A stretch of DNA of 64,000 bases from Trypanosoma brucei. Its lineage: Eukaryota. Under the pieces are notes generated by a model. The model did not search any database and was not told where the DNA came from. It saw only the letters and a program-made list of their open reading frames with translations. The DNA lies in assembly GCA_000002445.1 (NCBI GenBank), contig CP000071.1, forward strand, positions 1,472,001 through 1,536,000. The letters are read 5' to 3'. Of this stretch, positions 1 through 64,000 are shown in pieces. The position numbers and the translations under genes were made by a program. Within the stretch, counting starts at the first letter, position 1; every line of letters starts with the position of its first letter.

Positions 1-1
1 G

Positions 2-2602
2 CTTTGCCTTCAATCAGGTGGGGTGTCCTGTTGGCTTGGTGACTCTCCGCAGCAGCAGTACGTTAGTTGTTGGTTATTCATGCAATCTTTACTCTCGGTG
101 GCTTCGGTATGCCTACTGCGGTTGGGCAGTCGAATCTTCTCGTTTGCACGCCCCGTGCTTGTGGAAGTCGGGCGGCGTTTGGCAAAGGATATTGAGGTCC
201 AGTTCGAGGCGAAGTTGCTGCGGGCATCCGGATGGGCTCCGTGGACTGATGCACAGATGTTCGGTGAACAGCACCGGGCCATTTACACTGCGTCCGACTA
301 CGCCCGGACGCACATGCCTGTCGTTGCTCGCGCATTCACAGCAGCAATGCTCAACATACTATTACTGAACACATTGAGAGCAGCGAACCGCGAGGTGAAT
401 TTGTGTCGCAGTCCCGTTGCTGCCGTTATTTTCAGCGGGGAAAAGGCTGAGGAATACAAGGGCTGTGCAGTAAAAGGTGGATTAGACTCACCTATGGAGT
501 GTGTTCAGCGCGAGTCGCAATTACGCGGTGGGCCCAGCGTGCGGCGCAGTATGCGTCCCTATGCACAAGAGGCCATGTCATTAATAGCTCTTTTGCATGA
601 TGAAGGTACCCAAATGCTTGCTCGACGGCAGGCGCTCATGGAAGAGTTCTTGTGCAGGCGGAAAGATTTCGATGACTGTGGAGCAAACGAGCTCAACAAC
701 CCCCAAAACCGAAGAAGAAGCTCCGGGGGCGTTATCTTGCCATCATTCCACGACGAAAAGATTCATGTTTTTGAGAAATTACTTCCACACGGGTCCATCT
801 CCGTTTGTGGTGACGGTGTCGGATTGCTTCTTCGCGTGCTACTGGAGGGCGGGTCTGCATACGGGGCGTTGCGCCTCGCCGCATCTGCGGTTCACGTAGG
901 AAGAGCGCTAAGGTTTGCGGCGCGCCAGCCCATGCCACACGTTCATCTAGGCGAAAAGGTAAAGCACAAACACATGCGAAACAGTAGAACAGGTCGCAAG
1001 TACACTGTTCGTGTCCGTGTCCCTGTTCTTCGTAGCACTGATCCCGACATGGAATGCCGAATGCACCGAAAGGGACAAAGTGGAGGAGCGCACCCCATTG
1101 CATTGTATTTGCGGCTCAACCAGCAAACAGTGGAAGAGATGGTCCGCCTCGCACTTCGCATGGGGGGCGCTGGAGAGCGTCTACTGAGCGGCGTAGTTGA
1201 CGACTGCGTACGGGGTTTACTCCTGGATTACGGGAAGTCACGCTGTTTACCTGCGGTAAAAGGCTCGGATGTGCACGATGATGGGGCGATTGCAGGAGAT
1301 TTAGGCGCACGCGAGCTGCAGGGAATCTTGTCCGTTGTAGTGGGTACCAACAGTAATTCGCAGCTTTTGTCCGTGGCTGATGAAGCCCAGCAGCGCGCCG
1401 TGGAGGGTTACCGTGTCCCTCCAACAGCATTGTTGGTCGAGCTCCTTGTGGCCCTTACACCTCAAGCGGGGCGCGGGGTGCACGAGCGGTGCACACGTTT
1501 ATGCGCAATGGACCCTCATCTAGTAAGCGAAAGAACACTCCTGGCGAAGCAGTGCCACACGGCAGGCGAAAGTTTTGCTAGGGCAAATGACGATGCTTCC
1601 GCGGCATGGTTGAGTTACCTCAACTCAGGAGTTGCTGTCGATTCAGGGGCGGTTAGTGTTTCGTTTCTCCGAAAGGAGGCTGAGCGACTACCTGTGGTTG
1701 ATAGTGTTGCTGCGTCGTTGAACAGGCCCCCGCTTCCTCGCAACGTAGAGGAGCTAAGAAGACAGCTCACGCAAACGGTTGATGCCGTCGGTTGTGCTCA
1801 GGACAGGCGACAAAACGAGGCAGCGTGGAGTTTGTCACGGGGGTTTGCCGTACGCGTGCAAGACCCAAACTCAATGCATGGAGTTTGGTGGGCTGTGATG
1901 TGTGGAGCAATTCTTGGTGCAAGCGACGACGCGCTGGCCGGCAAACAACGACCATGGGCACGGTTGCTTCTGCGCAACGCCTTCCACGTGGCCCAACAGT
2001 TCGCAGCACCACAGGATCGCGCCCGCTACGGCCAGGCAACGGTAAGGGCATTTATTCTCTCCGGCATATTTGAATTGACATCGACACCCCGTAGCCCTAC
2101 CGATGTTAGTTGTCGAAGGAAACACCTACCGTGGCAGCTCCCTGTAGTTCACGACCTCAACCTCTTTTTAGCTGCCCAGGTGCACCTCGCACAGCGGCTA
2201 CACAAACTGTATCCCAACAGTGTGATCACGAATGATTGTGGTATTAACAAACAACTGCAACTTTTTGGTCATCTAAAATTGTCGACAAAACTTGAAGACC
2301 ACCACATTGAGGCGACTGCGTGTTGGAGTCTACTTGAACCATTAACTGAACACAGCGAGTTAGCGATAACATGGCTGCAGGAATCACTGTTTCATACTCC
2401 TCAAGGACTGCTCGCATGGATCATCGCCTGCACTAACAACAATTGCAACCAAACGGCTTTTGTGATGGCCGCATGGGTGACACTTTTATGCCGCACTGAA
2501 AAGGTAGGTGGGACATTCAATAAACATGTCCAACAACATCTACGGTCCAAATGCACAAAAAAACAAGTGGAACAACTTCTGTTGCTTGATCACTGCAATT
2601 AA
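2..2602 (+). CDS. Hypothetical protein, 5'-partial. The reading frame is open back to the window edge. The ORF-track start at 23 is a GTG, not an ATG.
   Basis: Uninterrupted + strand ORF of about 860 codons with the GC-rich codon bias typical of trypanosome coding DNA. There is no in-frame stop between position 2 and the tracked start. I recognised no conserved motif. Confidence 0.5.
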   Translation, partial: LCLQSGGVSCWLGDSPQQQYVSCWLFMQSLLSVASVCLLRLGSRIFSFARPVLVEVGRRLAKDIEVQFEAKLLRASGWAPWTDAQMFGEQHRAIYTASDYARTHMPVVARAFTAAMLNILLLNTLRAANREVNLCRSPVAAVIFSGEKAEEYKGCAVKGGLDSPMECVQRESQLRGGPSVRRSMRPYAQEAMSLIALLHDEGTQMLARRQALMEEFLCRRKDFDDCGANELNNPQNRRRSSGGVILPSFHDEKIHVFEKLLPHGSISVCGDGVGLLLRVLLEGGSAYGALRLAASAVHVGRALRFAARQPMPHVHLGEKVKHKHMRNSRTGRKYTVRVRVPVLRSTDPDMECRMHRKGQSGGAHPIALYLRLNQQTVEEMVRLALRMGGAGERLLSGVVDDCVRGLLLDYGKSRCLPAVKGSDVHDDGAIAGDLGARELQGILSVVVGTNSNSQLLSVADEAQQRAVEGYRVPPTALLVELLVALTPQAGRGVHERCTRLCAMDPHLVSERTLLAKQCHTAGESFARANDDASAAWLSYLNSGVAVDSGAVSVSFLRKEAERLPVVDSVAASLNRPPLPRNVEELRRQLTQTVDAVGCAQDRRQNEAAWSLSRGFAVRVQDPNSMHGVWWAVMCGAILGASDDALAGKQRPWARLLLRNAFHVAQQFAAPQDRARYGQATVRAFILSGIFELTSTPRSPTDVSCRRKHLPWQLPVVHDLNLFLAAQVHLAQRLHKLYPNSVITNDCGINKQLQLFGHLKLSTKLEDHHIEATACWSLLEPLTEHSELAITWLQESLFHTPQGLLAWIIACTNNNCNQTAFVMAAWVTLLCRTEKVGGTFNKHVQQHLRSKCTKKQVEQLLLLDHCN

Positions 2603-2817
2603 AATCCAAAGAAAGCGCGGACTTGCATAGGGCATCTACAAGGGAAAACGAAACGCATAAAAAAAATTAATTTTAAAAAAAAGAAATAACTTCCACAACC
2701 AAAATATAAAAAAAAACATGAATACCACCATATAAATCAATCACTTTTTTTCACCAACATATAGTATCAAATAATAAGAGAATTAACTTTGTAGATAAAG
2801 AAAGCAATAAAGCATCA

Positions 2818-4620
2818 ATGAGCGGAAAGGAAGTTGAAGGTGTTGTGAGTCCTGCGGACCAGCAGCAGCCAGCCGTCCCGGAGGTAACAGATATCACGCT
2901 GGAGGCCGCCCGCAAGCAGAAAATTCACAACCTGAAGTTGAAGACCGCCTGCCTTTCGAATGAGGAATATGTCCAGGACCTGCACGTATCCGAGTGGAGT
3001 GAGACGCAGAAGCAGAAGCTGCAGGCTGCACACGAGAAAGCGCATGAATTGCTTGCCTCAGTGGAGGGTGGGACGAAGTGGAGCCTGACAGAGGCGTATG
3101 ACATCAAGAAGCTGATGCGCGTCTGTGGTCTTGAGATGTCTGTGCGTGAACTGTACAAGCCGGAGGACAAGCCACAGTTCATGGAGATTGTTGCACTCAA
3201 GAAGACAATGAACGAACTGAAGCAACATCACAACAAGACTCGCACGGTGTCTTTCACCGGCATGATCGACAATGCCATCGCCAAACTGGAGAAAATCGAA
3301 GACGAACTGCGCCGGTCCCAGCTCGACGCTTCTGAGATGGCGCAAGTTCCTGTGGCTGCACTGAAGAATATTGAGGACACGATGAACGTGGCTGTTGTGC
3401 AGACGGCTCTTCTTGGGAACGAGGAGCAGATCAAAGCCCAACTTGCAGCCGTTGAGAAGGCGAACGAAATCCGTAATGTTGCCATTGCCGATGGTGAGAT
3501 GGCGATTGCTGAGGAACAGTATTACATTAAGGCGCAGCTGTTGGAGCACCTTGTGGAGCTTGTGGCCGACAAGTTTCGCATCATTGGGCAAACTGAGGAT
3601 GAGAATAAGAGCTTCAGTAAGATCCACGAGGTACAGAAGAAGTCATTTCAGGAATCTGCCTCAATCAAGGACGCGAAGCGCCGCCTTAAGCAACACTGCG
3701 AGGACGACCTACGTAACCTTCACGATGCCATCCAGAAAGCTGACTTGGAGGACGCCGAAGCCATGAAACGGTTCGCCACGCAGAAGGAGAAGTCGGAGCG
3801 GTTCATCCACGAGAACCTCGACAAACAGGACGAGGCATGGCGTCGCATTCAGGAACTGGAGCGCGTGTTGCAGCGCCTTGGGACGGAGCGTTTTGAAGAG
3901 GTGAAGCGCCGTATTGAGGAGAACGACCGCGAGGAGAAGCGTAAGGTGGAGTACCAACAGTTCCTCGATGTATGTGGCCAGCATAAAAAGCTGCTGGAAC
4001 TGTCTGTGTACAACTGCGACCTTGCGCTTCGCTGCATGGGTATGCTGGAGGAGATCGTAGCCGAGGGCTGCAGTGCCGTCAAGTCACGCCATGACAAGAC
4101 GAACGATGAGTTGTCTGACCTTCGGCTGCAGGTGCACCAGGAGTACCTGGAGGCATTCCGTCGCCTGTACAAAACTCTTGGCCAGCTTGTGTACAAGAAA
4201 GAAAAGCGCCTGGAGGAGATTGATCGCAACATCCGCACCACACACATTCAACTGGAGTTTGCCATTGAGACCTTTGACCCCAACGCGAAACTACACTCCG
4301 ACAAGAAGAAAGACCTATACAAACTTCGTGCGCAGGTGGAGGAAGAGTTGGAGATGCTGAAGGACAAGATGGCGCAGGCGTTGGAGATGTTTGGACCTAC
4401 TGAGGATGCGCTGAACCAGGCTGGTATCGATTTTGTTCACCCTGCTGAGGAGGTTGAGTCCGGCAACATGGATCGCCGCAGCAAGATGGTGGAGTACCGT
4501 GCACACCTGGCGAAGCAGGAGGAGGTGAAGATTGCCGCGGAGCGCGAGGAGCTGAAACGATCTAAGATGCTCCAGAGCCAGCAGTACCGCGGCCGCACGA
4601 TGCCGCAGATCACTCAGTAG
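2818..4620 (+). CDS. PFR2: Paraflagellar rod protein 2 (PFR2/PFR-A, 69 kDa), copy 1 of 5.
   Basis: 600-aa coiled-coil protein MSGKEVEGVVSPADQQQ...QQYRGRTMPQITQ, recognised from memory as T. brucei PFR2. ATG start. Five identical copies in tandem, as known for this locus. Confidence 0.93.
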   Translation: MSGKEVEGVVSPADQQQPAVPEVTDITLEAARKQKIHNLKLKTACLSNEEYVQDLHVSEWSETQKQKLQAAHEKAHELLASVEGGTKWSLTEAYDIKKLMRVCGLEMSVRELYKPEDKPQFMEIVALKKTMNELKQHHNKTRTVSFTGMIDNAIAKLEKIEDELRRSQLDASEMAQVPVAALKNIEDTMNVAVVQTALLGNEEQIKAQLAAVEKANEIRNVAIADGEMAIAEEQYYIKAQLLEHLVELVADKFRIIGQTEDENKSFSKIHEVQKKSFQESASIKDAKRRLKQHCEDDLRNLHDAIQKADLEDAEAMKRFATQKEKSERFIHENLDKQDEAWRRIQELERVLQRLGTERFEEVKRRIEENDREEKRKVEYQQFLDVCGQHKKLLELSVYNCDLALRCMGMLEEIVAEGCSAVKSRHDKTNDELSDLRLQVHQEYLEAFRRLYKTLGQLVYKKEKRLEEIDRNIRTTHIQLEFAIETFDPNAKLHSDKKKDLYKLRAQVEEELEMLKDKMAQALEMFGPTEDALNQAGIDFVHPAEEVESGNMDRRSKMVEYRAHLAKQEEVKIAAEREELKRSKMLQSQQYRGRTMPQITQ

Positions 4621-4840
4621 CGCTGCGCTTAAATGTCTTTCATTATAATCAATGTATAACCTTTATGTAGTATTTCAATCTATGCCGCTGTGTACGTGCA
4701 CTGCGGTGCCTATCCTTCGGCATTAGAGAGTCACTGTTTGTGTAGATCGTAGCTGCATGTCTGACATCTGGTTCATTAGTGCCGTTTTGAGTCTGCACTG
4801 TTGTGCAACTTGATATGCATCACTGCACACCAACCGTGTG

Positions 4841-4907
4841 TTTCCTCCTTTGGGTGCACCCTTTAATCCTTGTCTTCTCCTTTTTTGTCTCTTTCCCCCT
4901 CGAAAAG
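4841..4907 (+). promoter_or_regulatory. Polypyrimidine tract plus AG dinucleotide, the predicted SL trans-splice acceptor region for PFR2 copy 2. The same element recurs at +2154, +4308 and +6462 (6995-7061, 9149-9215, 11303-11369).
   Basis: About 60 nt of C/T-rich sequence (tttcctcctttgggtgcaccctttaatccttgtcttctccttttttgtctctttccccct) followed by cgaaaAG. It lies about 65 nt upstream of the ATG, the canonical trypanosomatid processing-signal layout. Confidence 0.6.
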
Positions 4908-4971
4908 GTGTCAAACTACTGCCGCATAAACTACGGTTATCCCAAATTTAAGAGAAAGCAATAAAGCATCA

Positions 4972-6774
4972 ATGAGCGGAAAGGAAGTTGAAGGTGTTGT
5001 GAGTCCTGCGGACCAGCAGCAGCCAGCCGTCCCGGAGGTAACAGATATCACGCTGGAGGCCGCCCGCAAGCAGAAAATTCACAACCTGAAGTTGAAGACC
5101 GCCTGCCTTTCGAATGAGGAATATGTCCAGGACCTGCACGTATCCGAGTGGAGTGAGACGCAGAAGCAGAAGCTGCAGGCTGCACACGAGAAAGCGCATG
5201 AATTGCTTGCCTCAGTGGAGGGTGGGACGAAGTGGAGCCTGACAGAGGCGTATGACATCAAGAAGCTGATGCGCGTCTGTGGTCTTGAGATGTCTGTGCG
5301 TGAACTGTACAAGCCGGAGGACAAGCCACAGTTCATGGAGATTGTTGCACTCAAGAAGACAATGAACGAACTGAAGCAACATCACAACAAGACTCGCACG
5401 GTGTCTTTCACCGGCATGATCGACAATGCCATCGCCAAACTGGAGAAAATCGAAGACGAACTGCGCCGGTCCCAGCTCGACGCTTCTGAGATGGCGCAAG
5501 TTCCTGTGGCTGCACTGAAGAATATTGAGGACACGATGAACGTGGCTGTTGTGCAGACGGCTCTTCTTGGGAACGAGGAGCAGATCAAAGCCCAACTTGC
5601 AGCCGTTGAGAAGGCGAACGAAATCCGTAATGTTGCCATTGCCGATGGTGAGATGGCGATTGCTGAGGAACAGTATTACATTAAGGCGCAGCTGTTGGAG
5701 CACCTTGTGGAGCTTGTGGCCGACAAGTTTCGCATCATTGGGCAAACTGAGGATGAGAATAAGAGCTTCAGTAAGATCCACGAGGTACAGAAGAAGTCAT
5801 TTCAGGAATCTGCCTCAATCAAGGACGCGAAGCGCCGCCTTAAGCAACACTGCGAGGACGACCTACGTAACCTTCACGATGCCATCCAGAAAGCTGACTT
5901 GGAGGACGCCGAAGCCATGAAACGGTTCGCCACGCAGAAGGAGAAGTCGGAGCGGTTCATCCACGAGAACCTCGACAAACAGGACGAGGCATGGCGTCGC
6001 ATTCAGGAACTGGAGCGCGTGTTGCAGCGCCTTGGGACGGAGCGTTTTGAAGAGGTGAAGCGCCGTATTGAGGAGAACGACCGCGAGGAGAAGCGTAAGG
6101 TGGAGTACCAACAGTTCCTCGATGTATGTGGCCAGCATAAAAAGCTGCTGGAACTGTCTGTGTACAACTGCGACCTTGCGCTTCGCTGCATGGGTATGCT
6201 GGAGGAGATCGTAGCCGAGGGCTGCAGTGCCGTCAAGTCACGCCATGACAAGACGAACGATGAGTTGTCTGACCTTCGGCTGCAGGTGCACCAGGAGTAC
6301 CTGGAGGCATTCCGTCGCCTGTACAAAACTCTTGGCCAGCTTGTGTACAAGAAAGAAAAGCGCCTGGAGGAGATTGATCGCAACATCCGCACCACACACA
6401 TTCAACTGGAGTTTGCCATTGAGACCTTTGACCCCAACGCGAAACTACACTCCGACAAGAAGAAAGACCTATACAAACTTCGTGCGCAGGTGGAGGAAGA
6501 GTTGGAGATGCTGAAGGACAAGATGGCGCAGGCGTTGGAGATGTTTGGACCTACTGAGGATGCGCTGAACCAGGCTGGTATCGATTTTGTTCACCCTGCT
6601 GAGGAGGTTGAGTCCGGCAACATGGATCGCCGCAGCAAGATGGTGGAGTACCGTGCACACCTGGCGAAGCAGGAGGAGGTGAAGATTGCCGCGGAGCGCG
6701 AGGAGCTGAAACGATCTAAGATGCTCCAGAGCCAGCAGTACCGCGGCCGCACGATGCCGCAGATCACTCAGTAG
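4972..6774 (+). CDS. PFR2: Paraflagellar rod protein 2, copy 2 of 5.
   Basis: Protein identical to copy 1, offset by 2154 bp. Confidence 0.93.
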   Translation: MSGKEVEGVVSPADQQQPAVPEVTDITLEAARKQKIHNLKLKTACLSNEEYVQDLHVSEWSETQKQKLQAAHEKAHELLASVEGGTKWSLTEAYDIKKLMRVCGLEMSVRELYKPEDKPQFMEIVALKKTMNELKQHHNKTRTVSFTGMIDNAIAKLEKIEDELRRSQLDASEMAQVPVAALKNIEDTMNVAVVQTALLGNEEQIKAQLAAVEKANEIRNVAIADGEMAIAEEQYYIKAQLLEHLVELVADKFRIIGQTEDENKSFSKIHEVQKKSFQESASIKDAKRRLKQHCEDDLRNLHDAIQKADLEDAEAMKRFATQKEKSERFIHENLDKQDEAWRRIQELERVLQRLGTERFEEVKRRIEENDREEKRKVEYQQFLDVCGQHKKLLELSVYNCDLALRCMGMLEEIVAEGCSAVKSRHDKTNDELSDLRLQVHQEYLEAFRRLYKTLGQLVYKKEKRLEEIDRNIRTTHIQLEFAIETFDPNAKLHSDKKKDLYKLRAQVEEELEMLKDKMAQALEMFGPTEDALNQAGIDFVHPAEEVESGNMDRRSKMVEYRAHLAKQEEVKIAAEREELKRSKMLQSQQYRGRTMPQITQ

Positions 6775-7125
6775 CGCTGCGCTTAAGTGTCTTTCATTAT
6801 AATCAATGTATAACCTTTATGTAGTATTTCAATCTATGCCGCTGTGTACGTGCACTGCGGTGCCTATCCTTCGGCATTAGAGAGTCACTGTTTGTGTAGA
6901 TCGTAGCTGCATGTCTGACATCTGGTTCATTAGTGCCGTTTTGAGTCTGCACTGTTGTGCAACTTGATATGCATCACTGCACACCAACCGTGTGTTTCCT
7001 CCTTTGGGTGCACCCTTTAATCCTTGTCTTCTCCTTTTTTGTCTCTTTCCCCCTCGAAAAGGTGTCAAACTACTGCCGCATAAACTACGGTTATCCCAAA
7101 TTTAAGAGAAAGCAATAAAGCATCA

Positions 7126-8928
7126 ATGAGCGGAAAGGAAGTTGAAGGTGTTGTGAGTCCTGCGGACCAGCAGCAGCCAGCCGTCCCGGAGGTAACAGAT
7201 ATCACGCTGGAGGCCGCCCGCAAGCAGAAAATTCACAACCTGAAGTTGAAGACCGCCTGCCTTTCGAATGAGGAATATGTCCAGGACCTGCACGTATCCG
7301 AGTGGAGTGAGACGCAGAAGCAGAAGCTGCAGGCTGCACACGAGAAAGCGCATGAATTGCTTGCCTCAGTGGAGGGTGGGACGAAGTGGAGCCTGACAGA
7401 GGCGTATGACATCAAGAAGCTGATGCGCGTCTGTGGTCTTGAGATGTCTGTGCGTGAACTGTACAAGCCGGAGGACAAGCCACAGTTCATGGAGATTGTT
7501 GCACTCAAGAAGACAATGAACGAACTGAAGCAACATCACAACAAGACTCGCACGGTGTCTTTCACCGGCATGATCGACAATGCCATCGCCAAACTGGAGA
7601 AAATCGAAGACGAACTGCGCCGGTCCCAGCTCGACGCTTCTGAGATGGCGCAAGTTCCTGTGGCTGCACTGAAGAATATTGAGGACACGATGAACGTGGC
7701 TGTTGTGCAGACGGCTCTTCTTGGGAACGAGGAGCAGATCAAAGCCCAACTTGCAGCCGTTGAGAAGGCGAACGAAATCCGTAATGTTGCCATTGCCGAT
7801 GGTGAGATGGCGATTGCTGAGGAACAGTATTACATTAAGGCGCAGCTGTTGGAGCACCTTGTGGAGCTTGTGGCCGACAAGTTTCGCATCATTGGGCAAA
7901 CTGAGGATGAGAATAAGAGCTTCAGTAAGATCCACGAGGTACAGAAGAAGTCATTTCAGGAATCTGCCTCAATCAAGGACGCGAAGCGCCGCCTTAAGCA
8001 ACACTGCGAGGACGACCTACGTAACCTTCACGATGCCATCCAGAAAGCTGACTTGGAGGACGCCGAAGCCATGAAACGGTTCGCCACGCAGAAGGAGAAG
8101 TCGGAGCGGTTCATCCACGAGAACCTCGACAAACAGGACGAGGCATGGCGTCGCATTCAGGAACTGGAGCGCGTGTTGCAGCGCCTTGGGACGGAGCGTT
8201 TTGAAGAGGTGAAGCGCCGTATTGAGGAGAACGACCGCGAGGAGAAGCGTAAGGTGGAGTACCAACAGTTCCTCGATGTATGTGGCCAGCATAAAAAGCT
8301 GCTGGAACTGTCTGTGTACAACTGCGACCTTGCGCTTCGCTGCATGGGTATGCTGGAGGAGATCGTAGCCGAGGGCTGCAGTGCCGTCAAGTCACGCCAT
8401 GACAAGACGAACGATGAGTTGTCTGACCTTCGGCTGCAGGTGCACCAGGAGTACCTGGAGGCATTCCGTCGCCTGTACAAAACTCTTGGCCAGCTTGTGT
8501 ACAAGAAAGAAAAGCGCCTGGAGGAGATTGATCGCAACATCCGCACCACACACATTCAACTGGAGTTTGCCATTGAGACCTTTGACCCCAACGCGAAACT
8601 ACACTCCGACAAGAAGAAAGACCTATACAAACTTCGTGCGCAGGTGGAGGAAGAGTTGGAGATGCTGAAGGACAAGATGGCGCAGGCGTTGGAGATGTTT
8701 GGACCTACTGAGGATGCGCTGAACCAGGCTGGTATCGATTTTGTTCACCCTGCTGAGGAGGTTGAGTCCGGCAACATGGATCGCCGCAGCAAGATGGTGG
8801 AGTACCGTGCACACCTGGCGAAGCAGGAGGAGGTGAAGATTGCCGCGGAGCGCGAGGAGCTGAAACGATCTAAGATGCTCCAGAGCCAGCAGTACCGCGG
8901 CCGCACGATGCCGCAGATCACTCAGTAG
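7126..8928 (+). CDS. PFR2: Paraflagellar rod protein 2, copy 3 of 5.
   Basis: Protein identical to copy 1, offset by 4308 bp. Confidence 0.93.
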   Translation: MSGKEVEGVVSPADQQQPAVPEVTDITLEAARKQKIHNLKLKTACLSNEEYVQDLHVSEWSETQKQKLQAAHEKAHELLASVEGGTKWSLTEAYDIKKLMRVCGLEMSVRELYKPEDKPQFMEIVALKKTMNELKQHHNKTRTVSFTGMIDNAIAKLEKIEDELRRSQLDASEMAQVPVAALKNIEDTMNVAVVQTALLGNEEQIKAQLAAVEKANEIRNVAIADGEMAIAEEQYYIKAQLLEHLVELVADKFRIIGQTEDENKSFSKIHEVQKKSFQESASIKDAKRRLKQHCEDDLRNLHDAIQKADLEDAEAMKRFATQKEKSERFIHENLDKQDEAWRRIQELERVLQRLGTERFEEVKRRIEENDREEKRKVEYQQFLDVCGQHKKLLELSVYNCDLALRCMGMLEEIVAEGCSAVKSRHDKTNDELSDLRLQVHQEYLEAFRRLYKTLGQLVYKKEKRLEEIDRNIRTTHIQLEFAIETFDPNAKLHSDKKKDLYKLRAQVEEELEMLKDKMAQALEMFGPTEDALNQAGIDFVHPAEEVESGNMDRRSKMVEYRAHLAKQEEVKIAAEREELKRSKMLQSQQYRGRTMPQITQ

Positions 8929-9279
8929 CGCTGCGCTTAAGTGTCTTTCATTATAATCAATGTATAACCTTTATGTAGTATTTCAATCTATGCCGCTGTG
9001 TACGTGCACTGCGGTGCCTATCCTTCGGCATTAGAGAGTCACTGTTTGTGTAGATCGTAGCTGCATGTCTGACATCTGGTTCATTAGTGCCGTTTTGAGT
9101 CTGCACTGTTGTGCAACTTGATATGCATCACTGCACACCAACCGTGTGTTTCCTCCTTTGGGTGCACCCTTTAATCCTTGTCTTCTCCTTTTTTGTCTCT
9201 TTCCCCCTCGAAAAGGTGTCAAACTACTGCCGCATAAACTACGGTTATCCCAAATTTAAGAGAAAGCAATAAAGCATCA

Positions 9280-11082
9280 ATGAGCGGAAAGGAAGTTGAA
9301 GGTGTTGTGAGTCCTGCGGACCAGCAGCAGCCAGCCGTCCCGGAGGTAACAGATATCACGCTGGAGGCCGCCCGCAAGCAGAAAATTCACAACCTGAAGT
9401 TGAAGACCGCCTGCCTTTCGAATGAGGAATATGTCCAGGACCTGCACGTATCCGAGTGGAGTGAGACGCAGAAGCAGAAGCTGCAGGCTGCACACGAGAA
9501 AGCGCATGAATTGCTTGCCTCAGTGGAGGGTGGGACGAAGTGGAGCCTGACAGAGGCGTATGACATCAAGAAGCTGATGCGCGTCTGTGGTCTTGAGATG
9601 TCTGTGCGTGAACTGTACAAGCCGGAGGACAAGCCACAGTTCATGGAGATTGTTGCACTCAAGAAGACAATGAACGAACTGAAGCAACATCACAACAAGA
9701 CTCGCACGGTGTCTTTCACCGGCATGATCGACAATGCCATCGCCAAACTGGAGAAAATCGAAGACGAACTGCGCCGGTCCCAGCTCGACGCTTCTGAGAT
9801 GGCGCAAGTTCCTGTGGCTGCACTGAAGAATATTGAGGACACGATGAACGTGGCTGTTGTGCAGACGGCTCTTCTTGGGAACGAGGAGCAGATCAAAGCC
9901 CAACTTGCAGCCGTTGAGAAGGCGAACGAAATCCGTAATGTTGCCATTGCCGATGGTGAGATGGCGATTGCTGAGGAACAGTATTACATTAAGGCGCAGC
10001 TGTTGGAGCACCTTGTGGAGCTTGTGGCCGACAAGTTTCGCATCATTGGGCAAACTGAGGATGAGAATAAGAGCTTCAGTAAGATCCACGAGGTACAGAA
10101 GAAGTCATTTCAGGAATCTGCCTCAATCAAGGACGCGAAGCGCCGCCTTAAGCAACACTGCGAGGACGACCTACGTAACCTTCACGATGCCATCCAGAAA
10201 GCTGACTTGGAGGACGCCGAAGCCATGAAACGGTTCGCCACGCAGAAGGAGAAGTCGGAGCGGTTCATCCACGAGAACCTCGACAAACAGGACGAGGCAT
10301 GGCGTCGCATTCAGGAACTGGAGCGCGTGTTGCAGCGCCTTGGGACGGAGCGTTTTGAAGAGGTGAAGCGCCGTATTGAGGAGAACGACCGCGAGGAGAA
10401 GCGTAAGGTGGAGTACCAACAGTTCCTCGATGTATGTGGCCAGCATAAAAAGCTGCTGGAACTGTCTGTGTACAACTGCGACCTTGCGCTTCGCTGCATG
10501 GGTATGCTGGAGGAGATCGTAGCCGAGGGCTGCAGTGCCGTCAAGTCACGCCATGACAAGACGAACGATGAGTTGTCTGACCTTCGGCTGCAGGTGCACC
10601 AGGAGTACCTGGAGGCATTCCGTCGCCTGTACAAAACTCTTGGCCAGCTTGTGTACAAGAAAGAAAAGCGCCTGGAGGAGATTGATCGCAACATCCGCAC
10701 CACACACATTCAACTGGAGTTTGCCATTGAGACCTTTGACCCCAACGCGAAACTACACTCCGACAAGAAGAAAGACCTATACAAACTTCGTGCGCAGGTG
10801 GAGGAAGAGTTGGAGATGCTGAAGGACAAGATGGCGCAGGCGTTGGAGATGTTTGGACCTACTGAGGATGCGCTGAACCAGGCTGGTATCGATTTTGTTC
10901 ACCCTGCTGAGGAGGTTGAGTCCGGCAACATGGATCGCCGCAGCAAGATGGTGGAGTACCGTGCACACCTGGCGAAGCAGGAGGAGGTGAAGATTGCCGC
11001 GGAGCGCGAGGAGCTGAAACGATCTAAGATGCTCCAGAGCCAGCAGTACCGCGGCCGCACGATGCCGCAGATCACTCAGTAG
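9280..11082 (+). CDS. PFR2: Paraflagellar rod protein 2, copy 4 of 5.
   Basis: Protein identical to copy 1, offset by 6462 bp. Confidence 0.93.
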   Translation: MSGKEVEGVVSPADQQQPAVPEVTDITLEAARKQKIHNLKLKTACLSNEEYVQDLHVSEWSETQKQKLQAAHEKAHELLASVEGGTKWSLTEAYDIKKLMRVCGLEMSVRELYKPEDKPQFMEIVALKKTMNELKQHHNKTRTVSFTGMIDNAIAKLEKIEDELRRSQLDASEMAQVPVAALKNIEDTMNVAVVQTALLGNEEQIKAQLAAVEKANEIRNVAIADGEMAIAEEQYYIKAQLLEHLVELVADKFRIIGQTEDENKSFSKIHEVQKKSFQESASIKDAKRRLKQHCEDDLRNLHDAIQKADLEDAEAMKRFATQKEKSERFIHENLDKQDEAWRRIQELERVLQRLGTERFEEVKRRIEENDREEKRKVEYQQFLDVCGQHKKLLELSVYNCDLALRCMGMLEEIVAEGCSAVKSRHDKTNDELSDLRLQVHQEYLEAFRRLYKTLGQLVYKKEKRLEEIDRNIRTTHIQLEFAIETFDPNAKLHSDKKKDLYKLRAQVEEELEMLKDKMAQALEMFGPTEDALNQAGIDFVHPAEEVESGNMDRRSKMVEYRAHLAKQEEVKIAAEREELKRSKMLQSQQYRGRTMPQITQ

Positions 11083-11433
11083 CGCTGCGCTTAAATGTCT
11101 TTCATTATAATCAATGTATAACCTTTATGTAGTATTTCAATCTATGCCGCTGTGTACGTGCACTGCGGTGCCTATCCTTCGGCATTAGAGAGTCACTGTT
11201 TGTGTAGATCGTAGCTGCATGTCTGACATCTGGTTCATTAGTGCCGTTTTGAGTCTGCACTGTTGTGCAACTTGATATGCATCACTGCACACCAACCGTG
11301 TGTTTCCTCCTTTGGGTGCACCCTTTAATCCTTGTCTTCTCCTTTTTTGTCTCTTTCCCCCTCGAAAAGGTGTCAAACTACTGCCGCATAAACTACGGTT
11401 ATCCCAAATTTAAGAGAAAGCAATAAAGCATCA

Positions 11434-13236
11434 ATGAGCGGAAAGGAAGTTGAAGGTGTTGTGAGTCCTGCGGACCAGCAGCAGCCAGCCGTCCCGGAGG
11501 TAACAGATATCACGCTGGAGGCCGCCCGCAAGCAGAAAATTCACAACCTGAAGTTGAAGACCGCCTGCCTTTCGAATGAGGAATATGTCCAGGACCTGCA
11601 CGTATCCGAGTGGAGTGAGACGCAGAAGCAGAAGCTGCAGGCTGCACACGAGAAAGCGCATGAATTGCTTGCCTCAGTGGAGGGTGGGACGAAGTGGAGC
11701 CTGACAGAGGCGTATGACATCAAGAAGCTGATGCGCGTCTGTGGTCTTGAGATGTCTGTGCGTGAACTGTACAAGCCGGAGGACAAGCCACAGTTCATGG
11801 AGATTGTTGCACTCAAGAAGACAATGAACGAACTGAAGCAACATCACAACAAGACTCGCACGGTGTCTTTCACCGGCATGATCGACAATGCCATCGCCAA
11901 ACTGGAGAAAATCGAAGACGAACTGCGCCGGTCCCAGCTCGACGCTTCTGAGATGGCGCAAGTTCCTGTGGCTGCACTGAAGAATATTGAGGACACGATG
12001 AACGTGGCTGTTGTGCAGACGGCTCTTCTTGGGAACGAGGAGCAGATCAAAGCCCAACTTGCAGCCGTTGAGAAGGCGAACGAAATCCGTAATGTTGCCA
12101 TTGCCGATGGTGAGATGGCGATTGCTGAGGAACAGTATTACATTAAGGCGCAGCTGTTGGAGCACCTTGTGGAGCTTGTGGCCGACAAGTTTCGCATCAT
12201 TGGGCAAACTGAGGATGAGAATAAGAGCTTCAGTAAGATCCACGAGGTACAGAAGAAGTCATTTCAGGAATCTGCCTCAATCAAGGACGCGAAGCGCCGC
12301 CTTAAGCAACACTGCGAGGACGACCTACGTAACCTTCACGATGCCATCCAGAAAGCTGACTTGGAGGACGCCGAAGCCATGAAACGGTTCGCCACGCAGA
12401 AGGAGAAGTCGGAGCGGTTCATCCACGAGAACCTCGACAAACAGGACGAGGCATGGCGTCGCATTCAGGAACTGGAGCGCGTGTTGCAGCGCCTTGGGAC
12501 GGAGCGTTTTGAAGAGGTGAAGCGCCGTATTGAGGAGAACGACCGCGAGGAGAAGCGTAAGGTGGAGTACCAACAGTTCCTCGATGTATGTGGCCAGCAT
12601 AAAAAGCTGCTGGAACTGTCTGTGTACAACTGCGACCTTGCGCTTCGCTGCATGGGTATGCTGGAGGAGATCGTAGCCGAGGGCTGCAGTGCCGTCAAGT
12701 CACGCCATGACAAGACGAACGATGAGTTGTCTGACCTTCGGCTGCAGGTGCACCAGGAGTACCTGGAGGCATTCCGTCGCCTGTACAAAACTCTTGGCCA
12801 GCTTGTGTACAAGAAAGAAAAGCGCCTGGAGGAGATTGATCGCAACATCCGCACCACACACATTCAACTGGAGTTTGCCATTGAGACCTTTGACCCCAAC
12901 GCGAAACTACACTCCGACAAGAAGAAAGACCTATACAAACTTCGTGCGCAGGTGGAGGAAGAGTTGGAGATGCTGAAGGACAAGATGGCGCAGGCGTTGG
13001 AGATGTTTGGACCTACTGAGGATGCGCTGAACCAGGCTGGTATCGATTTTGTTCACCCTGCTGAGGAGGTTGAGTCCGGCAACATGGATCGCCGCAGCAA
13101 GATGGTGGAGTACCGTGCACACCTGGCGAAGCAGGAGGAGGTGAAGATTGCCGCGGAGCGCGAGGAGCTGAAACGATCTAAGATGCTCCAGAGCCAGCAG
13201 TACCGCGGCCGCACGATGCCGCAGATCACTCAGTAG
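11434..13236 (+). CDS. PFR2: Paraflagellar rod protein 2, copy 5 of 5 (last copy, followed by a unique 3' flank).
   Basis: Protein identical to copy 1. Sequence after the stop codon diverges immediately from the inter-copy spacer. Confidence 0.93.
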   Translation: MSGKEVEGVVSPADQQQPAVPEVTDITLEAARKQKIHNLKLKTACLSNEEYVQDLHVSEWSETQKQKLQAAHEKAHELLASVEGGTKWSLTEAYDIKKLMRVCGLEMSVRELYKPEDKPQFMEIVALKKTMNELKQHHNKTRTVSFTGMIDNAIAKLEKIEDELRRSQLDASEMAQVPVAALKNIEDTMNVAVVQTALLGNEEQIKAQLAAVEKANEIRNVAIADGEMAIAEEQYYIKAQLLEHLVELVADKFRIIGQTEDENKSFSKIHEVQKKSFQESASIKDAKRRLKQHCEDDLRNLHDAIQKADLEDAEAMKRFATQKEKSERFIHENLDKQDEAWRRIQELERVLQRLGTERFEEVKRRIEENDREEKRKVEYQQFLDVCGQHKKLLELSVYNCDLALRCMGMLEEIVAEGCSAVKSRHDKTNDELSDLRLQVHQEYLEAFRRLYKTLGQLVYKKEKRLEEIDRNIRTTHIQLEFAIETFDPNAKLHSDKKKDLYKLRAQVEEELEMLKDKMAQALEMFGPTEDALNQAGIDFVHPAEEVESGNMDRRSKMVEYRAHLAKQEEVKIAAEREELKRSKMLQSQQYRGRTMPQITQ

Positions 13237-14246
13237 GATTGTGTACTGTAATTGTATTTTTTGGGTTTTTTTTGAAAGTGGTAGTAGTATTTTAGAGTTG
13301 CTACTTACTTATGAGTTTGATATGTTTGTTTTTATGTATAATTTTTTTTTTGAGAAACTGATGTTTATATGTATGTGTATCTTCTTATTTGCGGTTAGAT
13401 TAGACGATTTTTAGTGTATTTTTATTTGGCTGGGGTTTATTTGGCTGCTATTTGTTGTAGGATGCGCCGTGCTGACGCTTCTTGCTCTTGTATGTCGCCG
13501 AGTTATGCTGATTGTTGCTCTCTCTATATTTCTTTTGTGCGGTGGTGTTGTTGAAAAATTTTGCTGCTAATATTGTTGTCATGTATTTTGTTGTTGTTAC
13601 TTGTCTGTGAGTGGTTTCTTTCTTTCTTTTTTCCACTGTGTTTTGTAATAGTGTCTTACTTTAGCTTAGGATTATAGGTATGGAGGGATGTGTTATTGCC
13701 TGATCAAATATTTCTGTTGGAGTTGTTAGGTTACTGTTGCACGTGACTTCCGTATATATCCGTGTTGGCTTTTTCTTTTTGAGTTAAAGTTCTTTTGTTT
13801 TGGTATAATCGTGTGTGTGGGATCTGCTGCATGTAATGTCCGGATGGTCGAGCCGACGTGGTACCTTTTTTGGGCTTTATCGTGTGGTGGTGAATGTTAC
13901 TTCTTTTGAGTTTGTTAGTGGCATTACCGCTGTTGTAAGCACAATTAAGTGTAGTGTATGAGTATATGCCCACGATCTGGGCTAAAGGCTTGTAGTTGAA
14001 CCGAGCCCGCCGATGTCCCATTTGTGGAGGAGTGGTGTATAACGTGAGCAACGTTAGAGGTTGGTTTTTACCTCATGGAGGTATTGTGTGTTGTACATTT
14101 CTTTTAAGTTGTATTACTGGTGTTCAACCGTATCTGCTCTTCTGTTTTGTTGGACGTATGCTTTGCGTTAACCACTTGTTATTAACGCCCGTGGGTATAT
14201 CCAACGCTGCTGAAATAATCATTAGTGCATTAGCTAACCGTTGACC

Positions 14247-15578
14247 ATGGAAATGGATAGGTTGACACGCCGGCAGGCGGACCGGATTGAGTACGTCATG
14301 CGGGATCTCTTACGCGATTTGCAACTCATAGCATTTCTTCCCGTAGACTTGTACCCCTGGACGCGTAGAAGCTGCCTTGAAGCGGCGCGGAACCTTTTGG
14401 CGGAGGCAAGCATGAATCAGGGTATGAATGGGGCGGCAGCGCAGATTTACGGAGAGGATGACAACTCAACATATGTTGCTCAGCTTATATATGGTCTTGC
14501 TGAGCGGTATGGTGACGCAACTGACGTTGATAATAATGAGTTACTTTTGCAAATGACTGAGTTCGCAGAATTAGAAAGGGAAATGCTAGACACCGCCACG
14601 TCGGTGGGCGCAGTGGATGAATACGATATTAACCGACACCACAAACTTTTTCGTGCGGTGTTGGACACCCTGCAGCAAGAGGGCTACACAGAGCTTGTTG
14701 CTCACTCGCTGAAGTGGGGAAGCGGTGACGACTCAGCTGTAGCACAACCACCGGGTGCTTATCCCATGGAGCCTAGCGTTTTCAATCGTTTAGTCGATCC
14801 TGGAATGTTGTCGCTGCAGCGCACCGTCGAGTGCCTATGTGAGCTGTTGGTTGTTCGCAACACCTCTACTGTAACTGAGGACATACACAACTATAAGATA
14901 TTGCATGAGGCGGTTAACAAAGAGAAGAGTTCATCCGCCGATGTGAAGGCTCTGAAACGTGAATACCATGAGATAAGGGAGGCACGTCGCACAGAAGTGG
15001 CTGCATTGCAGGCGGAGGTGCGCCAGTTAGAGGATGAGATCGAGTACACTCGTAGTGTGTTAGAACTCGAGCTGTCGGCTTTCGGCGAGGCAAATGCCAA
15101 ACTGGAAGAGGAACGCCAAGTGGAGGAGGAGGAGCGTATCAACGCACTGAAGGAGGAAGCGGAGCACTTAAAACAGAAACTCGATGGACTTATTGCGGCG
15201 AATCAAGGGGAGGCCGCAACGCTTCGCACTCAGCGAGCAAAGAAGGAGGCGGCTGTGAGCGCCGCAATAACGGAGTACGACACTCAAATGGCCACTTTGC
15301 ATGCTGCATCTGTGGCGCTCAACAAGGAGACGGAGGAAGACACTGAGGCCATAGTTGCATTGGATGGTGAGTTGGGGGCACTATGTACCGAAAGGAATGA
15401 ATATGAACTAGAGAAATATATTGAAGAGATGCGCGAGAAGCATTATGAGCGCATGCACGAGCAGACGACGAGGTATGCCTCCACCATCCAGGCTTGCTTC
15501 CGCGCGTACCTCACGCGGGTGAACTTCGAAAGGGGACTGGCTAATTCTAAGCGAAAAAGGAAGCGGAAGAACAAATAG
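14247..15578 (+). CDS. Hypothetical coiled-coil protein with a C-terminal IQ (calmodulin-binding-like) motif and a basic tail. First in-frame ATG used; the track start at 14241 is TTG.
   Basis: Long heptad-like stretches rich in E, L, A and K (residues about 230-400). IQACFRAYLTRVNFERG near the C-terminus, then KRKRKRKNK. Strong coding bias. Confidence 0.6.
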   Translation: MEMDRLTRRQADRIEYVMRDLLRDLQLIAFLPVDLYPWTRRSCLEAARNLLAEASMNQGMNGAAAQIYGEDDNSTYVAQLIYGLAERYGDATDVDNNELLLQMTEFAELEREMLDTATSVGAVDEYDINRHHKLFRAVLDTLQQEGYTELVAHSLKWGSGDDSAVAQPPGAYPMEPSVFNRLVDPGMLSLQRTVECLCELLVVRNTSTVTEDIHNYKILHEAVNKEKSSSADVKALKREYHEIREARRTEVAALQAEVRQLEDEIEYTRSVLELELSAFGEANAKLEEERQVEEEERINALKEEAEHLKQKLDGLIAANQGEAATLRTQRAKKEAAVSAAITEYDTQMATLHAASVALNKETEEDTEAIVALDGELGALCTERNEYELEKYIEEMREKHYERMHEQTTRYASTIQACFRAYLTRVNFERGLANSKRKRKRKNK

Positions 15579-16406
15579 TGGGTGGTACAGTTGGAAGCTG
15601 ACAAGGAGGCGATTATGCATAAATATACATGTACTTCTTTTTTGAATTTGCCTTCTCTCCACCCCTTTCCCCTGACATTCCGTCGGCTGTCACATTTCAT
15701 GAAGTGAAAACAGTGTGCTGCCTTAGAGAGAAATTTGTGTAAGAGTATTGTTGGGGACGCGGTATGTATTCTAGCTGATCAACCCCACATGTCTTTGCAT
15801 TTGCCTTTTTACCTTTTTCCTTTCTCAGTACAAAAAAAAATGTATGTCGCTATTCATGTGTTTCACTGTGACGGGAAAGTTGCCTCTTACAGACAAAATT
15901 CCCGTCATCTTGGAATAGTACAACCATTCTGTGTATACCCCTTCTCTATTTTTTCCCCCCTGCACGCTAGCGTGAGTGCGTACAGTTTGGGAGCTAAGCT
16001 TTGACTCCTCTGCAACTGGGTTAGGGGGGGGGGGGGGGAAGATGCGAATTCCTCTGCTGTCCGGGCGGAGGTATGCCCTTGTCCGCATTTTGAAGCTGCA
16101 TTCCTCTCCTTTTCTTTTGTTGAATTCTGGGTGTTTCAACGGGACATACAAGGGGATAGAGAGGGGAGCAGGGGTGAAGAGGGGGGAGGGGAGAGCGCCT
16201 GATAGTGTGTATATAAATATAATTCAGATATGTTTGAGATTCACAACCAAACTTATCAGTAACACATACGAGTAGACTGCGCTCCATCAATCATTGTGCG
16301 TTTCTTCTTTTGGTTCTTGGAGTAATCGAAGTAGGAATTAAAGAAGCTAAGGTTACAGGTAATTATTCTTGCGCTTGCCGTCGCTGAGAGAGAGTAGTAG
16401 TGCCTC

Positions 16407-16988
16407 ATGTCCCAACAGCGGCAGGTTGCTGCCAAATTGGGTGAAGTGGCCTTCGATAGTGGCGAGAAGGCAAGCGCTGAATTTTTCGCCATTACGTACG
16501 GCGCGCTTGTCCAGCAGATGATTACGGACCTTCCCCAAGCCGATGATGTAGAGGTTGTCAATCAGCAACTGGACACGATGGGCCGGCGGATTGGCTCGCG
16601 ACTGGTGGAAGAATACAGCGCCCGGAGCGGCGCCCCCGCCTGTCGCACGTTTGCGCAAGCGGCAGATGCTGTTGCAATTGTAGGAATAAAAATGTTTCTT
16701 AATGTTAACGCAACGGTACAACCTGCGGAGGAAAGTGGGGGTGACACATTTACGTTAACTTTTGCAGATAACCCGCTTGCGCTCTTTGTGGAACTGCCTG
16801 AGGGTCCTGTGCGTCAGCGCTTGTGGTATTCGAATGTTATTTGTGGTGTTATTGTCGGTGCGCTTTCTATGGTAGGGTTTATTGCAGAAGCGACGTTTGT
16901 AAGGGACACCCTGCGCGGTGATGCAACGAATGAGATACTACTGTCCTTCAAGGGGAGGGAGAAGGAAACCTTTAAGGTTGAACAATAG
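16407..16988 (+). CDS. TRAPPC5: TRAPP complex subunit of the Bet3 family, TRAPPC5/Trs31-like.
   Basis: 193 aa. Alignment by eye to human TRAPPC5: TFTLTFADNPLALFVELPEG...LWYSNVICGVIVGALSMVGF resembles TFYIIEREPLINTYISVPKE...LNCASFTAGIVEAVL, and the N-terminal FAITYGALVQQM...LDTMGRRIGSRLVE resembles FALLFSELVQH...LAALGRQVGARVLD. The length also matches. Confidence 0.65.
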   Translation: MSQQRQVAAKLGEVAFDSGEKASAEFFAITYGALVQQMITDLPQADDVEVVNQQLDTMGRRIGSRLVEEYSARSGAPACRTFAQAADAVAIVGIKMFLNVNATVQPAEESGGDTFTLTFADNPLALFVELPEGPVRQRLWYSNVICGVIVGALSMVGFIAEATFVRDTLRGDATNEILLSFKGREKETFKVEQ

Positions 16989-17697
16989 TTGTTGGGTTGT
17001 GTTGCACTTCCTCTTGTCACTACTTCCCTTTGATATCTGTTGATTTTTTTGACATCACTATCTGACCGATCTGGATCAACGTCGACGTTGGTTCCGTTTT
17101 CTCGTTTGCCGTATTACCACGGGTGAGCACTCACTCACCGACTCATCTATGCGTCGTGCTCGAGTGAGCATTTTTAAATTCATAGCGGGCTGGGGCGGTT
17201 GCATTATCATCTGAAGTACCTTTGGCCATATTGTGTCTGCTTTCCTCCCCCTTTTTTATATTTTTTCTTGCTGGCTTTCTGTTGTGTGTGCTGATGTGTG
17301 ACATATTGTGGTTCCTCGTCCATTATTGTGTTCTCTTTTCTTGAATTTTCGTTGCCTTTCGTGTTACTGCCGGCGCTAACTTTACCTGAGCTGGGAAAGG
17401 ACGCACACGCGCCGGTGTGATCATAGGGGAGGAAAGAAGCTCAAGCTTGACTGACCTTCTATCGAATAGGAGCAGGGGGAAGAGGGTCGAATAGCGTTGG
17501 CGGCAGTGTTGTGGATCCTTTGACATCCGTGAAGTGAGCACGACCAAACACATCCGTTCCTGCGTGAAAATTGGCGAAACGCCTGTGGTTTTGTTACGGC
17601 AGCAGATTTGTGGGCTCTATTCTCACTTGAGCTGTGACGTCGGGCCAGCCGCGCTCTGTCCATTATTATCACTTTTGCTGCTCGCGTGTGTGTGTTA

Positions 17698-18534
17698 ATG
17701 GATTACCGACAGAAAGCTGCCCGGCTTCCCCGTTCGGCGGAGGAAAAAAGCCGGTGGCGCCGTGTCATTATAATCCTTGAGCACTGTCCTCTTGCCGTTG
17801 TGCGTGGTAAGTACGGCTTCGAACTGTTGGCTGAGCGACACCGCGCCCACCACGCACGTTACAAGCAGGATCCCGCGGAATGGCGGCCCGACGTTGTACA
17901 CCAAGCGTTGCTTCACTTGATGGATTCCCCACTCAATCGAGCTGGCATGCTACAGGTGTTCCTCCGTACGAAGAAGGGTGTTGTCATAGCAGTCGACCCG
18001 CGTCTTCGCGTTCCACGGCACATGCGTTTGTTTGAGAAGATGATGGTATCGTGCCTGTACCGCATGAAAGTTCGTGCAGCGAACGGCTCAGTATCGCTTC
18101 TGCGCGTGGTGAAGAACCCCGTGACGGACCACATTCCGGCGAACTGCACACTCATACGTGTTGAAAAGGACGGTGATGCCGTGCCTGATATCTTTGCGTA
18201 CTGTGCAACATGTGGGACTAATAGGCATGCTGATGGATCGACAAGCGAAAACGTTGGGACGGCGACGGCGTGCTCCTCCTCTGCAGGAAGCGATGCAAAG
18301 GAGCCGCACTTTGCCCAGAAGCACCGTGACCTGGCTGATGCAAAGCAGTTCAGGCCATTTGCATTTATTATTGGTGGTATGTCGAAAGGTGACGTGGACG
18401 CGCCGTACGCCCCGCGCGCCCAGGTGAAGAGTATACGTCTTGGCGACCGAGGCATGTCGGCTGCGGCCGCTTGCAGTGTCATCATACATGGTTTTGAGGA
18501 AGAGTGGCTGCGCGAGGATAACGAGGCGTGTTAG
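17698..18534 (+). CDS. EMG1: Ribosome-biogenesis methyltransferase EMG1/NEP1 (SPOUT family; N1-specific pseudouridine methyltransferase of 18S rRNA). First ATG used; the track start at 17686 is GTG.
   Basis: Strong match to the EMG1 core: [14 protein letters not shown]...YELL, [62 protein letters not shown]. Compare human [29 protein letters not shown]...LLKVIKNPVSDHFPVGC. Confidence 0.8.
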   Translation: [278 protein letters not shown]

Positions 18535-19896
18535 CGTATTTGTATTTCCTCTACCTTCTTGTGTTTTCCATCGATTAACTGCTCCCCCTTTTGTGCAGCC
18601 ACTGCCTCATGGGGTGGGAGCGAGCGGTGATTTTGCGCGAAGGGAGCAAAATTGCGCTTAGCGTGTAAATAAAAGAGTGCTGGTAACGTTTGTCGTAACC
18701 AAAAGTGTCAAACTTACACACAGGAACGCGTGCAATGCAAAGCGAAACGGTGAGGGTCGCGGAGTCTGAATTATCACCGGTGCCCGCCGCTGTGGAGGGG
18801 TTTGTGGTATCAAATAAAAGTAATATTACTTTCGAATAATAGTAATAATGGTGGGTGGTGGGAGTTATGGAGTCCGCGGGTCCCTTTTGTCCCGTCTGCT
18901 TCTGCACTAGCGCGGCACATTACCCACTTTTTTCCCTCTTGTCCTCTCATCACTGGTGTCGACAAAAAATTATCTTCCTCGTGCTTACAAGCATCTTTCT
19001 CACTCTCCCCCTTTCTCTCGATAATTGTAGCAAAAACTCTACAGATTTTTTTGATCTTTTTTTTTTGTTCTGCGCCTATTACCGTGCTCCCGGTTATCAG
19101 CCAAACAGCAAAGGAGATAATAAAAAGCATTATATATATATATATATAAATATATAAATAAAGAGTCAGTTTAATTACCTGTATCAACGACAAACGAAAC
19201 ATTGCTAGGAACTGAAGTCCGTAAGCTACTTGCTACAACCCGTCCATTAAGCGAGAGGGAAGGAAAGCTAAGGAAAAGCCGGCCCGACCAAACTCATTCG
19301 TCGGAGTGAGTGAGGGCAGAAGTTTAAGGGCTGTGTTTAATACACAGTACAACACAATACGATAGAAGGAGATTTCAGCAGTACTGAAGGTACAAAGAGT
19401 TGAAAAACAAAAGCGGAGGTTAAATATAATTACGACTATATCCGATAATAATATTGAAGAAAGGGGAATTACGTGCGCATAAGAGCACCTAAGGTGAAAA
19501 AGCGAAGAGTACTTTTGGAAAGCAGCGGGATAACATACCTATTTGCATCCACAAGTATTAAAAACAGTGGTAAATAACACAATCGGTACTTGAAAAGCAA
19601 AAGCAAACAAAGAAACAAACAAACAACCTTCCTTGCGTCAGGGCAGCACTGAGGCGCTATTATCATAAAGCGCGTGGTGGAGGCAGCGAGGTGTAAGTTG
19701 GGTGTTAAGAGAAGGAGAAGTAGTCTTCCTGAAAAACGAAAGCAACGTATAGAACTGAGGATAGAGAGTGAGTGAAAGTGATCCAAGGGTGAAAAAAGGT
19801 GGTGAGAAATCATTTTAGGGTTGGGGAAAGATACTAATAGAGAGCTAAGACGGATTGTAAAAAAGGGAAGTTTTGTTTTTTTAAAACTTTTAGCGC

Positions 19897-22137
19897 ATGG
19901 GTGCCTGTGTTTCAGATGGAAGCAAGCAGAAGCCCGACTTCGTAAATGTAGGTGGCCAGAGTGGTCCCTTTGCGCCAGTGACGGATCATATAGTGGGGAA
20001 CACCAACGGTCCTGCAACAGTGCCGCAGGTGAACAAAAAGTCTGCACCGACGGTGAAGGAACCCACTCTTCCGAGGATTAGGGTTTTTACGGAGGTGGAT
20101 GATTCTGAGGCCAACAATATCGACCTCGTCCCTGGTAGCGGTTGCAGTGTTGTGAAGGGCAAGTACCGAATGACGCCCATAGTAGCATTCAAACCTTTCG
20201 CCGCTAGGCGCTTGCGGGAGCGAGCTGTCAAGGTAATTCGAGGCAGTTACTACTCTGAAGAGGCCCATGAGGAGCCACCGCAAGCGTGTGCGGTGACAAG
20301 TTGCCCATTTGGCGATGAGGAAAAGGAGGGTGCGAGTGGTACCAAAAAATGCAATCAACCGGAGTTTTCATTCGCTCTGGATACGTCGACTGATACGGAA
20401 GAGGGGCTTTCGTCTGGCTGCGACACAAGTGCTTCACCGCGCGACCGGTCTTTGGCAATGTGTGGTGGAGAGAAGGGATGCAGGAACGAGCCGGCTGATG
20501 AGTGCACACCAAACAGGAGAGGCTCCCTGCCCAGTGGAGTGGGTGGTGACGGCCCACAGTCACATAAGAAGGGAATAGATGTTGTTGATAAGTTAAATAC
20601 TCCTGGAACTGCCCGGTCAGTCAATGCGATAACTACAGAGCCGAAGTCCACACCACGATTGAGCCGCGAGGACTTGATTCTTCTTGGTTCAAAACGCTTG
20701 AAAAAGCGTGTGGAAGACCTGCGGCTGATTGAGCACCAAATGAAGGATGACGGTAATTGCCAATTTCGTGCAATCTCACATCAAATATTTGGCTCTCAGG
20801 AGTACCATGAGCTTGTTCGGGTGCACGTGGTGACGTACATGAAGAGCGTTCGGGATTCGTTCGATTGCTTCCTCGGGACTACTGAGGACGCCGATCACTA
20901 TTATGCCGATATGCTCAAGAATGGGACATGGGGTGACGAGCTCACACTACGCGCTGCAAGTGATAGCCTTTTCATCAATATTCACATCCTTTCGTCGGAA
21001 GAGCAAAACTATTATATTACTTATAACCCTAGCCCAGATGCACCCACTCCCCCGGCATTTTTAGTTGACGTTGCAACGATGCGGCAGGATCGACAAGAGG
21101 CTTTCTCGACTTCAGTGGCTTCGGTTTGTGTCTCACCTTCTCTCAGTGCACGTGGTAGCTGGAATGGAGGCGGTGGAAAAAAATCTCTGGCTACACCGCG
21201 GGGCCCTGTGGATCAACTTGGCTTGGCAGGGATAAATAGGAACTTTCGACCTATCCACGAGGAGGTTAACGTTGTTGAGCTACAGCGGGAGGTACAGCGC
21301 AAACTGGCTGCAAGTACAATTCGGAATACCACTTTGCCGGTACCCGAACCCCTGTTACCTTTCAAGGCTGTTATTGAGCAGAATGTAGTGGTTCCACCAA
21401 CAGCGGCACCGCAGCCGAAGCCAACTTTTGTTGACGCGCCGAAGAGCCCTGTGAAAACTGTCAGGATTGAATTGTCGCCGCGCGAGGTGTCTTTTAATGC
21501 AAAAAATACAAGCGTGATCTTCGTGTGTGCAAGGAAGAAGCCCCGACGGAAACGGACGAGCCGAGGCAGGTCGAAGACTCGCGGCGGCAGAATAGTTGGT
21601 CTTCCAAAGAGGCACCCAATAATGAGACCAATTTCCTTTTCCTCGTCACCAATAACGGCACGGAGAAGGCCAAGGTGTAGGTCGGCGTTAGTGCGAAATC
21701 TTTCGCCAAGGCGAAGCAAAAAGTTGCGCTCCAAGTCGAGTGCGATGCCAGCGTCTCTTCAGCTCCCTCCTTTCGCTTCTCCGTCTGAGAGTCCCGTTAA
21801 TCCCCGTCTCTCTTCTCCTGAACCCGCTCCCGTCATCGAGTTACCAGGTACCGCAAGCTTTATTTTAGTTTCTCCACGGTCATCTGATAGCGATATGGTG
21901 AAGCGTCTGTCACTGGGAAGCGCGTCTGTGCCGCACTCCAGCCCGCCACCGCGTTCAGCCGTTTGTGAAGGAAGTGCCTCACCGAAGGTAAGTGTTAGTC
22001 CATCTGAGAAGGAGGAGTTGGAGTCGTGTTTTTTGTCGGAGGCTCCCAATGCGCCCATTGATATTTTTCTTTCATACCTCTCCCCTGTTCATTACAACGC
22101 GCTGAGCGTGGATACAATCTCGAGACCTGTTGAATAA
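19897..22137 (+). CDS. OTU-domain cysteine protease (putative deubiquitinase), with an N-terminal acylation motif and a C-terminal basic Arg/Ser-rich low-complexity tail.
   Basis: Canonical OTU Cys box DGNCQFRAISHQIFG. Downstream HYYADMLKNGTWGDELTLRAASDSLFINIHIL (His box region). N-terminus MGACVS. Residues about 540-610 rich in R, K, S and P. Confidence 0.78.
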   Translation: MGACVSDGSKQKPDFVNVGGQSGPFAPVTDHIVGNTNGPATVPQVNKKSAPTVKEPTLPRIRVFTEVDDSEANNIDLVPGSGCSVVKGKYRMTPIVAFKPFAARRLRERAVKVIRGSYYSEEAHEEPPQACAVTSCPFGDEEKEGASGTKKCNQPEFSFALDTSTDTEEGLSSGCDTSASPRDRSLAMCGGEKGCRNEPADECTPNRRGSLPSGVGGDGPQSHKKGIDVVDKLNTPGTARSVNAITTEPKSTPRLSREDLILLGSKRLKKRVEDLRLIEHQMKDDGNCQFRAISHQIFGSQEYHELVRVHVVTYMKSVRDSFDCFLGTTEDADHYYADMLKNGTWGDELTLRAASDSLFINIHILSSEEQNYYITYNPSPDAPTPPAFLVDVATMRQDRQEAFSTSVASVCVSPSLSARGSWNGGGGKKSLATPRGPVDQLGLAGINRNFRPIHEEVNVVELQREVQRKLAASTIRNTTLPVPEPLLPFKAVIEQNVVVPPTAAPQPKPTFVDAPKSPVKTVRIELSPREVSFNAKNTSVIFVCARKKPRRKRTSRGRSKTRGGRIVGLPKRHPIMRPISFSSSPITARRRPRCRSALVRNLSPRRSKKLRSKSSAMPASLQLPPFASPSESPVNPRLSSPEPAPVIELPGTASFILVSPRSSDSDMVKRLSLGSASVPHSSPPPRSAVCEGSASPKVSVSPSEKEELESCFLSEAPNAPIDIFLSYLSPVHYNALSVDTISRPVE

Positions 22138-23995
22138 AGGCACTGAAGAGCGGTGAGCTAAGAGAAAAGGAGTGCACACACATTTATATGCCTATGTTCC
22201 CCTTACGATTGTTGCTCTTGTGTGTACTCGTGTACCCCCATTCCAGTGCACGTAATTTTTTTGTTTTTAAAATTCTATTCCTGTTTTTTTCTTGCTGTTT
22301 TTACCCCTTCGTTTCCTTTTCTGAATTGAGTGCCCCGGTCGTTGGTTCCGTACCATATGGAAGTCCAGGCCGTGACACATTTGTTGGGTTTGACCTCACC
22401 ACTATCCTTTTCATTCGTCATTCGTTTGTTCGGTCCGTGAGTTTTCGCTGCCTTCTCTCCTTATTCTTCCCCCTTTTATCTTCTTTTTCCGTTTCTTACT
22501 ATTATTGTTACTTATCATTATTATTTCTGCCATATTGATTCGTCTTGTTTCCTCCCCTCCTCGGTAATTGGTAGCGGGGATCGGGGGTGGGGAAGGAAGT
22601 GTATATAATTCATGGGACTGGATGGTGAGGAAAAGAAAAGAAGGGGAGAGAAATCCGTGTACTTATCCGTACAGTTGGAAAAGGGGTATGTGCTGAGTTG
22701 AACCTTGTTTCTTCTTTTCTTTTTTTTTGTTTTCGAAACGAAGTGTGGATGTGTATTGGTTTGGTCGCGAGAACGGGATGCATGGACCGCCTTATTGTTA
22801 TTGTTATTATTCTCCCACTCGCTCTTTGCATATATATATATATATGAGCGCACATGTATTTTGCTTGAATGTAAATAAAAATATGTCAACATGCCGACGG
22901 CACAGTGCCATCACTGGAATAACTTCTGCCAGATGCGTGTGACGGTGGCTTTGCGCCGCGAGGAAAATATGAGGAAAGTAACGTTGCCGGTATGAGGGGC
23001 GATATACAACATGTTTAACAGCAACACGAAGGACGAATCTGTTGAATGTGAATTTACTGCTTTAAGGTATTTTAATGGACGCATCCGTGGCGTGTGCTAC
23101 TTCCTCTCGTTTTGCCTTTGGAAACTGCTTCCAGGAAAAATGGTGTGCATACGTACCCTGCTAACCGTATATAAGCAACAAATGTATTTTCTCTGATGTG
23201 TGCGGCTGCGTACACGTGAACACGAAGCTCTGTTTTCATTACCATTTTTTCCCCCTTTTCCCCTTTCCACTTTTTTTGATTTTTGTTTTTTACTAATTAT
23301 GTTACCCGGCGTTATGCCTATGTTTTCTTTCGTTTTTAGCTTTTTTCTCCTGATTCCGCGTTGTGCTGCTTTTCTCACACTCCTGCTCAATAGTAGCATT
23401 GCTCAGTTGAAGTGTGTGGCCTCGCAGCTGGCGACAGTCATATTACCCCTTCTGGTTACTTCGGTTTTTCTTGTACGTCCCCTGCATCATTCTTTTATCT
23501 CCATTTCTTTTCTGTCTTTTTTGTTTTGCCCCCATTTATGAGGGACTAAAAAAAAAAACGATGTGATACTTTTGTGTGAGTTACACGTATTGCTTAACTT
23601 GGTTCCTTTCACCATTGACATGGTTACTGTTGCTGCGTGCGCTGGTGTTGCCAGAACTGTTTAAAAATTATTAAAACTGTGGCTGAGCGTACCGGTTGGG
23701 TGCAGGGGGAAGAGAGTTTCCGGCCGTTCGTAATGCAGGAGTGGTTCGAGTATGTATTGACACATACAAAAATGTTGGGTAGACATAAAGAGCTGCAAAT
23801 GAGCGTATCTGCTGAAAAATTACTTTCCTCACTCCCATGTTTAATCCTTTTCGTAATTAAATAAGCGCGCCCGCACAGGTACGACCACACACCGGTGAAG
23901 GAGGAAAAAAAGACAACGACAACAACAACAACATCATTATCATTATCATTATCATTAGTATCAAAGAGGAGGAAGCAGAAGAAGCTACCGCGGCG

Positions 23996-24565
23996 ATGGG
24001 ACAATCCAAAACGAAGCTGCAAGTCGTCATGTGCGGGCTAGATAACAGTGGGAAAACTACAATTATTAACCAAGTGAAACCAGCACAGTCATCTAGCAAG
24101 CATATCACTGCCACTGTAGGATACAATGTTGAAACTTTCGAAAAGGGTCGTGTGGCCTTCACCGTCTTTGACATGGGTGGTGCGAAGAAGTTCCGCGGGT
24201 TGTGGGAGACATACTACGACAATATTGATGCGGTCATATTTGTTGTAGATAGCAGCGACCACTTGCGGCTTTGCGTAGTGAAGTCGGAGATTCAGGCCAT
24301 GCTCAAGCACGAGGACATCAGACGTGAGCTACCGGGTGGCGGTCGGGTGCCGTTTCTATTTTTTGCCAATAAAATGGATGCTGCCGGTGCCAAAACGGCC
24401 GCGGAACTTGTGGAAATTTTGGATCTTACGACTCTGATGGGGGACCATCCGTTTGTTATATTTGCCTCGAATGCACTGAAAGGAACAGGTGTGCACGAAG
24501 GTTTCAGTTGGCTTCAGGAGACTGCGTCGCGACAGAGTGGCAAAGCTGGGACGAAGAGGGGCTGA
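23996..24565 (+). CDS. ARL6: ARF-like small GTPase ARL6 (BBS3).
   Basis: 189 aa. [16 protein letters not shown] (P-loop), [34 protein letters not shown] (switch II, DxxG), FANKMD (NKxD). By-eye similarity to human ARL6 runs throughout ([53 protein letters not shown]). Gly2 is present. Confidence 0.82.
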   Translation: [189 protein letters not shown]

Positions 24566-25533
24566 AAGCACAGCCACCGTTGGTAACCATTTCCTTTGCT
24601 CTTTTTTTTTGTTGATGTTGTTAACACTGCTGCCGCAGATTCTGTATACACGACCATTAGTTCAGCGGCAACTGTGGGTTTAATAGCTGCATGTGGATCA
24701 GGGTACTAGTGATTTTTTGGCGTGGGGGGGGAAGGAGTGGACCTTTGTTGGTGTTTTTTTTTTTAGGGGTGAAAAGTATTTTACTCACTCAAGTACCTAA
24801 ACTTCGCTGCGGTAGTCCGTGCTGTGAGCAGGTCCTTTGACACATGCCCCGCCTTTCACACAACATCATTTCTGCTTATTTGTGCACGGGTTCTCTCTTC
24901 TTCAACCTCGCCTCGTGTAGGGCTCCGTCATCCAAACTGTAGAAGGAATGCCAAATGTGTTCCCATGGGCACGTGTAGTATATGCATCACAGAAAAGTTT
25001 GTACTACTTTGGCTCTTTTTTGATTTGTCCTTCACTCCTTCAGCCGTGGGGATAGGTCACTTTCACGTACCGGATCTCATGATTCTGCTTTTTTTTTTTT
25101 CCTTTTTCAATTTGATGACGTTGTAGCGATGGTCCTTCAAACGCTTTCACTTTGTGCCTTTTTAAGCCTTGACTGCTTGGAAGGCAGAAGTGTAAAGAGT
25201 AATATCGGCAGCAGATGCGGCTACTGAGGTTGACTATCCCCGTATTTCTGGTTAGGGTTTACAAGCTGGGGACCTTAATCTCATTGTCACTCGCTTGTTT
25301 CTTTTGTAGTGTGACGGCTTGGTGATTTCATGTTCGTTCCTCCTCCCCCTTCTCCAATCTGTCTTCAATGCGACCCCCGTTTTTTATCGCAACTGTTTGA
25401 GTCACGACCCTCTTCTTGATAACATGGCGCACCCTTCTGTGCCTCACATCAGCTGTTAAGATGGACCTTTTGCCTGCATGTAAATTATCACCTCTCTAAA
25501 GGACTCGAAACCTCGCAAGAGTAGAAGGGGGTT

Positions 25534-25926
25534 ATGACGGAGGCGCAAATGGATAAGAGCAGCAAAAACTCCAACGGCAACAACAGGCATCGTTCACCGG
25601 CGCAGGAGCAAGGACAGAAGCAGCGAGGCCGACTTCAAAGGAAGGCTCAGGAGGCCGCCCCCAAAGTTTCAGAGGAGAAGCCCCATCCGTTTATTGGCCA
25701 GGAACTTCGTGTCGTGCTTGAAGATCAACGTGTTATTGTGGGAACACTCATTGCCTACTTGGGTCTCGGGGATTTGCTTTTGCAGGACGCCTTGGAAGAG
25801 CGCCGTTACGCTGATGGGGAATTGAACCACCGGCAACTTCGTTTGATAGCAATACCTTTCAAGCACGTGACGGCGATGCACCGGCGGCGCCCGGGAAATA
25901 CTCCCATCGCGCAGGTCGGGGCTTGA
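25534..25926 (+). CDS. Sm-like (LSm-fold) protein with a basic/Gln-rich N-terminal extension. Possibly a NAA38/LSMD1-type protein.
   Basis: Sm1-like segment FIGQELRVVLEDQRVIVGTLIAYLGLGDLLLQDALEER and Sm2-like segment RQLRLIAIPFKHVTAM. 130 aa. ATG start. Coding bias present. Confidence 0.45.
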   Translation: MTEAQMDKSSKNSNGNNRHRSPAQEQGQKQRGRLQRKAQEAAPKVSEEKPHPFIGQELRVVLEDQRVIVGTLIAYLGLGDLLLQDALEERRYADGELNHRQLRLIAIPFKHVTAMHRRRPGNTPIAQVGA

Positions 25927-26757
25927 GGTATTGGATGGGAACAGTTGTCCATAAAAGTTGCAGGAAGAGGAAAAACAGTGCTCTAAGGGAACCGGATGGC
26001 ACAAAAGGCAAAAAAAAAAAGTAACGGAAAAAAAAGCAAGCTAAATGGGCGGGTATTTGAAGTGTGGATGGACCGTACGTGTATGTGCGTTTTTTTTTTT
26101 CGTTCGTTATGGCGAGCGGGTGAGAAGACATTAACGCCAGGTGGCATTTTGTGAACGGGATTGGGGTGGATGGGAGTGTTCGTGCGTTTGTGGAGCGGCA
26201 GGTGGCAAACCGTACAGCTGATTAAGCGCGGATCGTCAAGAAAGGGCGAAAAATTGTGTACCCCTGCGGTCCAACTCGGCTTCCACCACCGCAAGGCCTC
26301 TGTTATGGAGTAGCTGCAGTTTTTGAAAAGAAGTAATTTAACGAAAACGATGTGGAAGCGGGTGACCCGTGAAAGAAGGGAAGGGAAAGGGTGGTGGTGG
26401 TGACTTTATGCTGTTTGTTCCGATGTAGCTGCGTCCCACAGCCTTCACTCCCTGCTTTTCCCTCTTCATTCTCATTTTCTTCCGGAGCATTATTGCGTAC
26501 CCGCTCATGCGCTGAAGGAAGTGCCCCGGTGTCCGTGTGCTTCTGTTTGCAGCGACTGACGTCAACAGGAGCGAAGGAAGTGTGAACATTTTCGCCCCCT
26601 TGATTTGTAATGTGTATGAGTGTCAGCACAATGTTGGGTGAAGGGGGAAAACAAATTCTGCACCACAACTACCACTATATTTCTCTCCGCGTGGCGAAAA
26701 GGAAGTTCAAGAAACGAAGCGTCAGTAGCGATAATTGCGGTGACACGGGTGGCGGAA

Positions 26758-28545
26758 ATGCTTACTCTGGCTATCATATGTGTCAGCTCCGCGGCAGTTG
26801 CCGCTGCTTGTGCAGTTTGGTGGTTCCTTGGCACAATTCCCCTTGCCGCACTGCTCGTTTTGTATGCTTGCATGGCAAACCAGCTCTTCAGGGCGTGTCT
26901 TATGTCGGGCCCGAAGACATCACGCCAGGTACCACCAACGCCCATTGCGCCCTGCCAACGTCTCTCGGCTGTGCAACTCAGCAAGGCTTACAGGGAGGGT
27001 GTGTTGAGTTGCGAAGAGGTGACGCGCACATATATTGAGCATATTAAACGTGTTAACCCTTATATTAACGCTATGGTTTTTGAGTGTTTTGACGAAGCCA
27101 TTGCCGCCGCAGTGCAAGCTGACAAGGTTTGGGCCAAATGGCGTGCTAACCGCGGTAATGCGGAACCAAGTTGGCTTTTGGGAGTCCCGTGTACCATCAA
27201 AGAATCGATGTCAGTCACCGGTTGTCCGAACGCCAGCGGCCTGCCACAGAGGCGTCACATCATCTCACGCATGGATAGCCCAGTAGTGAAGAACTTCCGT
27301 GACGCCGGCGCTGTTATTCTTGGCGTAACAAACACGAGTGAACTCTGCATGTGGTACGAGAGCTCTAACTACGTCTATGGTATATCATGCAATCCATACG
27401 ACACCAGGTGCATTGTGGGTGGAAGCAGCGGCGGAGAGGGAGCCTCCGCCGGTGCCGTGTTCTCAACCTTCAGTTTGGGAAGTGATATCGGGGGCTCTAT
27501 ACGTATGCCAGCATTCTTCAATGGTGTCTTTGGCCACAAGGCGAGTCCACACTACATATCTAACCGGGGGCAACATCCCGCTCCAGTTGCGTCTACGAAT
27601 CACTACATGTCCACAGGGCCCATTAGCCGCTTTGCCGAAGATCTTGAGCCGCTTTGTCGGGTGGCCGCCCGCGGTGGGTTTCTTGAGGATGAAAAGAAGT
27701 TTCCACCGCGCCCACCACTTCGGCGGCTCCCCTGCATTGACGCGAGGAAGTCACTGCGGGTCTTTATCCTGGAAGACTTTGGCACCGTTTTGGCCCGTAC
27801 TTCGACGACTCAACTTGAGATTGTGAGGGAAGTGGGGCAGTATTTGGAGGAGCAATTCGGTGCCTTGGTGACATATGTGAACTTGCATACATGGAAGTGT
27901 TCTGGCGGAGGGGAGATATTGAAAGTGTTTAGGCCATTTTCGAAGAGTCTACGTTTGTGGTTGGGGGCTATGAGTAACGACAAGGAAGAGGTGGTGTTTA
28001 CAGATCTCATGGCAGAAGGTATGACCAGCTTCAGCCCATTGAAGGAAATATTTCTGTGGGTGATAGGACGTTCTCAGCACACACTTCCAGCCTTGAGCCT
28101 CACTGTGGTCGATGCAGTTCTGCAACATTTCCCAAAGTGGGGGCCTATGGGTACGGCAAATGATACCGTGCGGGAATTCAAGAAGTCTCTGGAGGAGTTG
28201 CTGAACGGTGATGGTGTCATCATTTCCCCAACGTTTCCCCGTGCCGCGCCGCGTCACCACCGGCCCATCTTTTCACCTTTCGACTTTCAGTACACCGCAG
28301 CCTTTAATGTGCTTCGGATGCCGGTGACATGTGTTCCCATTTGGCAAAAGGAGCTTCGTGGTGACATGAGGGTTCCAACAGTAGAGGAGGCAAAAGAACT
28401 TGCCGCTTCCGCGGACTACCACCTGCCGAAGGGAGTTCAAATCGCGTCCCGGGAAGGCAATGACGAACTGAGCCTCGCTGTGGCTCAGGTACTTGAGACT
28501 GCTTTCGGCGGCTATAAGTACCCTGGCTGGGCTATTCTCGAGTAA
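26758..28545 (+). CDS. Amidase-signature family enzyme, fatty-acid amide hydrolase (FAAH)-like, with an N-terminal transmembrane anchor. First ATG used; the track start near 26620 is GTG.
   Basis: GGSSGGEGASAG and GSDIGGSIRMPA match the FAAH Ser-cisSer-Lys signature (GGSSGGEGALIG and GTDIGGSIRFPS in FAAH1). Upstream CTIKESMS carries the catalytic Lys. The N-terminus MLTLAIICVSSAAVAAACAVWWFLGTIPLAALLVLYA is hydrophobic. Confidence 0.78.
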   Translation: MLTLAIICVSSAAVAAACAVWWFLGTIPLAALLVLYACMANQLFRACLMSGPKTSRQVPPTPIAPCQRLSAVQLSKAYREGVLSCEEVTRTYIEHIKRVNPYINAMVFECFDEAIAAAVQADKVWAKWRANRGNAEPSWLLGVPCTIKESMSVTGCPNASGLPQRRHIISRMDSPVVKNFRDAGAVILGVTNTSELCMWYESSNYVYGISCNPYDTRCIVGGSSGGEGASAGAVFSTFSLGSDIGGSIRMPAFFNGVFGHKASPHYISNRGQHPAPVASTNHYMSTGPISRFAEDLEPLCRVAARGGFLEDEKKFPPRPPLRRLPCIDARKSLRVFILEDFGTVLARTSTTQLEIVREVGQYLEEQFGALVTYVNLHTWKCSGGGEILKVFRPFSKSLRLWLGAMSNDKEEVVFTDLMAEGMTSFSPLKEIFLWVIGRSQHTLPALSLTVVDAVLQHFPKWGPMGTANDTVREFKKSLEELLNGDGVIISPTFPRAAPRHHRPIFSPFDFQYTAAFNVLRMPVTCVPIWQKELRGDMRVPTVEEAKELAASADYHLPKGVQIASREGNDELSLAVAQVLETAFGGYKYPGWAILE

Positions 28546-30627
28546 CCATGACACAATAGGAGCCTCCGGTCCGTGAAAACAGTGAAAGTAAAAAAAGGGG
28601 GGCATGCAACTATAAACTAAGTACACTATTGGGCTGGTAGAAGGAAAATCGAATGAATACACCAGTTTCTGGAAAATAAAGGGGGGGGGGATAAATCAAT
28701 CAGCTAATGAGTGCTGGTATAAGCAAACAAGTACGTATCCAAGCATGCAACATATACACTATATATACACATATATAAGTCGTACGTTCGCGAGTGGTTG
28801 GGGCTGGGGACTCACAGAATAATCCCACTCATGTCCACTGAATAGGTGTTTTCACGTATCTACACCATGTAGTTTAATAATTGCAGGTTCAATTAGCAGT
28901 ATCTGACTCACCTCCGTGGCAGGAGGGAAGAACTCCTACAATTTACTGCGTGTCGGATCACTTCGACTTCGTACGATGCGTTCTGGTCTGCGGGACATTT
29001 CGGGTGAAGGGGGTGTGCATGTGTAAAACTGAATAAACTTATTTTGTTTTCAAAGGCTTTATATGTTTTTTTCCCCCTTCGCTGTGGCTGCACGGAACCC
29101 GGTCAAGGAGAGGGTGACTGCCACAGTGAAACGCAACATGTGCGCGCATATATGTGCTCATCGGTATGGAGAAACTTTGGTAGAGGGTGCTGGTCGTCGT
29201 TTACTCGGCGGTGTCAGCTTTCCGCTTTCCTTTCCGACTTTCTTGTACTCGGTTATCGTTTTGTTTTTTTGCTTTGGTGTGCTATTGCTTCTTTTTTTGC
29301 TTTCTATTTGCACAAGAACGACGTTTTTTTTTTTTTTACATTTATCTCATCTTATTCAATATTTCCGTGTGTTATCCTGGTGAAGGCGCGGATCTGTTTT
29401 TTTTTCTACCTCCCCGCCGGCTGCAGCTGAAAATGTCGTTACCGGGTTACAGGGCGTTATGGTGGCACGTTGTTGTACTTGATCCTATTGTTTTTGTACG
29501 TGTTTCTGCGAAACGGGAGAGATGTGGAGAAAAGGTGGTGAAGTAGAGGAAATGGAAGGATTAGAAGCGAAAAAGATGCATGTGCGTATTTTGTGGTGGA
29601 TCCCATGGTTACTGCGGATGTCGCTTACTTTTTCCATTGTTTCTTTTGTGTTCATTTCATATTTCCATTTAAAATTTCGTTCTCTCACTTTGTTGCACCA
29701 AACACTGTCCCATATACCCGCAAATGGCGGACGGCTTTTGTTGTTTAGTTAGGTTCGGCCCTTTCTTTCTTCTTTTTCGTTTTTTATGTTTTTTTTTGTT
29801 GCGTGTGAAGGCCTTTTCCGCCTCTGTCTGAACCACACACCATTGACGACGCAACCTCGCGTCAGCACTGACTGAGCGACTGACTGGTTGGTTACTTCGG
29901 GGAAAATGTTTGATTTCTGTCGTTTCCTCGCGTGTTAGCTGTTTTCTCTTCTTTCAAGTGCTGAAGCAAGCGCAATCGTATATTCGCAAAAGGCAACAGG
30001 TGTTGTGAGTTGGCGCCCCCCTCCCGTCACGGCAATAATTGAGGCCGCATTTGGTTTAGAGCTGGACTGAAGCAGTAAAAAAAAAAAATTAGGCGGTGTG
30101 CTGACCACTCAGTGAAAGAGTAAGGAAGGGCGGGGGGGGGGGGTGGGGAGACAACGCTGAGCCTGCATAGCTATTTTTGTGTGTTGTAAGAAGAAAGCGG
30201 AGGGAAGAAATTGTAACTTATCAATAACCTTAACAACAAGGGCAAAAGAAAGAAAGAGGGAGGGTGGGACACACAACGTTGAGTAAGGGACCGGTGAATA
30301 ACAGAGGAGTGGCGATTACGACTTGGGAGTACTTTGAAGCCATAGCGGTGACATTCGTATATATATATAAATTTTTTTTTTGAGCTGCTACTGTAGAGGT
30401 ACCAGAGTAACGATCCGCTTTATTTATTCATTCTCGTTTGTAGCCGGTGTTTAGGAAGGATTAGAACCTGTTGCAGTCGTTAACTGCGATTAGCGGGTAG
30501 GCGAATAGTCCCGAAAGGCACTGCGTGGTGGAGCCGAGGCTGACGACACCGGGAGGAGGCTGAAGCACTGGAAATTGACGAAGTGTGCTCCCTGAAGACC
30601 GGTTACAGAACTATTGGCTGTGACTAA

Positions 30628-30672
30628 TTTTTCTTCGGTTTTTTTTTGTTTTCTTCACGACTCCGTCCGTAG
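30628..30672 (+). promoter_or_regulatory. Polypyrimidine tract plus AG, the predicted trans-splice acceptor region upstream of the RPA1 gene.
   Basis: tttttcttcggtttttttttgttttcttcac followed by ctccgtccgtAG, 60-100 nt upstream of ATG 30733. A second short CT tract and AG lie at 30691-30707. Confidence 0.5.
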
Positions 30673-30732
30673 CGGCGTATTTCACGTACATATCCTCCTC
30701 TACTTAGGAACCCACTTTCACGCACAACTCCC

Positions 30733-33700
30733 ATGTCGCTCATTACAGACTTTCCATTCCATGCTTACTTGGGTGACCTGAAGACCCGCCGTGTGATGGG
30801 CGCCAAGGACGCCGTGTCCCTGTCTCTGCTTGCATCTGAGGATATGTCGGGGATCGCTTTCGTGGAGGTTCGCACGCGTGCCGGCCAGGAGGATCGTTCG
30901 GCACCTTGGCGTCCAGTTGTAAGAAATGGTGAGAATCACGCCACATTCTACGACACTCGAATGGGTAACTTCGACGCTAACCCGTTTCCACCACAGACAT
31001 GTCAAACGTGCGCAGCGAGCTTGACAGGAAAGTACGGCAATGAACGTTGTCACGGTCACTTTGGATTTGTTGGAATGCCGCGTATCCGCCCAGGCAGTGC
31101 GCATTCGGACTCCGATCGCCTTGTCGTTTTGAATCCGCACCTCGCGATGGATGCAGATCGTTTGTTCCGAGCGAAATGCTTCTTTTGTCACAAGTTTCGA
31201 GCACCAACATTTGATGTCGAACGATTCCGCCAGGCACTGGTTCTGGCCGACCATGGTTTACCAGGAGATGCGCTGCATCTTCTCGACACAGTGCCAACAG
31301 CGAAGGGTCACGATGCTATGCTGAACCACAGGCGCATGGCAAATGAGGAAATCGTCAACGATGTATCCATCCTTCAGTCGTATGTTGATCGTATCTTAAG
31401 GCAGCGCGCTAGTGGATGCAGTGAGGAGGATGCGAAAGCAAGAGTGACTATGGCACAGAAGGGAACTGTGGACGTTCGCAATGACATTTGCAACATGGCG
31501 ATTAGTCATCTAAGATCATTCAGTGGTCCTTGTAGCCACTGCACTGCTATTTCTCCGACCTTCTTGAAGCGCGGCGGTATTATTTTCTTTTTATTCAGGA
31601 AATCGAATCTTGTGACAAACATTGCCAAAGGATTCCTTACCCAGCAAGAGGTATCTGAGTGGGAGGCTGTCAACCGGCTGCATGGGAGGACTGGAACATA
31701 TTTTGATGGTCGTCAAATGCTTTTTCATATGAAAAACCTATTCGCAAAAGAGCAAGCTATCCTTGGTTTGCTGTACCCAAATCTTGGTGAACCGTCGGTT
31801 TTCACCAAAACCAACAAGGTTGTCCCAGCGAGTGAAAGGTACAAACTGTTCTTTTTGGACCGTATTCTCGTACCGCCATTACCCCTGAGGCTTTCGTCAG
31901 GCGTGAGAGTAAATGATAATGGTTTGATAATACCCGACGAGCAAACACGTGCTCTTTCCGATATATTGGGGTTTGTTGAGCAGATTGAGTGCTTCCACAC
32001 ATTGAGTGCTAATTCTACAAACGGGCGTAGTTTCATCACCGATGCGCAGAGGGCTGTGAATGAGTCGAACCTCCGCAACCTTCAACAAAAAGTGGATGAG
32101 TTTTATGCAGAAATCATAAATAGCTTTGCGAAGAAGGAGGGTCTCTTCCGCATGAATATGATGGGAAAGCGTGTCAATCAGGCCTGCCGTTCGGTTATTT
32201 CGCCTGATCCATTCGTTGAACCGAACGAAGTGCTTTTACCAAGACCACTAGCCCGTGCTTTGTCGTTTCCTGAGCAAGTTACTTGTTTCGCACCAGCTCG
32301 CATGAATCTGTTGAAACACTGCGTTGTGAACGGGCCACGTAAATACCCCGGCGCCACACACATTGAGCTTCGTCATGCCAACGGTGAGATCCGTTCTGTT
32401 GACCTTAATGTACCCGAGCAGACACGGCGGCAGCATGCTGCAAGGTTTTTTGCGATGGCCCAGAGTGGTGTGACGTTAATCGTTTATCGGCACATTCTTA
32501 ATGGTGATCGCGTTATATTCAATCGCCAACCCACACTCCATAAACCGAGTATGATGGGGTATCGCGTGAAGGTACTTTCAGGGTCCAAAACTATTCGCTT
32601 TCACTACGTGAATGGTAACTCCTTTAACGCAGACTTCGATGGTGATGAAATGAACGTTCACGTTCCGCAAAGCATTGAGACGCGGGCCGAGGTTGAAACG
32701 CTGATGGACGCAAACATCAACTACCTTGTGCCGACGTCTGGCAGACCGATCCGTGGTCTTATACAGGATCATGTGGCGGCAGGCGTTTTGGTAACGTTGC
32801 GCGACAAGTTCTTTGATCACTCCACCTTTGTGCAACTGGTGTACAATGGCGTCGGTCCATACATTCAGGAAAACGTTGGCATAACTCTTGCTGAACTTAT
32901 TCCCATTCCAGCAATTCTCATGCCTCGGCCAATGTGGACTGGAAAACAGCTGATATCTGTGATGGTTCGGTTTTCTAGTGGATTGTCTGCCGCAAGCGAC
33001 TGTGGACGGGAGATAGAGGGCGGAATCACACTCAAAGGCACTTCACAAATCCAACCCAGCGCATTTGACAGAATACCGGCGGGTAGCTGCGACGCAGTGC
33101 GTGTGAAATCCGGGGCAGTGGTTGATTCTACTGTCATGTTTGCGAACAGTGAGCTAATTACCGGATTCATGTGTAAGAAGCAGCTTGGAGCCTCTAATAT
33201 GTCTGCCCCCCACCATGTCTATGAGCTTTACGGGCCACATAGGACGGGACAGTTGTTCGCTGCTTTTGGCCGTGTTCTCCTGCTGGCTCTACGAAAGGAG
33301 GGTCTTTCTCTTGCGATGGACGATATGTTCCTCGTTGATGAAGAGCGCCGATGCGACTTGCTTAGGAAGCTTGATGATATAGCGTTGGATGTTCCAGATG
33401 AAGAGGCCACTGCTGCACCGATGATTGCAGATTATGCAACAAAGATTCAGCAGGAGTTTGTTCCGCAGCGCATGCTGGTGCCCTTCCCAAAGAATCATCT
33501 TCTTCTGATGACTATTTCAGGTGCGAAAGGGAGCAACCTGAACGCCACACAAATGTCACTGCAGTTGGGCCAGCAGCTGTTCGATGGACTGCGCGTTAAG
33601 CGTATGAACTCTTCCAAGACGCTTCCGTCCTTCTTCACTAATGAAAAGCGTGCCCGGTCCTTTGGGTTTGCTATGGGTTCCTTCGCCTCAGGGATCAGAC

Positions 33701-36078
33701 CAGCCGAGTATACCATTCATGCAATGGCTGGTCGCGACGGCCTTATTGATACCGCTGTGAAAACCTCCCGTTCTGGTCACTTGCAACGCTGCCTCATCAA
33801 AGGTCTCGAAAGCCTTGTGGTCCATTGGGACCGTACGGTGCGTGACTCCAACGGCAGCGTTATCCAATTTATGTATGGGGGTGACGGACTTGACCCGTGC
33901 AAGGCTTCTACGCTTACGGCGTGGGAGATGATGAAGGATAACGTAGTTGATGTTTCCAAGCGATTCGGAGGAGATGCCTCAGAAAGTGTTGCCGGTGCCG
34001 AGGATGGCGCGGCGGCAGGGTTGGAGGAGATGCGAAACGAAGATGGAAAGCCCACGACTGAGGCCGTGCAAAATGCGCATATGGAGCAGCAACTATCCAC
34101 GTATCCTCTTCCGGCCTCACTCGACAAGAGTTTGTCTGAGTATCTGTGCAAAAAAGCAGATTTCCCGCTCTTCCGCAAGGTGTCGACGCTAGCCCGTTGG
34201 GATGCGAAACAGCAGCTAAAAGAGAGGTTACAGCAAAGGCGCCAGAAGTGGGTTGGTGCCTTCGAAAAAACGCTTGCAGACATTACTGCCCGCAGGCGTC
34301 TGTGGGCATTGTGCGAACCCGGTGAGCCCGTTGGCCTCCTTGCAGCGCAAGCAGCTGGTGAGCCGTCAACACAGATGACCCTCAACACATTCCACACTGC
34401 TGGTTCAACTGTCTCCCACGTGACGGAGGGTATTCCTCGACTCCGCGAGTTACTGATCTACGCCTCCGTTAATAAGGCGGCTGTTGTTGTACCCGTTACT
34501 AATGCTACAGAGGAAGACGAGAAAGTAATCGCCAAAATGCTTCGTGCAGGTGTCGCCGCAAAACTGACCGACTGTCTCGCGAAGGTCACAGATGGCGCTG
34601 GTGGCCAAAGCGCTTCCAGCTCGATGCAGCGGAACTTAAACACTGGCTTTGGTAAGGGCTACCACTATCACGTTGCGCGAGGCCGCACTGGTATGGTGAT
34701 TACGGTGTCTTTCCTGTTTTCGCGCTCGTGTTTGGAGGAGTTGCGTAAGCGCATGTGTATGTCACCATCTGAACATCGACAATCTTTTACTGAAGCACTA
34801 AAGAATGTTGTGCGGCTCATCATGAGGTCACTGAGCGCCGTTCCACGCGAGAAGGAAAGCGGTGACGGTTCAGGGAACACTGGAGGGATGAAAGGGGGAA
34901 GTGGGCGCGCCGACAGGAAGAGAAAGCGATCAGGCCCGGACGATGGCGGTGGTCCTCTTGGGGGTACTTTCGGAGACGAAATTATGCGCATTGAAGAGGG
35001 AACCGATTCTGATGATGGCATGAGCGAGAGGAGCAGTATAGGTGGGGGTCGGGCTGGCTCGGAGGTCTCATCTCTACACTCGGATGGAACCGATACCAGG
35101 GGCATAGCAGGAAGCGATACGGGCGGGCCGCAGCGACGGAGGGGCTCTGTTGAAAGTGGCCGCGGTGACGATGCTTCTGACAGTGAGGCAGCTGACCCCG
35201 ACTTATATGCCAGACGAAGTGGCTCTCCGGCGAGGGATGCGGAGGATGGAGATGAGATGCAGGATCGGGACGGCACGGATTGGGGAGGAACGTCGATGCA
35301 AGGTGTGGTGGGATATGACAACTTCCCAGAGATTCACATGAGTTTCACCAAGTCAAATTTCGGTGCTGTTATTGCTCCCCTTAGTACTGCTGCAGCGGCC
35401 CGAGATGGGGTTGTGCAACTACACGAAGACTTTTTCATAGTTAATGCTGTGCTGCGCACGCCCTCGGACGTCATTGCCGTCATTCCGGACGTTGTGGATA
35501 ATGCTTTGGAGGCGCAGAGAATGCCCTCGTGGTTACCTCAATTCGGGTCCCTCACTTTCACTCGACTGAAAGATAAAGGATCTGGCCAGCTTGTTTTCCA
35601 AGGACCTGGCTCGACAATGCGGAATGTGATGTCTTTCCTTTCCCTTTTCACCGTTGGCATAAAATCGATAAAACTTCACCAAGCTTGCTCCACTGATATT
35701 CGGGATATGGGAACATACTTCGGCATTGAGTCTGGATACGCTGCGCTTTACGATGAGCTCAATAAACTATTCAACCGCTACAATGTCGACCCGCGGCACT
35801 TGTCGCTCATCGCCGATACGTCTACCCACCGAGGGCGATGGGAGAACTTCAATTTCACTGGTGTCATATCAACGAGCGCGAGCCCACTGTTTCAGATGAC
35901 ATTTGCCTCGTCGAAGCGCTGGTTGCACAGAGCGGTGAGTCGGGGAATGAGTGACGACCTCGAGTCCTTTAGTTCTGCCATCATGGTGGGGGAACGCCCT
36001 CGTGTGGGAACGGCGTCCGTGCGGCTCTCGACTGATACGGCGATTTTGCGGGATGTGCTCGAGAGGAACTTTGCATAA
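30733..36078 (+). CDS. RPA1: DNA-directed RNA polymerase I largest subunit (RPA1).
   Basis: 1781 aa. N-terminal zinc-binding motifs (CQTC...CHGHFGFV, CFFCHKF). Universal active-site motif YRVKVLSGSKTIRFHYVNGNSFNADFDGDEMNVHVPQS. Bridge-helix and trigger-loop regions are conserved. The protein ends right after the last conserved block, so there is no CTD and it is not RPB1. The long length with Gly/Asp/Ser-rich insertions fits Pol I rather than Pol III. Synteny with PFR2 and ARL6 fits my memory of T. brucei chromosome 8. Confidence 0.82.
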   Translation: MSLITDFPFHAYLGDLKTRRVMGAKDAVSLSLLASEDMSGIAFVEVRTRAGQEDRSAPWRPVVRNGENHATFYDTRMGNFDANPFPPQTCQTCAASLTGKYGNERCHGHFGFVGMPRIRPGSAHSDSDRLVVLNPHLAMDADRLFRAKCFFCHKFRAPTFDVERFRQALVLADHGLPGDALHLLDTVPTAKGHDAMLNHRRMANEEIVNDVSILQSYVDRILRQRASGCSEEDAKARVTMAQKGTVDVRNDICNMAISHLRSFSGPCSHCTAISPTFLKRGGIIFFLFRKSNLVTNIAKGFLTQQEVSEWEAVNRLHGRTGTYFDGRQMLFHMKNLFAKEQAILGLLYPNLGEPSVFTKTNKVVPASERYKLFFLDRILVPPLPLRLSSGVRVNDNGLIIPDEQTRALSDILGFVEQIECFHTLSANSTNGRSFITDAQRAVNESNLRNLQQKVDEFYAEIINSFAKKEGLFRMNMMGKRVNQACRSVISPDPFVEPNEVLLPRPLARALSFPEQVTCFAPARMNLLKHCVVNGPRKYPGATHIELRHANGEIRSVDLNVPEQTRRQHAARFFAMAQSGVTLIVYRHILNGDRVIFNRQPTLHKPSMMGYRVKVLSGSKTIRFHYVNGNSFNADFDGDEMNVHVPQSIETRAEVETLMDANINYLVPTSGRPIRGLIQDHVAAGVLVTLRDKFFDHSTFVQLVYNGVGPYIQENVGITLAELIPIPAILMPRPMWTGKQLISVMVRFSSGLSAASDCGREIEGGITLKGTSQIQPSAFDRIPAGSCDAVRVKSGAVVDSTVMFANSELITGFMCKKQLGASNMSAPHHVYELYGPHRTGQLFAAFGRVLLLALRKEGLSLAMDDMFLVDEERRCDLLRKLDDIALDVPDEEATAAPMIADYATKIQQEFVPQRMLVPFPKNHLLLMTISGAKGSNLNATQMSLQLGQQLFDGLRVKRMNSSKTLPSFFTNEKRARSFGFAMGSFASGIRPAEYTIHAMAGRDGLIDTAVKTSRSGHLQRCLIKGLESLVVHWDRTVRDSNGSVIQFMYGGDGLDPCKASTLTAWEMMKDNVVDVSKRFGGDASESVAGAEDGAAAGLEEMRNEDGKPTTEAVQNAHMEQQLSTYPLPASLDKSLSEYLCKKADFPLFRKVSTLARWDAKQQLKERLQQRRQKWVGAFEKTLADITARRRLWALCEPGEPVGLLAAQAAGEPSTQMTLNTFHTAGSTVSHVTEGIPRLRELLIYASVNKAAVVVPVTNATEEDEKVIAKMLRAGVAAKLTDCLAKVTDGAGGQSASSSMQRNLNTGFGKGYHYHVARGRTGMVITVSFLFSRSCLEELRKRMCMSPSEHRQSFTEALKNVVRLIMRSLSAVPREKESGDGSGNTGGMKGGSGRADRKRKRSGPDDGGGPLGGTFGDEIMRIEEGTDSDDGMSERSSIGGGRAGSEVSSLHSDGTDTRGIAGSDTGGPQRRRGSVESGRGDDASDSEAADPDLYARRSGSPARDAEDGDEMQDRDGTDWGGTSMQGVVGYDNFPEIHMSFTKSNFGAVIAPLSTAAAARDGVVQLHEDFFIVNAVLRTPSDVIAVIPDVVDNALEAQRMPSWLPQFGSLTFTRLKDKGSGQLVFQGPGSTMRNVMSFLSLFTVGIKSIKLHQACSTDIRDMGTYFGIESGYAALYDELNKLFNRYNVDPRHLSLIADTSTHRGRWENFNFTGVISTSASPLFQMTFASSKRWLHRAVSRGMSDDLESFSSAIMVGERPRVGTASVRLSTDTAILRDVLERNFA

Positions 36079-37140
36079 TCGCCTGAACCGCTATTTTAAG
36101 TATATATATATATGTATATTACCTTTTTTGTTTTTTCTTTGCGCTTTTACCTCCTCTTTTGTCTCAACTTTTTTTAATTTTATGAGAGGCACTTGTGTGA
36201 AATTGGACACCATAAAGGGCTGAGGAGGGAAGCAGAGAGCAAATGAAAATATGGGAGGGTGAAAAATACATACATATATATTTGTGTTTGTTCGTATTTG
36301 GAGGGATACAAATACGATATATGAAGATATCAACAGTTTTTCACCTGTGGGGGAAGCGTGATTATTATCAGTGAGTGGATGGACTGAAGAACGAATAAAT
36401 GTGTAACAATTTCGTCCTTCATTTTTTCTTCGGTGGCAGACGGGTTTAAATCTAATCGGATAAATAGCACTAAAGTAACGAATGTTAAAATAACCACCGC
36501 AAAGGCATACCTTTTCCTTTTTTGCCCTTTGTGGTGGGAAGTCAGTGGCAAAAGGAAGCGAGAGTAGCGACAGGGAAAGTCTCAGTGCCATGTGACCGTT
36601 TCAGAAAAGAAAATGAAAAAAAGAAGGAAGGGGGAGGGCTGAATGAAGAGAAGATATGCGGGTAAAGGAGGTGCATAACACGAGTGTCAATGCATCGTTT
36701 CAGTGGGTGGTGCACGTGCGCATGTGTTTGTGAGGGTGCGAATCTTTGCCACGTGCTACTTAATTAATGGTAATGGTGCGTGTAGGGGTCCATATACCTT
36801 CTCGTACACGCGGAACCCTCATTTCGGTGGGTGCGTTTGGCAGCGTAACTTTTGTAAACGCCCATCTCCGATGACATGTCTTTCTCTCTTTGAATTGTCC
36901 TTGTTTCCTCAGTTTTCTTATGCTCGTTTCCTCTTTGTTTTTTTCTTTTATGTATTTTCTTACCTATTCTTATCACAACTTTGCTGAGACGCGCGGCGCC
37001 TCTTTTTCTCTAGAGTGACAGCCCAGGTTTGTGCGCTCAATTAACTTCGTTGATTGTGGCGCTAGCTGACAACAGCGTGCGGTGGTGGTGGGAAAAGGGG
37101 TAAGGGAGGCACCGAAGCAAAGGTGTTTGTTTTGTTTATT

Positions 37141-40100
37141 ATGTTGGTGACACCAATCCTGCGACTTCCCACTAGGCGCAGCGTTGCCATTACCCACGGA
37201 ATAGGCAACTCCTTAGCCGCAATTGGGCTTAGGAAACTCAGCTCGGCTGCCAGTAACCGGAAGAGGGGTTCTAACAGCGATAGTGACGGCGCCACTGCGC
37301 GGCGGGACGGCGGTCTCTTGCTTCTCCAGCTAAAGTGGCGGGCTAAGGAGTTGCTACTCGCTGAGTATGATAAAAAGGAAAGTCAGAAGAAGCCTCAGAT
37401 TCTTCAGGTGCATGCAGATGGTACTTTTGATGTCGAATGGCGCAACCAACTTCCGCACAAGGCGTCATCTGCAGCCCGCCCAACGGAAGAGGAGAGAGTG
37501 ACACTTCTGTGTCAACTGCTTGCTGTTACGGTAAAGGAGCGCTGTGGTCGGGGTGCACAAGACTGCTTCTTCGCCTCATTCCCCACGGATGCCTCTGTCT
37601 TGTTACCAGCGAGGGCTGCAGAGGCGGTGGTAGCTCCTTTTGGTCGGCAAGCTAGGTTATGGGAAGAGCAGCATGAGTGGCAAGCCATTGTTTCATGTGC
37701 CGCAAAGGTGTTTGGATCATGGGGCATCAAACACACCAAGGATAGTAGAGATGCCCGCAGGAGGGGTAGTTACTCTAATCTCCAGCTCCGTACTGTGGTA
37801 CGCAACTTTGTGGACAAGGTTGAGTCGCTCTGTTCGCTGAGGTTGGGTGCATCGAGGGAAATGGCGGCGAAAGGGCGTCAGAAACGAACGAAGCGTCCAA
37901 AGATGTCGGAGGGTGGCGATGTAGCAGAAGATGGATTAACTCCTGACACGATGCTGAACACGTTATATCGACTAGCAGTGCTATTGCGTTTGCTAAGCTG
38001 CCTTTTTGAGAGATGTGAGGGTCAGGTGGGGTCGGTAGCGGACTGCGAGCACTTAAAGGAGGTTGTACACTGTATTTTAAGTGAAATAGAGAGCCGTCGT
38101 TTTATCGTAGTGGGTTTGGACGGCTCCTCGGAAGCGATGGAAGGATTGGCCGCGCTTGTCCTCGCAGCATTCGGCCGTAACTGTGGTGGTATTCGTGCTG
38201 GAGGTAGTCGTGTTGGTAGTGAAGTACACTGGCGCGCATATAAGGGTGAGTTCTCAGAAGCCCTGCTGTTACTCTGCTCAGCATATCTGAGGATTGTTCC
38301 CGCCCGTGCTGTAGGATTTGAACTGGAGTCTTCAGGAACGGGGAGTGAACCAACCAGTATTTCAAACTCTGAGACCATTTCTGTTGTTCGGGCGCTCCAC
38401 CAATGTTGGGATCGCTGGAAGGCTACAATCCACGTGCACGGTTCAGCTGCCGCGTTCTGGTGGTTGAGACTGGTTCCGCTCATCCTCGAGGCGCTGTTAG
38501 ACGCAACTGAAAAGATGAGTAACAGTAGAGGCCACAAAGGTGACGCTGACAGTAGAGAATCCCAGGTTAAGTTGTTGCAGTCGGAGTTGTTGGCGACGTT
38601 GTGTGGGATGCTTTACTTTGATGAAGAAAGATACAATGAGCGGATGACAATACTCTCAGCACGGCAGGCAGCAGAAGAAGCTAAGGTAGGACAAGTTGGT
38701 AACGGCGGCGACGGAGACAACCCCACCAACGCCACTCCCTCGGAGACCGAAGCTGACGATGCCCACGGCCTCACGCGGCCGCGTGCTGGCCGCTCTATGC
38801 TGAGGAAGGGCCAGGAGGGGGGTGTTTTGCTTCCAAGCTCTAGTGAGGCACTGCGGAAGTCGTCGCGATTTTTGTCTAGAAGGACCGTAGGCGACAGTGG
38901 CGGTGGTGTTGGCGCTAATACAAATGCCGGCACCGCGTTGATGGATGTGGGGGTCAACAGTCCTTTGTTTGACCTGCTAGCCACATCAGACGACGCTGTT
39001 TCAGAGCTGTCTTCTTTGTTCGCTATCGAAAAAATGGGCCGCAGTTGTACACTGGAGAATCTGTGGTTGATTTTATTGGCTGCGCATCGTCACTTGCGAC
39101 CTTACAGAACTTCCTCAGCAGTGTGTACCCACGAGGGTGATGGTGAACTTGGGAAGGAGGCAAATAATTTCTTTTCTGGTGACGAAGTTGTTGTGGAAGC
39201 GAATGCGTCCAATGGGAAATCCCCCATGACTCTTGCTGTCCCAGCCTTTGTGTTGGCTAGTATACAGCATCTTGCAACCACCCTCGCATGTGCTGTCGTG
39301 AATTTATACGATTTATCCGACCCCTCGTTCCTTCGAGATGATAATATTCGACGCGCAGTTAGCATCGCTATCGTAGCCGGGACACAAGAATTACTTTTAA
39401 GGAGCCGTTTTTATTCCGATGCGCTCCTAAGTAATTGGTGGCTTCGAAGTGGGGTGTCATCTGCGTTTGGGGAAGGACAAAAATCATTTGCTTCACTGGA
39501 AAACCATATGATGGCTCTAGTTGCACAGCGCACTCGTTACCGTGGACGGCTGGGGTGGGTAAAAGAGTCCACTAGGGTTGCGCTGCATTGTCTCTCTTCC
39601 ATGCCACTCTCTCCGCTGGCGAAGCAGTGGGCCGCTTCTCTCGTTGTGTGCAACTTGCGTGATGTCACCTTTTTATTACGCAACCAACGCGTTGGCATCT
39701 CATCATCCACCGCATTTGCTCTTGCCAAGGGCACGCTGACTGACAGTGCCGCTGCCGCGGACGTTGATGGTTCGGAGCGCCTCTCGTTGGATGGATGGGC
39801 ACGCGAAACATTCACTACTCTTCTTGCCACACTGACAGCTGATGTGGAGCTGGTGCTGTTGTGCGGGTATGCGGGCTTTATAGACACGTTGTTCGAGATG
39901 CATATGCGAATTGGCACAAATCAGGAGGAGATGATGCGTTTTGGAGATGATGTGCTTCTGAACGTGAATCTTGCGGCTGTCCTCGCGAGCCTGTCGAAGA
40001 GTGCCACCGATTCTGATGCCGAAACGCACGCAGCCACCTGTGAATCTGCGCTTTTTGTACTTGCTGAGTTTTCGCGTTTTGCTTCGTGGCCCAACTTAGA

Positions 40101-43100
40101 TAATTCATCGGTGCTCCGAACGGACGGAAACAGCCTGCTTATTCGCGTCGCAGTGTACTGTCTGCGGCATGCGCGCCGTGCTGGGGGCAAGCGACCCAGC
40201 GGTTACGGGCTGCCTGCACCACACCTTCCAGAAGCAGGTGAAATGGTTGAGAAGGTGCTTTCAACGTGTGGGCCAACGTTGTCTTTTCTTCTAGCGCGAG
40301 GTAACCGTTGCTCATACCTTCAAGTTCTTGACTTGAGCAACCGGTTGCTACCCTTTTCCCGTGTGCAACCGCTATACGGTGGGCGAGAGAGCAGCTGCGT
40401 TGCTGCACTTCAACACTATCTGCGGGGTTCGCACCATGCGTTGCTGTCGATGCCATCATCATCAACTCCTACTGGGCCTACAGTGGCTGCTAACATTAGT
40501 GGGAGTGGGGCTGCCAGCCAAAAGCAGTTGTTAGAGGAATCGTTGAAGCGGCTTAACTTTATGGCAAATACCACCATCAGCACTCATGTCCTTGGATATT
40601 TGGTTCGCTTCGTTGAGCACTACCTGCGCGAGCAAGAACGTTGTTCTCGTAGCACAATGGAAGATCTGCCCACTACTACCACTGGTTGCCACTCACCTTC
40701 TTTACACGGGGATGAGAATGTTGCGGCTGACAGAAGCAAGGAACAGAGGGAAAGTGCCATGGTAACACTAGCACGTGTGGAGGCAGCTCCGCTTGTGTTG
40801 CTGGACTACATGGGTTACCTCAGCTGTGCGGGTAGTTGGGCCATGGTCAACTGGACTTTCAACCTCGCCGAGACATCGCTAAAAATCCAAAGAAAACACC
40901 AAATAGCCACGACGACCTCGGTAGTGGACGTGGCCGTCGGGGCGATTCTCTCCCAACTGCGTGCTGTTGTTATGCCAGCGACCCCACAGATTCCTAGCAA
41001 TATGCCGAAAAGTTTGATTTGCCTGTGCGACATGATATCCGAGTCACCTGTGACACTGCTAGGTTTCGATCGTGGGTCGCCACTGCAAGGAATTCTGAAA
41101 CAAACATCTCGTGGGGATTACCGTGCAATGCTGTTTGCAATGAAGCAAGCTGTGTTATTGGTCCAGCGGGCCTCGGCAAAATACCGCACCTCCGCACCGC
41201 ATTCACCCAACGATGCGTCGGGAGGGGAGAAGAACGATGAAGCAAGCGTTGGAGGCGATGACCGTAGTGGGGCGGAGGTGAAGGCGTACTTTTCTATGCC
41301 CGTTGGTGAATGTTCACCCGACGACCAGAGGCAACTTCGTCTTTTTCTTGAATGCTTGCTTATGTGCTTTGATGATGTACTCGACGCCATACGTTGGTGT
41401 GCTTTGCAACAAGACGTTCTCGACGACGAGTTGCGTGACGTGCTTCTTCTAGAGCTGCAAACATTGATTCGCATCCTTCGGGGATGCTTAAGGACTGTTT
41501 TGCTTCTTTCTCCCGAGCAAAAGCGGCGCTTTCATGGTGAGTCTGCACAACTATTGTGGGTTAGCTTGTGTGTTGCTTCCGCTATTGGCAAGGTTGCGTC
41601 AGTAGATTACGGACGAATATGCTTTTCTGGGACTGTTATGCACTCTGTTGCAGCCCTTTTGGATGGTGTTGAGCGGTTGGTGAAGGAACATACTGTTTCC
41701 GGTGCGCACAAGAACAAACAGGCAAACAAGAAGGAACCTGCTGATGTGGACAGAAGAAGTGGTGGGGCACCTCTGATGGGGGCAATAGAGTTAAGTCTTA
41801 ACTTGTTTTTTTCAGATGCACTGATGTCACATCGACTTGCCCTGCGGCTGGGGCTTGGGTTGCGTGAGCGATCCGACTTTACAGCACTTGCCACAGCACT
41901 AAGGACTCTTGCATCCGCAGCCGCACGATATGAACCGGCGGGACGGATAGTACAGTTTGTCTGGCGGACGCTTTGTGAAGAGCTTGTGAATACTGTGAAA
42001 CCAGTTAAGCGGAAAGGAAGGGGCTCAAAGGCCACTAAGGAACCCTCGGCTGGTGTAAAGGTTCCATCAAAGGACGAACTCAAACTATTGTTAGATTCCT
42101 TTAACGACCTTCAGAATGAAGTTGCTGAGAGCGTTGCATCGCGACAATCGAAGGGGCGGGCCGCTGAATACGTGGTGGAGTGGGCGTGTCCTGATGCACA
42201 GGCTGTTCTCGATAGTGTGGTGGAAGATCCCAGTGTACTGCGTGGTGACCGTTGGCGGAAGAGGGAAACCAACAGCAGTGACCCAACCTCTCTTAGTGAC
42301 AGTTGTGAAAAGGAGGAAGAAGAGCAGTCTCTAGCGGATTGGAGTGCGACCATACCTACCACTGCCGTCCCAGGTGCTGTGGCCGCGTTCATGGAAATGG
42401 ACGCGGCCCTTTTACTGGAGGACGGTGGTAACGTAACTAATGAAGAGGCACTGGAGGCGTTCTTACGCCAGTGTAGTCGTTTGCATCTCTCATCGACGGT
42501 GGTGGCATCAAATGATTCAAACGTTGCGATTCCACAGACGAACAAAGTCATCCTAATACACTTTGGTTGCGTGATGGCTATTGTGGAGCGCTGCACATTG
42601 GCGGAGATCGCGTCCTTTCCGCGGGGAGAGTTAGTTTTTGGTAGCCTTCATCTCTTTTACCGCCCACAAACACCTGTACCACTGGAAAAACTTCATATGC
42701 TGTGGTTGAAACTTGGCGAACGGTGGAATGAGGAGTTCATTATTCCTGACTGTAAGATATTTGAAAGGCAGCAGCAAGAGTTTTTACAGCTCGTGCGACA
42801 GCGTCGCGCTTTGTTTCAGCCTTCTGAACGAGGGATGGAGGATACCGCGGGCTCGCACCCAAATGACCACGAGAAGGAGGGACTTCTCTTGCGAGATAGT
42901 GTGATAGCGCGGCTCGCACGGCAAAATGTTCCGCCTCTTCCGTACGATGTTGAAATGTTGCCTCATGATGGATTTAGCGCCCTCGACGGGGGCTTCACGG
43001 CGCTGTCTGGATCGAGTCAGCAATTTAAGGATCGGTTACCCTTTCGCATCCCGCTAGACGCACTCCTCACACTTCTACATGACTTTTCCCGTGCACCCCG

Positions 43101-45783
43101 TGGAGAAACGCCGCTGGAAGAGTTTGCGAAAGGTGTCATCACTTACGTTGCACGTCAGCACGTTCTGTTGAGGGAGCGCTGTGATGGCCACGCAGTGAAT
43201 GTCCTGCAGTTTATGCCTCAAGGGCAACAATTTTCATCACGTGTGTACCAGCGGAGGCGACTACCACTTGTGTGCGCTCACGCACCTTCAGTCACTGGCT
43301 GGTTCTTTGATGAGGCAGAAGGGGAGGCTATAAAAAGGTTGTTTGCGCAAGCTGCTGCTTCCGGCGGCTGCACAAGGGCCGACAAGACGGGTGCAGGGGG
43401 TGAAGACGCTGTGGGTAATCTTGTCCGCTCAGCGGAGCATGGAATGTTTGAATACTTGCGCGCTTTATGTCTTTACTTACATTTGTTGGCCCTCACAGCA
43501 AATGTGTGCCACCACTTCCGCATACTGGGAAGTAGCGGTGAGATGAGCGATGTCCACTCCGGAGTGGTGGTTGGAAGAAGTCACAACCGCTACGGTTTCG
43601 AGGAAGAAAACAAAGACAGTATGGGCTGGCGTACGACCCGTGGAAAGGGTACGGGAAATGAGCAGCAAGACGCGAATGTGCGCCTATCCGAGCGGCGAGT
43701 AAACGCTGATGCCCGTCAGGCAGATCCTGAGGGTGTCAATGCAAATCTTCTTGAAAACATTTTACTGCACTTTATGAACGTGTCATTGGCTGTCATAGGT
43801 CATGCGGACTCTGTAACCCACCGAGCTGCGAGTATCGCCGTAGCCCCCGGTTGTGATGAGGAGCGCGCTCGTCGCGCATTATTCTATGCAGATGAGTTGC
43901 GGTTGATGGTTGCTGTAGCCGTGCAGGACTCCCTTCGTGTGTTGCTGCGGGAAGCCCCGGTTAGTTTTTCCCTCGCACGGCGTGTTACCCACCGTATCAT
44001 TTCAAGCTTCTCCTGTGAAGAGATTCCGTTGACTCCACTTGATGGTGACACAACAGGCGAGGGTTCCACCGCCGTTACAGGTGGAGCCTCAAAGGACCAC
44101 AACAATAGTGGTTTTGGAAGGCATATTGGGGATGAAAAACAAGTGGGTGGTGCGCTATCCGAACTCCCCCAAATCGATAGGGCAGAACTAACGAAGCTGC
44201 GCCTGAAGCGACCGGAGCTTCTGCTGCGGTCGCCTACGCTGCTTTGTATATTGTCGCCTTCTTTTTTCAATGAGGTTCTCTCGCAACACGTACGCAACGC
44301 TATCAGCCTCACCGTGACGCAGGTGGTAGCTTCGTTGCGCTTCTACCTGCGCGGACCTGATGCACGTCTCGGGCCGTTGATGTCGGCAACTGCAAGCATA
44401 CTTGCGAGTACCTACGTGCGAAACGCGGCATTGCGTCTTTTCTGCGAAGAGCTTTGTGGCCAGATCGTCGACCGTGACGATTTCCGTGATGCACTCGCTC
44501 CGCAGACTGTGGCTTCTGGACAACAGGGCGTTGTTGCGCCCGTTCCAAACGAGGTGCTCATCCCCTTTCTTGCCGCCATAGCGCGTGAGGATGCGTGTGT
44601 GACAAAAAATGCGTTGGCGCTGGTGCTCCACCGAGCCATGAGCCTGCGCCCCGATGTCTTTGGCCAGCCGCCCACGGAGGACCGCTTCTCACGGCTCGCC
44701 ATTGCCAGGCGAGGAAGTGGGATTGCGACCCCATCGAAGGTAGCGGGAGTTGGGTCCGATGGGATGGCGAGGGATCGACTGAGTCTTGGAGTTTCTACGG
44801 CAGACGTTGTGTTGGAGAGGCCAGCTGGGGCAGGAACTTCTCCAACGAGAGCCGAATGTGGAGAGGACATCGCAGAGATCGATCTTCCCACGCCAGGCAC
44901 CGATGACGAGGAGTGGGATGAAGTGACTGCGCTGAATCGCTTCAAAGTTAATCAGGCTGAGCAGGAAATTACACGAACGCACAAACGCGCCCTTGCGTCA
45001 CTCAACCTTACGCTTGCCGAGGTGATGGAAACAGCAATGCACTTTTCCACGATGCGGCGCTTAACATCGGAAGAACATAAAAAGGCGACGGCAATGATAC
45101 GATCAGCGGATGACGCAAGACACGAACGCGTTGCTGCTTTCCGCAGCGCCACCCCACCCGCTACAACGGGGTCGATAACTGGGAAAAGTTCCAGTGCATC
45201 TGTCCTCAAGGGTGACGGTGGTGAAGAAAGGAACATTAAAAGCAGCGACGATTCCCTTACCATCGCGGGTCACCCTGATGCTGCGTTGAACATCGACGAA
45301 CCAACAAACTTTGGCGTTGCGATGCTCCACATCAGCTTTGCACTTCGTAAAATCATCCACGTCTCCATGCGCCGACTTGCCGCACAACAGGGACCGAAAA
45401 CTCTTTGCATGATGGTGGAGATGCTTCGGGAAGTGGATCCTAAATGGCACCATGGTCCAAATGATGAACATCGAAGGCAGCTGGATAGTATGCTCGTGGG
45501 CACGCTACGGGTACTTGTGGCCCGCGCACTTGTCTGCGCAGATGCTGTGGGAGGAGCGGATGACTTGATGGCTGGTGGTGCCAGCGGTGTGGCAATGAGC
45601 CTTGCGGGGTTACAGAGGACAGAACGGGCATTGTACCTCGTACAGCACCTCAAGAATGGCAACCGCGGGGGGAGCGCTGGGCCCAACGTGGCAAAGAGTA
45701 AATGCACCAGTAGGGGCGTGAGCAGAGGTGCAAGTAGGGATTTGAGGAGACAACGCCCGGGGTGCATGGCGCCTGTGAGGTAG
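37141..45783 (+). CDS. Very large (about 2880 aa) uncharacterised protein. Predicted mostly alpha-helical (Ala/Leu/Ser/Arg-rich), possibly an alpha-solenoid (HEAT/ARM-like) scaffold. First ATG used; the track start at 37123 is GTG.
   Basis: Single uninterrupted 8.6-kb ORF with strong coding bias. No catalytic motif recognised (no P-loop, kinase, helicase, chorein or PI3K-like signature seen by eye). Long amphipathic helical stretches. Confidence 0.7.
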   Translation: MLVTPILRLPTRRSVAITHGIGNSLAAIGLRKLSSAASNRKRGSNSDSDGATARRDGGLLLLQLKWRAKELLLAEYDKKESQKKPQILQVHADGTFDVEWRNQLPHKASSAARPTEEERVTLLCQLLAVTVKERCGRGAQDCFFASFPTDASVLLPARAAEAVVAPFGRQARLWEEQHEWQAIVSCAAKVFGSWGIKHTKDSRDARRRGSYSNLQLRTVVRNFVDKVESLCSLRLGASREMAAKGRQKRTKRPKMSEGGDVAEDGLTPDTMLNTLYRLAVLLRLLSCLFERCEGQVGSVADCEHLKEVVHCILSEIESRRFIVVGLDGSSEAMEGLAALVLAAFGRNCGGIRAGGSRVGSEVHWRAYKGEFSEALLLLCSAYLRIVPARAVGFELESSGTGSEPTSISNSETISVVRALHQCWDRWKATIHVHGSAAAFWWLRLVPLILEALLDATEKMSNSRGHKGDADSRESQVKLLQSELLATLCGMLYFDEERYNERMTILSARQAAEEAKVGQVGNGGDGDNPTNATPSETEADDAHGLTRPRAGRSMLRKGQEGGVLLPSSSEALRKSSRFLSRRTVGDSGGGVGANTNAGTALMDVGVNSPLFDLLATSDDAVSELSSLFAIEKMGRSCTLENLWLILLAAHRHLRPYRTSSAVCTHEGDGELGKEANNFFSGDEVVVEANASNGKSPMTLAVPAFVLASIQHLATTLACAVVNLYDLSDPSFLRDDNIRRAVSIAIVAGTQELLLRSRFYSDALLSNWWLRSGVSSAFGEGQKSFASLENHMMALVAQRTRYRGRLGWVKESTRVALHCLSSMPLSPLAKQWAASLVVCNLRDVTFLLRNQRVGISSSTAFALAKGTLTDSAAAADVDGSERLSLDGWARETFTTLLATLTADVELVLLCGYAGFIDTLFEMHMRIGTNQEEMMRFGDDVLLNVNLAAVLASLSKSATDSDAETHAATCESALFVLAEFSRFASWPNLDNSSVLRTDGNSLLIRVAVYCLRHARRAGGKRPSGYGLPAPHLPEAGEMVEKVLSTCGPTLSFLLARGNRCSYLQVLDLSNRLLPFSRVQPLYGGRESSCVAALQHYLRGSHHALLSMPSSSTPTGPTVAANISGSGAASQKQLLEESLKRLNFMANTTISTHVLGYLVRFVEHYLREQERCSRSTMEDLPTTTTGCHSPSLHGDENVAADRSKEQRESAMVTLARVEAAPLVLLDYMGYLSCAGSWAMVNWTFNLAETSLKIQRKHQIATTTSVVDVAVGAILSQLRAVVMPATPQIPSNMPKSLICLCDMISESPVTLLGFDRGSPLQGILKQTSRGDYRAMLFAMKQAVLLVQRASAKYRTSAPHSPNDASGGEKNDEASVGGDDRSGAEVKAYFSMPVGECSPDDQRQLRLFLECLLMCFDDVLDAIRWCALQQDVLDDELRDVLLLELQTLIRILRGCLRTVLLLSPEQKRRFHGESAQLLWVSLCVASAIGKVASVDYGRICFSGTVMHSVAALLDGVERLVKEHTVSGAHKNKQANKKEPADVDRRSGGAPLMGAIELSLNLFFSDALMSHRLALRLGLGLRERSDFTALATALRTLASAAARYEPAGRIVQFVWRTLCEELVNTVKPVKRKGRGSKATKEPSAGVKVPSKDELKLLLDSFNDLQNEVAESVASRQSKGRAAEYVVEWACPDAQAVLDSVVEDPSVLRGDRWRKRETNSSDPTSLSDSCEKEEEEQSLADWSATIPTTAVPGAVAAFMEMDAALLLEDGGNVTNEEALEAFLRQCSRLHLSSTVVASNDSNVAIPQTNKVILIHFGCVMAIVERCTLAEIASFPRGELVFGSLHLFYRPQTPVPLEKLHMLWLKLGERWNEEFIIPDCKIFERQQQEFLQLVRQRRALFQPSERGMEDTAGSHPNDHEKEGLLLRDSVIARLARQNVPPLPYDVEMLPHDGFSALDGGFTALSGSSQQFKDRLPFRIPLDALLTLLHDFSRAPRGETPLEEFAKGVITYVARQHVLLRERCDGHAVNVLQFMPQGQQFSSRVYQRRRLPLVCAHAPSVTGWFFDEAEGEAIKRLFAQAAASGGCTRADKTGAGGEDAVGNLVRSAEHGMFEYLRALCLYLHLLALTANVCHHFRILGSSGEMSDVHSGVVVGRSHNRYGFEEENKDSMGWRTTRGKGTGNEQQDANVRLSERRVNADARQADPEGVNANLLENILLHFMNVSLAVIGHADSVTHRAASIAVAPGCDEERARRALFYADELRLMVAVAVQDSLRVLLREAPVSFSLARRVTHRIISSFSCEEIPLTPLDGDTTGEGSTAVTGGASKDHNNSGFGRHIGDEKQVGGALSELPQIDRAELTKLRLKRPELLLRSPTLLCILSPSFFNEVLSQHVRNAISLTVTQVVASLRFYLRGPDARLGPLMSATASILASTYVRNAALRLFCEELCGQIVDRDDFRDALAPQTVASGQQGVVAPVPNEVLIPFLAAIAREDACVTKNALALVLHRAMSLRPDVFGQPPTEDRFSRLAIARRGSGIATPSKVAGVGSDGMARDRLSLGVSTADVVLERPAGAGTSPTRAECGEDIAEIDLPTPGTDDEEWDEVTALNRFKVNQAEQEITRTHKRALASLNLTLAEVMETAMHFSTMRRLTSEEHKKATAMIRSADDARHERVAAFRSATPPATTGSITGKSSSASVLKGDGGEERNIKSSDDSLTIAGHPDAALNIDEPTNFGVAMLHISFALRKIIHVSMRRLAAQQGPKTLCMMVEMLREVDPKWHHGPNDEHRRQLDSMLVGTLRVLVARALVCADAVGGADDLMAGGASGVAMSLAGLQRTERALYLVQHLKNGNRGGSAGPNVAKSKCTSRGVSRGASRDLRRQRPGCMAPVR

Positions 45784-45982
45784 TGATCGACTGAATGTGG
45801 TGGCAGGCATGCTTGTGGGATGGCGCGAGCGTTATAATTGATCACATATACATTATCTTCACCTTCAACACATGCAACAGTGACTATTAAATTGTTCGTA
45901 CATAAGTAACGTTGTATCATCACCACAAAAAAAAAATAATAATAACACCTTTGATATTCATACAAACACTTACCTCCCCCTT

Positions 45983-46004
45983 CACACACACACACACACA
46001 CACA
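45983..46004. repeat. (CA)n dinucleotide microsatellite in the intergenic region.
   Basis: ttcacacacacacacacacacacagacaaacagac. It generates the spurious VCVCVCVC minus-strand ORF 45270..46157. Confidence 0.9.
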
Positions 46005-46353
46005 GACAAACAGACGATCACACAAGCATATTCGTGGTAACGCCATGTATCTTAGTGTGGCCTGTTGCTGGAGAAGGGGAATACTCTGTTTGCATGATTC
46101 GAAGAAAGATCTCCTTTTTGTATTGTTGTGCTTCTTTTTTTTGCTATTTTGTATCATTGTTTTTAAAAGAGCACCTCTCTAATTAACGCGGAGACACCAC
46201 TGAGGATCACTCGGGACCTTACAACCAAGGCAACCCACCTTGACAGTATATAGGTAAAGGAGGGTTTGTTGTACAGAAGGTGAGGCCAAATTGAGTGCGA
46301 TTCAGAGGGAAGGAGGAAGAAGTGAAAAATAAAATAAAGCCTAGATAGCAACA

Positions 46354-49300
46354 ATGAGGGGGTTGCTGTCTCACAATATAGGGGCAATGAAACATCCTGA
46401 GTACCCCCGAACGGATAGCGATGCTTCCTACACGCGGCCGCTCACTATGGATAGTGCTCGCGCAGCTTCGGTATCTGGGAGCGCGCAAAGTGGTTTACCT
46501 GTAGTGTCTTCCATGCAGAGGACACACCCCGGTTCCCCACGCACTACGGTTGCGTGGGATCGGCGCGACGCCAACGCTGGAAAGGCTGAGCCACAAACGG
46601 CTATCGATATGCTGGCGACAGCGTTGTTGCAGCCCTCGCCAAAGGCGTTTGTGGAGTCCGCTCACATTAACCGCTCGTCCACCCCCAAAAAGGTGCGTAC
46701 GCCACCGGTGAAGCACGGTTCACCAAACAAGCAAGGTCCCCGGTGTCACGCTCGGTCGAGCAATGGAGGGACTGACGGTGCCCTACGGCTGAAAGCCACC
46801 ACTCGCTCAGAGAAGCCGGAAGAAGTGCCCCCGGTGGGTACCGGATGCTCTGCTACTGATGGTGCCAAACTGACAACTGACGAAAGGGTTCTAATAGGGA
46901 GGACTGCGTCGGATTTGTACCTCTTTTCAAAAACGAAGACAAAGGGAGGAAGGAGTGTGGGCCGGCAAAGGAAGCGTCTTGAGGGACAAGCGTCAGAGAT
47001 GACCATTGCGGGGAAGCGTGTTTGTGTACATGAGAAGACCCCAGCAACTTCTCGCAAGGATCAGCTGCTCGCACATCCCAACATGGTTATGACAACTAGT
47101 AATGGCAGTGACAGCCAGGATAGTTCTCAGACGACCGATTCAAGGGATGGGTGGTGGGAAGAGGGGAAGGGGCAGGTTGTAAACCCACTCAGCGTCACTA
47201 AGTTAAAGGTTCACCAAAGTGTTGACGATGGTGACACACCCTTGCCGATTTCCATTGACGTAATGTGTTCCACACCCGACAATTCTGAGGAGATCGCCGA
47301 TAGCGTTAGCTCAGTGGGGAGCTCACTGTGCAGTGGCACCGCGTCTCTGGTCAAGGGTCAAATGGACATTATTCCCAACCTCACGGAGGAAAATGGTTCT
47401 GATCAAGGTGTCTCCCATAGGGGAGAAGACCTAAGCGGCGAGGTTAAATCGAAGGAATCATCGCAGTTACTGGTTGGTGAAAATGGAGTCCTTGATGCGC
47501 AAAGGCGTCTTTCGTCAGTGAAGAAGGCATCTGATTTCAGGCTCCAGAGCGCCGGAGCAAAGCCGCCAGGAAAGTTGGTTGCAACCGGCGAAAGCCTGCG
47601 CGGTGCCGGTGATTCCTGCGAGAGTGCCGCACACAAAGTAGAGGAGATAAGCAAGAAAACTATGGAGGTGCTGGACCAAGTACGAAATAGTTGTTTGACA
47701 GTGGCTCCAGCACCTACCAACATCGCGACGGGGAGCCCCCCTGGTGTGTCCGTTGCAAGGAATCCATCCAATGTTAGTTCCATCAAGCCCATTTCGTGTG
47801 GCTCCGCCGGCTGTAGGAAGAACCAAGAAGCGGTAGTGAGTGAGAAGACTAGTAAAGATTTGGCCATAGAGGAGCAGCGTGTTCTCATGGGGTACCTTTC
47901 AGCGTCCGAGTTGGATCTCTCCATGTCAACCTTCAAGCAGATTGGATGCTCTCTCCGAGTCTCAAAAGCACTTCGTGTGCTGAACCTGAAGGGCTGCACG
48001 GCAAGTGAGAAGGGACTGTGTGGCCTGTCAGAGGTTGAAAGTTTAGAGGTTGTGTGTGTTTCACATATGCGAAACCTTACCTCCCTGACAGTACTGGCTA
48101 CGCGTCAGGATGGTCTCTCGTCAAATATCCGAGAGATCGACGCCCGGTGCAGTTCTGTTACCAGTGCTGGTCTTTCGGGGTTAGACAAGATGACGTGCCT
48201 CTCTAAACTCAACCTAAGCCTCACACCAGTGACGAGTGTGAGTCTGCTCGGGGGATCAACTTCCCTGATGGAGCTGAATCTTTCCGGCACTGCTGTGACG
48301 AGCGATGGGCTACTTGGGTTGGAGAAGATTCCCTCACTGACCACACTCAATCTCAGTCGCACTAAAGTAAAGTCACTCCAAAAGATTGCCGAATCGCAGA
48401 CGCTGGAAAATCTAAATCTGTACTCGTGCAGGGTTGATACCAGTGATGTGCGGGGAGTGGAGTGTATGCCTCGGTTGAAGTCCCTTGACTTCAGTACCAC
48501 AAAAGTGTCCGACCTTTCGTTTCTTTCCTCAAGCCCTTCACTGAAAACGTTGAGGGCACAGTGGCTTACTTTGAGGAATTGTGGTGGTATTACTGAGGGT
48601 CGGTACAGCAAGCGTAACATTTCTGGTGGGGATACAAAATTATTCGACTTTATTGGAAACATAAGGGGAAATAACTTTCCGTGCTGGGAAGACCCTGGAA
48701 AAGAGGACCAAGACGTCGAAGCCGGTGTTTGTGGGTTGGCCAAAATACCCACGCTAGAGTTTGTCGATTTATCGTATAGTTCGGTTAGCAGTGTTCGTTC
48801 GTTGTTTTCTAGCAAATCAATCGAGACGATTGTGTTGCGCCGCACCCCGATTGACGACAATGGTATCAAAGATATTGGGCAGCTTCAAACGCTGAAGACG
48901 CTTGTGATTAATAATTTGGGCGATCTCATCTCCGAAGGCGGTGACGAGAATTTATCTGAGACGAAGGGCGTTTTAGTTTCTGTCAAAGATATTACACTGG
49001 CTTTCGGCATGGTTATCCTCGACCTATCCTTTACGGACGTCTATGACCTTCGTATGATAACGTCTTTAAAATGTCTCAAGGAACTATATCTTGTGGAGAC
49101 CCTCATCACCGTCGACGGAATCCGTGGGGTGGAACAATTACCTTCTCTTCGGCTGCTCGATATTTCCCAGACAAGTGTACTTTCGTTGGATTTCCTCTCG
49201 GAGGGATGCAAGGCGCTGGAGCAGTTATTTGTCAAATCCAACCGTAATACAAGCGGCTTTTGTATCGGAAAAATATATCGCCTTCCCATGCTTAAGGAAC

Positions 49301-49920
49301 TCGACGTCAGTGACACTGTTGTAGAGGACATTTCGGCACTCCTGCATTCTTCATGCACACTTCAACGGTTTGTTTGCCGTTGGGGGGAGCGGAGGGTCGC
49401 AAATGGCCTAACGGAGCCGTTGACTCCTTGGTTGCGACCTGCGTTGCTAGATGGCATGGATGCGCTTCCCCATTTGGAAAGCATTGATTTCACAAACTCC
49501 ACCCTTCGATCCGTCACGTTCCTCGCCCGTTCACGTTCGCTTCGGCGTATTGTGTTGGGGCGGAGCAGTAATCTTTCGAACAACGGCATCGGTGGTCTCG
49601 CCCAGATCCCAACTTTGGAGGCGTTGGACCTTAGTTTTTGTGCTCGCATCAGTGACGTGCGGCCACTTGTATCATCGTCTTCTTTGCAGGAGTTAAGGTT
49701 AGTTGGAACCGGTGTGACGGCTGTCGGACTCCACGGCGCATTGCAAATGAAGGCGCTGAAACTTTTAGATGTCACGGGAACTCCCGCAGCAGACGAATTG
49801 AGTGGTATTAGTAATGAGGGAGGCCCGGTGCTTGTGGTTAAGGGCGGTGAGGCGTGCAGCACAAACTTTCCTTCATTATTCAGGCGGTGCCGAACAAGTC
49901 CTGTTGTGATACTACAGTAA
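46354..49920 (+). CDS. Leucine-rich-repeat protein, 1188 aa. Ser/Thr/Pro-rich, probably disordered N-terminal half, then about 25 tandem LRRs of roughly 23-25 residues.
   Basis: Repeated LxxLDLSxTxVTSxxLxGL-type units from about residue 520 to the C-terminus, e.g. LNLSGTAVTSDGLLGLEKIPSLTTLNLSRTKVKSL, LDFSTTKVSDLSFL, LDVSDTVVEDISAL and LDLSFCARISDVRPL. ATG start. Confidence 0.75.
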   Translation: MRGLLSHNIGAMKHPEYPRTDSDASYTRPLTMDSARAASVSGSAQSGLPVVSSMQRTHPGSPRTTVAWDRRDANAGKAEPQTAIDMLATALLQPSPKAFVESAHINRSSTPKKVRTPPVKHGSPNKQGPRCHARSSNGGTDGALRLKATTRSEKPEEVPPVGTGCSATDGAKLTTDERVLIGRTASDLYLFSKTKTKGGRSVGRQRKRLEGQASEMTIAGKRVCVHEKTPATSRKDQLLAHPNMVMTTSNGSDSQDSSQTTDSRDGWWEEGKGQVVNPLSVTKLKVHQSVDDGDTPLPISIDVMCSTPDNSEEIADSVSSVGSSLCSGTASLVKGQMDIIPNLTEENGSDQGVSHRGEDLSGEVKSKESSQLLVGENGVLDAQRRLSSVKKASDFRLQSAGAKPPGKLVATGESLRGAGDSCESAAHKVEEISKKTMEVLDQVRNSCLTVAPAPTNIATGSPPGVSVARNPSNVSSIKPISCGSAGCRKNQEAVVSEKTSKDLAIEEQRVLMGYLSASELDLSMSTFKQIGCSLRVSKALRVLNLKGCTASEKGLCGLSEVESLEVVCVSHMRNLTSLTVLATRQDGLSSNIREIDARCSSVTSAGLSGLDKMTCLSKLNLSLTPVTSVSLLGGSTSLMELNLSGTAVTSDGLLGLEKIPSLTTLNLSRTKVKSLQKIAESQTLENLNLYSCRVDTSDVRGVECMPRLKSLDFSTTKVSDLSFLSSSPSLKTLRAQWLTLRNCGGITEGRYSKRNISGGDTKLFDFIGNIRGNNFPCWEDPGKEDQDVEAGVCGLAKIPTLEFVDLSYSSVSSVRSLFSSKSIETIVLRRTPIDDNGIKDIGQLQTLKTLVINNLGDLISEGGDENLSETKGVLVSVKDITLAFGMVILDLSFTDVYDLRMITSLKCLKELYLVETLITVDGIRGVEQLPSLRLLDISQTSVLSLDFLSEGCKALEQLFVKSNRNTSGFCIGKIYRLPMLKELDVSDTVVEDISALLHSSCTLQRFVCRWGERRVANGLTEPLTPWLRPALLDGMDALPHLESIDFTNSTLRSVTFLARSRSLRRIVLGRSSNLSNNGIGGLAQIPTLEALDLSFCARISDVRPLVSSSSLQELRLVGTGVTAVGLHGALQMKALKLLDVTGTPAADELSGISNEGGPVLVVKGGEACSTNFPSLFRRCRTSPVVILQ

Positions 49921-50285
49921 CCCTACAGTGAGAAGAGATGCCTTGCGCTTCGTTTGTTCACATGACGCATGATCGGCGTGCTTTTACACTTATATCTGCG
50001 AAGCTCGTGTTTCTTCCTTTTTATTTTTTTAAAAAAAGCTTCAATGTTTTAATGGGGCGGCGATGTGAAACGTGGGGCTACGAGCGTGAGGTGAACTCGG
50101 CTAATTATTATGAGCAGGAGAAGAGAGAAGTGGTGAGGGCGGTACTGCGCGCCGTGAAGACATGTGTAATATTTGCACTGCGTGAAATTGAATCATGAAG
50201 AGGAATGGAGATGACACGGGTTGATGTAGAAGAGAGGAAAAAATTTCTAGTAGTAGCGGTTTCGTAGTGACGAGTATAGTTAATT

Positions 50286-50318
<33 letters not shown>

Positions 50319-51446
50319 GTTTGATAATACGGTTGTGAGGATATGCAGTGACCAGCAAAGTAATAGAGGTATAAAGTGAGGCATAAGGAGGGCAATGAAT
50401 GACTGTCCGATGGTGGCCAAACAACAACGACTGCAACAATAAAATGGAAGAGAGGATTTGGTGGGGAGTCTCACGTGTCATAATGACAATTGGGTACGTG
50501 ATTGTTTACTTGTGTTACATCACTTAAACCCACACACCCACTCTTTCTACCTTTCTGTCTGTTTTTCTAGTTCCCAAGGAACTAACTTACCCTTTTGTTC
50601 TTTTTTTTCTTTTCCTCCTTTTTTTTATTTTGGCCATGCATGTGGTTAAATGCACTGCTCCACATGCAAAAGGAGCCAATAGCCGCCGTTGTAACGTTGT
50701 AGTTACCATTCTTGTCGTTATCATTATTACCAAGGCTTCGACCGTCGGGTTTCTCTTTCTCTCTTTTTTTCTTTTTGATCTTGCCCTTGCTCTTGCTTTT
50801 GCCTTTGTTTCTGTTTCTGTCCTTTGTTTTATGTTTATCTGTTTGCATTCCTACGAACACAAATAAATTGCATGCACAAACGCATTATATATATTTATGC
50901 ACATATATATATGTATATATTTGCGTGCTTGTGTGTGAATTTTATTTCTATATTTATTCGTTTACCTTTTTTTATATTTATATTTCATGTGTTCACCGTG
51001 TGATTTTTACCTGTCGGAATATGCAACTGGATGAATGTTGTTACAATTATTATTGTTATCATTATCAATGCTATTATTAATAATATGACCACTACTTACT
51101 TTTCCACTTACTTATATTGCCACGAACTTTTTGTTTTTTTTTTTGGTACGCTTAACCGTGACTCTGCACCACGAATAAAATGAAGAGGTGAAGGAGGGAA
51201 GGAAGGAAGGAAAAAAAAAAAGAAAAAAGAAAATAAAACGAAAAGAAGGGGAGACGGCCGTGAGGTGTTTTTTTTTTTTGGGGAGAAAAAAAAACAATAA
51301 TAAAGAGGAAAGAGGAGAAAAGGCATTTCCTTTTTGCATTTGTGGTTTCGTTACAATGGCGTTCGTCCCTTCTTTTTCTTTTCTTTTCTTTTTTTTCTTA
51401 AATGTTCCTTTTGTTGTTACTTATTTTTGTATTTGTGTGTGTCAGT

Positions 51447-51477
<31 letters not shown>

Positions 51478-51719
51478 CGTGGGTGAAGGAAATGGGAACA
51501 ATTTTCACATGAAGCAAAAAAATAAAATAAAAAGGAAAAAAAAAGGAAAAAAAAAGAAGAAAATTGGATGAGGAATGAAGGGGAGGAAAGAAGAAGAAAA
51601 AGAAGAGGAGGTAAAATAATAATTAAAAAAAAAAAAGAGCACAAAAGACATAATGAAGCAAAAAAAAAAGGAAAAAGGAAAAAGGAAAGGAAAGGAAAAA
51701 GTGAAAATGAATATATGCA

Positions 51720-51763
<44 letters not shown>

Positions 51764-54700
51764 AATATATATATATATGTTTATACGCTGAGACATGTTA
51801 TCAAAACGAAACGAAACAAAACAAAACAAAAAACCAAAAAAAACAACAACAACAACAACAACGAGTACACCTTATGGATAGCAAAAGGGGGTTATTATGA
51901 TCATATAAATATGTGGTCTTTACATACGTGTGATTATTATATACAATTATATTCAGAATTGTTCATTTATTCGCATCACACATTCATTCATTCATTCAAA
52001 AACATATACACATATGAATTTTGTATGAATAAGCACACTTATGTACTCATATAACTTTTCCTCTTTGATTTTGTTTTATTTTCTGTCTTATCATTTAGGT
52101 TGCTTCCGTTTGGTATTCTCTGTGTTATATTCCATTTATTTTTCTAAAAAAAAAGGAAATAATAATTTTTTTTGTTTGTCTCACTGGTCTCTATTACTTC
52201 CTTCCATTTTTATGCTTTCACAAATAAGGCGGCTCTGACTATTATTATTGTTATTATTATTTGGTGGAAAAAAAGGCAAAACAAAAAAAAAAAAAGAACA
52301 GGAGTAAACACCAAATGTAAGCTACCAGGTGCGAAGGCACAAAAAAACAAAAAAGGAAAAATAACAGAGGGAAGGAGACAAACAACCGGGGACACATACA
52401 AAAAGGAGAAAAGAAATGAAAAAAAAAGAAGAGAAATTATTACTTACACATGGCTTCACATGAAAACATGAGAATTGTATACATGATCATATATTTTTGA
52501 AAAAAAAAATGCATGAAAAACACTTACACTTATATGTTTACAAATTTATGCTAATGTGTTATTGCGGCCACTAAAAAGAAAACAAAAAAAACCTAACGGG
52601 TGCTCGGACAAAAAAAGAAAAAAAGTGGAAATGAAGGGATGAAGGGTTTAAACATTTCAAGATATTTATCAAATATAATTTAAATAAATATATATGCAAG
52701 TGAAAAAGGATATGTATGAATAGAGATGAAAGATAAAAAAAATGTAGGTTTATGTCTCAGGGTTGAAAGAAGGAAAAAAATAAAAAGAAAAAATAACAAC
52801 ACCACCACATCCATTTCTTTTTCTCTTTTTTTTTTTTTTACAAAATTTCCTTTTTCCCCCTTTTTTCCTTTTTTTTTTGTTTTAAATGTTTGTGCTTGTG
52901 CTTGTGCTTGTGCTTTTTTTTTTCCTTCATTTTCTCATCCCTCTGATTTTCAGTAGTGTCAGCGGTGTAAAATTTGTAGAATGGATTCATCGGTTAATTT
53001 TTTTTTTATGTGTGTGTATGTTTGATTTTTTTTTCTTTTTTTCTTCCACCTTTGTTTAAATATGAACAATTTTTTTTTTCCAAATAAAAAATGTATAGTG
53101 GTGTTAAAACACATAACGGAGGTGATGAAGTGCATGCTTCTCTATTTTGTTCCCATTTGTTTGTTGTTTTCTTTTTTCTTCTGTTTTTTCTTTTCTCTTT
53201 TTTCTTTTTTTTTTAAATATATTTGGTTGTGTGTGATTATTTGACTATTTGAAATGGCGTGTGAGAGGCCTCATTTTTGAGAATGCGGGGGAAATTAAAA
53301 AAAAGAAAAAAGAACAGGAGTGATAAAATGATACAAATAAAAGTTTTTTTTTTTAAAAAAAATAAAAAAGAGGGAAGGTGAGTGAAGGAGAGGGGAAGTT
53401 TTTTCTTTTTCTTTTGTTTTTTTTAATTTATGTTCTTGGAATTAGTGAACTCAACTGTCCACCTGTTCATTTTACTTTTTTTTTTTTAGTTAATTCATTT
53501 CGGTTTTATTATTTTTCTTATTTCTACTTTTATGCAATAATTTCTCTGCTTTGTGATGATCTTTAGTGCTAAGAACGAAAAGTGAGAGGGAAAGGGGGGG
53601 GGGAAAATAAAAATATAAATATATATGTTTATAAAATAAAACAAGACAGAACAAAACAAAACAAAATTTAAAATAAAAACCCATACTTTTATGTTTTAAT
53701 TTAGCGTTCGCCAAGCTGCGACGGATGTTTTATCTGTCTTATGCGTGTATGTGTATGCATGTGAGTGTGTCCGTGTCTGTAAAAGTCAGCTCATAAATAA
53801 TTATATATATAAGTATTTATATATATATTTATTTATTTATAAATACAAATGCAAGTTTTCATTCTTCAAAAATGAAAACATTTCACCCATTCAAACACAT
53901 TCGCATGCACACAAAAAGAAAAAAAAAGAAGAGGATTATATTTAAAAAAAAATGGACAAAAAGCGTTCAGCCGAGGGAGGGAAGTGGAGAGAAACTGTGA
54001 AGGGTTTCACATATTAAGAGGGAAAATGCAAAATTAAAGGGGGAGGGGGAAAAAAGGAGTCAAGAATGTGTTAGCCTTATGATTATTTTAACAGTTGTTT
54101 TTATTTTTTTTATTTATTTATGTTTTTTTTTTTTCGCCTCCCAGTGTTTGCCTGCACCAGCGTCGATGTTCTGTTTTGTGTCTGTGTGATTTCCGATTCT
54201 TATTTTCCCGCTTCTGCTTTCGTCTTTAATCTTTTTTTAAAAAAAATGTTTCAAAGCGGTTTATTTATTTATTTATTGTGTTGTAGTTTTTTTTTGTGTG
54301 TGTTTACTCTCGTGTTCACCTTTTACTTGATCCACTCTTTTTGTTTTGTTTTCCTTTATTTTCCTTTTTTGTTTTTAAGTCTTATTTTTAGCGTCGTTTG
54401 GTTCCGCTATTTATCCGCTCCATTTGAGCCCGCGAATGAACATATCTGAAGAACCGTATTTGTCTTTTTTTTTTGTTTTTTTGTTTTGTTTTGGAGTATG
54501 TGGCTGTTTTTCCCCCCATCTTTTTTTCCCCTTTTCCTTTTTTTTTTCCCTTCCCTTCCCTTCCCCTTCCCTTTCTTTTTTTTCTTTTAAATTAAAAAAA
54601 AAAACAATTATTTTTACACTGCTTTCTAGTTTTTTTTTTTGAAGAAAAAAAGAAAAGAAAAACAATATTATTGATCTCTCACTCCCTCTTCATATTGACT

Positions 54701-55059
54701 CTCCCCCTCCCATAATATATATGAGTTTATACAAATATTCATTATCACAAGGAGACGCCACTAATAATAAATACTGTCGTTTATTCTTTTGTTCTCTTTT
54801 TTTTTTTTGTTAAATATCTGCTTTATGCATTTATTACACATTTTTTTCTTGTTTATTCTCCCTATATTTATCTTAATGTTTCCTGCACTTACACATGTGG
54901 GTATCATTAAAGAGTTTTTTTTTAAAAAGAAAAAACAAACCAACAACAGCATCAGCAATAATAATAATAACAACAATATATTAACAAAAAAGTAAAAAAA
55001 AAGAAGAAGAGAAAAGAAATAATTCAAAAAAAAAAAGAAAAATAAAAGAATAAAAGTAA
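49921..55059. repeat. About 5.1 kb of AT-rich low-complexity intergenic DNA. It contains several (TA)n microsatellites (about 50294-50318, 51450-51475, 51728-51778), (AAAC)n and (CAA)n runs (51800-51865), (GTGCTT)4 (52894-52917) and alternating purine-rich and pyrimidine-rich blocks.
   Basis: No ORF on either strand has coding-like composition. Only homopolymer and simple-repeat derived ORFs occur. Base composition differs sharply from the flanking genes. Confidence 0.85.
54781..54925 (+). promoter_or_regulatory. Extended polypyrimidine (T-rich) tract plus AG dinucleotides, the predicted trans-splice acceptor region for cytochrome c. An A-rich 5' UTR of about 140 nt follows.
   Basis: ttattcttttgttctcttttttttttttg...tttttttcttgtttattctccctatatttatcttaatgtttcctgcacttacacatgtgggtatcattaaAGAG immediately upstream of the A-rich leader that ends at ATG 55060. 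Confidence 0.5.
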
Positions 55060-55404
55060 ATGCCACCAAAGGAGCGTGCAGCACTTCCACCCGGTGACGC
55101 AGTGCGTGGGGAGAAACTTTTTAAGGGCCGGGCGGCGCAGTGCCACACGGGTACAAAAGGCGGTTCCAACGGTGTTGGGCCTAATTTATATGGAATTGTT
55201 GGCCGTAAATCCGGAACTGTTGAGGGTTTTACGTACAGCAAAGCCAATCAAGATTCCGGTGTTATGTGGACTCCGCAGGTACTTGACGTGTATTTGGAGA
55301 ATCCAAAGAAATTTATGCCCGGCACTAAAATGTCTTTTGCAGGTTTAAAGAAACCACAGGAACGCGCCGACCTCATCGCATACCTCGAGACATTAAAGGA
55401 CTAA
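55060..55404 (+). CDS. CYTC: Mitochondrial cytochrome c, kinetoplastid type with single-cysteine AxxCH haem attachment.
   Basis: 114 aa. [15 protein letters not shown] (AAQCH in place of the canonical CxxCH), then [52 protein letters not shown]. All are classic class-I cytochrome c blocks, including the Met ligand region. Confidence 0.9.
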
Positions 55405-56252
55405 AATGAGATAATAGAAAAATTTATAATATTTATAATATAACTACATTATTGAAAATTTATGTTATCATACATGTATTATTAAAGCAGAGGATGGAAG
55501 GAAGAAAGGAGGGGGGGGGTTATGTTATGATGGCAAGGATTCCATTATTATTATTATTATTTTACTTTGTGGCTATCGTTATCATTATCATTATCATTAT
55601 CATTATCATTATTTATATTTGTTATTTGGGACTATGAGACGAGCAAGAAAACGAAGGAAAACATGACCAATAGTTAATGTTAATGTTAATGTTATTGTTT
55701 TTTTAATTTTTTTTTGTTTTTGATAAGAGGAAAAAGAAGAAGAGACGCCATGAAGGAAAAGAAAAGAAGAACATAAATGAATTACAAAACGAAAATGAAA
55801 AGAAACACAAATCAAAGTAGAATTAAGTGAAACTAAATTTAAAGATGTGTGTGGTGTTGTCACCGTAAATGTTCCTATGCCATGAGAGGTTTATTTTATT
55901 TTTTGAACCTATCAAGATTCTTCTTTTTTTTTTCCTTTTCGTTCCCTTCCGCTCCATTTGCCGGAAAACTACGGTGCGACTTCACATTAATTTAGTGTTT
56001 TGTCTCTTTTGTTTCCCCCCTCCTGACTTTTTGCCATGTCAGAAGAGCAAAATAAAAAACAAAATGAAAAGGAGGAAAAAAAATAAAAATAAAAAAGAAA
56101 AGAGCAAAAGAGGGATGTACGTTATGATGGGGATGGAGGGGGGGGGAGGGAATTTTAAACCGCAACAATACACATTTATATTTTTTATATTTATGAATGC
56201 AAACATGAAAAGGGTGAATAAAAAGAATAAACAGGAACAAAAATATGTAAAA

Positions 56253-56390
56253 GGATGGAGATTGGGGAGGGGAGGAGGAGGAGGAGGAGGAACAGAGGAA
56301 TATTGCGGTGTGCAATTTTTTGTCTTTGTCTTTTTCTTTTTTTATTTTTATTTTTATTTTTCCCTCCCCTCCCCAATCTCCATCCTCCTC
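56253..56390. repeat. 24-nt perfect inverted repeat (ggatggagattggggaggggagg ... cctcccctccccaatctccatcc) separated by an 85-nt spacer of (GGA)n and T-rich sequence. Potential long hairpin or cruciform about 0.9 kb downstream of cytochrome c.
   Basis: Left arm 56253-56276. The right arm (about 56365-56388) is its exact reverse complement, checked base by base. The spacer contains ggaggaggaggaggagg and tttatttttatttttatttt. Confidence 0.8.
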
Positions 56391-57690
56391 TTGCACTTTA
56401 ACGATACGTAAGGTGTTTTGTTATTGAAAAGAGGAGTGTTTGTGTGGCAGGCCAAGTATTACAAGGAGAATAAAACAAACAAATAAAAGAGCAAACAAAC
56501 AAAAGGAAAAGGAGGGATTCAAAAAAGAAAAAGAAAAGAGGAAAGGGAAGCGACCGCAACTCCCTGAGTTCTAAGAACTTTCTTAATCCATATACATGGG
56601 GTAAATACATTTATAAGGGATAATTGAAATAATAATAATAATAATTAAAAAAAATCAAGACAGAACGCAACAGGATATACATCTATATCTATATTATTGT
56701 TATTATTATCGGCCTAAAAAAAATTTCTCGCAATAGTTTTGTTTTTTTTGTCTATGTGCCCGTGTGCTTGTGTTTTTGTTTGTTCCCTTTGTTGTGGGCA
56801 TTTCCAGCGGCCGCATCTTTACAGCCATCACAATTAAGCCCATCAAATGACCGCTCCATGCATTACTCTTCTTCCTATTTCTACTCCATTTCGTCTTATT
56901 ATTATTACTGTTGTTGTTGTTGTTGTTTTTATTGTTATGAACTTTATTGTTGCATATACTCGGTTCTTCATGTATTTTGCCTCCGCATGTCACCTTTCGT
57001 TTTGCTTCATTTCTATTTTTCCCTTTCCCCCCTCCGCCCTCTGGTCTCCTCCTCATCCTTTTGCGTGTGAAGCAGAGGGAAAAAGAGGTGAGGTAGCGGT
57101 AAAAAATAAATTTCCTTTCATAAAGTTACAAATGTTTGTAGGCTTGCATATTTATTAGGGAAGTTGGGTATATAAACATGTAGGAAACAGGTTTGCCGTG
57201 TCGTTCCTTCCGTTCATGCTTAATATAAGCCGTGTGGATATTTGTGACATGTGTGATTATGTTGAGTTATGTCTTGTGACTTACCAGGGATAAGGCCTGA
57301 AAACGGAGTAGTGGAGGAAGCGGACGAGACTGAAACGGTAAGACAGTGTGAACCTCCGCACTGACCTCAGTTTTTTCGCCCTTTTTTTCCTGCTTTTTTT
57401 TATTTTCCATTTGATTGATTATCTTTTTTTTTTTCTTTCTGGAAGTGACCTCTCTTTTGTAGTGGTAGTGTTGGTGGATAGCGTTGTGGTGCAAAATCTG
57501 CCCCGTTGAGCGTCCGTTAGACGAGGCGTCACGGCCTGCCAATAGAGGCGGAGTTGTCAAAAGTATAATAAATTAAACGGGCACTCACAACAACAACAAC
57601 AGTAACCAAACACCGCTTGTGCCGAAAGTGGAAGAAAAGGGAGAGTGAGGCAGCAGGTGAAGGAGAGGGGCAGTAGATATTCTTTTGGCA

Positions 57691-59424
57691 ATGCAGCATC
57701 ACTTCCACCTCAATCGCAGTTTCGATATGCAGTTGTCTCCCGTTGCAGCCTCTATTATCGACTGGGCTCCAGCTGGCCGCACCGGTACCGTTGGGAATTC
57801 CCACACTCCCGCATGTTCCCTTCCAACTGTAGGCGTAAACGGGTCACACACTCATGCGGTGGATTCGACGTCATTAAGCGGTGCGGCTAAACTTAAACCT
57901 GCTGAAAATCTCTCTGGCATGCGGGTGCTGCACCGGTGCACTCGGCAGTTGCTTGCCAATTCGTGCGTGTTGGTGCCGATCTTTTCACGGGGTACGTTTA
58001 ATGTGAATGCGGGGCTGCTCGCTTCTCTCGGTCTGACCGGCGGGTGGAACGATGCCTGCTCGCGGCCTTCCGGTTTCCACGCCAATGATGTGCTGCAATT
58101 GGAGGCGACGTGGGGCAAGAGGCAATGGGCGGGGATATTTAACTTGGTGTGTTTCTCTTGGATGTCTACCACTCTTCCCCTATTTGAGTTTATTACGGTG
58201 TCACCTCGGACAGATTCGTCGCTGCAGGTCGACCGACTGATGTTCAACTGGAGCGGTTTCTGGCGGGTGTTCGTTTCGGGTGACGGCAGTCGCCGAAATT
58301 CGCTCATATCGATGGATTCCCCCGCTGAAAGGTTTGTCGCTGACGTACCTGTTGCGCCCACTGGGAAACTACCTGACGAGAGTAAGTTGGGTGGTGTTAC
58401 CGGTGTTGATAAAAAACATGACGGGCTTTCCACTACGCCTCCGATTACCTCTAATGGTGATGATACAAGACGTGGAGGTGCCATCAGTACTGGAAAAAAA
58501 GTAAAGGTTGGTAATACCAGTGGCAATACCACTTCAATGAATGGCGATAGCGGTAGCGGCACGGCAGGGGTTTGCATGAAGAAAAGGGAAGAAGTTGCTG
58601 AGCCTGTCAGTGGCTCGAGTAGTGAGTTATGCGCCGAAACACAGAAGGTGGGTCGGTGGTGGAGGATTCGAGAGTTGCGCTGCGGTGTAGGTGTTGCTCT
58701 GAAAAATGACATCGTGAGTGCAGCAAACGCTTACTTTGGTTATAGCTTCCACCTGGGTCGAGCACTAACTTTCTCCTCGCATGTGGATGTTCTCCGTCGC
58801 GGCTGCTACTCCGTCACATGCAGCACCGATCGCTTCGACCTCGCCACGCGTCTGCGTGTCAACCACATCACATCGCATTTCACCGAGATGGATGCTGGAA
58901 TTGGTTGGCGGCCGCTACGGCACGTACCTGGCTTTACGTGCCGCCTCTCGTACTCGATGGGCCGCACATCGATGGGTTTTACTGCCCGTGATGTTACTAC
59001 TCACTGGGGTTTGGCGGCTCACAGAACTGAAACTCCGGTGCAGGCCACAGCGGTTCTACCACCACCGCTATCTTCCCTCCCTGTCCCCGTTGCTGTGGAG
59101 TCAAGGGGAGCTTTGTTACAGTTGTGGGACGCTAGCGTGGACTGGGGGCTGAGTGCAGCTCATTTAGTGCTTGGTACTCTTTTACCTTCATTAACTGGGA
59201 GCGCAGCAGCGGGGCGGCGGGTTGTAAAGGAGGGGGAGGAGGTGGAGGTTCCGGAGCATAAACCCAGGCAGTGGAATCGTCTCTCTCGAGCATTTCTTGC
59301 TGGTGTCAGCTACTGTAAAGCTTCGGTAACACAGGCGAAATTTGACCTCACGATGGGGGTGGCGACGCAGCAACCGAGACAATCGAGGCCTCTGAGGTTC
59401 TTTTTTGTTGTTTCAGCCTACTGA
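57691..59424 (+). CDS. Hypothetical protein, 577 aa. Ser/Thr/Gly-rich middle region; the C-terminal third has alternating hydrophobic/polar beta-like patterning. First ATG used; the track start at 57685 is TTG.
   Basis: Single ORF with coding bias. No recognised motif. The C-terminus ends ...RPLRFFFVVSAY. Confidence 0.5.
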   Translation: MQHHFHLNRSFDMQLSPVAASIIDWAPAGRTGTVGNSHTPACSLPTVGVNGSHTHAVDSTSLSGAAKLKPAENLSGMRVLHRCTRQLLANSCVLVPIFSRGTFNVNAGLLASLGLTGGWNDACSRPSGFHANDVLQLEATWGKRQWAGIFNLVCFSWMSTTLPLFEFITVSPRTDSSLQVDRLMFNWSGFWRVFVSGDGSRRNSLISMDSPAERFVADVPVAPTGKLPDESKLGGVTGVDKKHDGLSTTPPITSNGDDTRRGGAISTGKKVKVGNTSGNTTSMNGDSGSGTAGVCMKKREEVAEPVSGSSSELCAETQKVGRWWRIRELRCGVGVALKNDIVSAANAYFGYSFHLGRALTFSSHVDVLRRGCYSVTCSTDRFDLATRLRVNHITSHFTEMDAGIGWRPLRHVPGFTCRLSYSMGRTSMGFTARDVTTHWGLAAHRTETPVQATAVLPPPLSSLPVPVAVESRGALLQLWDASVDWGLSAAHLVLGTLLPSLTGSAAAGRRVVKEGEEVEVPEHKPRQWNRLSRAFLAGVSYCKASVTQAKFDLTMGVATQQPRQSRPLRFFFVVSAY

Positions 59425-60193
59425 GGGGGGGGGGAGGGGCGGGAGCTTCTTTTCACTTTTTTGTTGTATGTCCACATGAGGCAACTCGCTGCGTATGTGA
59501 CCATGCGGATTCGGGTGATGTGTCTCTGCCACACTGTGGAATAGTCGCATATTTGCTTCTGACAACATCGCCTCAACAGCGACGTCGAAACCATGTTGCT
59601 GCTGCTCGTCAGAAGGTGTGTGTTTGGCTTGGGAGCCTATGCCATCGGAATCGGAAGGGTTTCTCGGATTTATATCAAAATAAATATATGTAACTTCACT
59701 ATGATTGGGTTACTGACGTCGTTGCCGTCCGTATCCATCTTCCACTGATTTCGTCCGTTCAGTAAACTCAATTTCACATATATTTCCTCCTTCTTTCTTT
59801 TTGATTGTTTAAGGGCGCTTCTCCGTCGCAGTTTTGTTTCCACACCACCAAATAGACGTAAAATTCAACAAGCGAGGGGGAGTGGAGGGTTTTTTCTTTT
59901 CAAAAAGGGAAAGAGAAATATAAGAGATAGAAGGCGAAAGAGGAGCATAGGAAAGTCACTTGACCTGGTGCTAAATAACGTCGAGTTTCAAAAGGAAAAG
60001 AGGGGGGGGGAAAGAAATAAAATAAGGTAAAATATTTGTATATCTTCCTTGGTACTGTGTTGCTGCACCTCCGTAGTGTACCAGATTTCAGGTGCACAAC
60101 ATCTACATCGTTGTTCGCTTGCGTTTGACAGTTTGTTACTGTTCTCTGCAGTTTCAATAGGGGAGTTGTTGGGCTGCTGTACGCGTAAGGAAA

Positions 60194-61921
60194 ATGTCGT
60201 TATCTAACGTTGTTGCAAATAACACTATGATGGGAGTTCATAAGAACAACTCTGGCATTGGTAATGGGAATAAATCTCAAGATAATGATACTGGAAAAGG
60301 AGGGGGTGATACCGATAACAACGCTGAAACAACGGAGCAGAAGACTCACTATCAATACGTTCTTGCCATTGTCAATCCATTGGCTGGTGAAACCGGTACG
60401 TCGGGATACATTACTGAGAACCTAGTGTCGTTTTTTGGTGAGGAACGCGTGGTTCTGCTTAATAAAGACCTCTTCGCCGATCCCGCACCTTTACATGAGG
60501 CCATCCGCAAGTATGCTGTGCGATACATGTCGGACGAAGAGGAAGAAGAAGAGGAAACAAAAGGCACGGAGGTGGATGTTCGGTTGCCAACAGACGCTGT
60601 GGATGATCGTGGGACCGTCTTCGTTTCTGGTGGGGATGGAACAGTTTCTTACATTATGGATCAGATGGACGCGGTGCGGGAGATCGTAGAGAAGGAGGTG
60701 GGCAATAACGCGCGCGGTGAAGCCACCCCACGGGGGAAACCAATTTTTCCCGCTTTAGCGGTTCTTGCGTTTGGCACAGGCAATGACTTTTCAAACTGTG
60801 TAGGGTTCGGCCGTGGTTACAGTCGTGGAGGCAAATGTGGACCGCTGTGCAAAGAAGATTTGATTGAACATTATGTTCAAAAAGCCCTTACCGCTCGCAG
60901 TACACCGTTTGACCGCTGGGTGATGCAAGTAGTGCCCATGTCAGTGGCATGCAGGCAAAATGAGCGAGCCCAGCAGGGGGATGGGGGGGAGGAGGAGGAG
61001 CCACAGTCGCCGGACGGACAAAAGAGCAGTGTGACGCAAGGTGGACTTCATGATTTGTTTATTGATTGGGACGCACTAACTGATGACCCTGATTGCAAGA
61101 TTTACCGCTTCATTAACTATGTTAGTGTCGGGTTCGATGCATATGTGACACACAGGTTCAGCACATTTCGCAAAAACAACCCAAAATTCTGCAGTAAACG
61201 TTGGAGAAATAAGGCCGTATATTGTTGTTTTAGTTTTCGTGCGGCGGTAAGTTGTTCCCCACTGAAGGGGTGTGTTCCGAGTGTTTGGGTTAGTGAATCG
61301 ACGTGTGGAGAAGGGGGATACGTTTCCCCTGCCGGGAGTGGGTCCCACATGACGAATGTGCAACTTCCCAGTGGAAGTAAAACATTAATGCTTACCAACG
61401 TCACCTCATACGCAGCGGGGACAAAACCATGGAACGCGGGGAGCGGCAAACTGTACCGCAAAGGATCAAGTAAGAGCACAGCTTCAATCACACCGGTATG
61501 TGTGAATGACCGAAAGTTGGAGGTGCAAACTCACAGCGGCCTTATCCACATGGGAATGATGCAAATGAATGCGGGGAAAGGAGCAAACAAAATTTCTCAA
61601 ACCAACGACGTCATCTTCTTCGTTTCGTGCTGCCCAGAGGACATCTACAAGGGTAAGCATCAACAACCACCGGCGCGTGAGGGGGAAGGAAAGCAGTCGA
61701 AGATGAACCTGGAGGGCGCAGCAAACAACTTGAAGAAAGAAAGCAAGGAGTCAGTGTCTCTTTACGTACAGTTGGATGGGGAACCTATAATGATTATTAC
61801 CACCCCAAGTATAGTACGGATCAGGGAACTGCGCACACCCCGCGTATACGTGCGTTGTCTGAATGAAGATGTGCTTCTCGAGTCACCATCAGAAGAAGGA
61901 ACAGAAGGGGAAGGGGCGTGA
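60194..61921 (+). CDS. Lipid kinase with a diacylglycerol-kinase catalytic (DAGK_cat) domain. Diacylglycerol, sphingosine or ceramide kinase-like.
   Basis: VLAIVNPLAGETGTS (substrate-entry region), TVFVSGGDGTVSYIMD (the GGDG motif of DAGK_cat/NAD-kinase-like folds), LAVLAFGTGNDFSNCVGFG (the LGTGNDF-like motif). ATG start. 575 aa. Confidence 0.72.
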   Translation: MSLSNVVANNTMMGVHKNNSGIGNGNKSQDNDTGKGGGDTDNNAETTEQKTHYQYVLAIVNPLAGETGTSGYITENLVSFFGEERVVLLNKDLFADPAPLHEAIRKYAVRYMSDEEEEEEETKGTEVDVRLPTDAVDDRGTVFVSGGDGTVSYIMDQMDAVREIVEKEVGNNARGEATPRGKPIFPALAVLAFGTGNDFSNCVGFGRGYSRGGKCGPLCKEDLIEHYVQKALTARSTPFDRWVMQVVPMSVACRQNERAQQGDGGEEEEPQSPDGQKSSVTQGGLHDLFIDWDALTDDPDCKIYRFINYVSVGFDAYVTHRFSTFRKNNPKFCSKRWRNKAVYCCFSFRAAVSCSPLKGCVPSVWVSESTCGEGGYVSPAGSGSHMTNVQLPSGSKTLMLTNVTSYAAGTKPWNAGSGKLYRKGSSKSTASITPVCVNDRKLEVQTHSGLIHMGMMQMNAGKGANKISQTNDVIFFVSCCPEDIYKGKHQQPPAREGEGKQSKMNLEGAANNLKKESKESVSLYVQLDGEPIMIITTPSIVRIRELRTPRVYVRCLNEDVLLESPSEEGTEGEGA

Positions 61922-62991
61922 TTTTGTTTTCTTGTTTTCTTGTTTTCTTGTGTTTTTTTTTAATGATGGCTTGCAGGTTCTACAAATGAGTTGTGGGTTT
62001 AGATGATGCTGTTACCCAAGGATGAAGAGGTGGAACAACCGCTGAAAAGGTGGGGGAGCTGTGGTGGGAGGTTTCTGTTGAAGCATATAAGATCCAGTTG
62101 TTCATGAATGTATGTGAGAATCCCGATTCCCCAAACCCAACCCTCCATGTGCCTTTGTGGCTTTATAAGCGGTAGAGCGCGTGCTCGGGATATATGTGCA
62201 CGTATGTAACTGTTTTTCTTTGTTTTCTTGGTTGATTGTTACATTTTTTGAGTTTAAAAAAAATTGTGTATTACCTTTTTGTGGGGCACTGCTCATTCGG
62301 GGCAGCGCTCATGGAAATGTCGTGCCTAATAACTTTCTTTTTCTTTCCTTTCCAAAATCTCGTTGCTCTGGAAGGCACGTATAGAGCTTTCCGCATTTCG
62401 GTTACCGCGGCTCCCTCCCCCTCTTTTTTTTTTTTGCGGGGGGGGGAGAAGGGGGTTGGATGCCCATTTACACAGACGTATGTGCTCGTAGTGCATAAAA
62501 AGTCGCACGGTTGGGTTCCCTTCTTTTTTTAAAAAAAAATCCCCCCATCTCAACAGTCCTTAGTGTACACAATAGAGCTTGTTGGTGGGTTACCGCTTTT
62601 GTGTTATACTAACAATGCAATGGTGAATCCTTCGTAATTGTGCGCCTTGCGTGCTCGGTGTGCGTACATTTCCATTTTCTTCTTTTCCCCTTTACTTCGT
62701 TGATGCTAAGAACGATGCCACCTTATAATAACTTTCTTTGGTGATTTTCGCTTGATATAGTATATATATATATAAACATGTATACTGTTTAGCCTGATTT
62801 ATTCTTGACCGTTCCTTTATCCCTTTTGCTTTCGGTTCCGCTATTCGTTTCTGCGGCATCCAGCGGTCGTGCCATATAAACGTATGTCACATACTCCTTT
62901 TTTGATTCTATTTCTTTCTCTGCCCATTCGTTTCCTCCCAAAAATAAATAAATAAACAAAATTATTAAATAAAAGGTTTAGTGGCCGCGCC

Positions 62992-63279
62992 ATGGCGTTT
63001 CAAACACCGTGGATTTTTATCGCTGTCATTGGTGTTCCACTCTTTATGGTCTACACGAAGGCGCGGCGCATGGACGCGAAGGAAATACACGAAATACAAA
63101 TGCGGGTGAAGTATCGTTCCGAGTTTTGGGAAAAGGGAAATGAGTTTGTGCGGAGCCACCGTGAAATCGTCCTGAAAGGACTGAAAGAAACGAATGATCC
63201 GATGGTTGGAAAGGAGTTCAGCGAGTTGGAGACCAATGGCGTAACAAAAACTCACCACTCGATTTGGAAACTGTGGTAA
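62992..63279 (+). CDS. Possible small membrane protein, 95 aa, with an N-terminal transmembrane helix. Uncertain.
   Basis: ATG in a good context (gccATGG), preceded by a CT-rich tract and an AG (62880-62985). N-terminus WIFIAVIGVPLFMVY is hydrophobic. The rest is charged and soluble with plausible codon usage. The ORF is short. Confidence 0.35.
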   Translation: MAFQTPWIFIAVIGVPLFMVYTKARRMDAKEIHEIQMRVKYRSEFWEKGNEFVRSHREIVLKGLKETNDPMVGKEFSELETNGVTKTHHSIWKLW

Positions 63280-64000
63280 TTTGTGTTTATGTGTCAGGTG
63301 GCCCTGCAACAATATCGTGCCTTATCGCTTTCTCTTTGGTTTTATTTGGTTTCTACTTCATCCAGCTGTAGGTTCTATAGCGTATGTGTGTGTATGTGTG
63401 TGGGGAAAAAAGAAAAACTTGAGGGCTCATCTTATTTCTTATTTGTGTCATCAGTTTTGACATCTTGACGTATTTTCTGCTAATTGAGTTTGTTCCCGTT
63501 TCGCAATTTTTTTGGTCTCGCTCTAAGCAATTGTTGAGGCTGTTGGGTACACGACGGTGAACGTGCGCATAGGCACTGTTTCATCCATGTGTTGTGTGGT
63601 GTGGAATTGTAAAAAAATAAAAATAAAATAGTCTTTGTTGTTTTTGTTTTGATATTTTTGTTCTTCCAATTAACTGCACTGCACCGTGAGTCTTCCATTT
63701 TTTCTTTTTTAAGCGATACGTGTGTTCAATCATATGTTACGTTTCAACTTGACTACAGCTGCTCTGTGTCGAAAGCAGCGCTCATACATGATAGGTTGTT
63801 TTACTTCCATGCCATGTACAGATTGATTATGTTTGTTTATCAGCACCTCTCACCTTCACTTCACTTTACTTCACTCACACTAATACGTTTTTACTTCCCC
63901 CAAGGGCTTGAAACAGAAAGAAAAAAGTGAAAAGGAAAGAGCCCTGTGGAGCGGGTTGGAGTGTGTTCAGGGCAAAAGGCGGCGCCGTTGGTGTGCCATT

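What the first reader, a model, noticed from the sequence alone, without database searches (positions are those of the whole stretch)
37141..45783. A 2880-aa ORF with no recognisable domain immediately downstream of RPA1
This is one of the largest ORFs a trypanosome genome encodes. It has a strongly helical, Ala/Leu-rich composition suggestive of a HEAT/ARM-type solenoid. It shows no enzymatic signature and no chorein-type N-terminus. Candidate roles are a scaffold (transport, nuclear pore, chromatin or flagellar) or a kinetoplastid-specific giant protein. It is uncharacterised on the basis of sequence alone.
Basis: inference. Interest (0 to 1): 0.5.

Follow-up and report, generated by a model that had tools for sequence, protein, structure and literature searches.

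The report
Giant orphan kinetoplast protein Tb927.8.5100
The 2880-codon ORF is real and is the annotated Trypanosoma brucei gene Tb927.8.5100, a 314-kDa, all-helical, kinetoplastid-only protein that published data show is imported into the mitochondrion and sits at the mitochondrial DNA (kinetoplast); its function is still unknown.

Summary
An ATG-initiated ORF runs from 37141 to 45783 on the + strand (2880 aa), directly downstream of RPA1, and it matches no Pfam, NCBIfam or PDB entry.

It is identical to T. brucei TREU927 XP_847340.1 / Q57UI2 = Tb927.8.5100, annotated "hypothetical protein, conserved".

Published ImportOmics data give 40 peptides, a 6-fold loss from purified mitochondria on ATOM40 knockdown, and positive TargetP and MitoFates predictions. 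The TrypTag source data list the gene under "kinetoplast". Nuclear-pore, flagellar, chromatin and vesicle-transport scaffolds are therefore effectively excluded.

An exhaustive HMMER search of 1.84 billion proteins found only 23 relatives. All are giant or fragments, and every named one is a trypanosomatid. The gene lies downstream of RPA1 in all three distant unnamed lineages checked.

Predicted secondary structure is almost entirely helical, but the AlphaFold models are poor (pLDDT 38-44). I found no internal repeats and no significant fold match. "HEAT/ARM solenoid" is therefore plausible but unproven.

My best reading is a non-catalytic helical scaffold at the kDNA disc, acting in kDNA maintenance or expression. 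The location is shown; the mechanism is inferred.

The gene, its expression, its import and its localisation are already public. Interest is low to moderate.

The parts
37141..45783 (+). Coding sequence of Tb927.8.5100 (2880 aa + stop; 313.8 kDa; pI about 7.1)
   Evidence: ORF listing and translation. 100% identical to XP_847340.1 / Q57UI2. The computed mass of 313,773 Da equals the 313.77 kDa listed for Tb927.8.5100 / Q57UI2 in PMC5436138.
36880..37140 (+). Upstream polypyrimidine tract, AG splice-acceptor candidates and short 5' UTR
   Evidence: Read directly from the sequence. The splice site itself was not mapped; this is inferred from the usual trypanosome gene layout.
37141..37278 (+). 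N-terminal mitochondrial presequence (about the first 46 aa: 8 basic and 0 acidic residues)
   Evidence: Composition of the N-termini of four orthologues. MRR.../MLR... starts in further orthologues. TargetP and MitoFates positive in PMC5436138 Suppl. Data 2. The cleavage site is not determined.
38770..38880 (+). Conserved basic motif (aa 544-580: LTRPRAGRSMLRK...SSRFLSRR) inside an otherwise low-complexity linker
   Evidence: R551, R576 and F577 are invariant, and S552 and R580 nearly so, in the 13-sequence family alignment. Alignment shown. No function tested.
39823..41160 (+). Central conserved helical blocks (aa about 895-1340; near-invariant H963, C967, W1233, D1297, K1335, Q1336)
   Evidence: Conservation profile and alignments of 19 family members. 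Invariant columns.
44173..44700 (+). Best-conserved block (aa 2345-2520), ending in ...VPNEVLIPFLAAIAREDxxV...LLH..M..RPDVFGQPP. Short helices of 10-16 residues, ARM/HEAT-like in appearance.
   Evidence: Conservation peak. This is the only stretch where the AlphaFold model reaches pLDDT 54-80 (model residues 660-830).
45283..45540 (+). C-terminal conserved helix block (aa 2715-2800) with FGVxxLHxxFALRKxxHxSxRR (H2730, K2737 and H2740 invariant)
   Evidence: Family alignment.
30733..36078 (+). Upstream neighbour RPA1 (Tb927.8.5090). The RPA1-then-giant gene order is conserved, which serves as evidence of orthology; RPA1 is not a functional partner.
   Evidence: Pfam Rpb1 domains. The same gene order occurs in L001, L002 and L005/L006.

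Best explanation
The ORF is Tb927.8.5100, a 314-kDa protein restricted to kinetoplastids.

Shown by published data and by sequence: it is made in the cytosol with an N-terminal presequence. It is imported into the single mitochondrion through the ATOM40 pore. It is expressed in procyclic cells. When tagged, it accumulates at the kinetoplast, the disc of catenated mitochondrial DNA.

Inferred: the mature protein is a long, almost entirely alpha-helical, non-catalytic platform. It is built of conserved helical blocks joined by fast-evolving low-complexity linkers. Conserved basic surfaces (the RxRGKRSLF...SRFxxRR motif and the FALRKxxHxSxRR helix) would hold it on kDNA or on kDNA-bound proteins. 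There it would organise some step of kDNA maintenance or expression. Which step is unknown.
For: Identity: 100% match to XP_847340.1 / Q57UI2. Accession and mass match Tb927.8.5100 in PMC5436138.

Mitochondrial import: in ATOM40-RNAi purified mitochondria the protein gave 40 peptides and 18.6% coverage. The ratio was 0.159 (log2 -2.65, p 2.9e-4), against the paper's threshold of log2 <= -0.62 and p < 0.05. It was also reduced in whole cells (0.52) and in organelle fractions (0.44). It is in the Panigrahi/Mach mitochondrial proteome and is TargetP- and MitoFates-positive. Presequence-like N-termini recur across orthologues.

Localisation: the gene is listed under 'kinetoplast' in the TrypTag source data. 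That is the same class as mtTF1 (Tb927.6.4510) and is distinct from 'kinetoplast point(s)'.

Lineage restriction and orthology: 23 hits in 1.84e9 proteins, with named ones only in Trypanosoma, Leptomonas and Phytomonas. Conservation is colinear over the full length. Synteny with RPA1 holds in three distant unnamed lineages.

Purifying selection: pN/pS 0.26 (16 non-synonymous, 20 synonymous) against a second T. brucei-group isolate.

Non-catalytic helical architecture: no Pfam, NCBIfam or PDB match for any of about 15 family members or for the family profiles. There are no transmembrane segments. The secondary structure in both AlphaFold models is essentially all helix. Extra length in larger orthologues is spread over low-complexity insertions rather than added domains.
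Against: The mechanism is not tested. The AlphaFold models are unreliable (mean pLDDT 44 and 38.5 from 4-sequence alignments). There are no detectable internal repeats and no significant fold match, so 'solenoid scaffold' is an argument from absence.

Invariant His, Asp, Lys and Cys residues (H963, C967, D1297, K1335, D2223, H2614, H2730, K2737, H2740) could equally mark an unrecognised active site or metal site.

The overall pI of about 7.1 is unlike the very basic kDNA-packaging KAP proteins.

The gene ID does not appear in the held supplementary text of a genome-wide kDNA-loss RNAi screen (PMC13191291), a cell-cycle RNAi screen or hyperLOPIT. Several of those files were truncated when stored, so these absences are weak evidence.

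The kinetoplast localisation rests on a single high-throughput tagging entry.
Confidence: 0.5

Rival explanations
1. It is a helical-repeat factor of mitochondrial gene expression (transcription-coupled RNA processing, gRNA or mRNA handling, or RNA editing support). It would be comparable in role to the PPR, OPR or HEAT-type organellar RNA-binding proteins, and would be seen at the kinetoplast because RNA synthesis and early processing happen there.
For: It has the same TrypTag class as the transcription factor mtTF1. It is all-helical with conserved Arg/Lys/His-rich helices. Alpha-solenoid proteins are the commonest class of organellar gene-expression factors, and several RESC subunits are ARM/HEAT-like (context from PMC6800514 and PMC13126933 as listed; not read in depth).
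Against: There is no PPR, RAP or other RNA-binding Pfam signal in any orthologue. It is not in the RNA-editing or MRB1 lists of PMC5436138. It is not among the proteins enriched with mtRNAP (Tables 1-2 of PMC13623095). It matches none of the T. brucei mitochondrial RNP chains deposited in the PDB.
Confidence: 0.2
2. It is an enzyme or nucleic-acid-processing protein whose all-alpha catalytic domain is too diverged to recognise, for example an HD- or HEPN-like metal or acid-base site. It would act on kDNA, for example in minicircle release or reattachment, or in repair.
For: Invariant or near-invariant polar residues sit in the conserved blocks: H963/C967, D1297, K1335/Q1336, the 'HADxxTH' stretch with D2223, H2614, and H2730/K2737/H2740.
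Against: No profile match to any catalytic family. The R2736-x3-H2740 spacing does not fit the HEPN Rx4-6H motif, and 'HAD' is not the HD doublet; both comparisons are by sequence inspection and from memory of the motifs, not a formal test. Conserved charged residues are equally expected at interaction surfaces.
Confidence: 0.12
3. It is a structural part of the kDNA segregation machinery: the inner, unilateral-filament end of the tripartite attachment complex, or the nabelschnur.
For: It is very large, lineage-specific and at the kinetoplast, like p197, TAC102 and TAP110 (general knowledge).
Against: The TrypTag paper treats TAC proteins separately from proteins that co-localise with kinetoplast DNA (main text), and the source data list this gene under 'kinetoplast'. 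No long coiled-coil-like sequence repeats were found. The ID is absent from the main text of the TAC discovery papers in the library.
Confidence: 0.08
4. It is a cytosolic, nuclear or flagellar HEAT/ARM scaffold (vesicle transport, nuclear pore, chromatin, flagellum).
For: Only the generic helical composition, and the non-significant Foldseek resemblance to karyopherins, Pds5, CAND1 and similar proteins.
Against: The presequence, the ATOM40-dependent accumulation in purified mitochondria and the kinetoplast localisation all argue against it.
Confidence: 0.02

Closest known systems
Uncharacterised kinetoplast-localised proteins of T. brucei catalogued by TrypTag/MitoTag (e.g. the KP proteins of bioRxiv 10.1101/2024.04.22.590512; mtTF1, Tb927.6.4510)
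   Same: Nuclear-encoded, imported into the mitochondrion, kinetoplastid-restricted, no recognisable domains, and fluorescent signal on the kDNA disc.
   Different: It is four to eight times larger than the characterised KPs (37-86 kDa). No RNAi phenotype, interaction partner or nucleic-acid binding has been reported for it in the library I could search.
HEAT/ARM alpha-solenoid scaffolds (karyopherins, Pds5, CAND1, RRP12; ARM/HEAT-like RESC subunits in the trypanosome mitochondrion)
   Same: All-helical prediction, large size, no catalytic signature. These are the top Foldseek matches, although none is significant.
   Different: No HEAT, ARM or related Pfam repeat hit. No internal repeats by BLAST or hhalign. 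Foldseek E >= 6.6e-3, TM about 0.1, rmsd about 30 A. Homology is not shown.
Basic kDNA-packaging proteins (KAP1-4, KAP6; histone-H1-like or HMG-box)
   Same: Mitochondrial presequence and kDNA localisation.
   Different: KAPs are small and very basic (general knowledge). This protein is 314 kDa with pI about 7.1 and has no HMG-box hit.
Giant tripartite-attachment-complex proteins (p197, TAC102, TAP110)
   Same: Very large, kinetoplastid-specific proteins acting around the kDNA.
   Different: No sequence similarity: the exhaustive search returned only one-per-species orthologues and no paralogues. It is listed as 'kinetoplast', and the TrypTag paper treats TAC proteins as a separate group.

Membership tests
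HEAT/ARM-type alpha-solenoid repeat proteins | Tandem 35-50-residue helical hairpin repeats detectable by repeat profiles or by self-similarity | tested here: not met
   No HEAT, ARM or other repeat Pfam family at E<=1 in 15 family members. Self-BLAST found no internal match. Profile-profile hhalign of twelve 240-aa family segments gave a maximum probability of 0.7%.
HEAT/ARM-type alpha-solenoid repeat proteins | A superhelical stack of helical hairpins in the three-dimensional structure | tested here: inconclusive
Bridge-like lipid transfer proteins (VPS13/BLTP) | Chorein-N domain and a beta-rich repeating groove | tested here: not met
   No Chorein_N or VPS13 Pfam hit. Predicted secondary structure is essentially all helix. 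The protein is mitochondrial, not at membrane contact sites.
Mitochondrial matrix-targeted proteins of T. brucei (ATOM40-dependent importome) | N-terminal presequence and ATOM40-dependent accumulation in mitochondria | tested here: met
   The N-terminus is basic and free of acidic residues. TargetP and MitoFates are positive. The log2 ratio of -2.65 (p 2.9e-4) passes the paper's threshold of -0.62 (PMC5436138). These are published data read here, not a new experiment.
Kinetoplast (kDNA)-associated proteins | Co-localisation with the kDNA disc | tested here: met
   The TrypTag source data list Tb927.8.5100 under 'kinetoplast' (PMC9981465 file 10). This is a single high-throughput observation and I did not see the image.
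Kinetoplast (kDNA)-associated proteins | Loss-of-function phenotype in kDNA replication, segregation or expression | not testable with these tools
   The ID is absent from the held supplementary text of the kDNA-loss screen and the cell-cycle RIT-seq. The original RIT-seq paper is not held.
Trypanosome mitoribosome proteins and assembly factors (mt-SAF/mt-LAF) | Presence as a chain in the solved T. brucei mitoribosome or assembly-intermediate structures | tested here: not met
   No PDB chain matches the protein or its profiles at E<=10. The mitoribosome column for this gene in PMC5436138 Suppl. Data 2 is not ticked.
PPR / RAP / other organellar RNA-binding helical repeat proteins | PPR, RAP or related profile match | tested here: not met
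   No such Pfam family at E<=1 in any scanned member.

The most novel reading that the evidence does not exclude
Tb927.8.5100 would be the founding member of a kinetoplastid-specific family of giant kDNA-organising proteins. It would be a central architectural or enzymatic component that helps build or remodel the catenated minicircle/maxicircle disc, or that couples the disc to transcription. It would have a fold or active site unrelated to any described family.
Probability: 0.15. Interest if true: 0.7.

Novelty: already known. Interest (0 to 1): 0.3.

Why it matters
The kinetoplast is the defining structure of this parasite group and a drug target. One paper estimates that about 300 proteins are involved in its replication, segregation and expression, and that only a fraction are characterised (abstract of PMC13191291).

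This gene is a concrete, well-expressed candidate. It is conserved, under purifying selection, has no human homologue, and already has import and localisation evidence, but no functional study that I could find. That makes it a reasonable target for RNAi and expansion microscopy.

It is not in itself a surprise. Trypanosomes encode many lineage-specific mitochondrial 'hypothetical proteins', and nothing found here changes a current view.

Tried and rejected
1. The word-index homologue search failed to retrieve known orthologues. Searches gave only 4 proteins, and search 3, with a clean conserved block, gave none. As a result the AlphaFold alignments could not be deepened, because only proteins returned by that tool may be submitted.

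3. Rosetta-stone idea: larger orthologues (up to 5796 aa) might carry an informative fused domain. They do not. The extra length is spread over S/T/P/E-rich insertions and there are no Pfam hits.

4. The T. equiperdum orthologue is annotated as two genes. I considered decay of a kDNA gene in a dyskinetoplastic lineage. The break is a 28-N assembly gap, so this is an artefact.

5. S-phase and kDNA-replication mRNA motifs (CAUAGAA, the PUF9 UUGUACC motif) are absent from both flanking intergenic regions.

6. There are no DNA tandem repeats in the ORF, no protein self-similarity and no transmembrane segments.

7. Literature: no paper's main text in the library contains the gene ID or its aliases. 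The ID was not found in the held supplements of the kDNA-loss screen, hyperLOPIT or the cell-cycle RIT-seq. The mtTF1 and Mol Cell complexome papers have no supplements held. The original RIT-seq paper is not held.
Full report
**Observation.** The window contains an uninterrupted reading frame at 37123..45783 on the + strand. The first ATG is at 37141 and gives a 2880-residue product. A long polypyrimidine tract and AG dinucleotides lie just upstream, as expected for a trans-spliced trypanosome gene. With the local base composition, 2880 open codons have a chance probability of about 1e-56. The two other forward frames contain 120 and 174 stops. The upstream ORF (30733..36078, 1781 aa) carries RNA polymerase Rpb1 domains 2-5. 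The wider window (five tandem PFR2 genes, an EMG1/NEP1 methyltransferase, an OTU protease, an amidase, an LRR protein, cytochrome c and a diacylglycerol kinase) shows one long co-directional trypanosome gene cluster.

**Identity.** The translation is 100% identical to T. brucei brucei TREU927 XP_847340.1 / UniProt Q57UI2, 'hypothetical protein, conserved', on a 2.48-Mb contig (chromosome 8). RPA1 is Tb927.8.5090 (PMC13056571). The supplementary tables of Peikert et al. 2017 list Tb927.8.5100 = Tb08.5H5.720 = Q57UI2 with a mass of 313.77 kDa. That is exactly the mass I compute from the window's ORF (313,773 Da). The same tables list Tb927.8.5120 as cytochrome c and Tb927.8.5140 as diacylglycerol kinase, matching the downstream ORFs. 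The finding is therefore Tb927.8.5100.

**No recognisable domain.** Pfam gives only a sub-threshold chance hit (Herpes_UL17, E 0.075). Scanning about 15 orthologues individually at E<=1 gives no family that recurs. NCBIfam gives nothing. Sequence and profile searches against all PDB chains give nothing even at E<=10, using the single sequence, a 4-sequence profile and a 10-sequence full-length profile. This also means the protein is not one of the chains in the solved T. brucei mitoribosome, assembly-intermediate or editing-complex structures. There are no transmembrane-like segments, no DNA tandem repeats and no internal protein repeats, either by self-BLAST or by profile-profile comparison of family segments (maximum probability 0.7%).

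**Family.** An exhaustive HMMER search of 1.84 billion cluster representatives, using a profile of the C-terminal 1200 residues, found only 23 proteins at E<=0.001. Full-length members are 2700-5796 residues; the rest are fragments. The members that carry names come from Trypanosoma (congolense, conorhini, grayi, vivax), Leptomonas seymouri and Phytomonas. All are annotated hypothetical. The others come from unnamed assemblies. A 19-sequence alignment is colinear over the whole length. Conservation peaks at aa 900-1020, 1200-1320, 1560-1620, 2400-2520 and 2700-2800, separated by low-complexity linkers. Pairwise identity between the four clades is only 16-30%. The neighbouring RPA1 is 46-51% identical between the same loci, so the giant protein evolves fast. 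In three distant unnamed lineages the orthologue again lies immediately downstream of RPA1, which supports orthology. Within the T. brucei group, pN/pS is 0.26 (16 non-synonymous and 20 synonymous differences), indicating purifying selection. The extra length in the larger orthologues is distributed over Ser/Thr/Pro/Glu-rich insertions and carries no Pfam domain.

The first 46 residues (MLVTPILRLPTRRSVAITHGIGNSLAAIGLRKLSSAASNRKRGSNS) have eight basic and no acidic residues. Orthologues start MRR..., MRTRR..., MLRIHR... or MRRLYLMKRW..., the usual look of trypanosomatid mitochondrial presequences. The published data agree:
- In Peikert et al. 2017 (PMC5436138) the protein was identified with 40 peptides (18.6% coverage) in gradient-purified procyclic mitochondria.
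- It fell to a ratio of 0.159 (log2 -2.65, p 2.9e-4) after knockdown of the import pore ATOM40. This is far beyond the paper's importome threshold of log2 <= -0.62 and p < 0.05.
- It also fell in whole cells (0.52) and in organelle-enriched fractions (0.44). It was not significantly affected by SAM50 or ERV1 knockdown.
- In the paper's reference table it is ticked for the Panigrahi/Mach mitochondrial proteome, TargetP and MitoFates. It is not ticked for the membrane, outer-membrane, respiratome, mitoribosome, RNA-editing or MRB1 lists.
- In the source data of the genome-wide tagging project TrypTag (PMC9981465) Tb927.8.5100 is listed under 'kinetoplast'. That class also contains the mitochondrial transcription factor mtTF1 (Tb927.6.4510) and is distinct from 'kinetoplast point(s)'. 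The paper describes kinetoplast-region proteins as falling into antipodal-site proteins, TAC proteins and proteins that co-localise with kinetoplast DNA.

**What it most likely does.** The following steps are shown: cytosolic synthesis with a presequence, ATOM40-dependent import, expression in procyclic forms, accumulation at the kDNA, lineage restriction and purifying selection. The following steps are inferred. The protein has no catalytic signature in any orthologue. It is built of many conserved helical blocks joined by disordered linkers. Its best-conserved features are Arg/Lys/His-rich: RxRGKRSLF...SRFxxRR at aa 544-580, and FGVxxLHxxFALRKxxHxSxRR at aa 2724-2745, where H2730, A2734, K2737, H2740 and R2744 would lie on one helix face. 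The most economical reading is a large non-catalytic platform bound to kDNA or to kDNA-bound proteins, organising some aspect of kDNA maintenance or expression. I give this combined statement about 0.5. The location part alone is about 0.9, and the scaffold mechanism alone is about 0.35-0.4.

**Rival readings.**
- An organellar gene-expression factor of the helical-repeat kind (0.2).
- An unrecognised all-alpha enzyme using the invariant His/Asp/Lys/Cys residues (0.12).
- A segregation or TAC component (0.08).

**Leads that failed.** The apparent splitting of the T. equiperdum orthologue into two genes could have suggested decay in a dyskinetoplastic lineage. It is caused by a 28-N assembly gap. 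Cell-cycle mRNA motifs typical of kDNA replication genes are absent from the flanks. The gene ID and its aliases occur in no paper's main text in the library. They also do not occur in the held supplementary text of a kDNA-loss RNAi screen, hyperLOPIT or a cell-cycle RNAi screen. Several of those files were truncated, so these absences are weak evidence.

**Comparison with what is known, and verdict.** The protein belongs, by localisation, with the growing list of kinetoplastid-specific kinetoplast proteins, of which the KP proteins and mtTF1 are characterised examples. It is not a demonstrable member of any sequence or fold family. The gene model, its expression, its mitochondrial import and its kinetoplast localisation are all already public, and my work adds no new function. 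I therefore rate it 'already known' as an object, with function open. It is a sensible candidate for a kDNA-biology laboratory but not a surprise: interest 0.3. The most novel reading not excluded is that it is a central, structurally new organiser or enzyme of the kDNA network. I give that reading a probability of about 0.15 and an interest of about 0.7 if true.

Noticed in passing
window 2818-13236 (+): Five tandem, near-identical 600-aa ORFs with a 2154-nt period. All are paraflagellar rod protein genes (Pfam Flagellar_rod, E 1e-106): the PFR2 array.
   Followed up: partly
window ~50000-57600: A 7.6-kb AT-rich stretch (GC 0.28-0.33, against about 0.5 elsewhere), full of A/T-rich microsatellites. 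Its only convincing ORF is cytochrome c (55060-55404, +, 114 aa; Tb927.8.5120). That ORF shows the single-cysteine haem motif AQCH in place of CxxCH. The unusually long AT-rich flanks were not explained.
   Followed up: partly
window 46354-49920 (+): A 1188-aa leucine-rich-repeat protein (LRR_4, LRR_8, Zer-1-like LRR) lies directly downstream of the giant ORF. Its N-terminal ~550 aa have no domain hit.
   Followed up: no
L002 10577-10604 (T. equiperdum OVI, GCA_001457755.2, CZPT02001661.1): A run of 28 N replaces 33 nt of the orthologue and shifts the frame. The public annotation therefore splits it into two 'genes' (TEOVI_000313100 and TEOVI_000313000). This is an annotation artefact, not a mutation.
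   Followed up: yes
L001 1-14341; L005 387-16635; L006 391-16638: The RPA1-then-giant gene order is conserved in distant, unnamed kinetoplastid assemblies (Logan SRR7085473, SRR22803237, SRR22803257). This holds even though the giant protein is only about 17-25% identical to the T. brucei one.
   Followed up: partly
window 38770-38880 (aa 544-580 of the ORF): A short, strongly conserved basic motif (RxRGKRSLF...SRFxxRR) is embedded in an otherwise non-conserved, Gly/Ser/Asp-rich linker. It could be a linear binding motif for nucleic acid or for a partner protein.
   Followed up: partly
L003 1006-18396 (Logan SRR22803247): One lineage has a 5796-aa orthologue, twice the T. brucei length. It is inflated throughout by Ser/Thr/Pro/Glu-rich low-complexity insertions rather than by extra domains.
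   Followed up: partly
window 57685-59424 (+): A 579-aa ORF with no Pfam hit lies between cytochrome c and the diacylglycerol kinase. By gene order it is probably Tb927.8.5130, which is listed in the mitochondrial reference table of PMC5436138.
   Followed up: no

Follow-up and report, generated by a model that had tools for sequence, protein, structure and literature searches.

The DNA analysed here is a 64-kb stretch of Trypanosoma brucei chromosome 8 (Tb927_08_v4, 1,472,001–1,536,000), in the following called the window. Positions are counted within it (Tb927_08_v4 coordinate minus 1,472,000), an offset that holds for the cytochrome c CDS, for the arithmetic of the 5,073-nt and 1,499-nt UTRs described below, and for the ends of the PFR2 and amidase CDSs. 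All large ORFs are encoded on the + strand, and therefore the window contains no strand switch, as an earlier sequence-only reading of this DNA had stated. The cytochrome c gene (Tb927.8.5120), whose product is identical to TREU927 Q57UI4 and has the single-cysteine haem motif AAQCH, is located between Tb927.8.5110, encoding a leucine-rich-repeat (LRR) protein with a 100% identical orthologue in T. b. gambiense, and Tb927.8.5130 (Table 1). Its upstream spacer (49921–55059; 5,139 bp, GC 0.306) and downstream spacer (55405–57690; 2,286 bp, GC 0.358) add up to an island of 7,425 bp.

These two spacers are the longest, most AT-rich and most repetitive ones of the window. The remaining 17 measure merely 215–2,187 bp, which bears out the earlier remark on the oversized surroundings of cytochrome c, and have GC contents of 0.38–0.49 (save the 215-bp spacer, 0.27), compared to 0.53 in the CDS. 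Low-complexity sequence occupies 0.51 and 0.41 of the 48-nt windows in the upstream and downstream island spacer, respectively, vs. 0.03–0.20 in the other spacers, the 215-bp one again excepted. The island, although representing 12% of the window, harbors 104 of the 149 rows (70%) reported by Tandem Repeats Finder (TRF), including all microsatellites that had been named before, as well as 24 A8+ and 30 T8+ homopolymer runs, GT-rich stretches such as (TTGTGC)4 and GTGTGT runs, and G4-type motifs at 56129–56150 (+ strand) and 54548–54571 (− strand). The alternation of purine and pyrimidine blocks pointed out previously is likewise found here: every switch point in the 64 kb, eight from A to T and nine from T to A, as defined by 150-nt flanks of which each contains at least 45% A or T, falls into the island. 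Centromeric arrays of T. brucei consist of tandem AT-rich units of ~147 bp (or of another long period) and are flanked by retroelements. Such an array was ruled out, since TRF reports no period longer than 40 bp (1.9 copies) for the island, which has no repeats, dispersed ones included, in common with the remaining 56 kb; because no tandem period exceeds 40 bp, the sequence-only reading was also right in denying a 147-bp-type array.

Table 1. Features of the cytochrome c locus (positions in the window; PPT, polypyrimidine tract).
Feature	Position	Strand	Source and remarks
Tb927.8.5110 CDS	46354–49920	+	ORF; 1,188-aa LRR protein; Pfam LRR_4 and LRR_8
3'UTR of Tb927.8.5110	49921–54993	+	Kolev 2010 Table S13 (PMC2936537)
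(TA)n	50294–50318; 51451–51476; 51728–51778		Tandem Repeats Finder
Biggest microsatellite cluster	51728–51862	.	TRF and sequence; (TA)25.5, then (CAAAA)n and (AAC)17
(CAAAA/AAC)n	51802–51862		
(TTGTGC)4.3	52890–52915		
Cytochrome c trans-splice signal	54780–54914	+	PPT/AG scan; PPTs 54780–54808 and 54841–54863, first downstream AG 54911–54914
Cytochrome c 5'UTR	54879–55059	+	Kolev Table S3; A-rich, 66% A
Cytochrome c CDS (Tb927.8.5120)	55060–55404	+	ORF; 114 aa; Pfam PF00034
Cytochrome c 3'UTR	55405–56918	+	Kolev Tables S3 and S13
(TATCAT)6.5	55574–55612		
(GTTAAT)4.5	55673–55699		
Internal PPT and first AG (55994–55995), cytochrome c 3'UTR	55918–55995	+	PPT/AG scan
Inverted repeat, cytochrome c 3'UTR	56253–56395	+	purine arm GGATGGAGATTGGGGAGGGGAGG pairs with pyrimidine arm CCTCCCCTCCCCAATCTCCATCC; potential long hairpin
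(AAAC)n	56473–56503		
Tb8.NT.84 splice signal	56993–57072	+	PPT/AG scan; PPTs and AG (57071–57072)
Tb8.NT.84	57073–57306	+	Kolev Table S7 (PMC2936537); 233-nt trans-spliced polyadenylated novel transcript
Predicted splice signal and 245-nt 5'UTR of Tb927.8.5130	57371–57690	+	PPT/AG scan; PPTs 57371–57440, AG 57444–57445

Transcript mapping had been recommended as a check on the island, and the sites published from RNA-seq of procyclic cells only (Kolev 2010, PMC2936537) indeed divide it into four parts. For the 3'UTR of Tb927.8.5110, Kolev Table S13 gives an averaged length of 4,438 nt (poly(A) near 54360) and a predominant length of 5,073 nt (site 54993; PMC2936537), the latter in agreement with the site arithmetic (54993 − 49920 = 5,073). 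T. brucei 3'UTRs are 388 nt long at the median and range to ~6,000 nt (Kolev 2010, PMC2936537), and the one of Tb927.8.5110 thus is exceptionally long, at the top of the published range. It follows directly downstream of a same-strand CDS within a single transcription unit, and between 49921 and 54879 neither a further gene nor a separately trans-spliced transcript is listed. The distal poly(A) sites are assigned to the upstream CDS, with two caveats. Firstly, the predominant site 54993 falls beyond the splice site of cytochrome c, within an A-run encoded in the cytochrome c 5'UTR, and may be an internal-A artefact; judging from the PPT/AG scan and the published spacing of 123–178 nt, the true distal end more likely lies near 54740–54790, which would place it ~100–200 nt before the next polypyrimidine tract and AG. 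Secondly, the 3'UTR sequence in TriTrypDB also opens with the bases at 49921, but in this automatic annotation it comprises 2,659 nt and ends at 52579 (PMC5568443 supplementary file 1), so that 52580–54770 could be a minor isoform or an unannotated RNA. As Kolev's poly(A) sites were attributed to genes by position, they do not by themselves prove the continuity of a 5-kb UTR, for which no Northern blot or long-read support was found; we infer that the full 4.4–5 kb form one continuous UTR in most molecules. The Tb927.8.5110 mRNA belongs to the bound set in an RBP10 pull-down (PMC5568443), where its enrichment was modest at ~3-fold (3.09 and 3.17), and the UA(U)6 motif occurs in its 3'UTR in two copies only (50022 and 54102).

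Very long UTRs of a strongly stage-regulated mRNA had been considered before. The kind of feature was recognized correctly, but not its owner: the 5.1 kb appear to belong to the 3'UTR of Tb927.8.5110, whereas cytochrome c has a 5'UTR of ~145–181 nt and a 3'UTR of ~1.3–1.5 kb. Its published transcript (54879–56918) is flagged "alt 3UTR" (Kolev Table S3, PMC2936537). In this strain's sequence no AG precedes the published start at 54879, and the first AG after the polypyrimidine tract leads to an exon start at 54913. The predominant poly(A) site of the cytochrome c 3'UTR is 56903, corresponding to 1,499 nt (averaged length, 1,283 nt; Kolev Table S13, PMC2936537), and is separated by 170 nt from the splice site at 57073 (published range, 123–178 nt). 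The polypyrimidine tract and AG within this 3'UTR (55918–55995) constitute a candidate site for the "alt 3UTR" processing; the T. brucei-type Logan contigs L003–L006 stop at ~55930 or 55997.

Further downstream, the exon start predicted by the scan coincides exactly with the published start of Tb8.NT.84, which is present at ~1 RNA per cell and is the sole novel transcript in Kolev Table S7 from 14105 to the window's end (PMC2936537). It contains no meaningful ORF and its structure is not unusual (fold z = −0.64). Its 3' end and the predicted exon start of Tb927.8.5130 (57446) are 140 nt apart, within the published coupling distance of 123–178 nt. The junctions at 54780–54914, 56993–57072, and 57371–57445 all have the canonical layout and spacing of coupled polyadenylation and trans-splicing signals, with poly(A) addition ~140 nt upstream; these signals account for ~5% of the island, however, and leave its length unexplained.

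Size, odd composition and GT-rich stretches would fit a boundary of chromatin or transcription among genes arrayed head to tail, at which base J and H3.V mark termination and H2A.Z and H4K10ac mark re-initiation, and a base J/H2A.Z boundary was among the earlier proposals. Internal boundaries of transcription units are often adjoined by tRNA, snRNA, or rRNA genes. The island, however, contains no tRNA gene (ARAGORN) and no snRNA gene, the coding strand does not change, and poly(A) and spliced-leader sites tile it in the manner of ordinary mRNA ends. Moreover, 5'-triphosphate mapping assigned Tb927.8.4900–5330 to a single Pol II unit that spans the island and for which no "Internal" start site is listed (Kolev Table S14, PMC2936537), and the flanking mRNAs are about equally abundant (18.4 and 18.8 RNAs per cell; Kolev 2010). 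A boundary at this position is thus highly improbable, and the earlier proposal is not supported.

The island could instead give rise to functional RNAs, such as a lncRNA from the upstream spacer's distal half or siRNAs made from long purine/pyrimidine hairpins. The database 3'UTR ending at 52579 leaves ~2.2 kb over, the upstream spacer contains 26 sense-strand polypyrimidine tracts with an AG after them, and more than 1,400 annotated lncRNAs are mentioned for T. brucei in PMC9200285. Furthermore, Kolev 2010 (Tables S3 and S7) lists Tb8.NT.84 and, for cytochrome c, the "alt 3UTR" product among the UTR-derived and novel short transcripts, and hairpins of the island fold at z = −3.8 and −5.4, the latter value belonging to the inverted repeat at 56253–56395. 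These z-scores are, however, a trivial consequence of adjoining A-rich and U-rich blocks, and the changes found in T. b. gambiense in the arms of the 56253–56395 hairpin are not compensatory. Novel trans-spliced transcripts are absent from Kolev's tables for 49921–54879, Tb927.8.5110 is not flagged for alternative 3'UTR processing, the two listed short transcripts are of low copy number with neither a conserved structure nor an ORF, and the island is not conserved outside Trypanozoon. A search of the island with Rfam covariance models, which had been advised for small RNAs and snoRNAs, yielded no family at the gathering threshold, snoRNAs included; sub-threshold matches were miRNA-like only and fell on (TA)n and the 56253–56395 hairpin. 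Pfam domains above cut-off were not detected in the island either, and there is no coding relic. The idea of a host for ncRNAs is therefore upheld marginally, by Tb8.NT.84 and one UTR-internal cytochrome c product, and a functional lncRNA or siRNA source appears unlikely.

Independently of any UTR role, the repeated points at which poly(dA)/G gives way to poly(dT)/C might act as nucleosome-poor replication origins and make the island an initiation zone or R-loop hot spot. Strong origins were found at transcription-unit boundaries in earlier MFA-seq and ORC maps. According to stranded SNS-seq, T. brucei origins are situated mostly between CDSs, exactly at switches with poly(dA) upstream and poly(dT) downstream, lie close to G4s, are little occupied by nucleosomes, and overlap RNA:DNA hybrids (PMC13179062). 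This signature occurs eight times in the island, which contains all A-to-T switches of the window, A8+/T8+ runs, and G4-type motifs. The signature is generic, however: random inter-CDS controls carry A8/T8 in 9% and A4/T4 in 78% of cases, and merely 1,225 origins were mapped genome-wide, on Tb427 coordinates (PMC13179062). In addition, the island is not at a transcription-unit boundary (Kolev Table S14). A role in replication initiation is consequently doubtful.

With a probability of roughly 80%, we regard the island as UTRs of the flanking mRNAs inside one Pol II unit and not as intergenic space with a function of its own. It is transcribed as part of the long polycistronic unit and would be shared out almost wholly among these UTRs: the upstream 5.1 kb would represent the 3'UTR of the LRR gene Tb927.8.5110, the polypyrimidine/AG signal at its end would direct both polyadenylation of this mRNA and trans-splicing of cytochrome c, and the downstream 2.3 kb comprise the cytochrome c 3'UTR with its internal alternative processing site, Tb8.NT.84, and the predicted 5'UTR of the next gene. 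The AT-rich low complexity, with (AU)n, poly(A), poly(U), and purine/pyrimidine blocks, is what is commonly seen in long T. brucei 3'UTRs. Such 3'UTRs of at least 5 kb, in which low-complexity stretches, (AU)n and poly(A) abound, are documented, for instance for RBP10 (7.3 kb) and ZC3H22 (>5 kb), and (AU)9 or longer tracts occur in at least 580 mRNAs (PMC8982893). The Tb927.8.5110 3'UTR resembles these two in its multi-kilobase length within a polycistronic unit, in its AT-rich low-complexity tracts with (AU)9–25 and poly(A) and poly(U) runs, in its many, mostly unused internal polypyrimidine tracts, and in the attachment of a stage-specific RNA-binding protein, as indicated by the RBP10 pull-down. 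It differs in that Tb927.8.5110 is an uncharacterised LRR protein rather than an RNA-binding protein or kinase, and in that its UTR extent depends on the annotation (2.66 vs. 4.4–5.1 kb). By analogy, the UTR might provide a platform for RNA-binding proteins that govern stage-specific mRNA stability and translation, and its length may matter for regulation. The island would thus be an ordinary, already mapped instance of very long, slippage-prone UTRs, a known feature of T. brucei.

Comparison with relatives, also recommended earlier, gave no indication of a conserved island: no alignable similarity to the spacers of T. cruzi or T. conorhini was found, and these are mostly shorter, by a factor of two to five (1.6–2.0 kb upstream and 0.9–3.6 kb downstream of cytochrome c). 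In Leishmania orientalis the syntenic locus carries cytochrome c twice in tandem, with spacers of 2.4, 2.1, and 2.9 kb that add up to a similar span, and Lotmaria and Novymonas likewise have two copies, which might suggest that the upstream spacer is a decayed second cytochrome c copy with its UTRs. However, a tblastn search of the upstream spacer for remains of cytochrome c came out empty, the top match (E = 0.3) covering 12 residues, and the upstream and downstream spacers are dissimilar. As T. cruzi and T. conorhini have a single copy and short spacers, the duplication looks specific to Leishmaniinae, and a lost copy is effectively refuted. Within Trypanozoon, substitutions relative to T. 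b. gambiense amount to 1.7–2.1% in the island, 1.3–3.3% in other spacers, and 0.25–0.7% in most CDS, and the repeat DNA would expand and contract by replication slippage under slight sequence constraint. The sequence-only reading had suspected such a slippage-prone region, and this suspicion is supported: indel events relative to T. b. gambiense are two to three times as frequent in the island (8–12 per kb) as in neighbouring spacers (~3.5 per kb), T. equiperdum carries one of the island microsatellites at a different length, and two public assemblies are broken within the island, the gap in the T. b. gambiense assembly starting at 51853.

According to ORF and Pfam searches, all genes of the window lie on the forward strand (see table), and cytochrome c, whose protein is identical to Q57UI4 of T. 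brucei TREU927, is flanked by the unusually large AT-rich low-complexity island (49921–57690) that the sequence-only reading had described. Its extent is confirmed by spacer length, GC content, and the repeat, low-complexity and block counts. The spacer upstream of cytochrome c measures 5,139 bp (GC 0.306) and the downstream one 2,286 bp (GC 0.358); the remaining spacers span 215–2,187 bp, with a GC content of 0.38–0.49 in all save one of 215 bp, and that of the coding sequences is 0.53. Low-complexity sequence makes up 0.51 of the upstream and 0.41 of the downstream spacer, compared with 0.03–0.20 elsewhere, the 215-bp spacer excepted, and 104 of the 149 TRF rows fall inside the island, which represents 12% of the window sequence. 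All microsatellites named from the sequence were found in it, and the alternation of purine- and pyrimidine-rich blocks, unique to the island within the window, was borne out at the switch points (8/8 A-to-T, 9/9 T-to-A). Polypyrimidine tracts are equally frequent in sense (36) and antisense (39) orientation. In agreement with the earlier description, there is neither a centromere-type array, since TRF detected no long-period tandem array in the island, nor a strand switch. An origin as a dispersed repeat or transposon was rejected, as the island has no repeat in common with the remainder of the window, and its upstream and downstream spacers are dissimilar.

Genes, published transcripts and sequence motifs of the window (window coordinates)
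Feature	Position	Strand	Remarks
PFR2-type array, five tandem near-identical 600-aa genes	2818–13236	+	2,154-bp period, 351-bp spacers
Tb8.NT.83, published novel transcript	13652–14105		directly after the PFR2 array
RNA polymerase I largest subunit	within window	+	
2,886-aa protein	within window	+	
Leucine-rich-repeat (LRR) protein, Tb927.8.5110	46354–49920	+	1,188 aa
ORF called as gene in T. b. gambiense	50101–50481	-	no Pfam match
Hairpin	51190–51410		fold z = -3.8 vs shuffles
G-quadruplex-type motif	54548–54571	-	(CCCTT)n tract in distal Tb927.8.5110 3'UTR
Cytochrome c, Tb927.8.5120	55060–55404	+	114 aa, AAQCH haem motif
G-quadruplex-type motif	56129–56150	+	GGGGATGGAGGGGGGGGGAGGG; sense strand of cytochrome c 3'UTR
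Hairpin	56253–56395		23-nt perfect arms; fold z = -5.4 vs shuffles
ORF called as gene in T. b. gambiense	56706–57056	-	no Pfam match
Tb8.NT.84, published novel transcript	57073–57306		233 nt, ~1 RNA per cell (Table S7, PMC2936537)
577-aa protein	57691–59424	+	
Diacylglycerol kinase	within window	+	

The window corresponds exactly to Tb927_08_v4 1,472,001–1,536,000, because the published cytochrome c coding sequence lies at 1527060–1527404 and the ends of the PFR2 and amidase coding sequences also agree; the published 3'UTR lengths of 5,073 nt (54993 minus 49920) and 1,499 nt (56903 minus 55404) fit this mapping as well. The RNA-seq study of Kolev et al. (2010; PMC2936537) mapped the spliced-leader and poly(A) ends of transcripts in procyclic cells. 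In these data, the 3'UTR of Tb927.8.5110 averages 4,438 nt, with the predominant poly(A) site at window position 54993 (5,073 nt; dispersion 640; Table S13), and the cytochrome c transcript extends from 54879 to 56918 with a 3'UTR of predominantly 1,499 nt (averaged 1,283 nt). Tb8.NT.84 is the sole novel transcript nearby. The long UTRs proposed from the sequence are thus supported, but the 5.1-kb block belongs to the mRNA of the upstream gene, not to that of cytochrome c. The suggested boundary is not supported at this site: the whole region lies within one Pol II unit (Tb927.8.4900–5330; Table S14), in which no internal transcription start was mapped. Since 3'UTRs in this dataset have a median of 388 nt and reach about 6,000 nt at most, and only three genes exceed 4 kb and one exceeds 5 kb among the rows of Table S13 considered, the 3'UTR of Tb927.8.5110 is at the extreme of the known length distribution. 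These transcripts have been on the map since 2010, long UTRs of this kind are well described, and the importance of the result beyond correct annotation is slight. A large "non-coding island" beside a trypanosome gene should be read first as the 3'UTR of the upstream gene.

Splice acceptors, predicted as the first AG following each sense-strand polypyrimidine tract, placed the beginning of exons at 54913 for cytochrome c, at 55996 within the cytochrome c 3'UTR, at 57446 for the next gene and at 57073, the last being exactly the published start of Tb8.NT.84. Mapped poly(A) sites lie 170 and 140 nt from the acceptors, both covered by the published interquartile range of 123–178 nt (PMC2936537). 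Two details of the map do not fit. No AG precedes the published cytochrome c start at 54879 in the window sequence, and the predominant Tb927.8.5110 poly(A) site at 54993 (Tb927_08_v4 1526993) lies in the cytochrome c 5'UTR. Because this site follows the acceptor of cytochrome c and falls within an encoded A-run (54985–55003), it is probably an artefact of internal-A mapping or priming. The actual distal site would then be expected near 54740–54790, and the 5,073-nt figure would be too long by about 200–250 nt. In the TriTrypDB automatic annotation cited in PMC5568443, where it is marked "not checked", the 3'UTR of this gene is just 2,659 nt long, as opposed to 4.4–5.1 kb by RNA-seq, and therefore the exact extent and isoform mix of the Tb927.8.5110 3'UTR are provisional.

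These data support the view that the island consists of UTR sequence serving post-transcriptional control; its length itself might also be functional. Long, low-complexity, AU-rich 3'UTRs are known in T. brucei, with examples of at least 5 kb, and (AU)9 or longer tracts occur in at least 580 mRNAs (PMC8982893). The multi-kb, low-complexity, AU-rich 3'UTR of Tb927.8.5110 resembles in particular the 7.3-kb 3'UTR of RBP10, which abounds in low-complexity stretches as well as poly(A) and (AU)n tracts, with effects on expression that depend on context (PMC8982893). When Mugo and Clayton pulled down RBP10, the Tb927.8.5110 mRNA was enriched 3.09- and 3.17-fold and belonged to the bound set; cytochrome c mRNA reached 1.4–1.6-fold and was flagged as higher on procyclic polysomes (PMC5568443). 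Cytochrome c mRNA is also enriched on polysomes of stumpy forms (PMC3694164). Each of the two UTRs contains UA(U)6 motifs, that of Tb927.8.5110 at 50022 and 54102 and that of cytochrome c at 55897 and 56179. With the 2,659-nt annotation, motif counts and regulatory analyses of the RBP10-bound Tb927.8.5110 mRNA are probably too low.

At the DNA level, the island might additionally act as a zone of replication initiation and R-loop formation inside the transcription unit; its unusual length would then be due to a cluster of origins being selected for or tolerated, and not to mRNA regulation. According to stranded SNS-seq (2026), T. brucei origins are located mostly between coding sequences at switches from upstream poly(dA) to downstream poly(dT), and are accompanied by G4s, nucleosome depletion and RNA:DNA hybrids (PMC13179062). 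The sequence of the island agrees with this topology in having eight switches from poly(dA)/G to poly(dT)/C, two G4-type motifs and a composition predicted to be poor in nucleosomes. However, this signature is common, and we consider an origin function improbable.

The searches for ncRNAs in the island yielded no Rfam family at gathering score and no tRNA. Permissive E-values produced miRNA families far below gathering, on (TA)n and the 56253–56395 hairpin, which were rejected as repeat-driven. The two hairpins listed in the table owe their good z-scores to adjoining purine and pyrimidine blocks, and changes in the arms of the 56253–56395 hairpin in T. b. gambiense are non-compensatory. The fold test detected no unusual structure in Tb8.NT.84. 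Among the island ORFs, none matched a Pfam family above cut-off. Two of the ORFs, of 127 and 114 aa, are annotated as genes in T. b. gambiense (6311–6694 and 11605–11949 of its locus, L002); both are antisense, opposed to transcription, and probably spurious. A lost second cytochrome c copy was rejected, as the island contains no cytochrome c pseudogene.

The gene order 2,850-aa protein, LRR protein, cytochrome c, hypothetical protein and DAG kinase is kept across trypanosomatids, with synteny taken from the cytochrome c homologues; the homologue search with the LRR protein, in which LRR proteins saturated the word index, matched the T. b. gambiense orthologue. The spacers upstream and downstream of cytochrome c measure 5.1 and 2.3 kb in T. 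brucei, 2.0–2.3 and 0.9–3.6 kb in T. cruzi (L011–L013, strain-dependent), and 1.6 and 1.0 kb in T. conorhini. In a GC-rich trypanosomatid (L008, Logan SRR29272288), whose contig ends downstream, no more than 321 bp (9680–10000) separate the LRR gene from cytochrome c, as opposed to 5,139 bp in T. brucei. The island gave only low-complexity matches, and no conserved element, against T. cruzi, T. conorhini, Leishmania and a further Trypanosoma mRNA contig. DNA identity is 99.4% to the T. equiperdum contig and about 94–97%, gaps counted, to the locus on T. b. gambiense chromosome 8. Substitutions relative to the latter amount to 1.7–2.1% in the island, 1.3–3.3% in other spacers and 0.25–0.7% in most coding sequences, and indel events to 8–12 per kb in the island against about 3.5 in the other spacers. 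A (TATCAT/ATT)n tract shows a length difference of ~50 bp relative to T. equiperdum. Moreover, two public Trypanozoon assemblies are interrupted in the repeat-rich stretch: in T. b. gambiense DAL972 a 100-N gap (L002 8036–8135) replaces 1,362 bp (window 51853–53214), and T. equiperdum CZPT02001086.1 (start of L001) breaks at window 54596, 465 bp upstream of cytochrome c. Judging by the spacer variability, the indel excess, the change in tract length and the assembly breaks, the island appears to be weakly constrained DNA that has expanded in the T. brucei lineage, and these observations bear out the earlier suggestion of a slippage-prone region.

In T. cruzi, the spacer 3' of cytochrome c is 3,634 bp long in one strain (L012 10346–13979) vs 1,471 and 909 bp in two others (L011, L013), which suggests an insertion or haplotype difference. 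At the syntenic position, Leishmania orientalis (L007) has a tandem pair of cytochrome c copies (7601–7939 and 10001–10345), with spacers of 2.1–2.9 kb, but the locus table lists only one of the pair as a gene. Two adjacent copies also occur in Lotmaria passim and Novymonas, and one in the Trypanosoma species examined.

Four T. brucei-type Logan contigs (L003–L006) have a common cytochrome c region and three unrelated 5' extensions joined at (CAAA)n. These 5' ends contradict one another and lack the spliced leader; as evidence for mRNA ends they were reduced to a weak hint, and they are probably assembly chimeras formed via low-complexity k-mers. In two RNA-seq contigs of another Trypanosoma (L015, L016), whose cytochrome c shows 89% identity, the spliced-leader 3' end joins a 54-nt 5'UTR of 90% AT, and the 3'UTR comprises at least 557 nt with 25% GC and (TA)n at its end. 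T. brucei is therefore not alone in having AT-rich repeat UTRs on either side of cytochrome c. Three further Logan RNA-seq contigs (L017, positions 100–444, L018 and L019) encode a cytochrome c of 83% identity with in-frame stop codons at T. brucei Glu and Gln positions, consistent with a Blastocrithidia-like trypanosomatid with reassigned stop codons; L018 carries the variant spliced-leader 3' end CTGTACTTTATTG.
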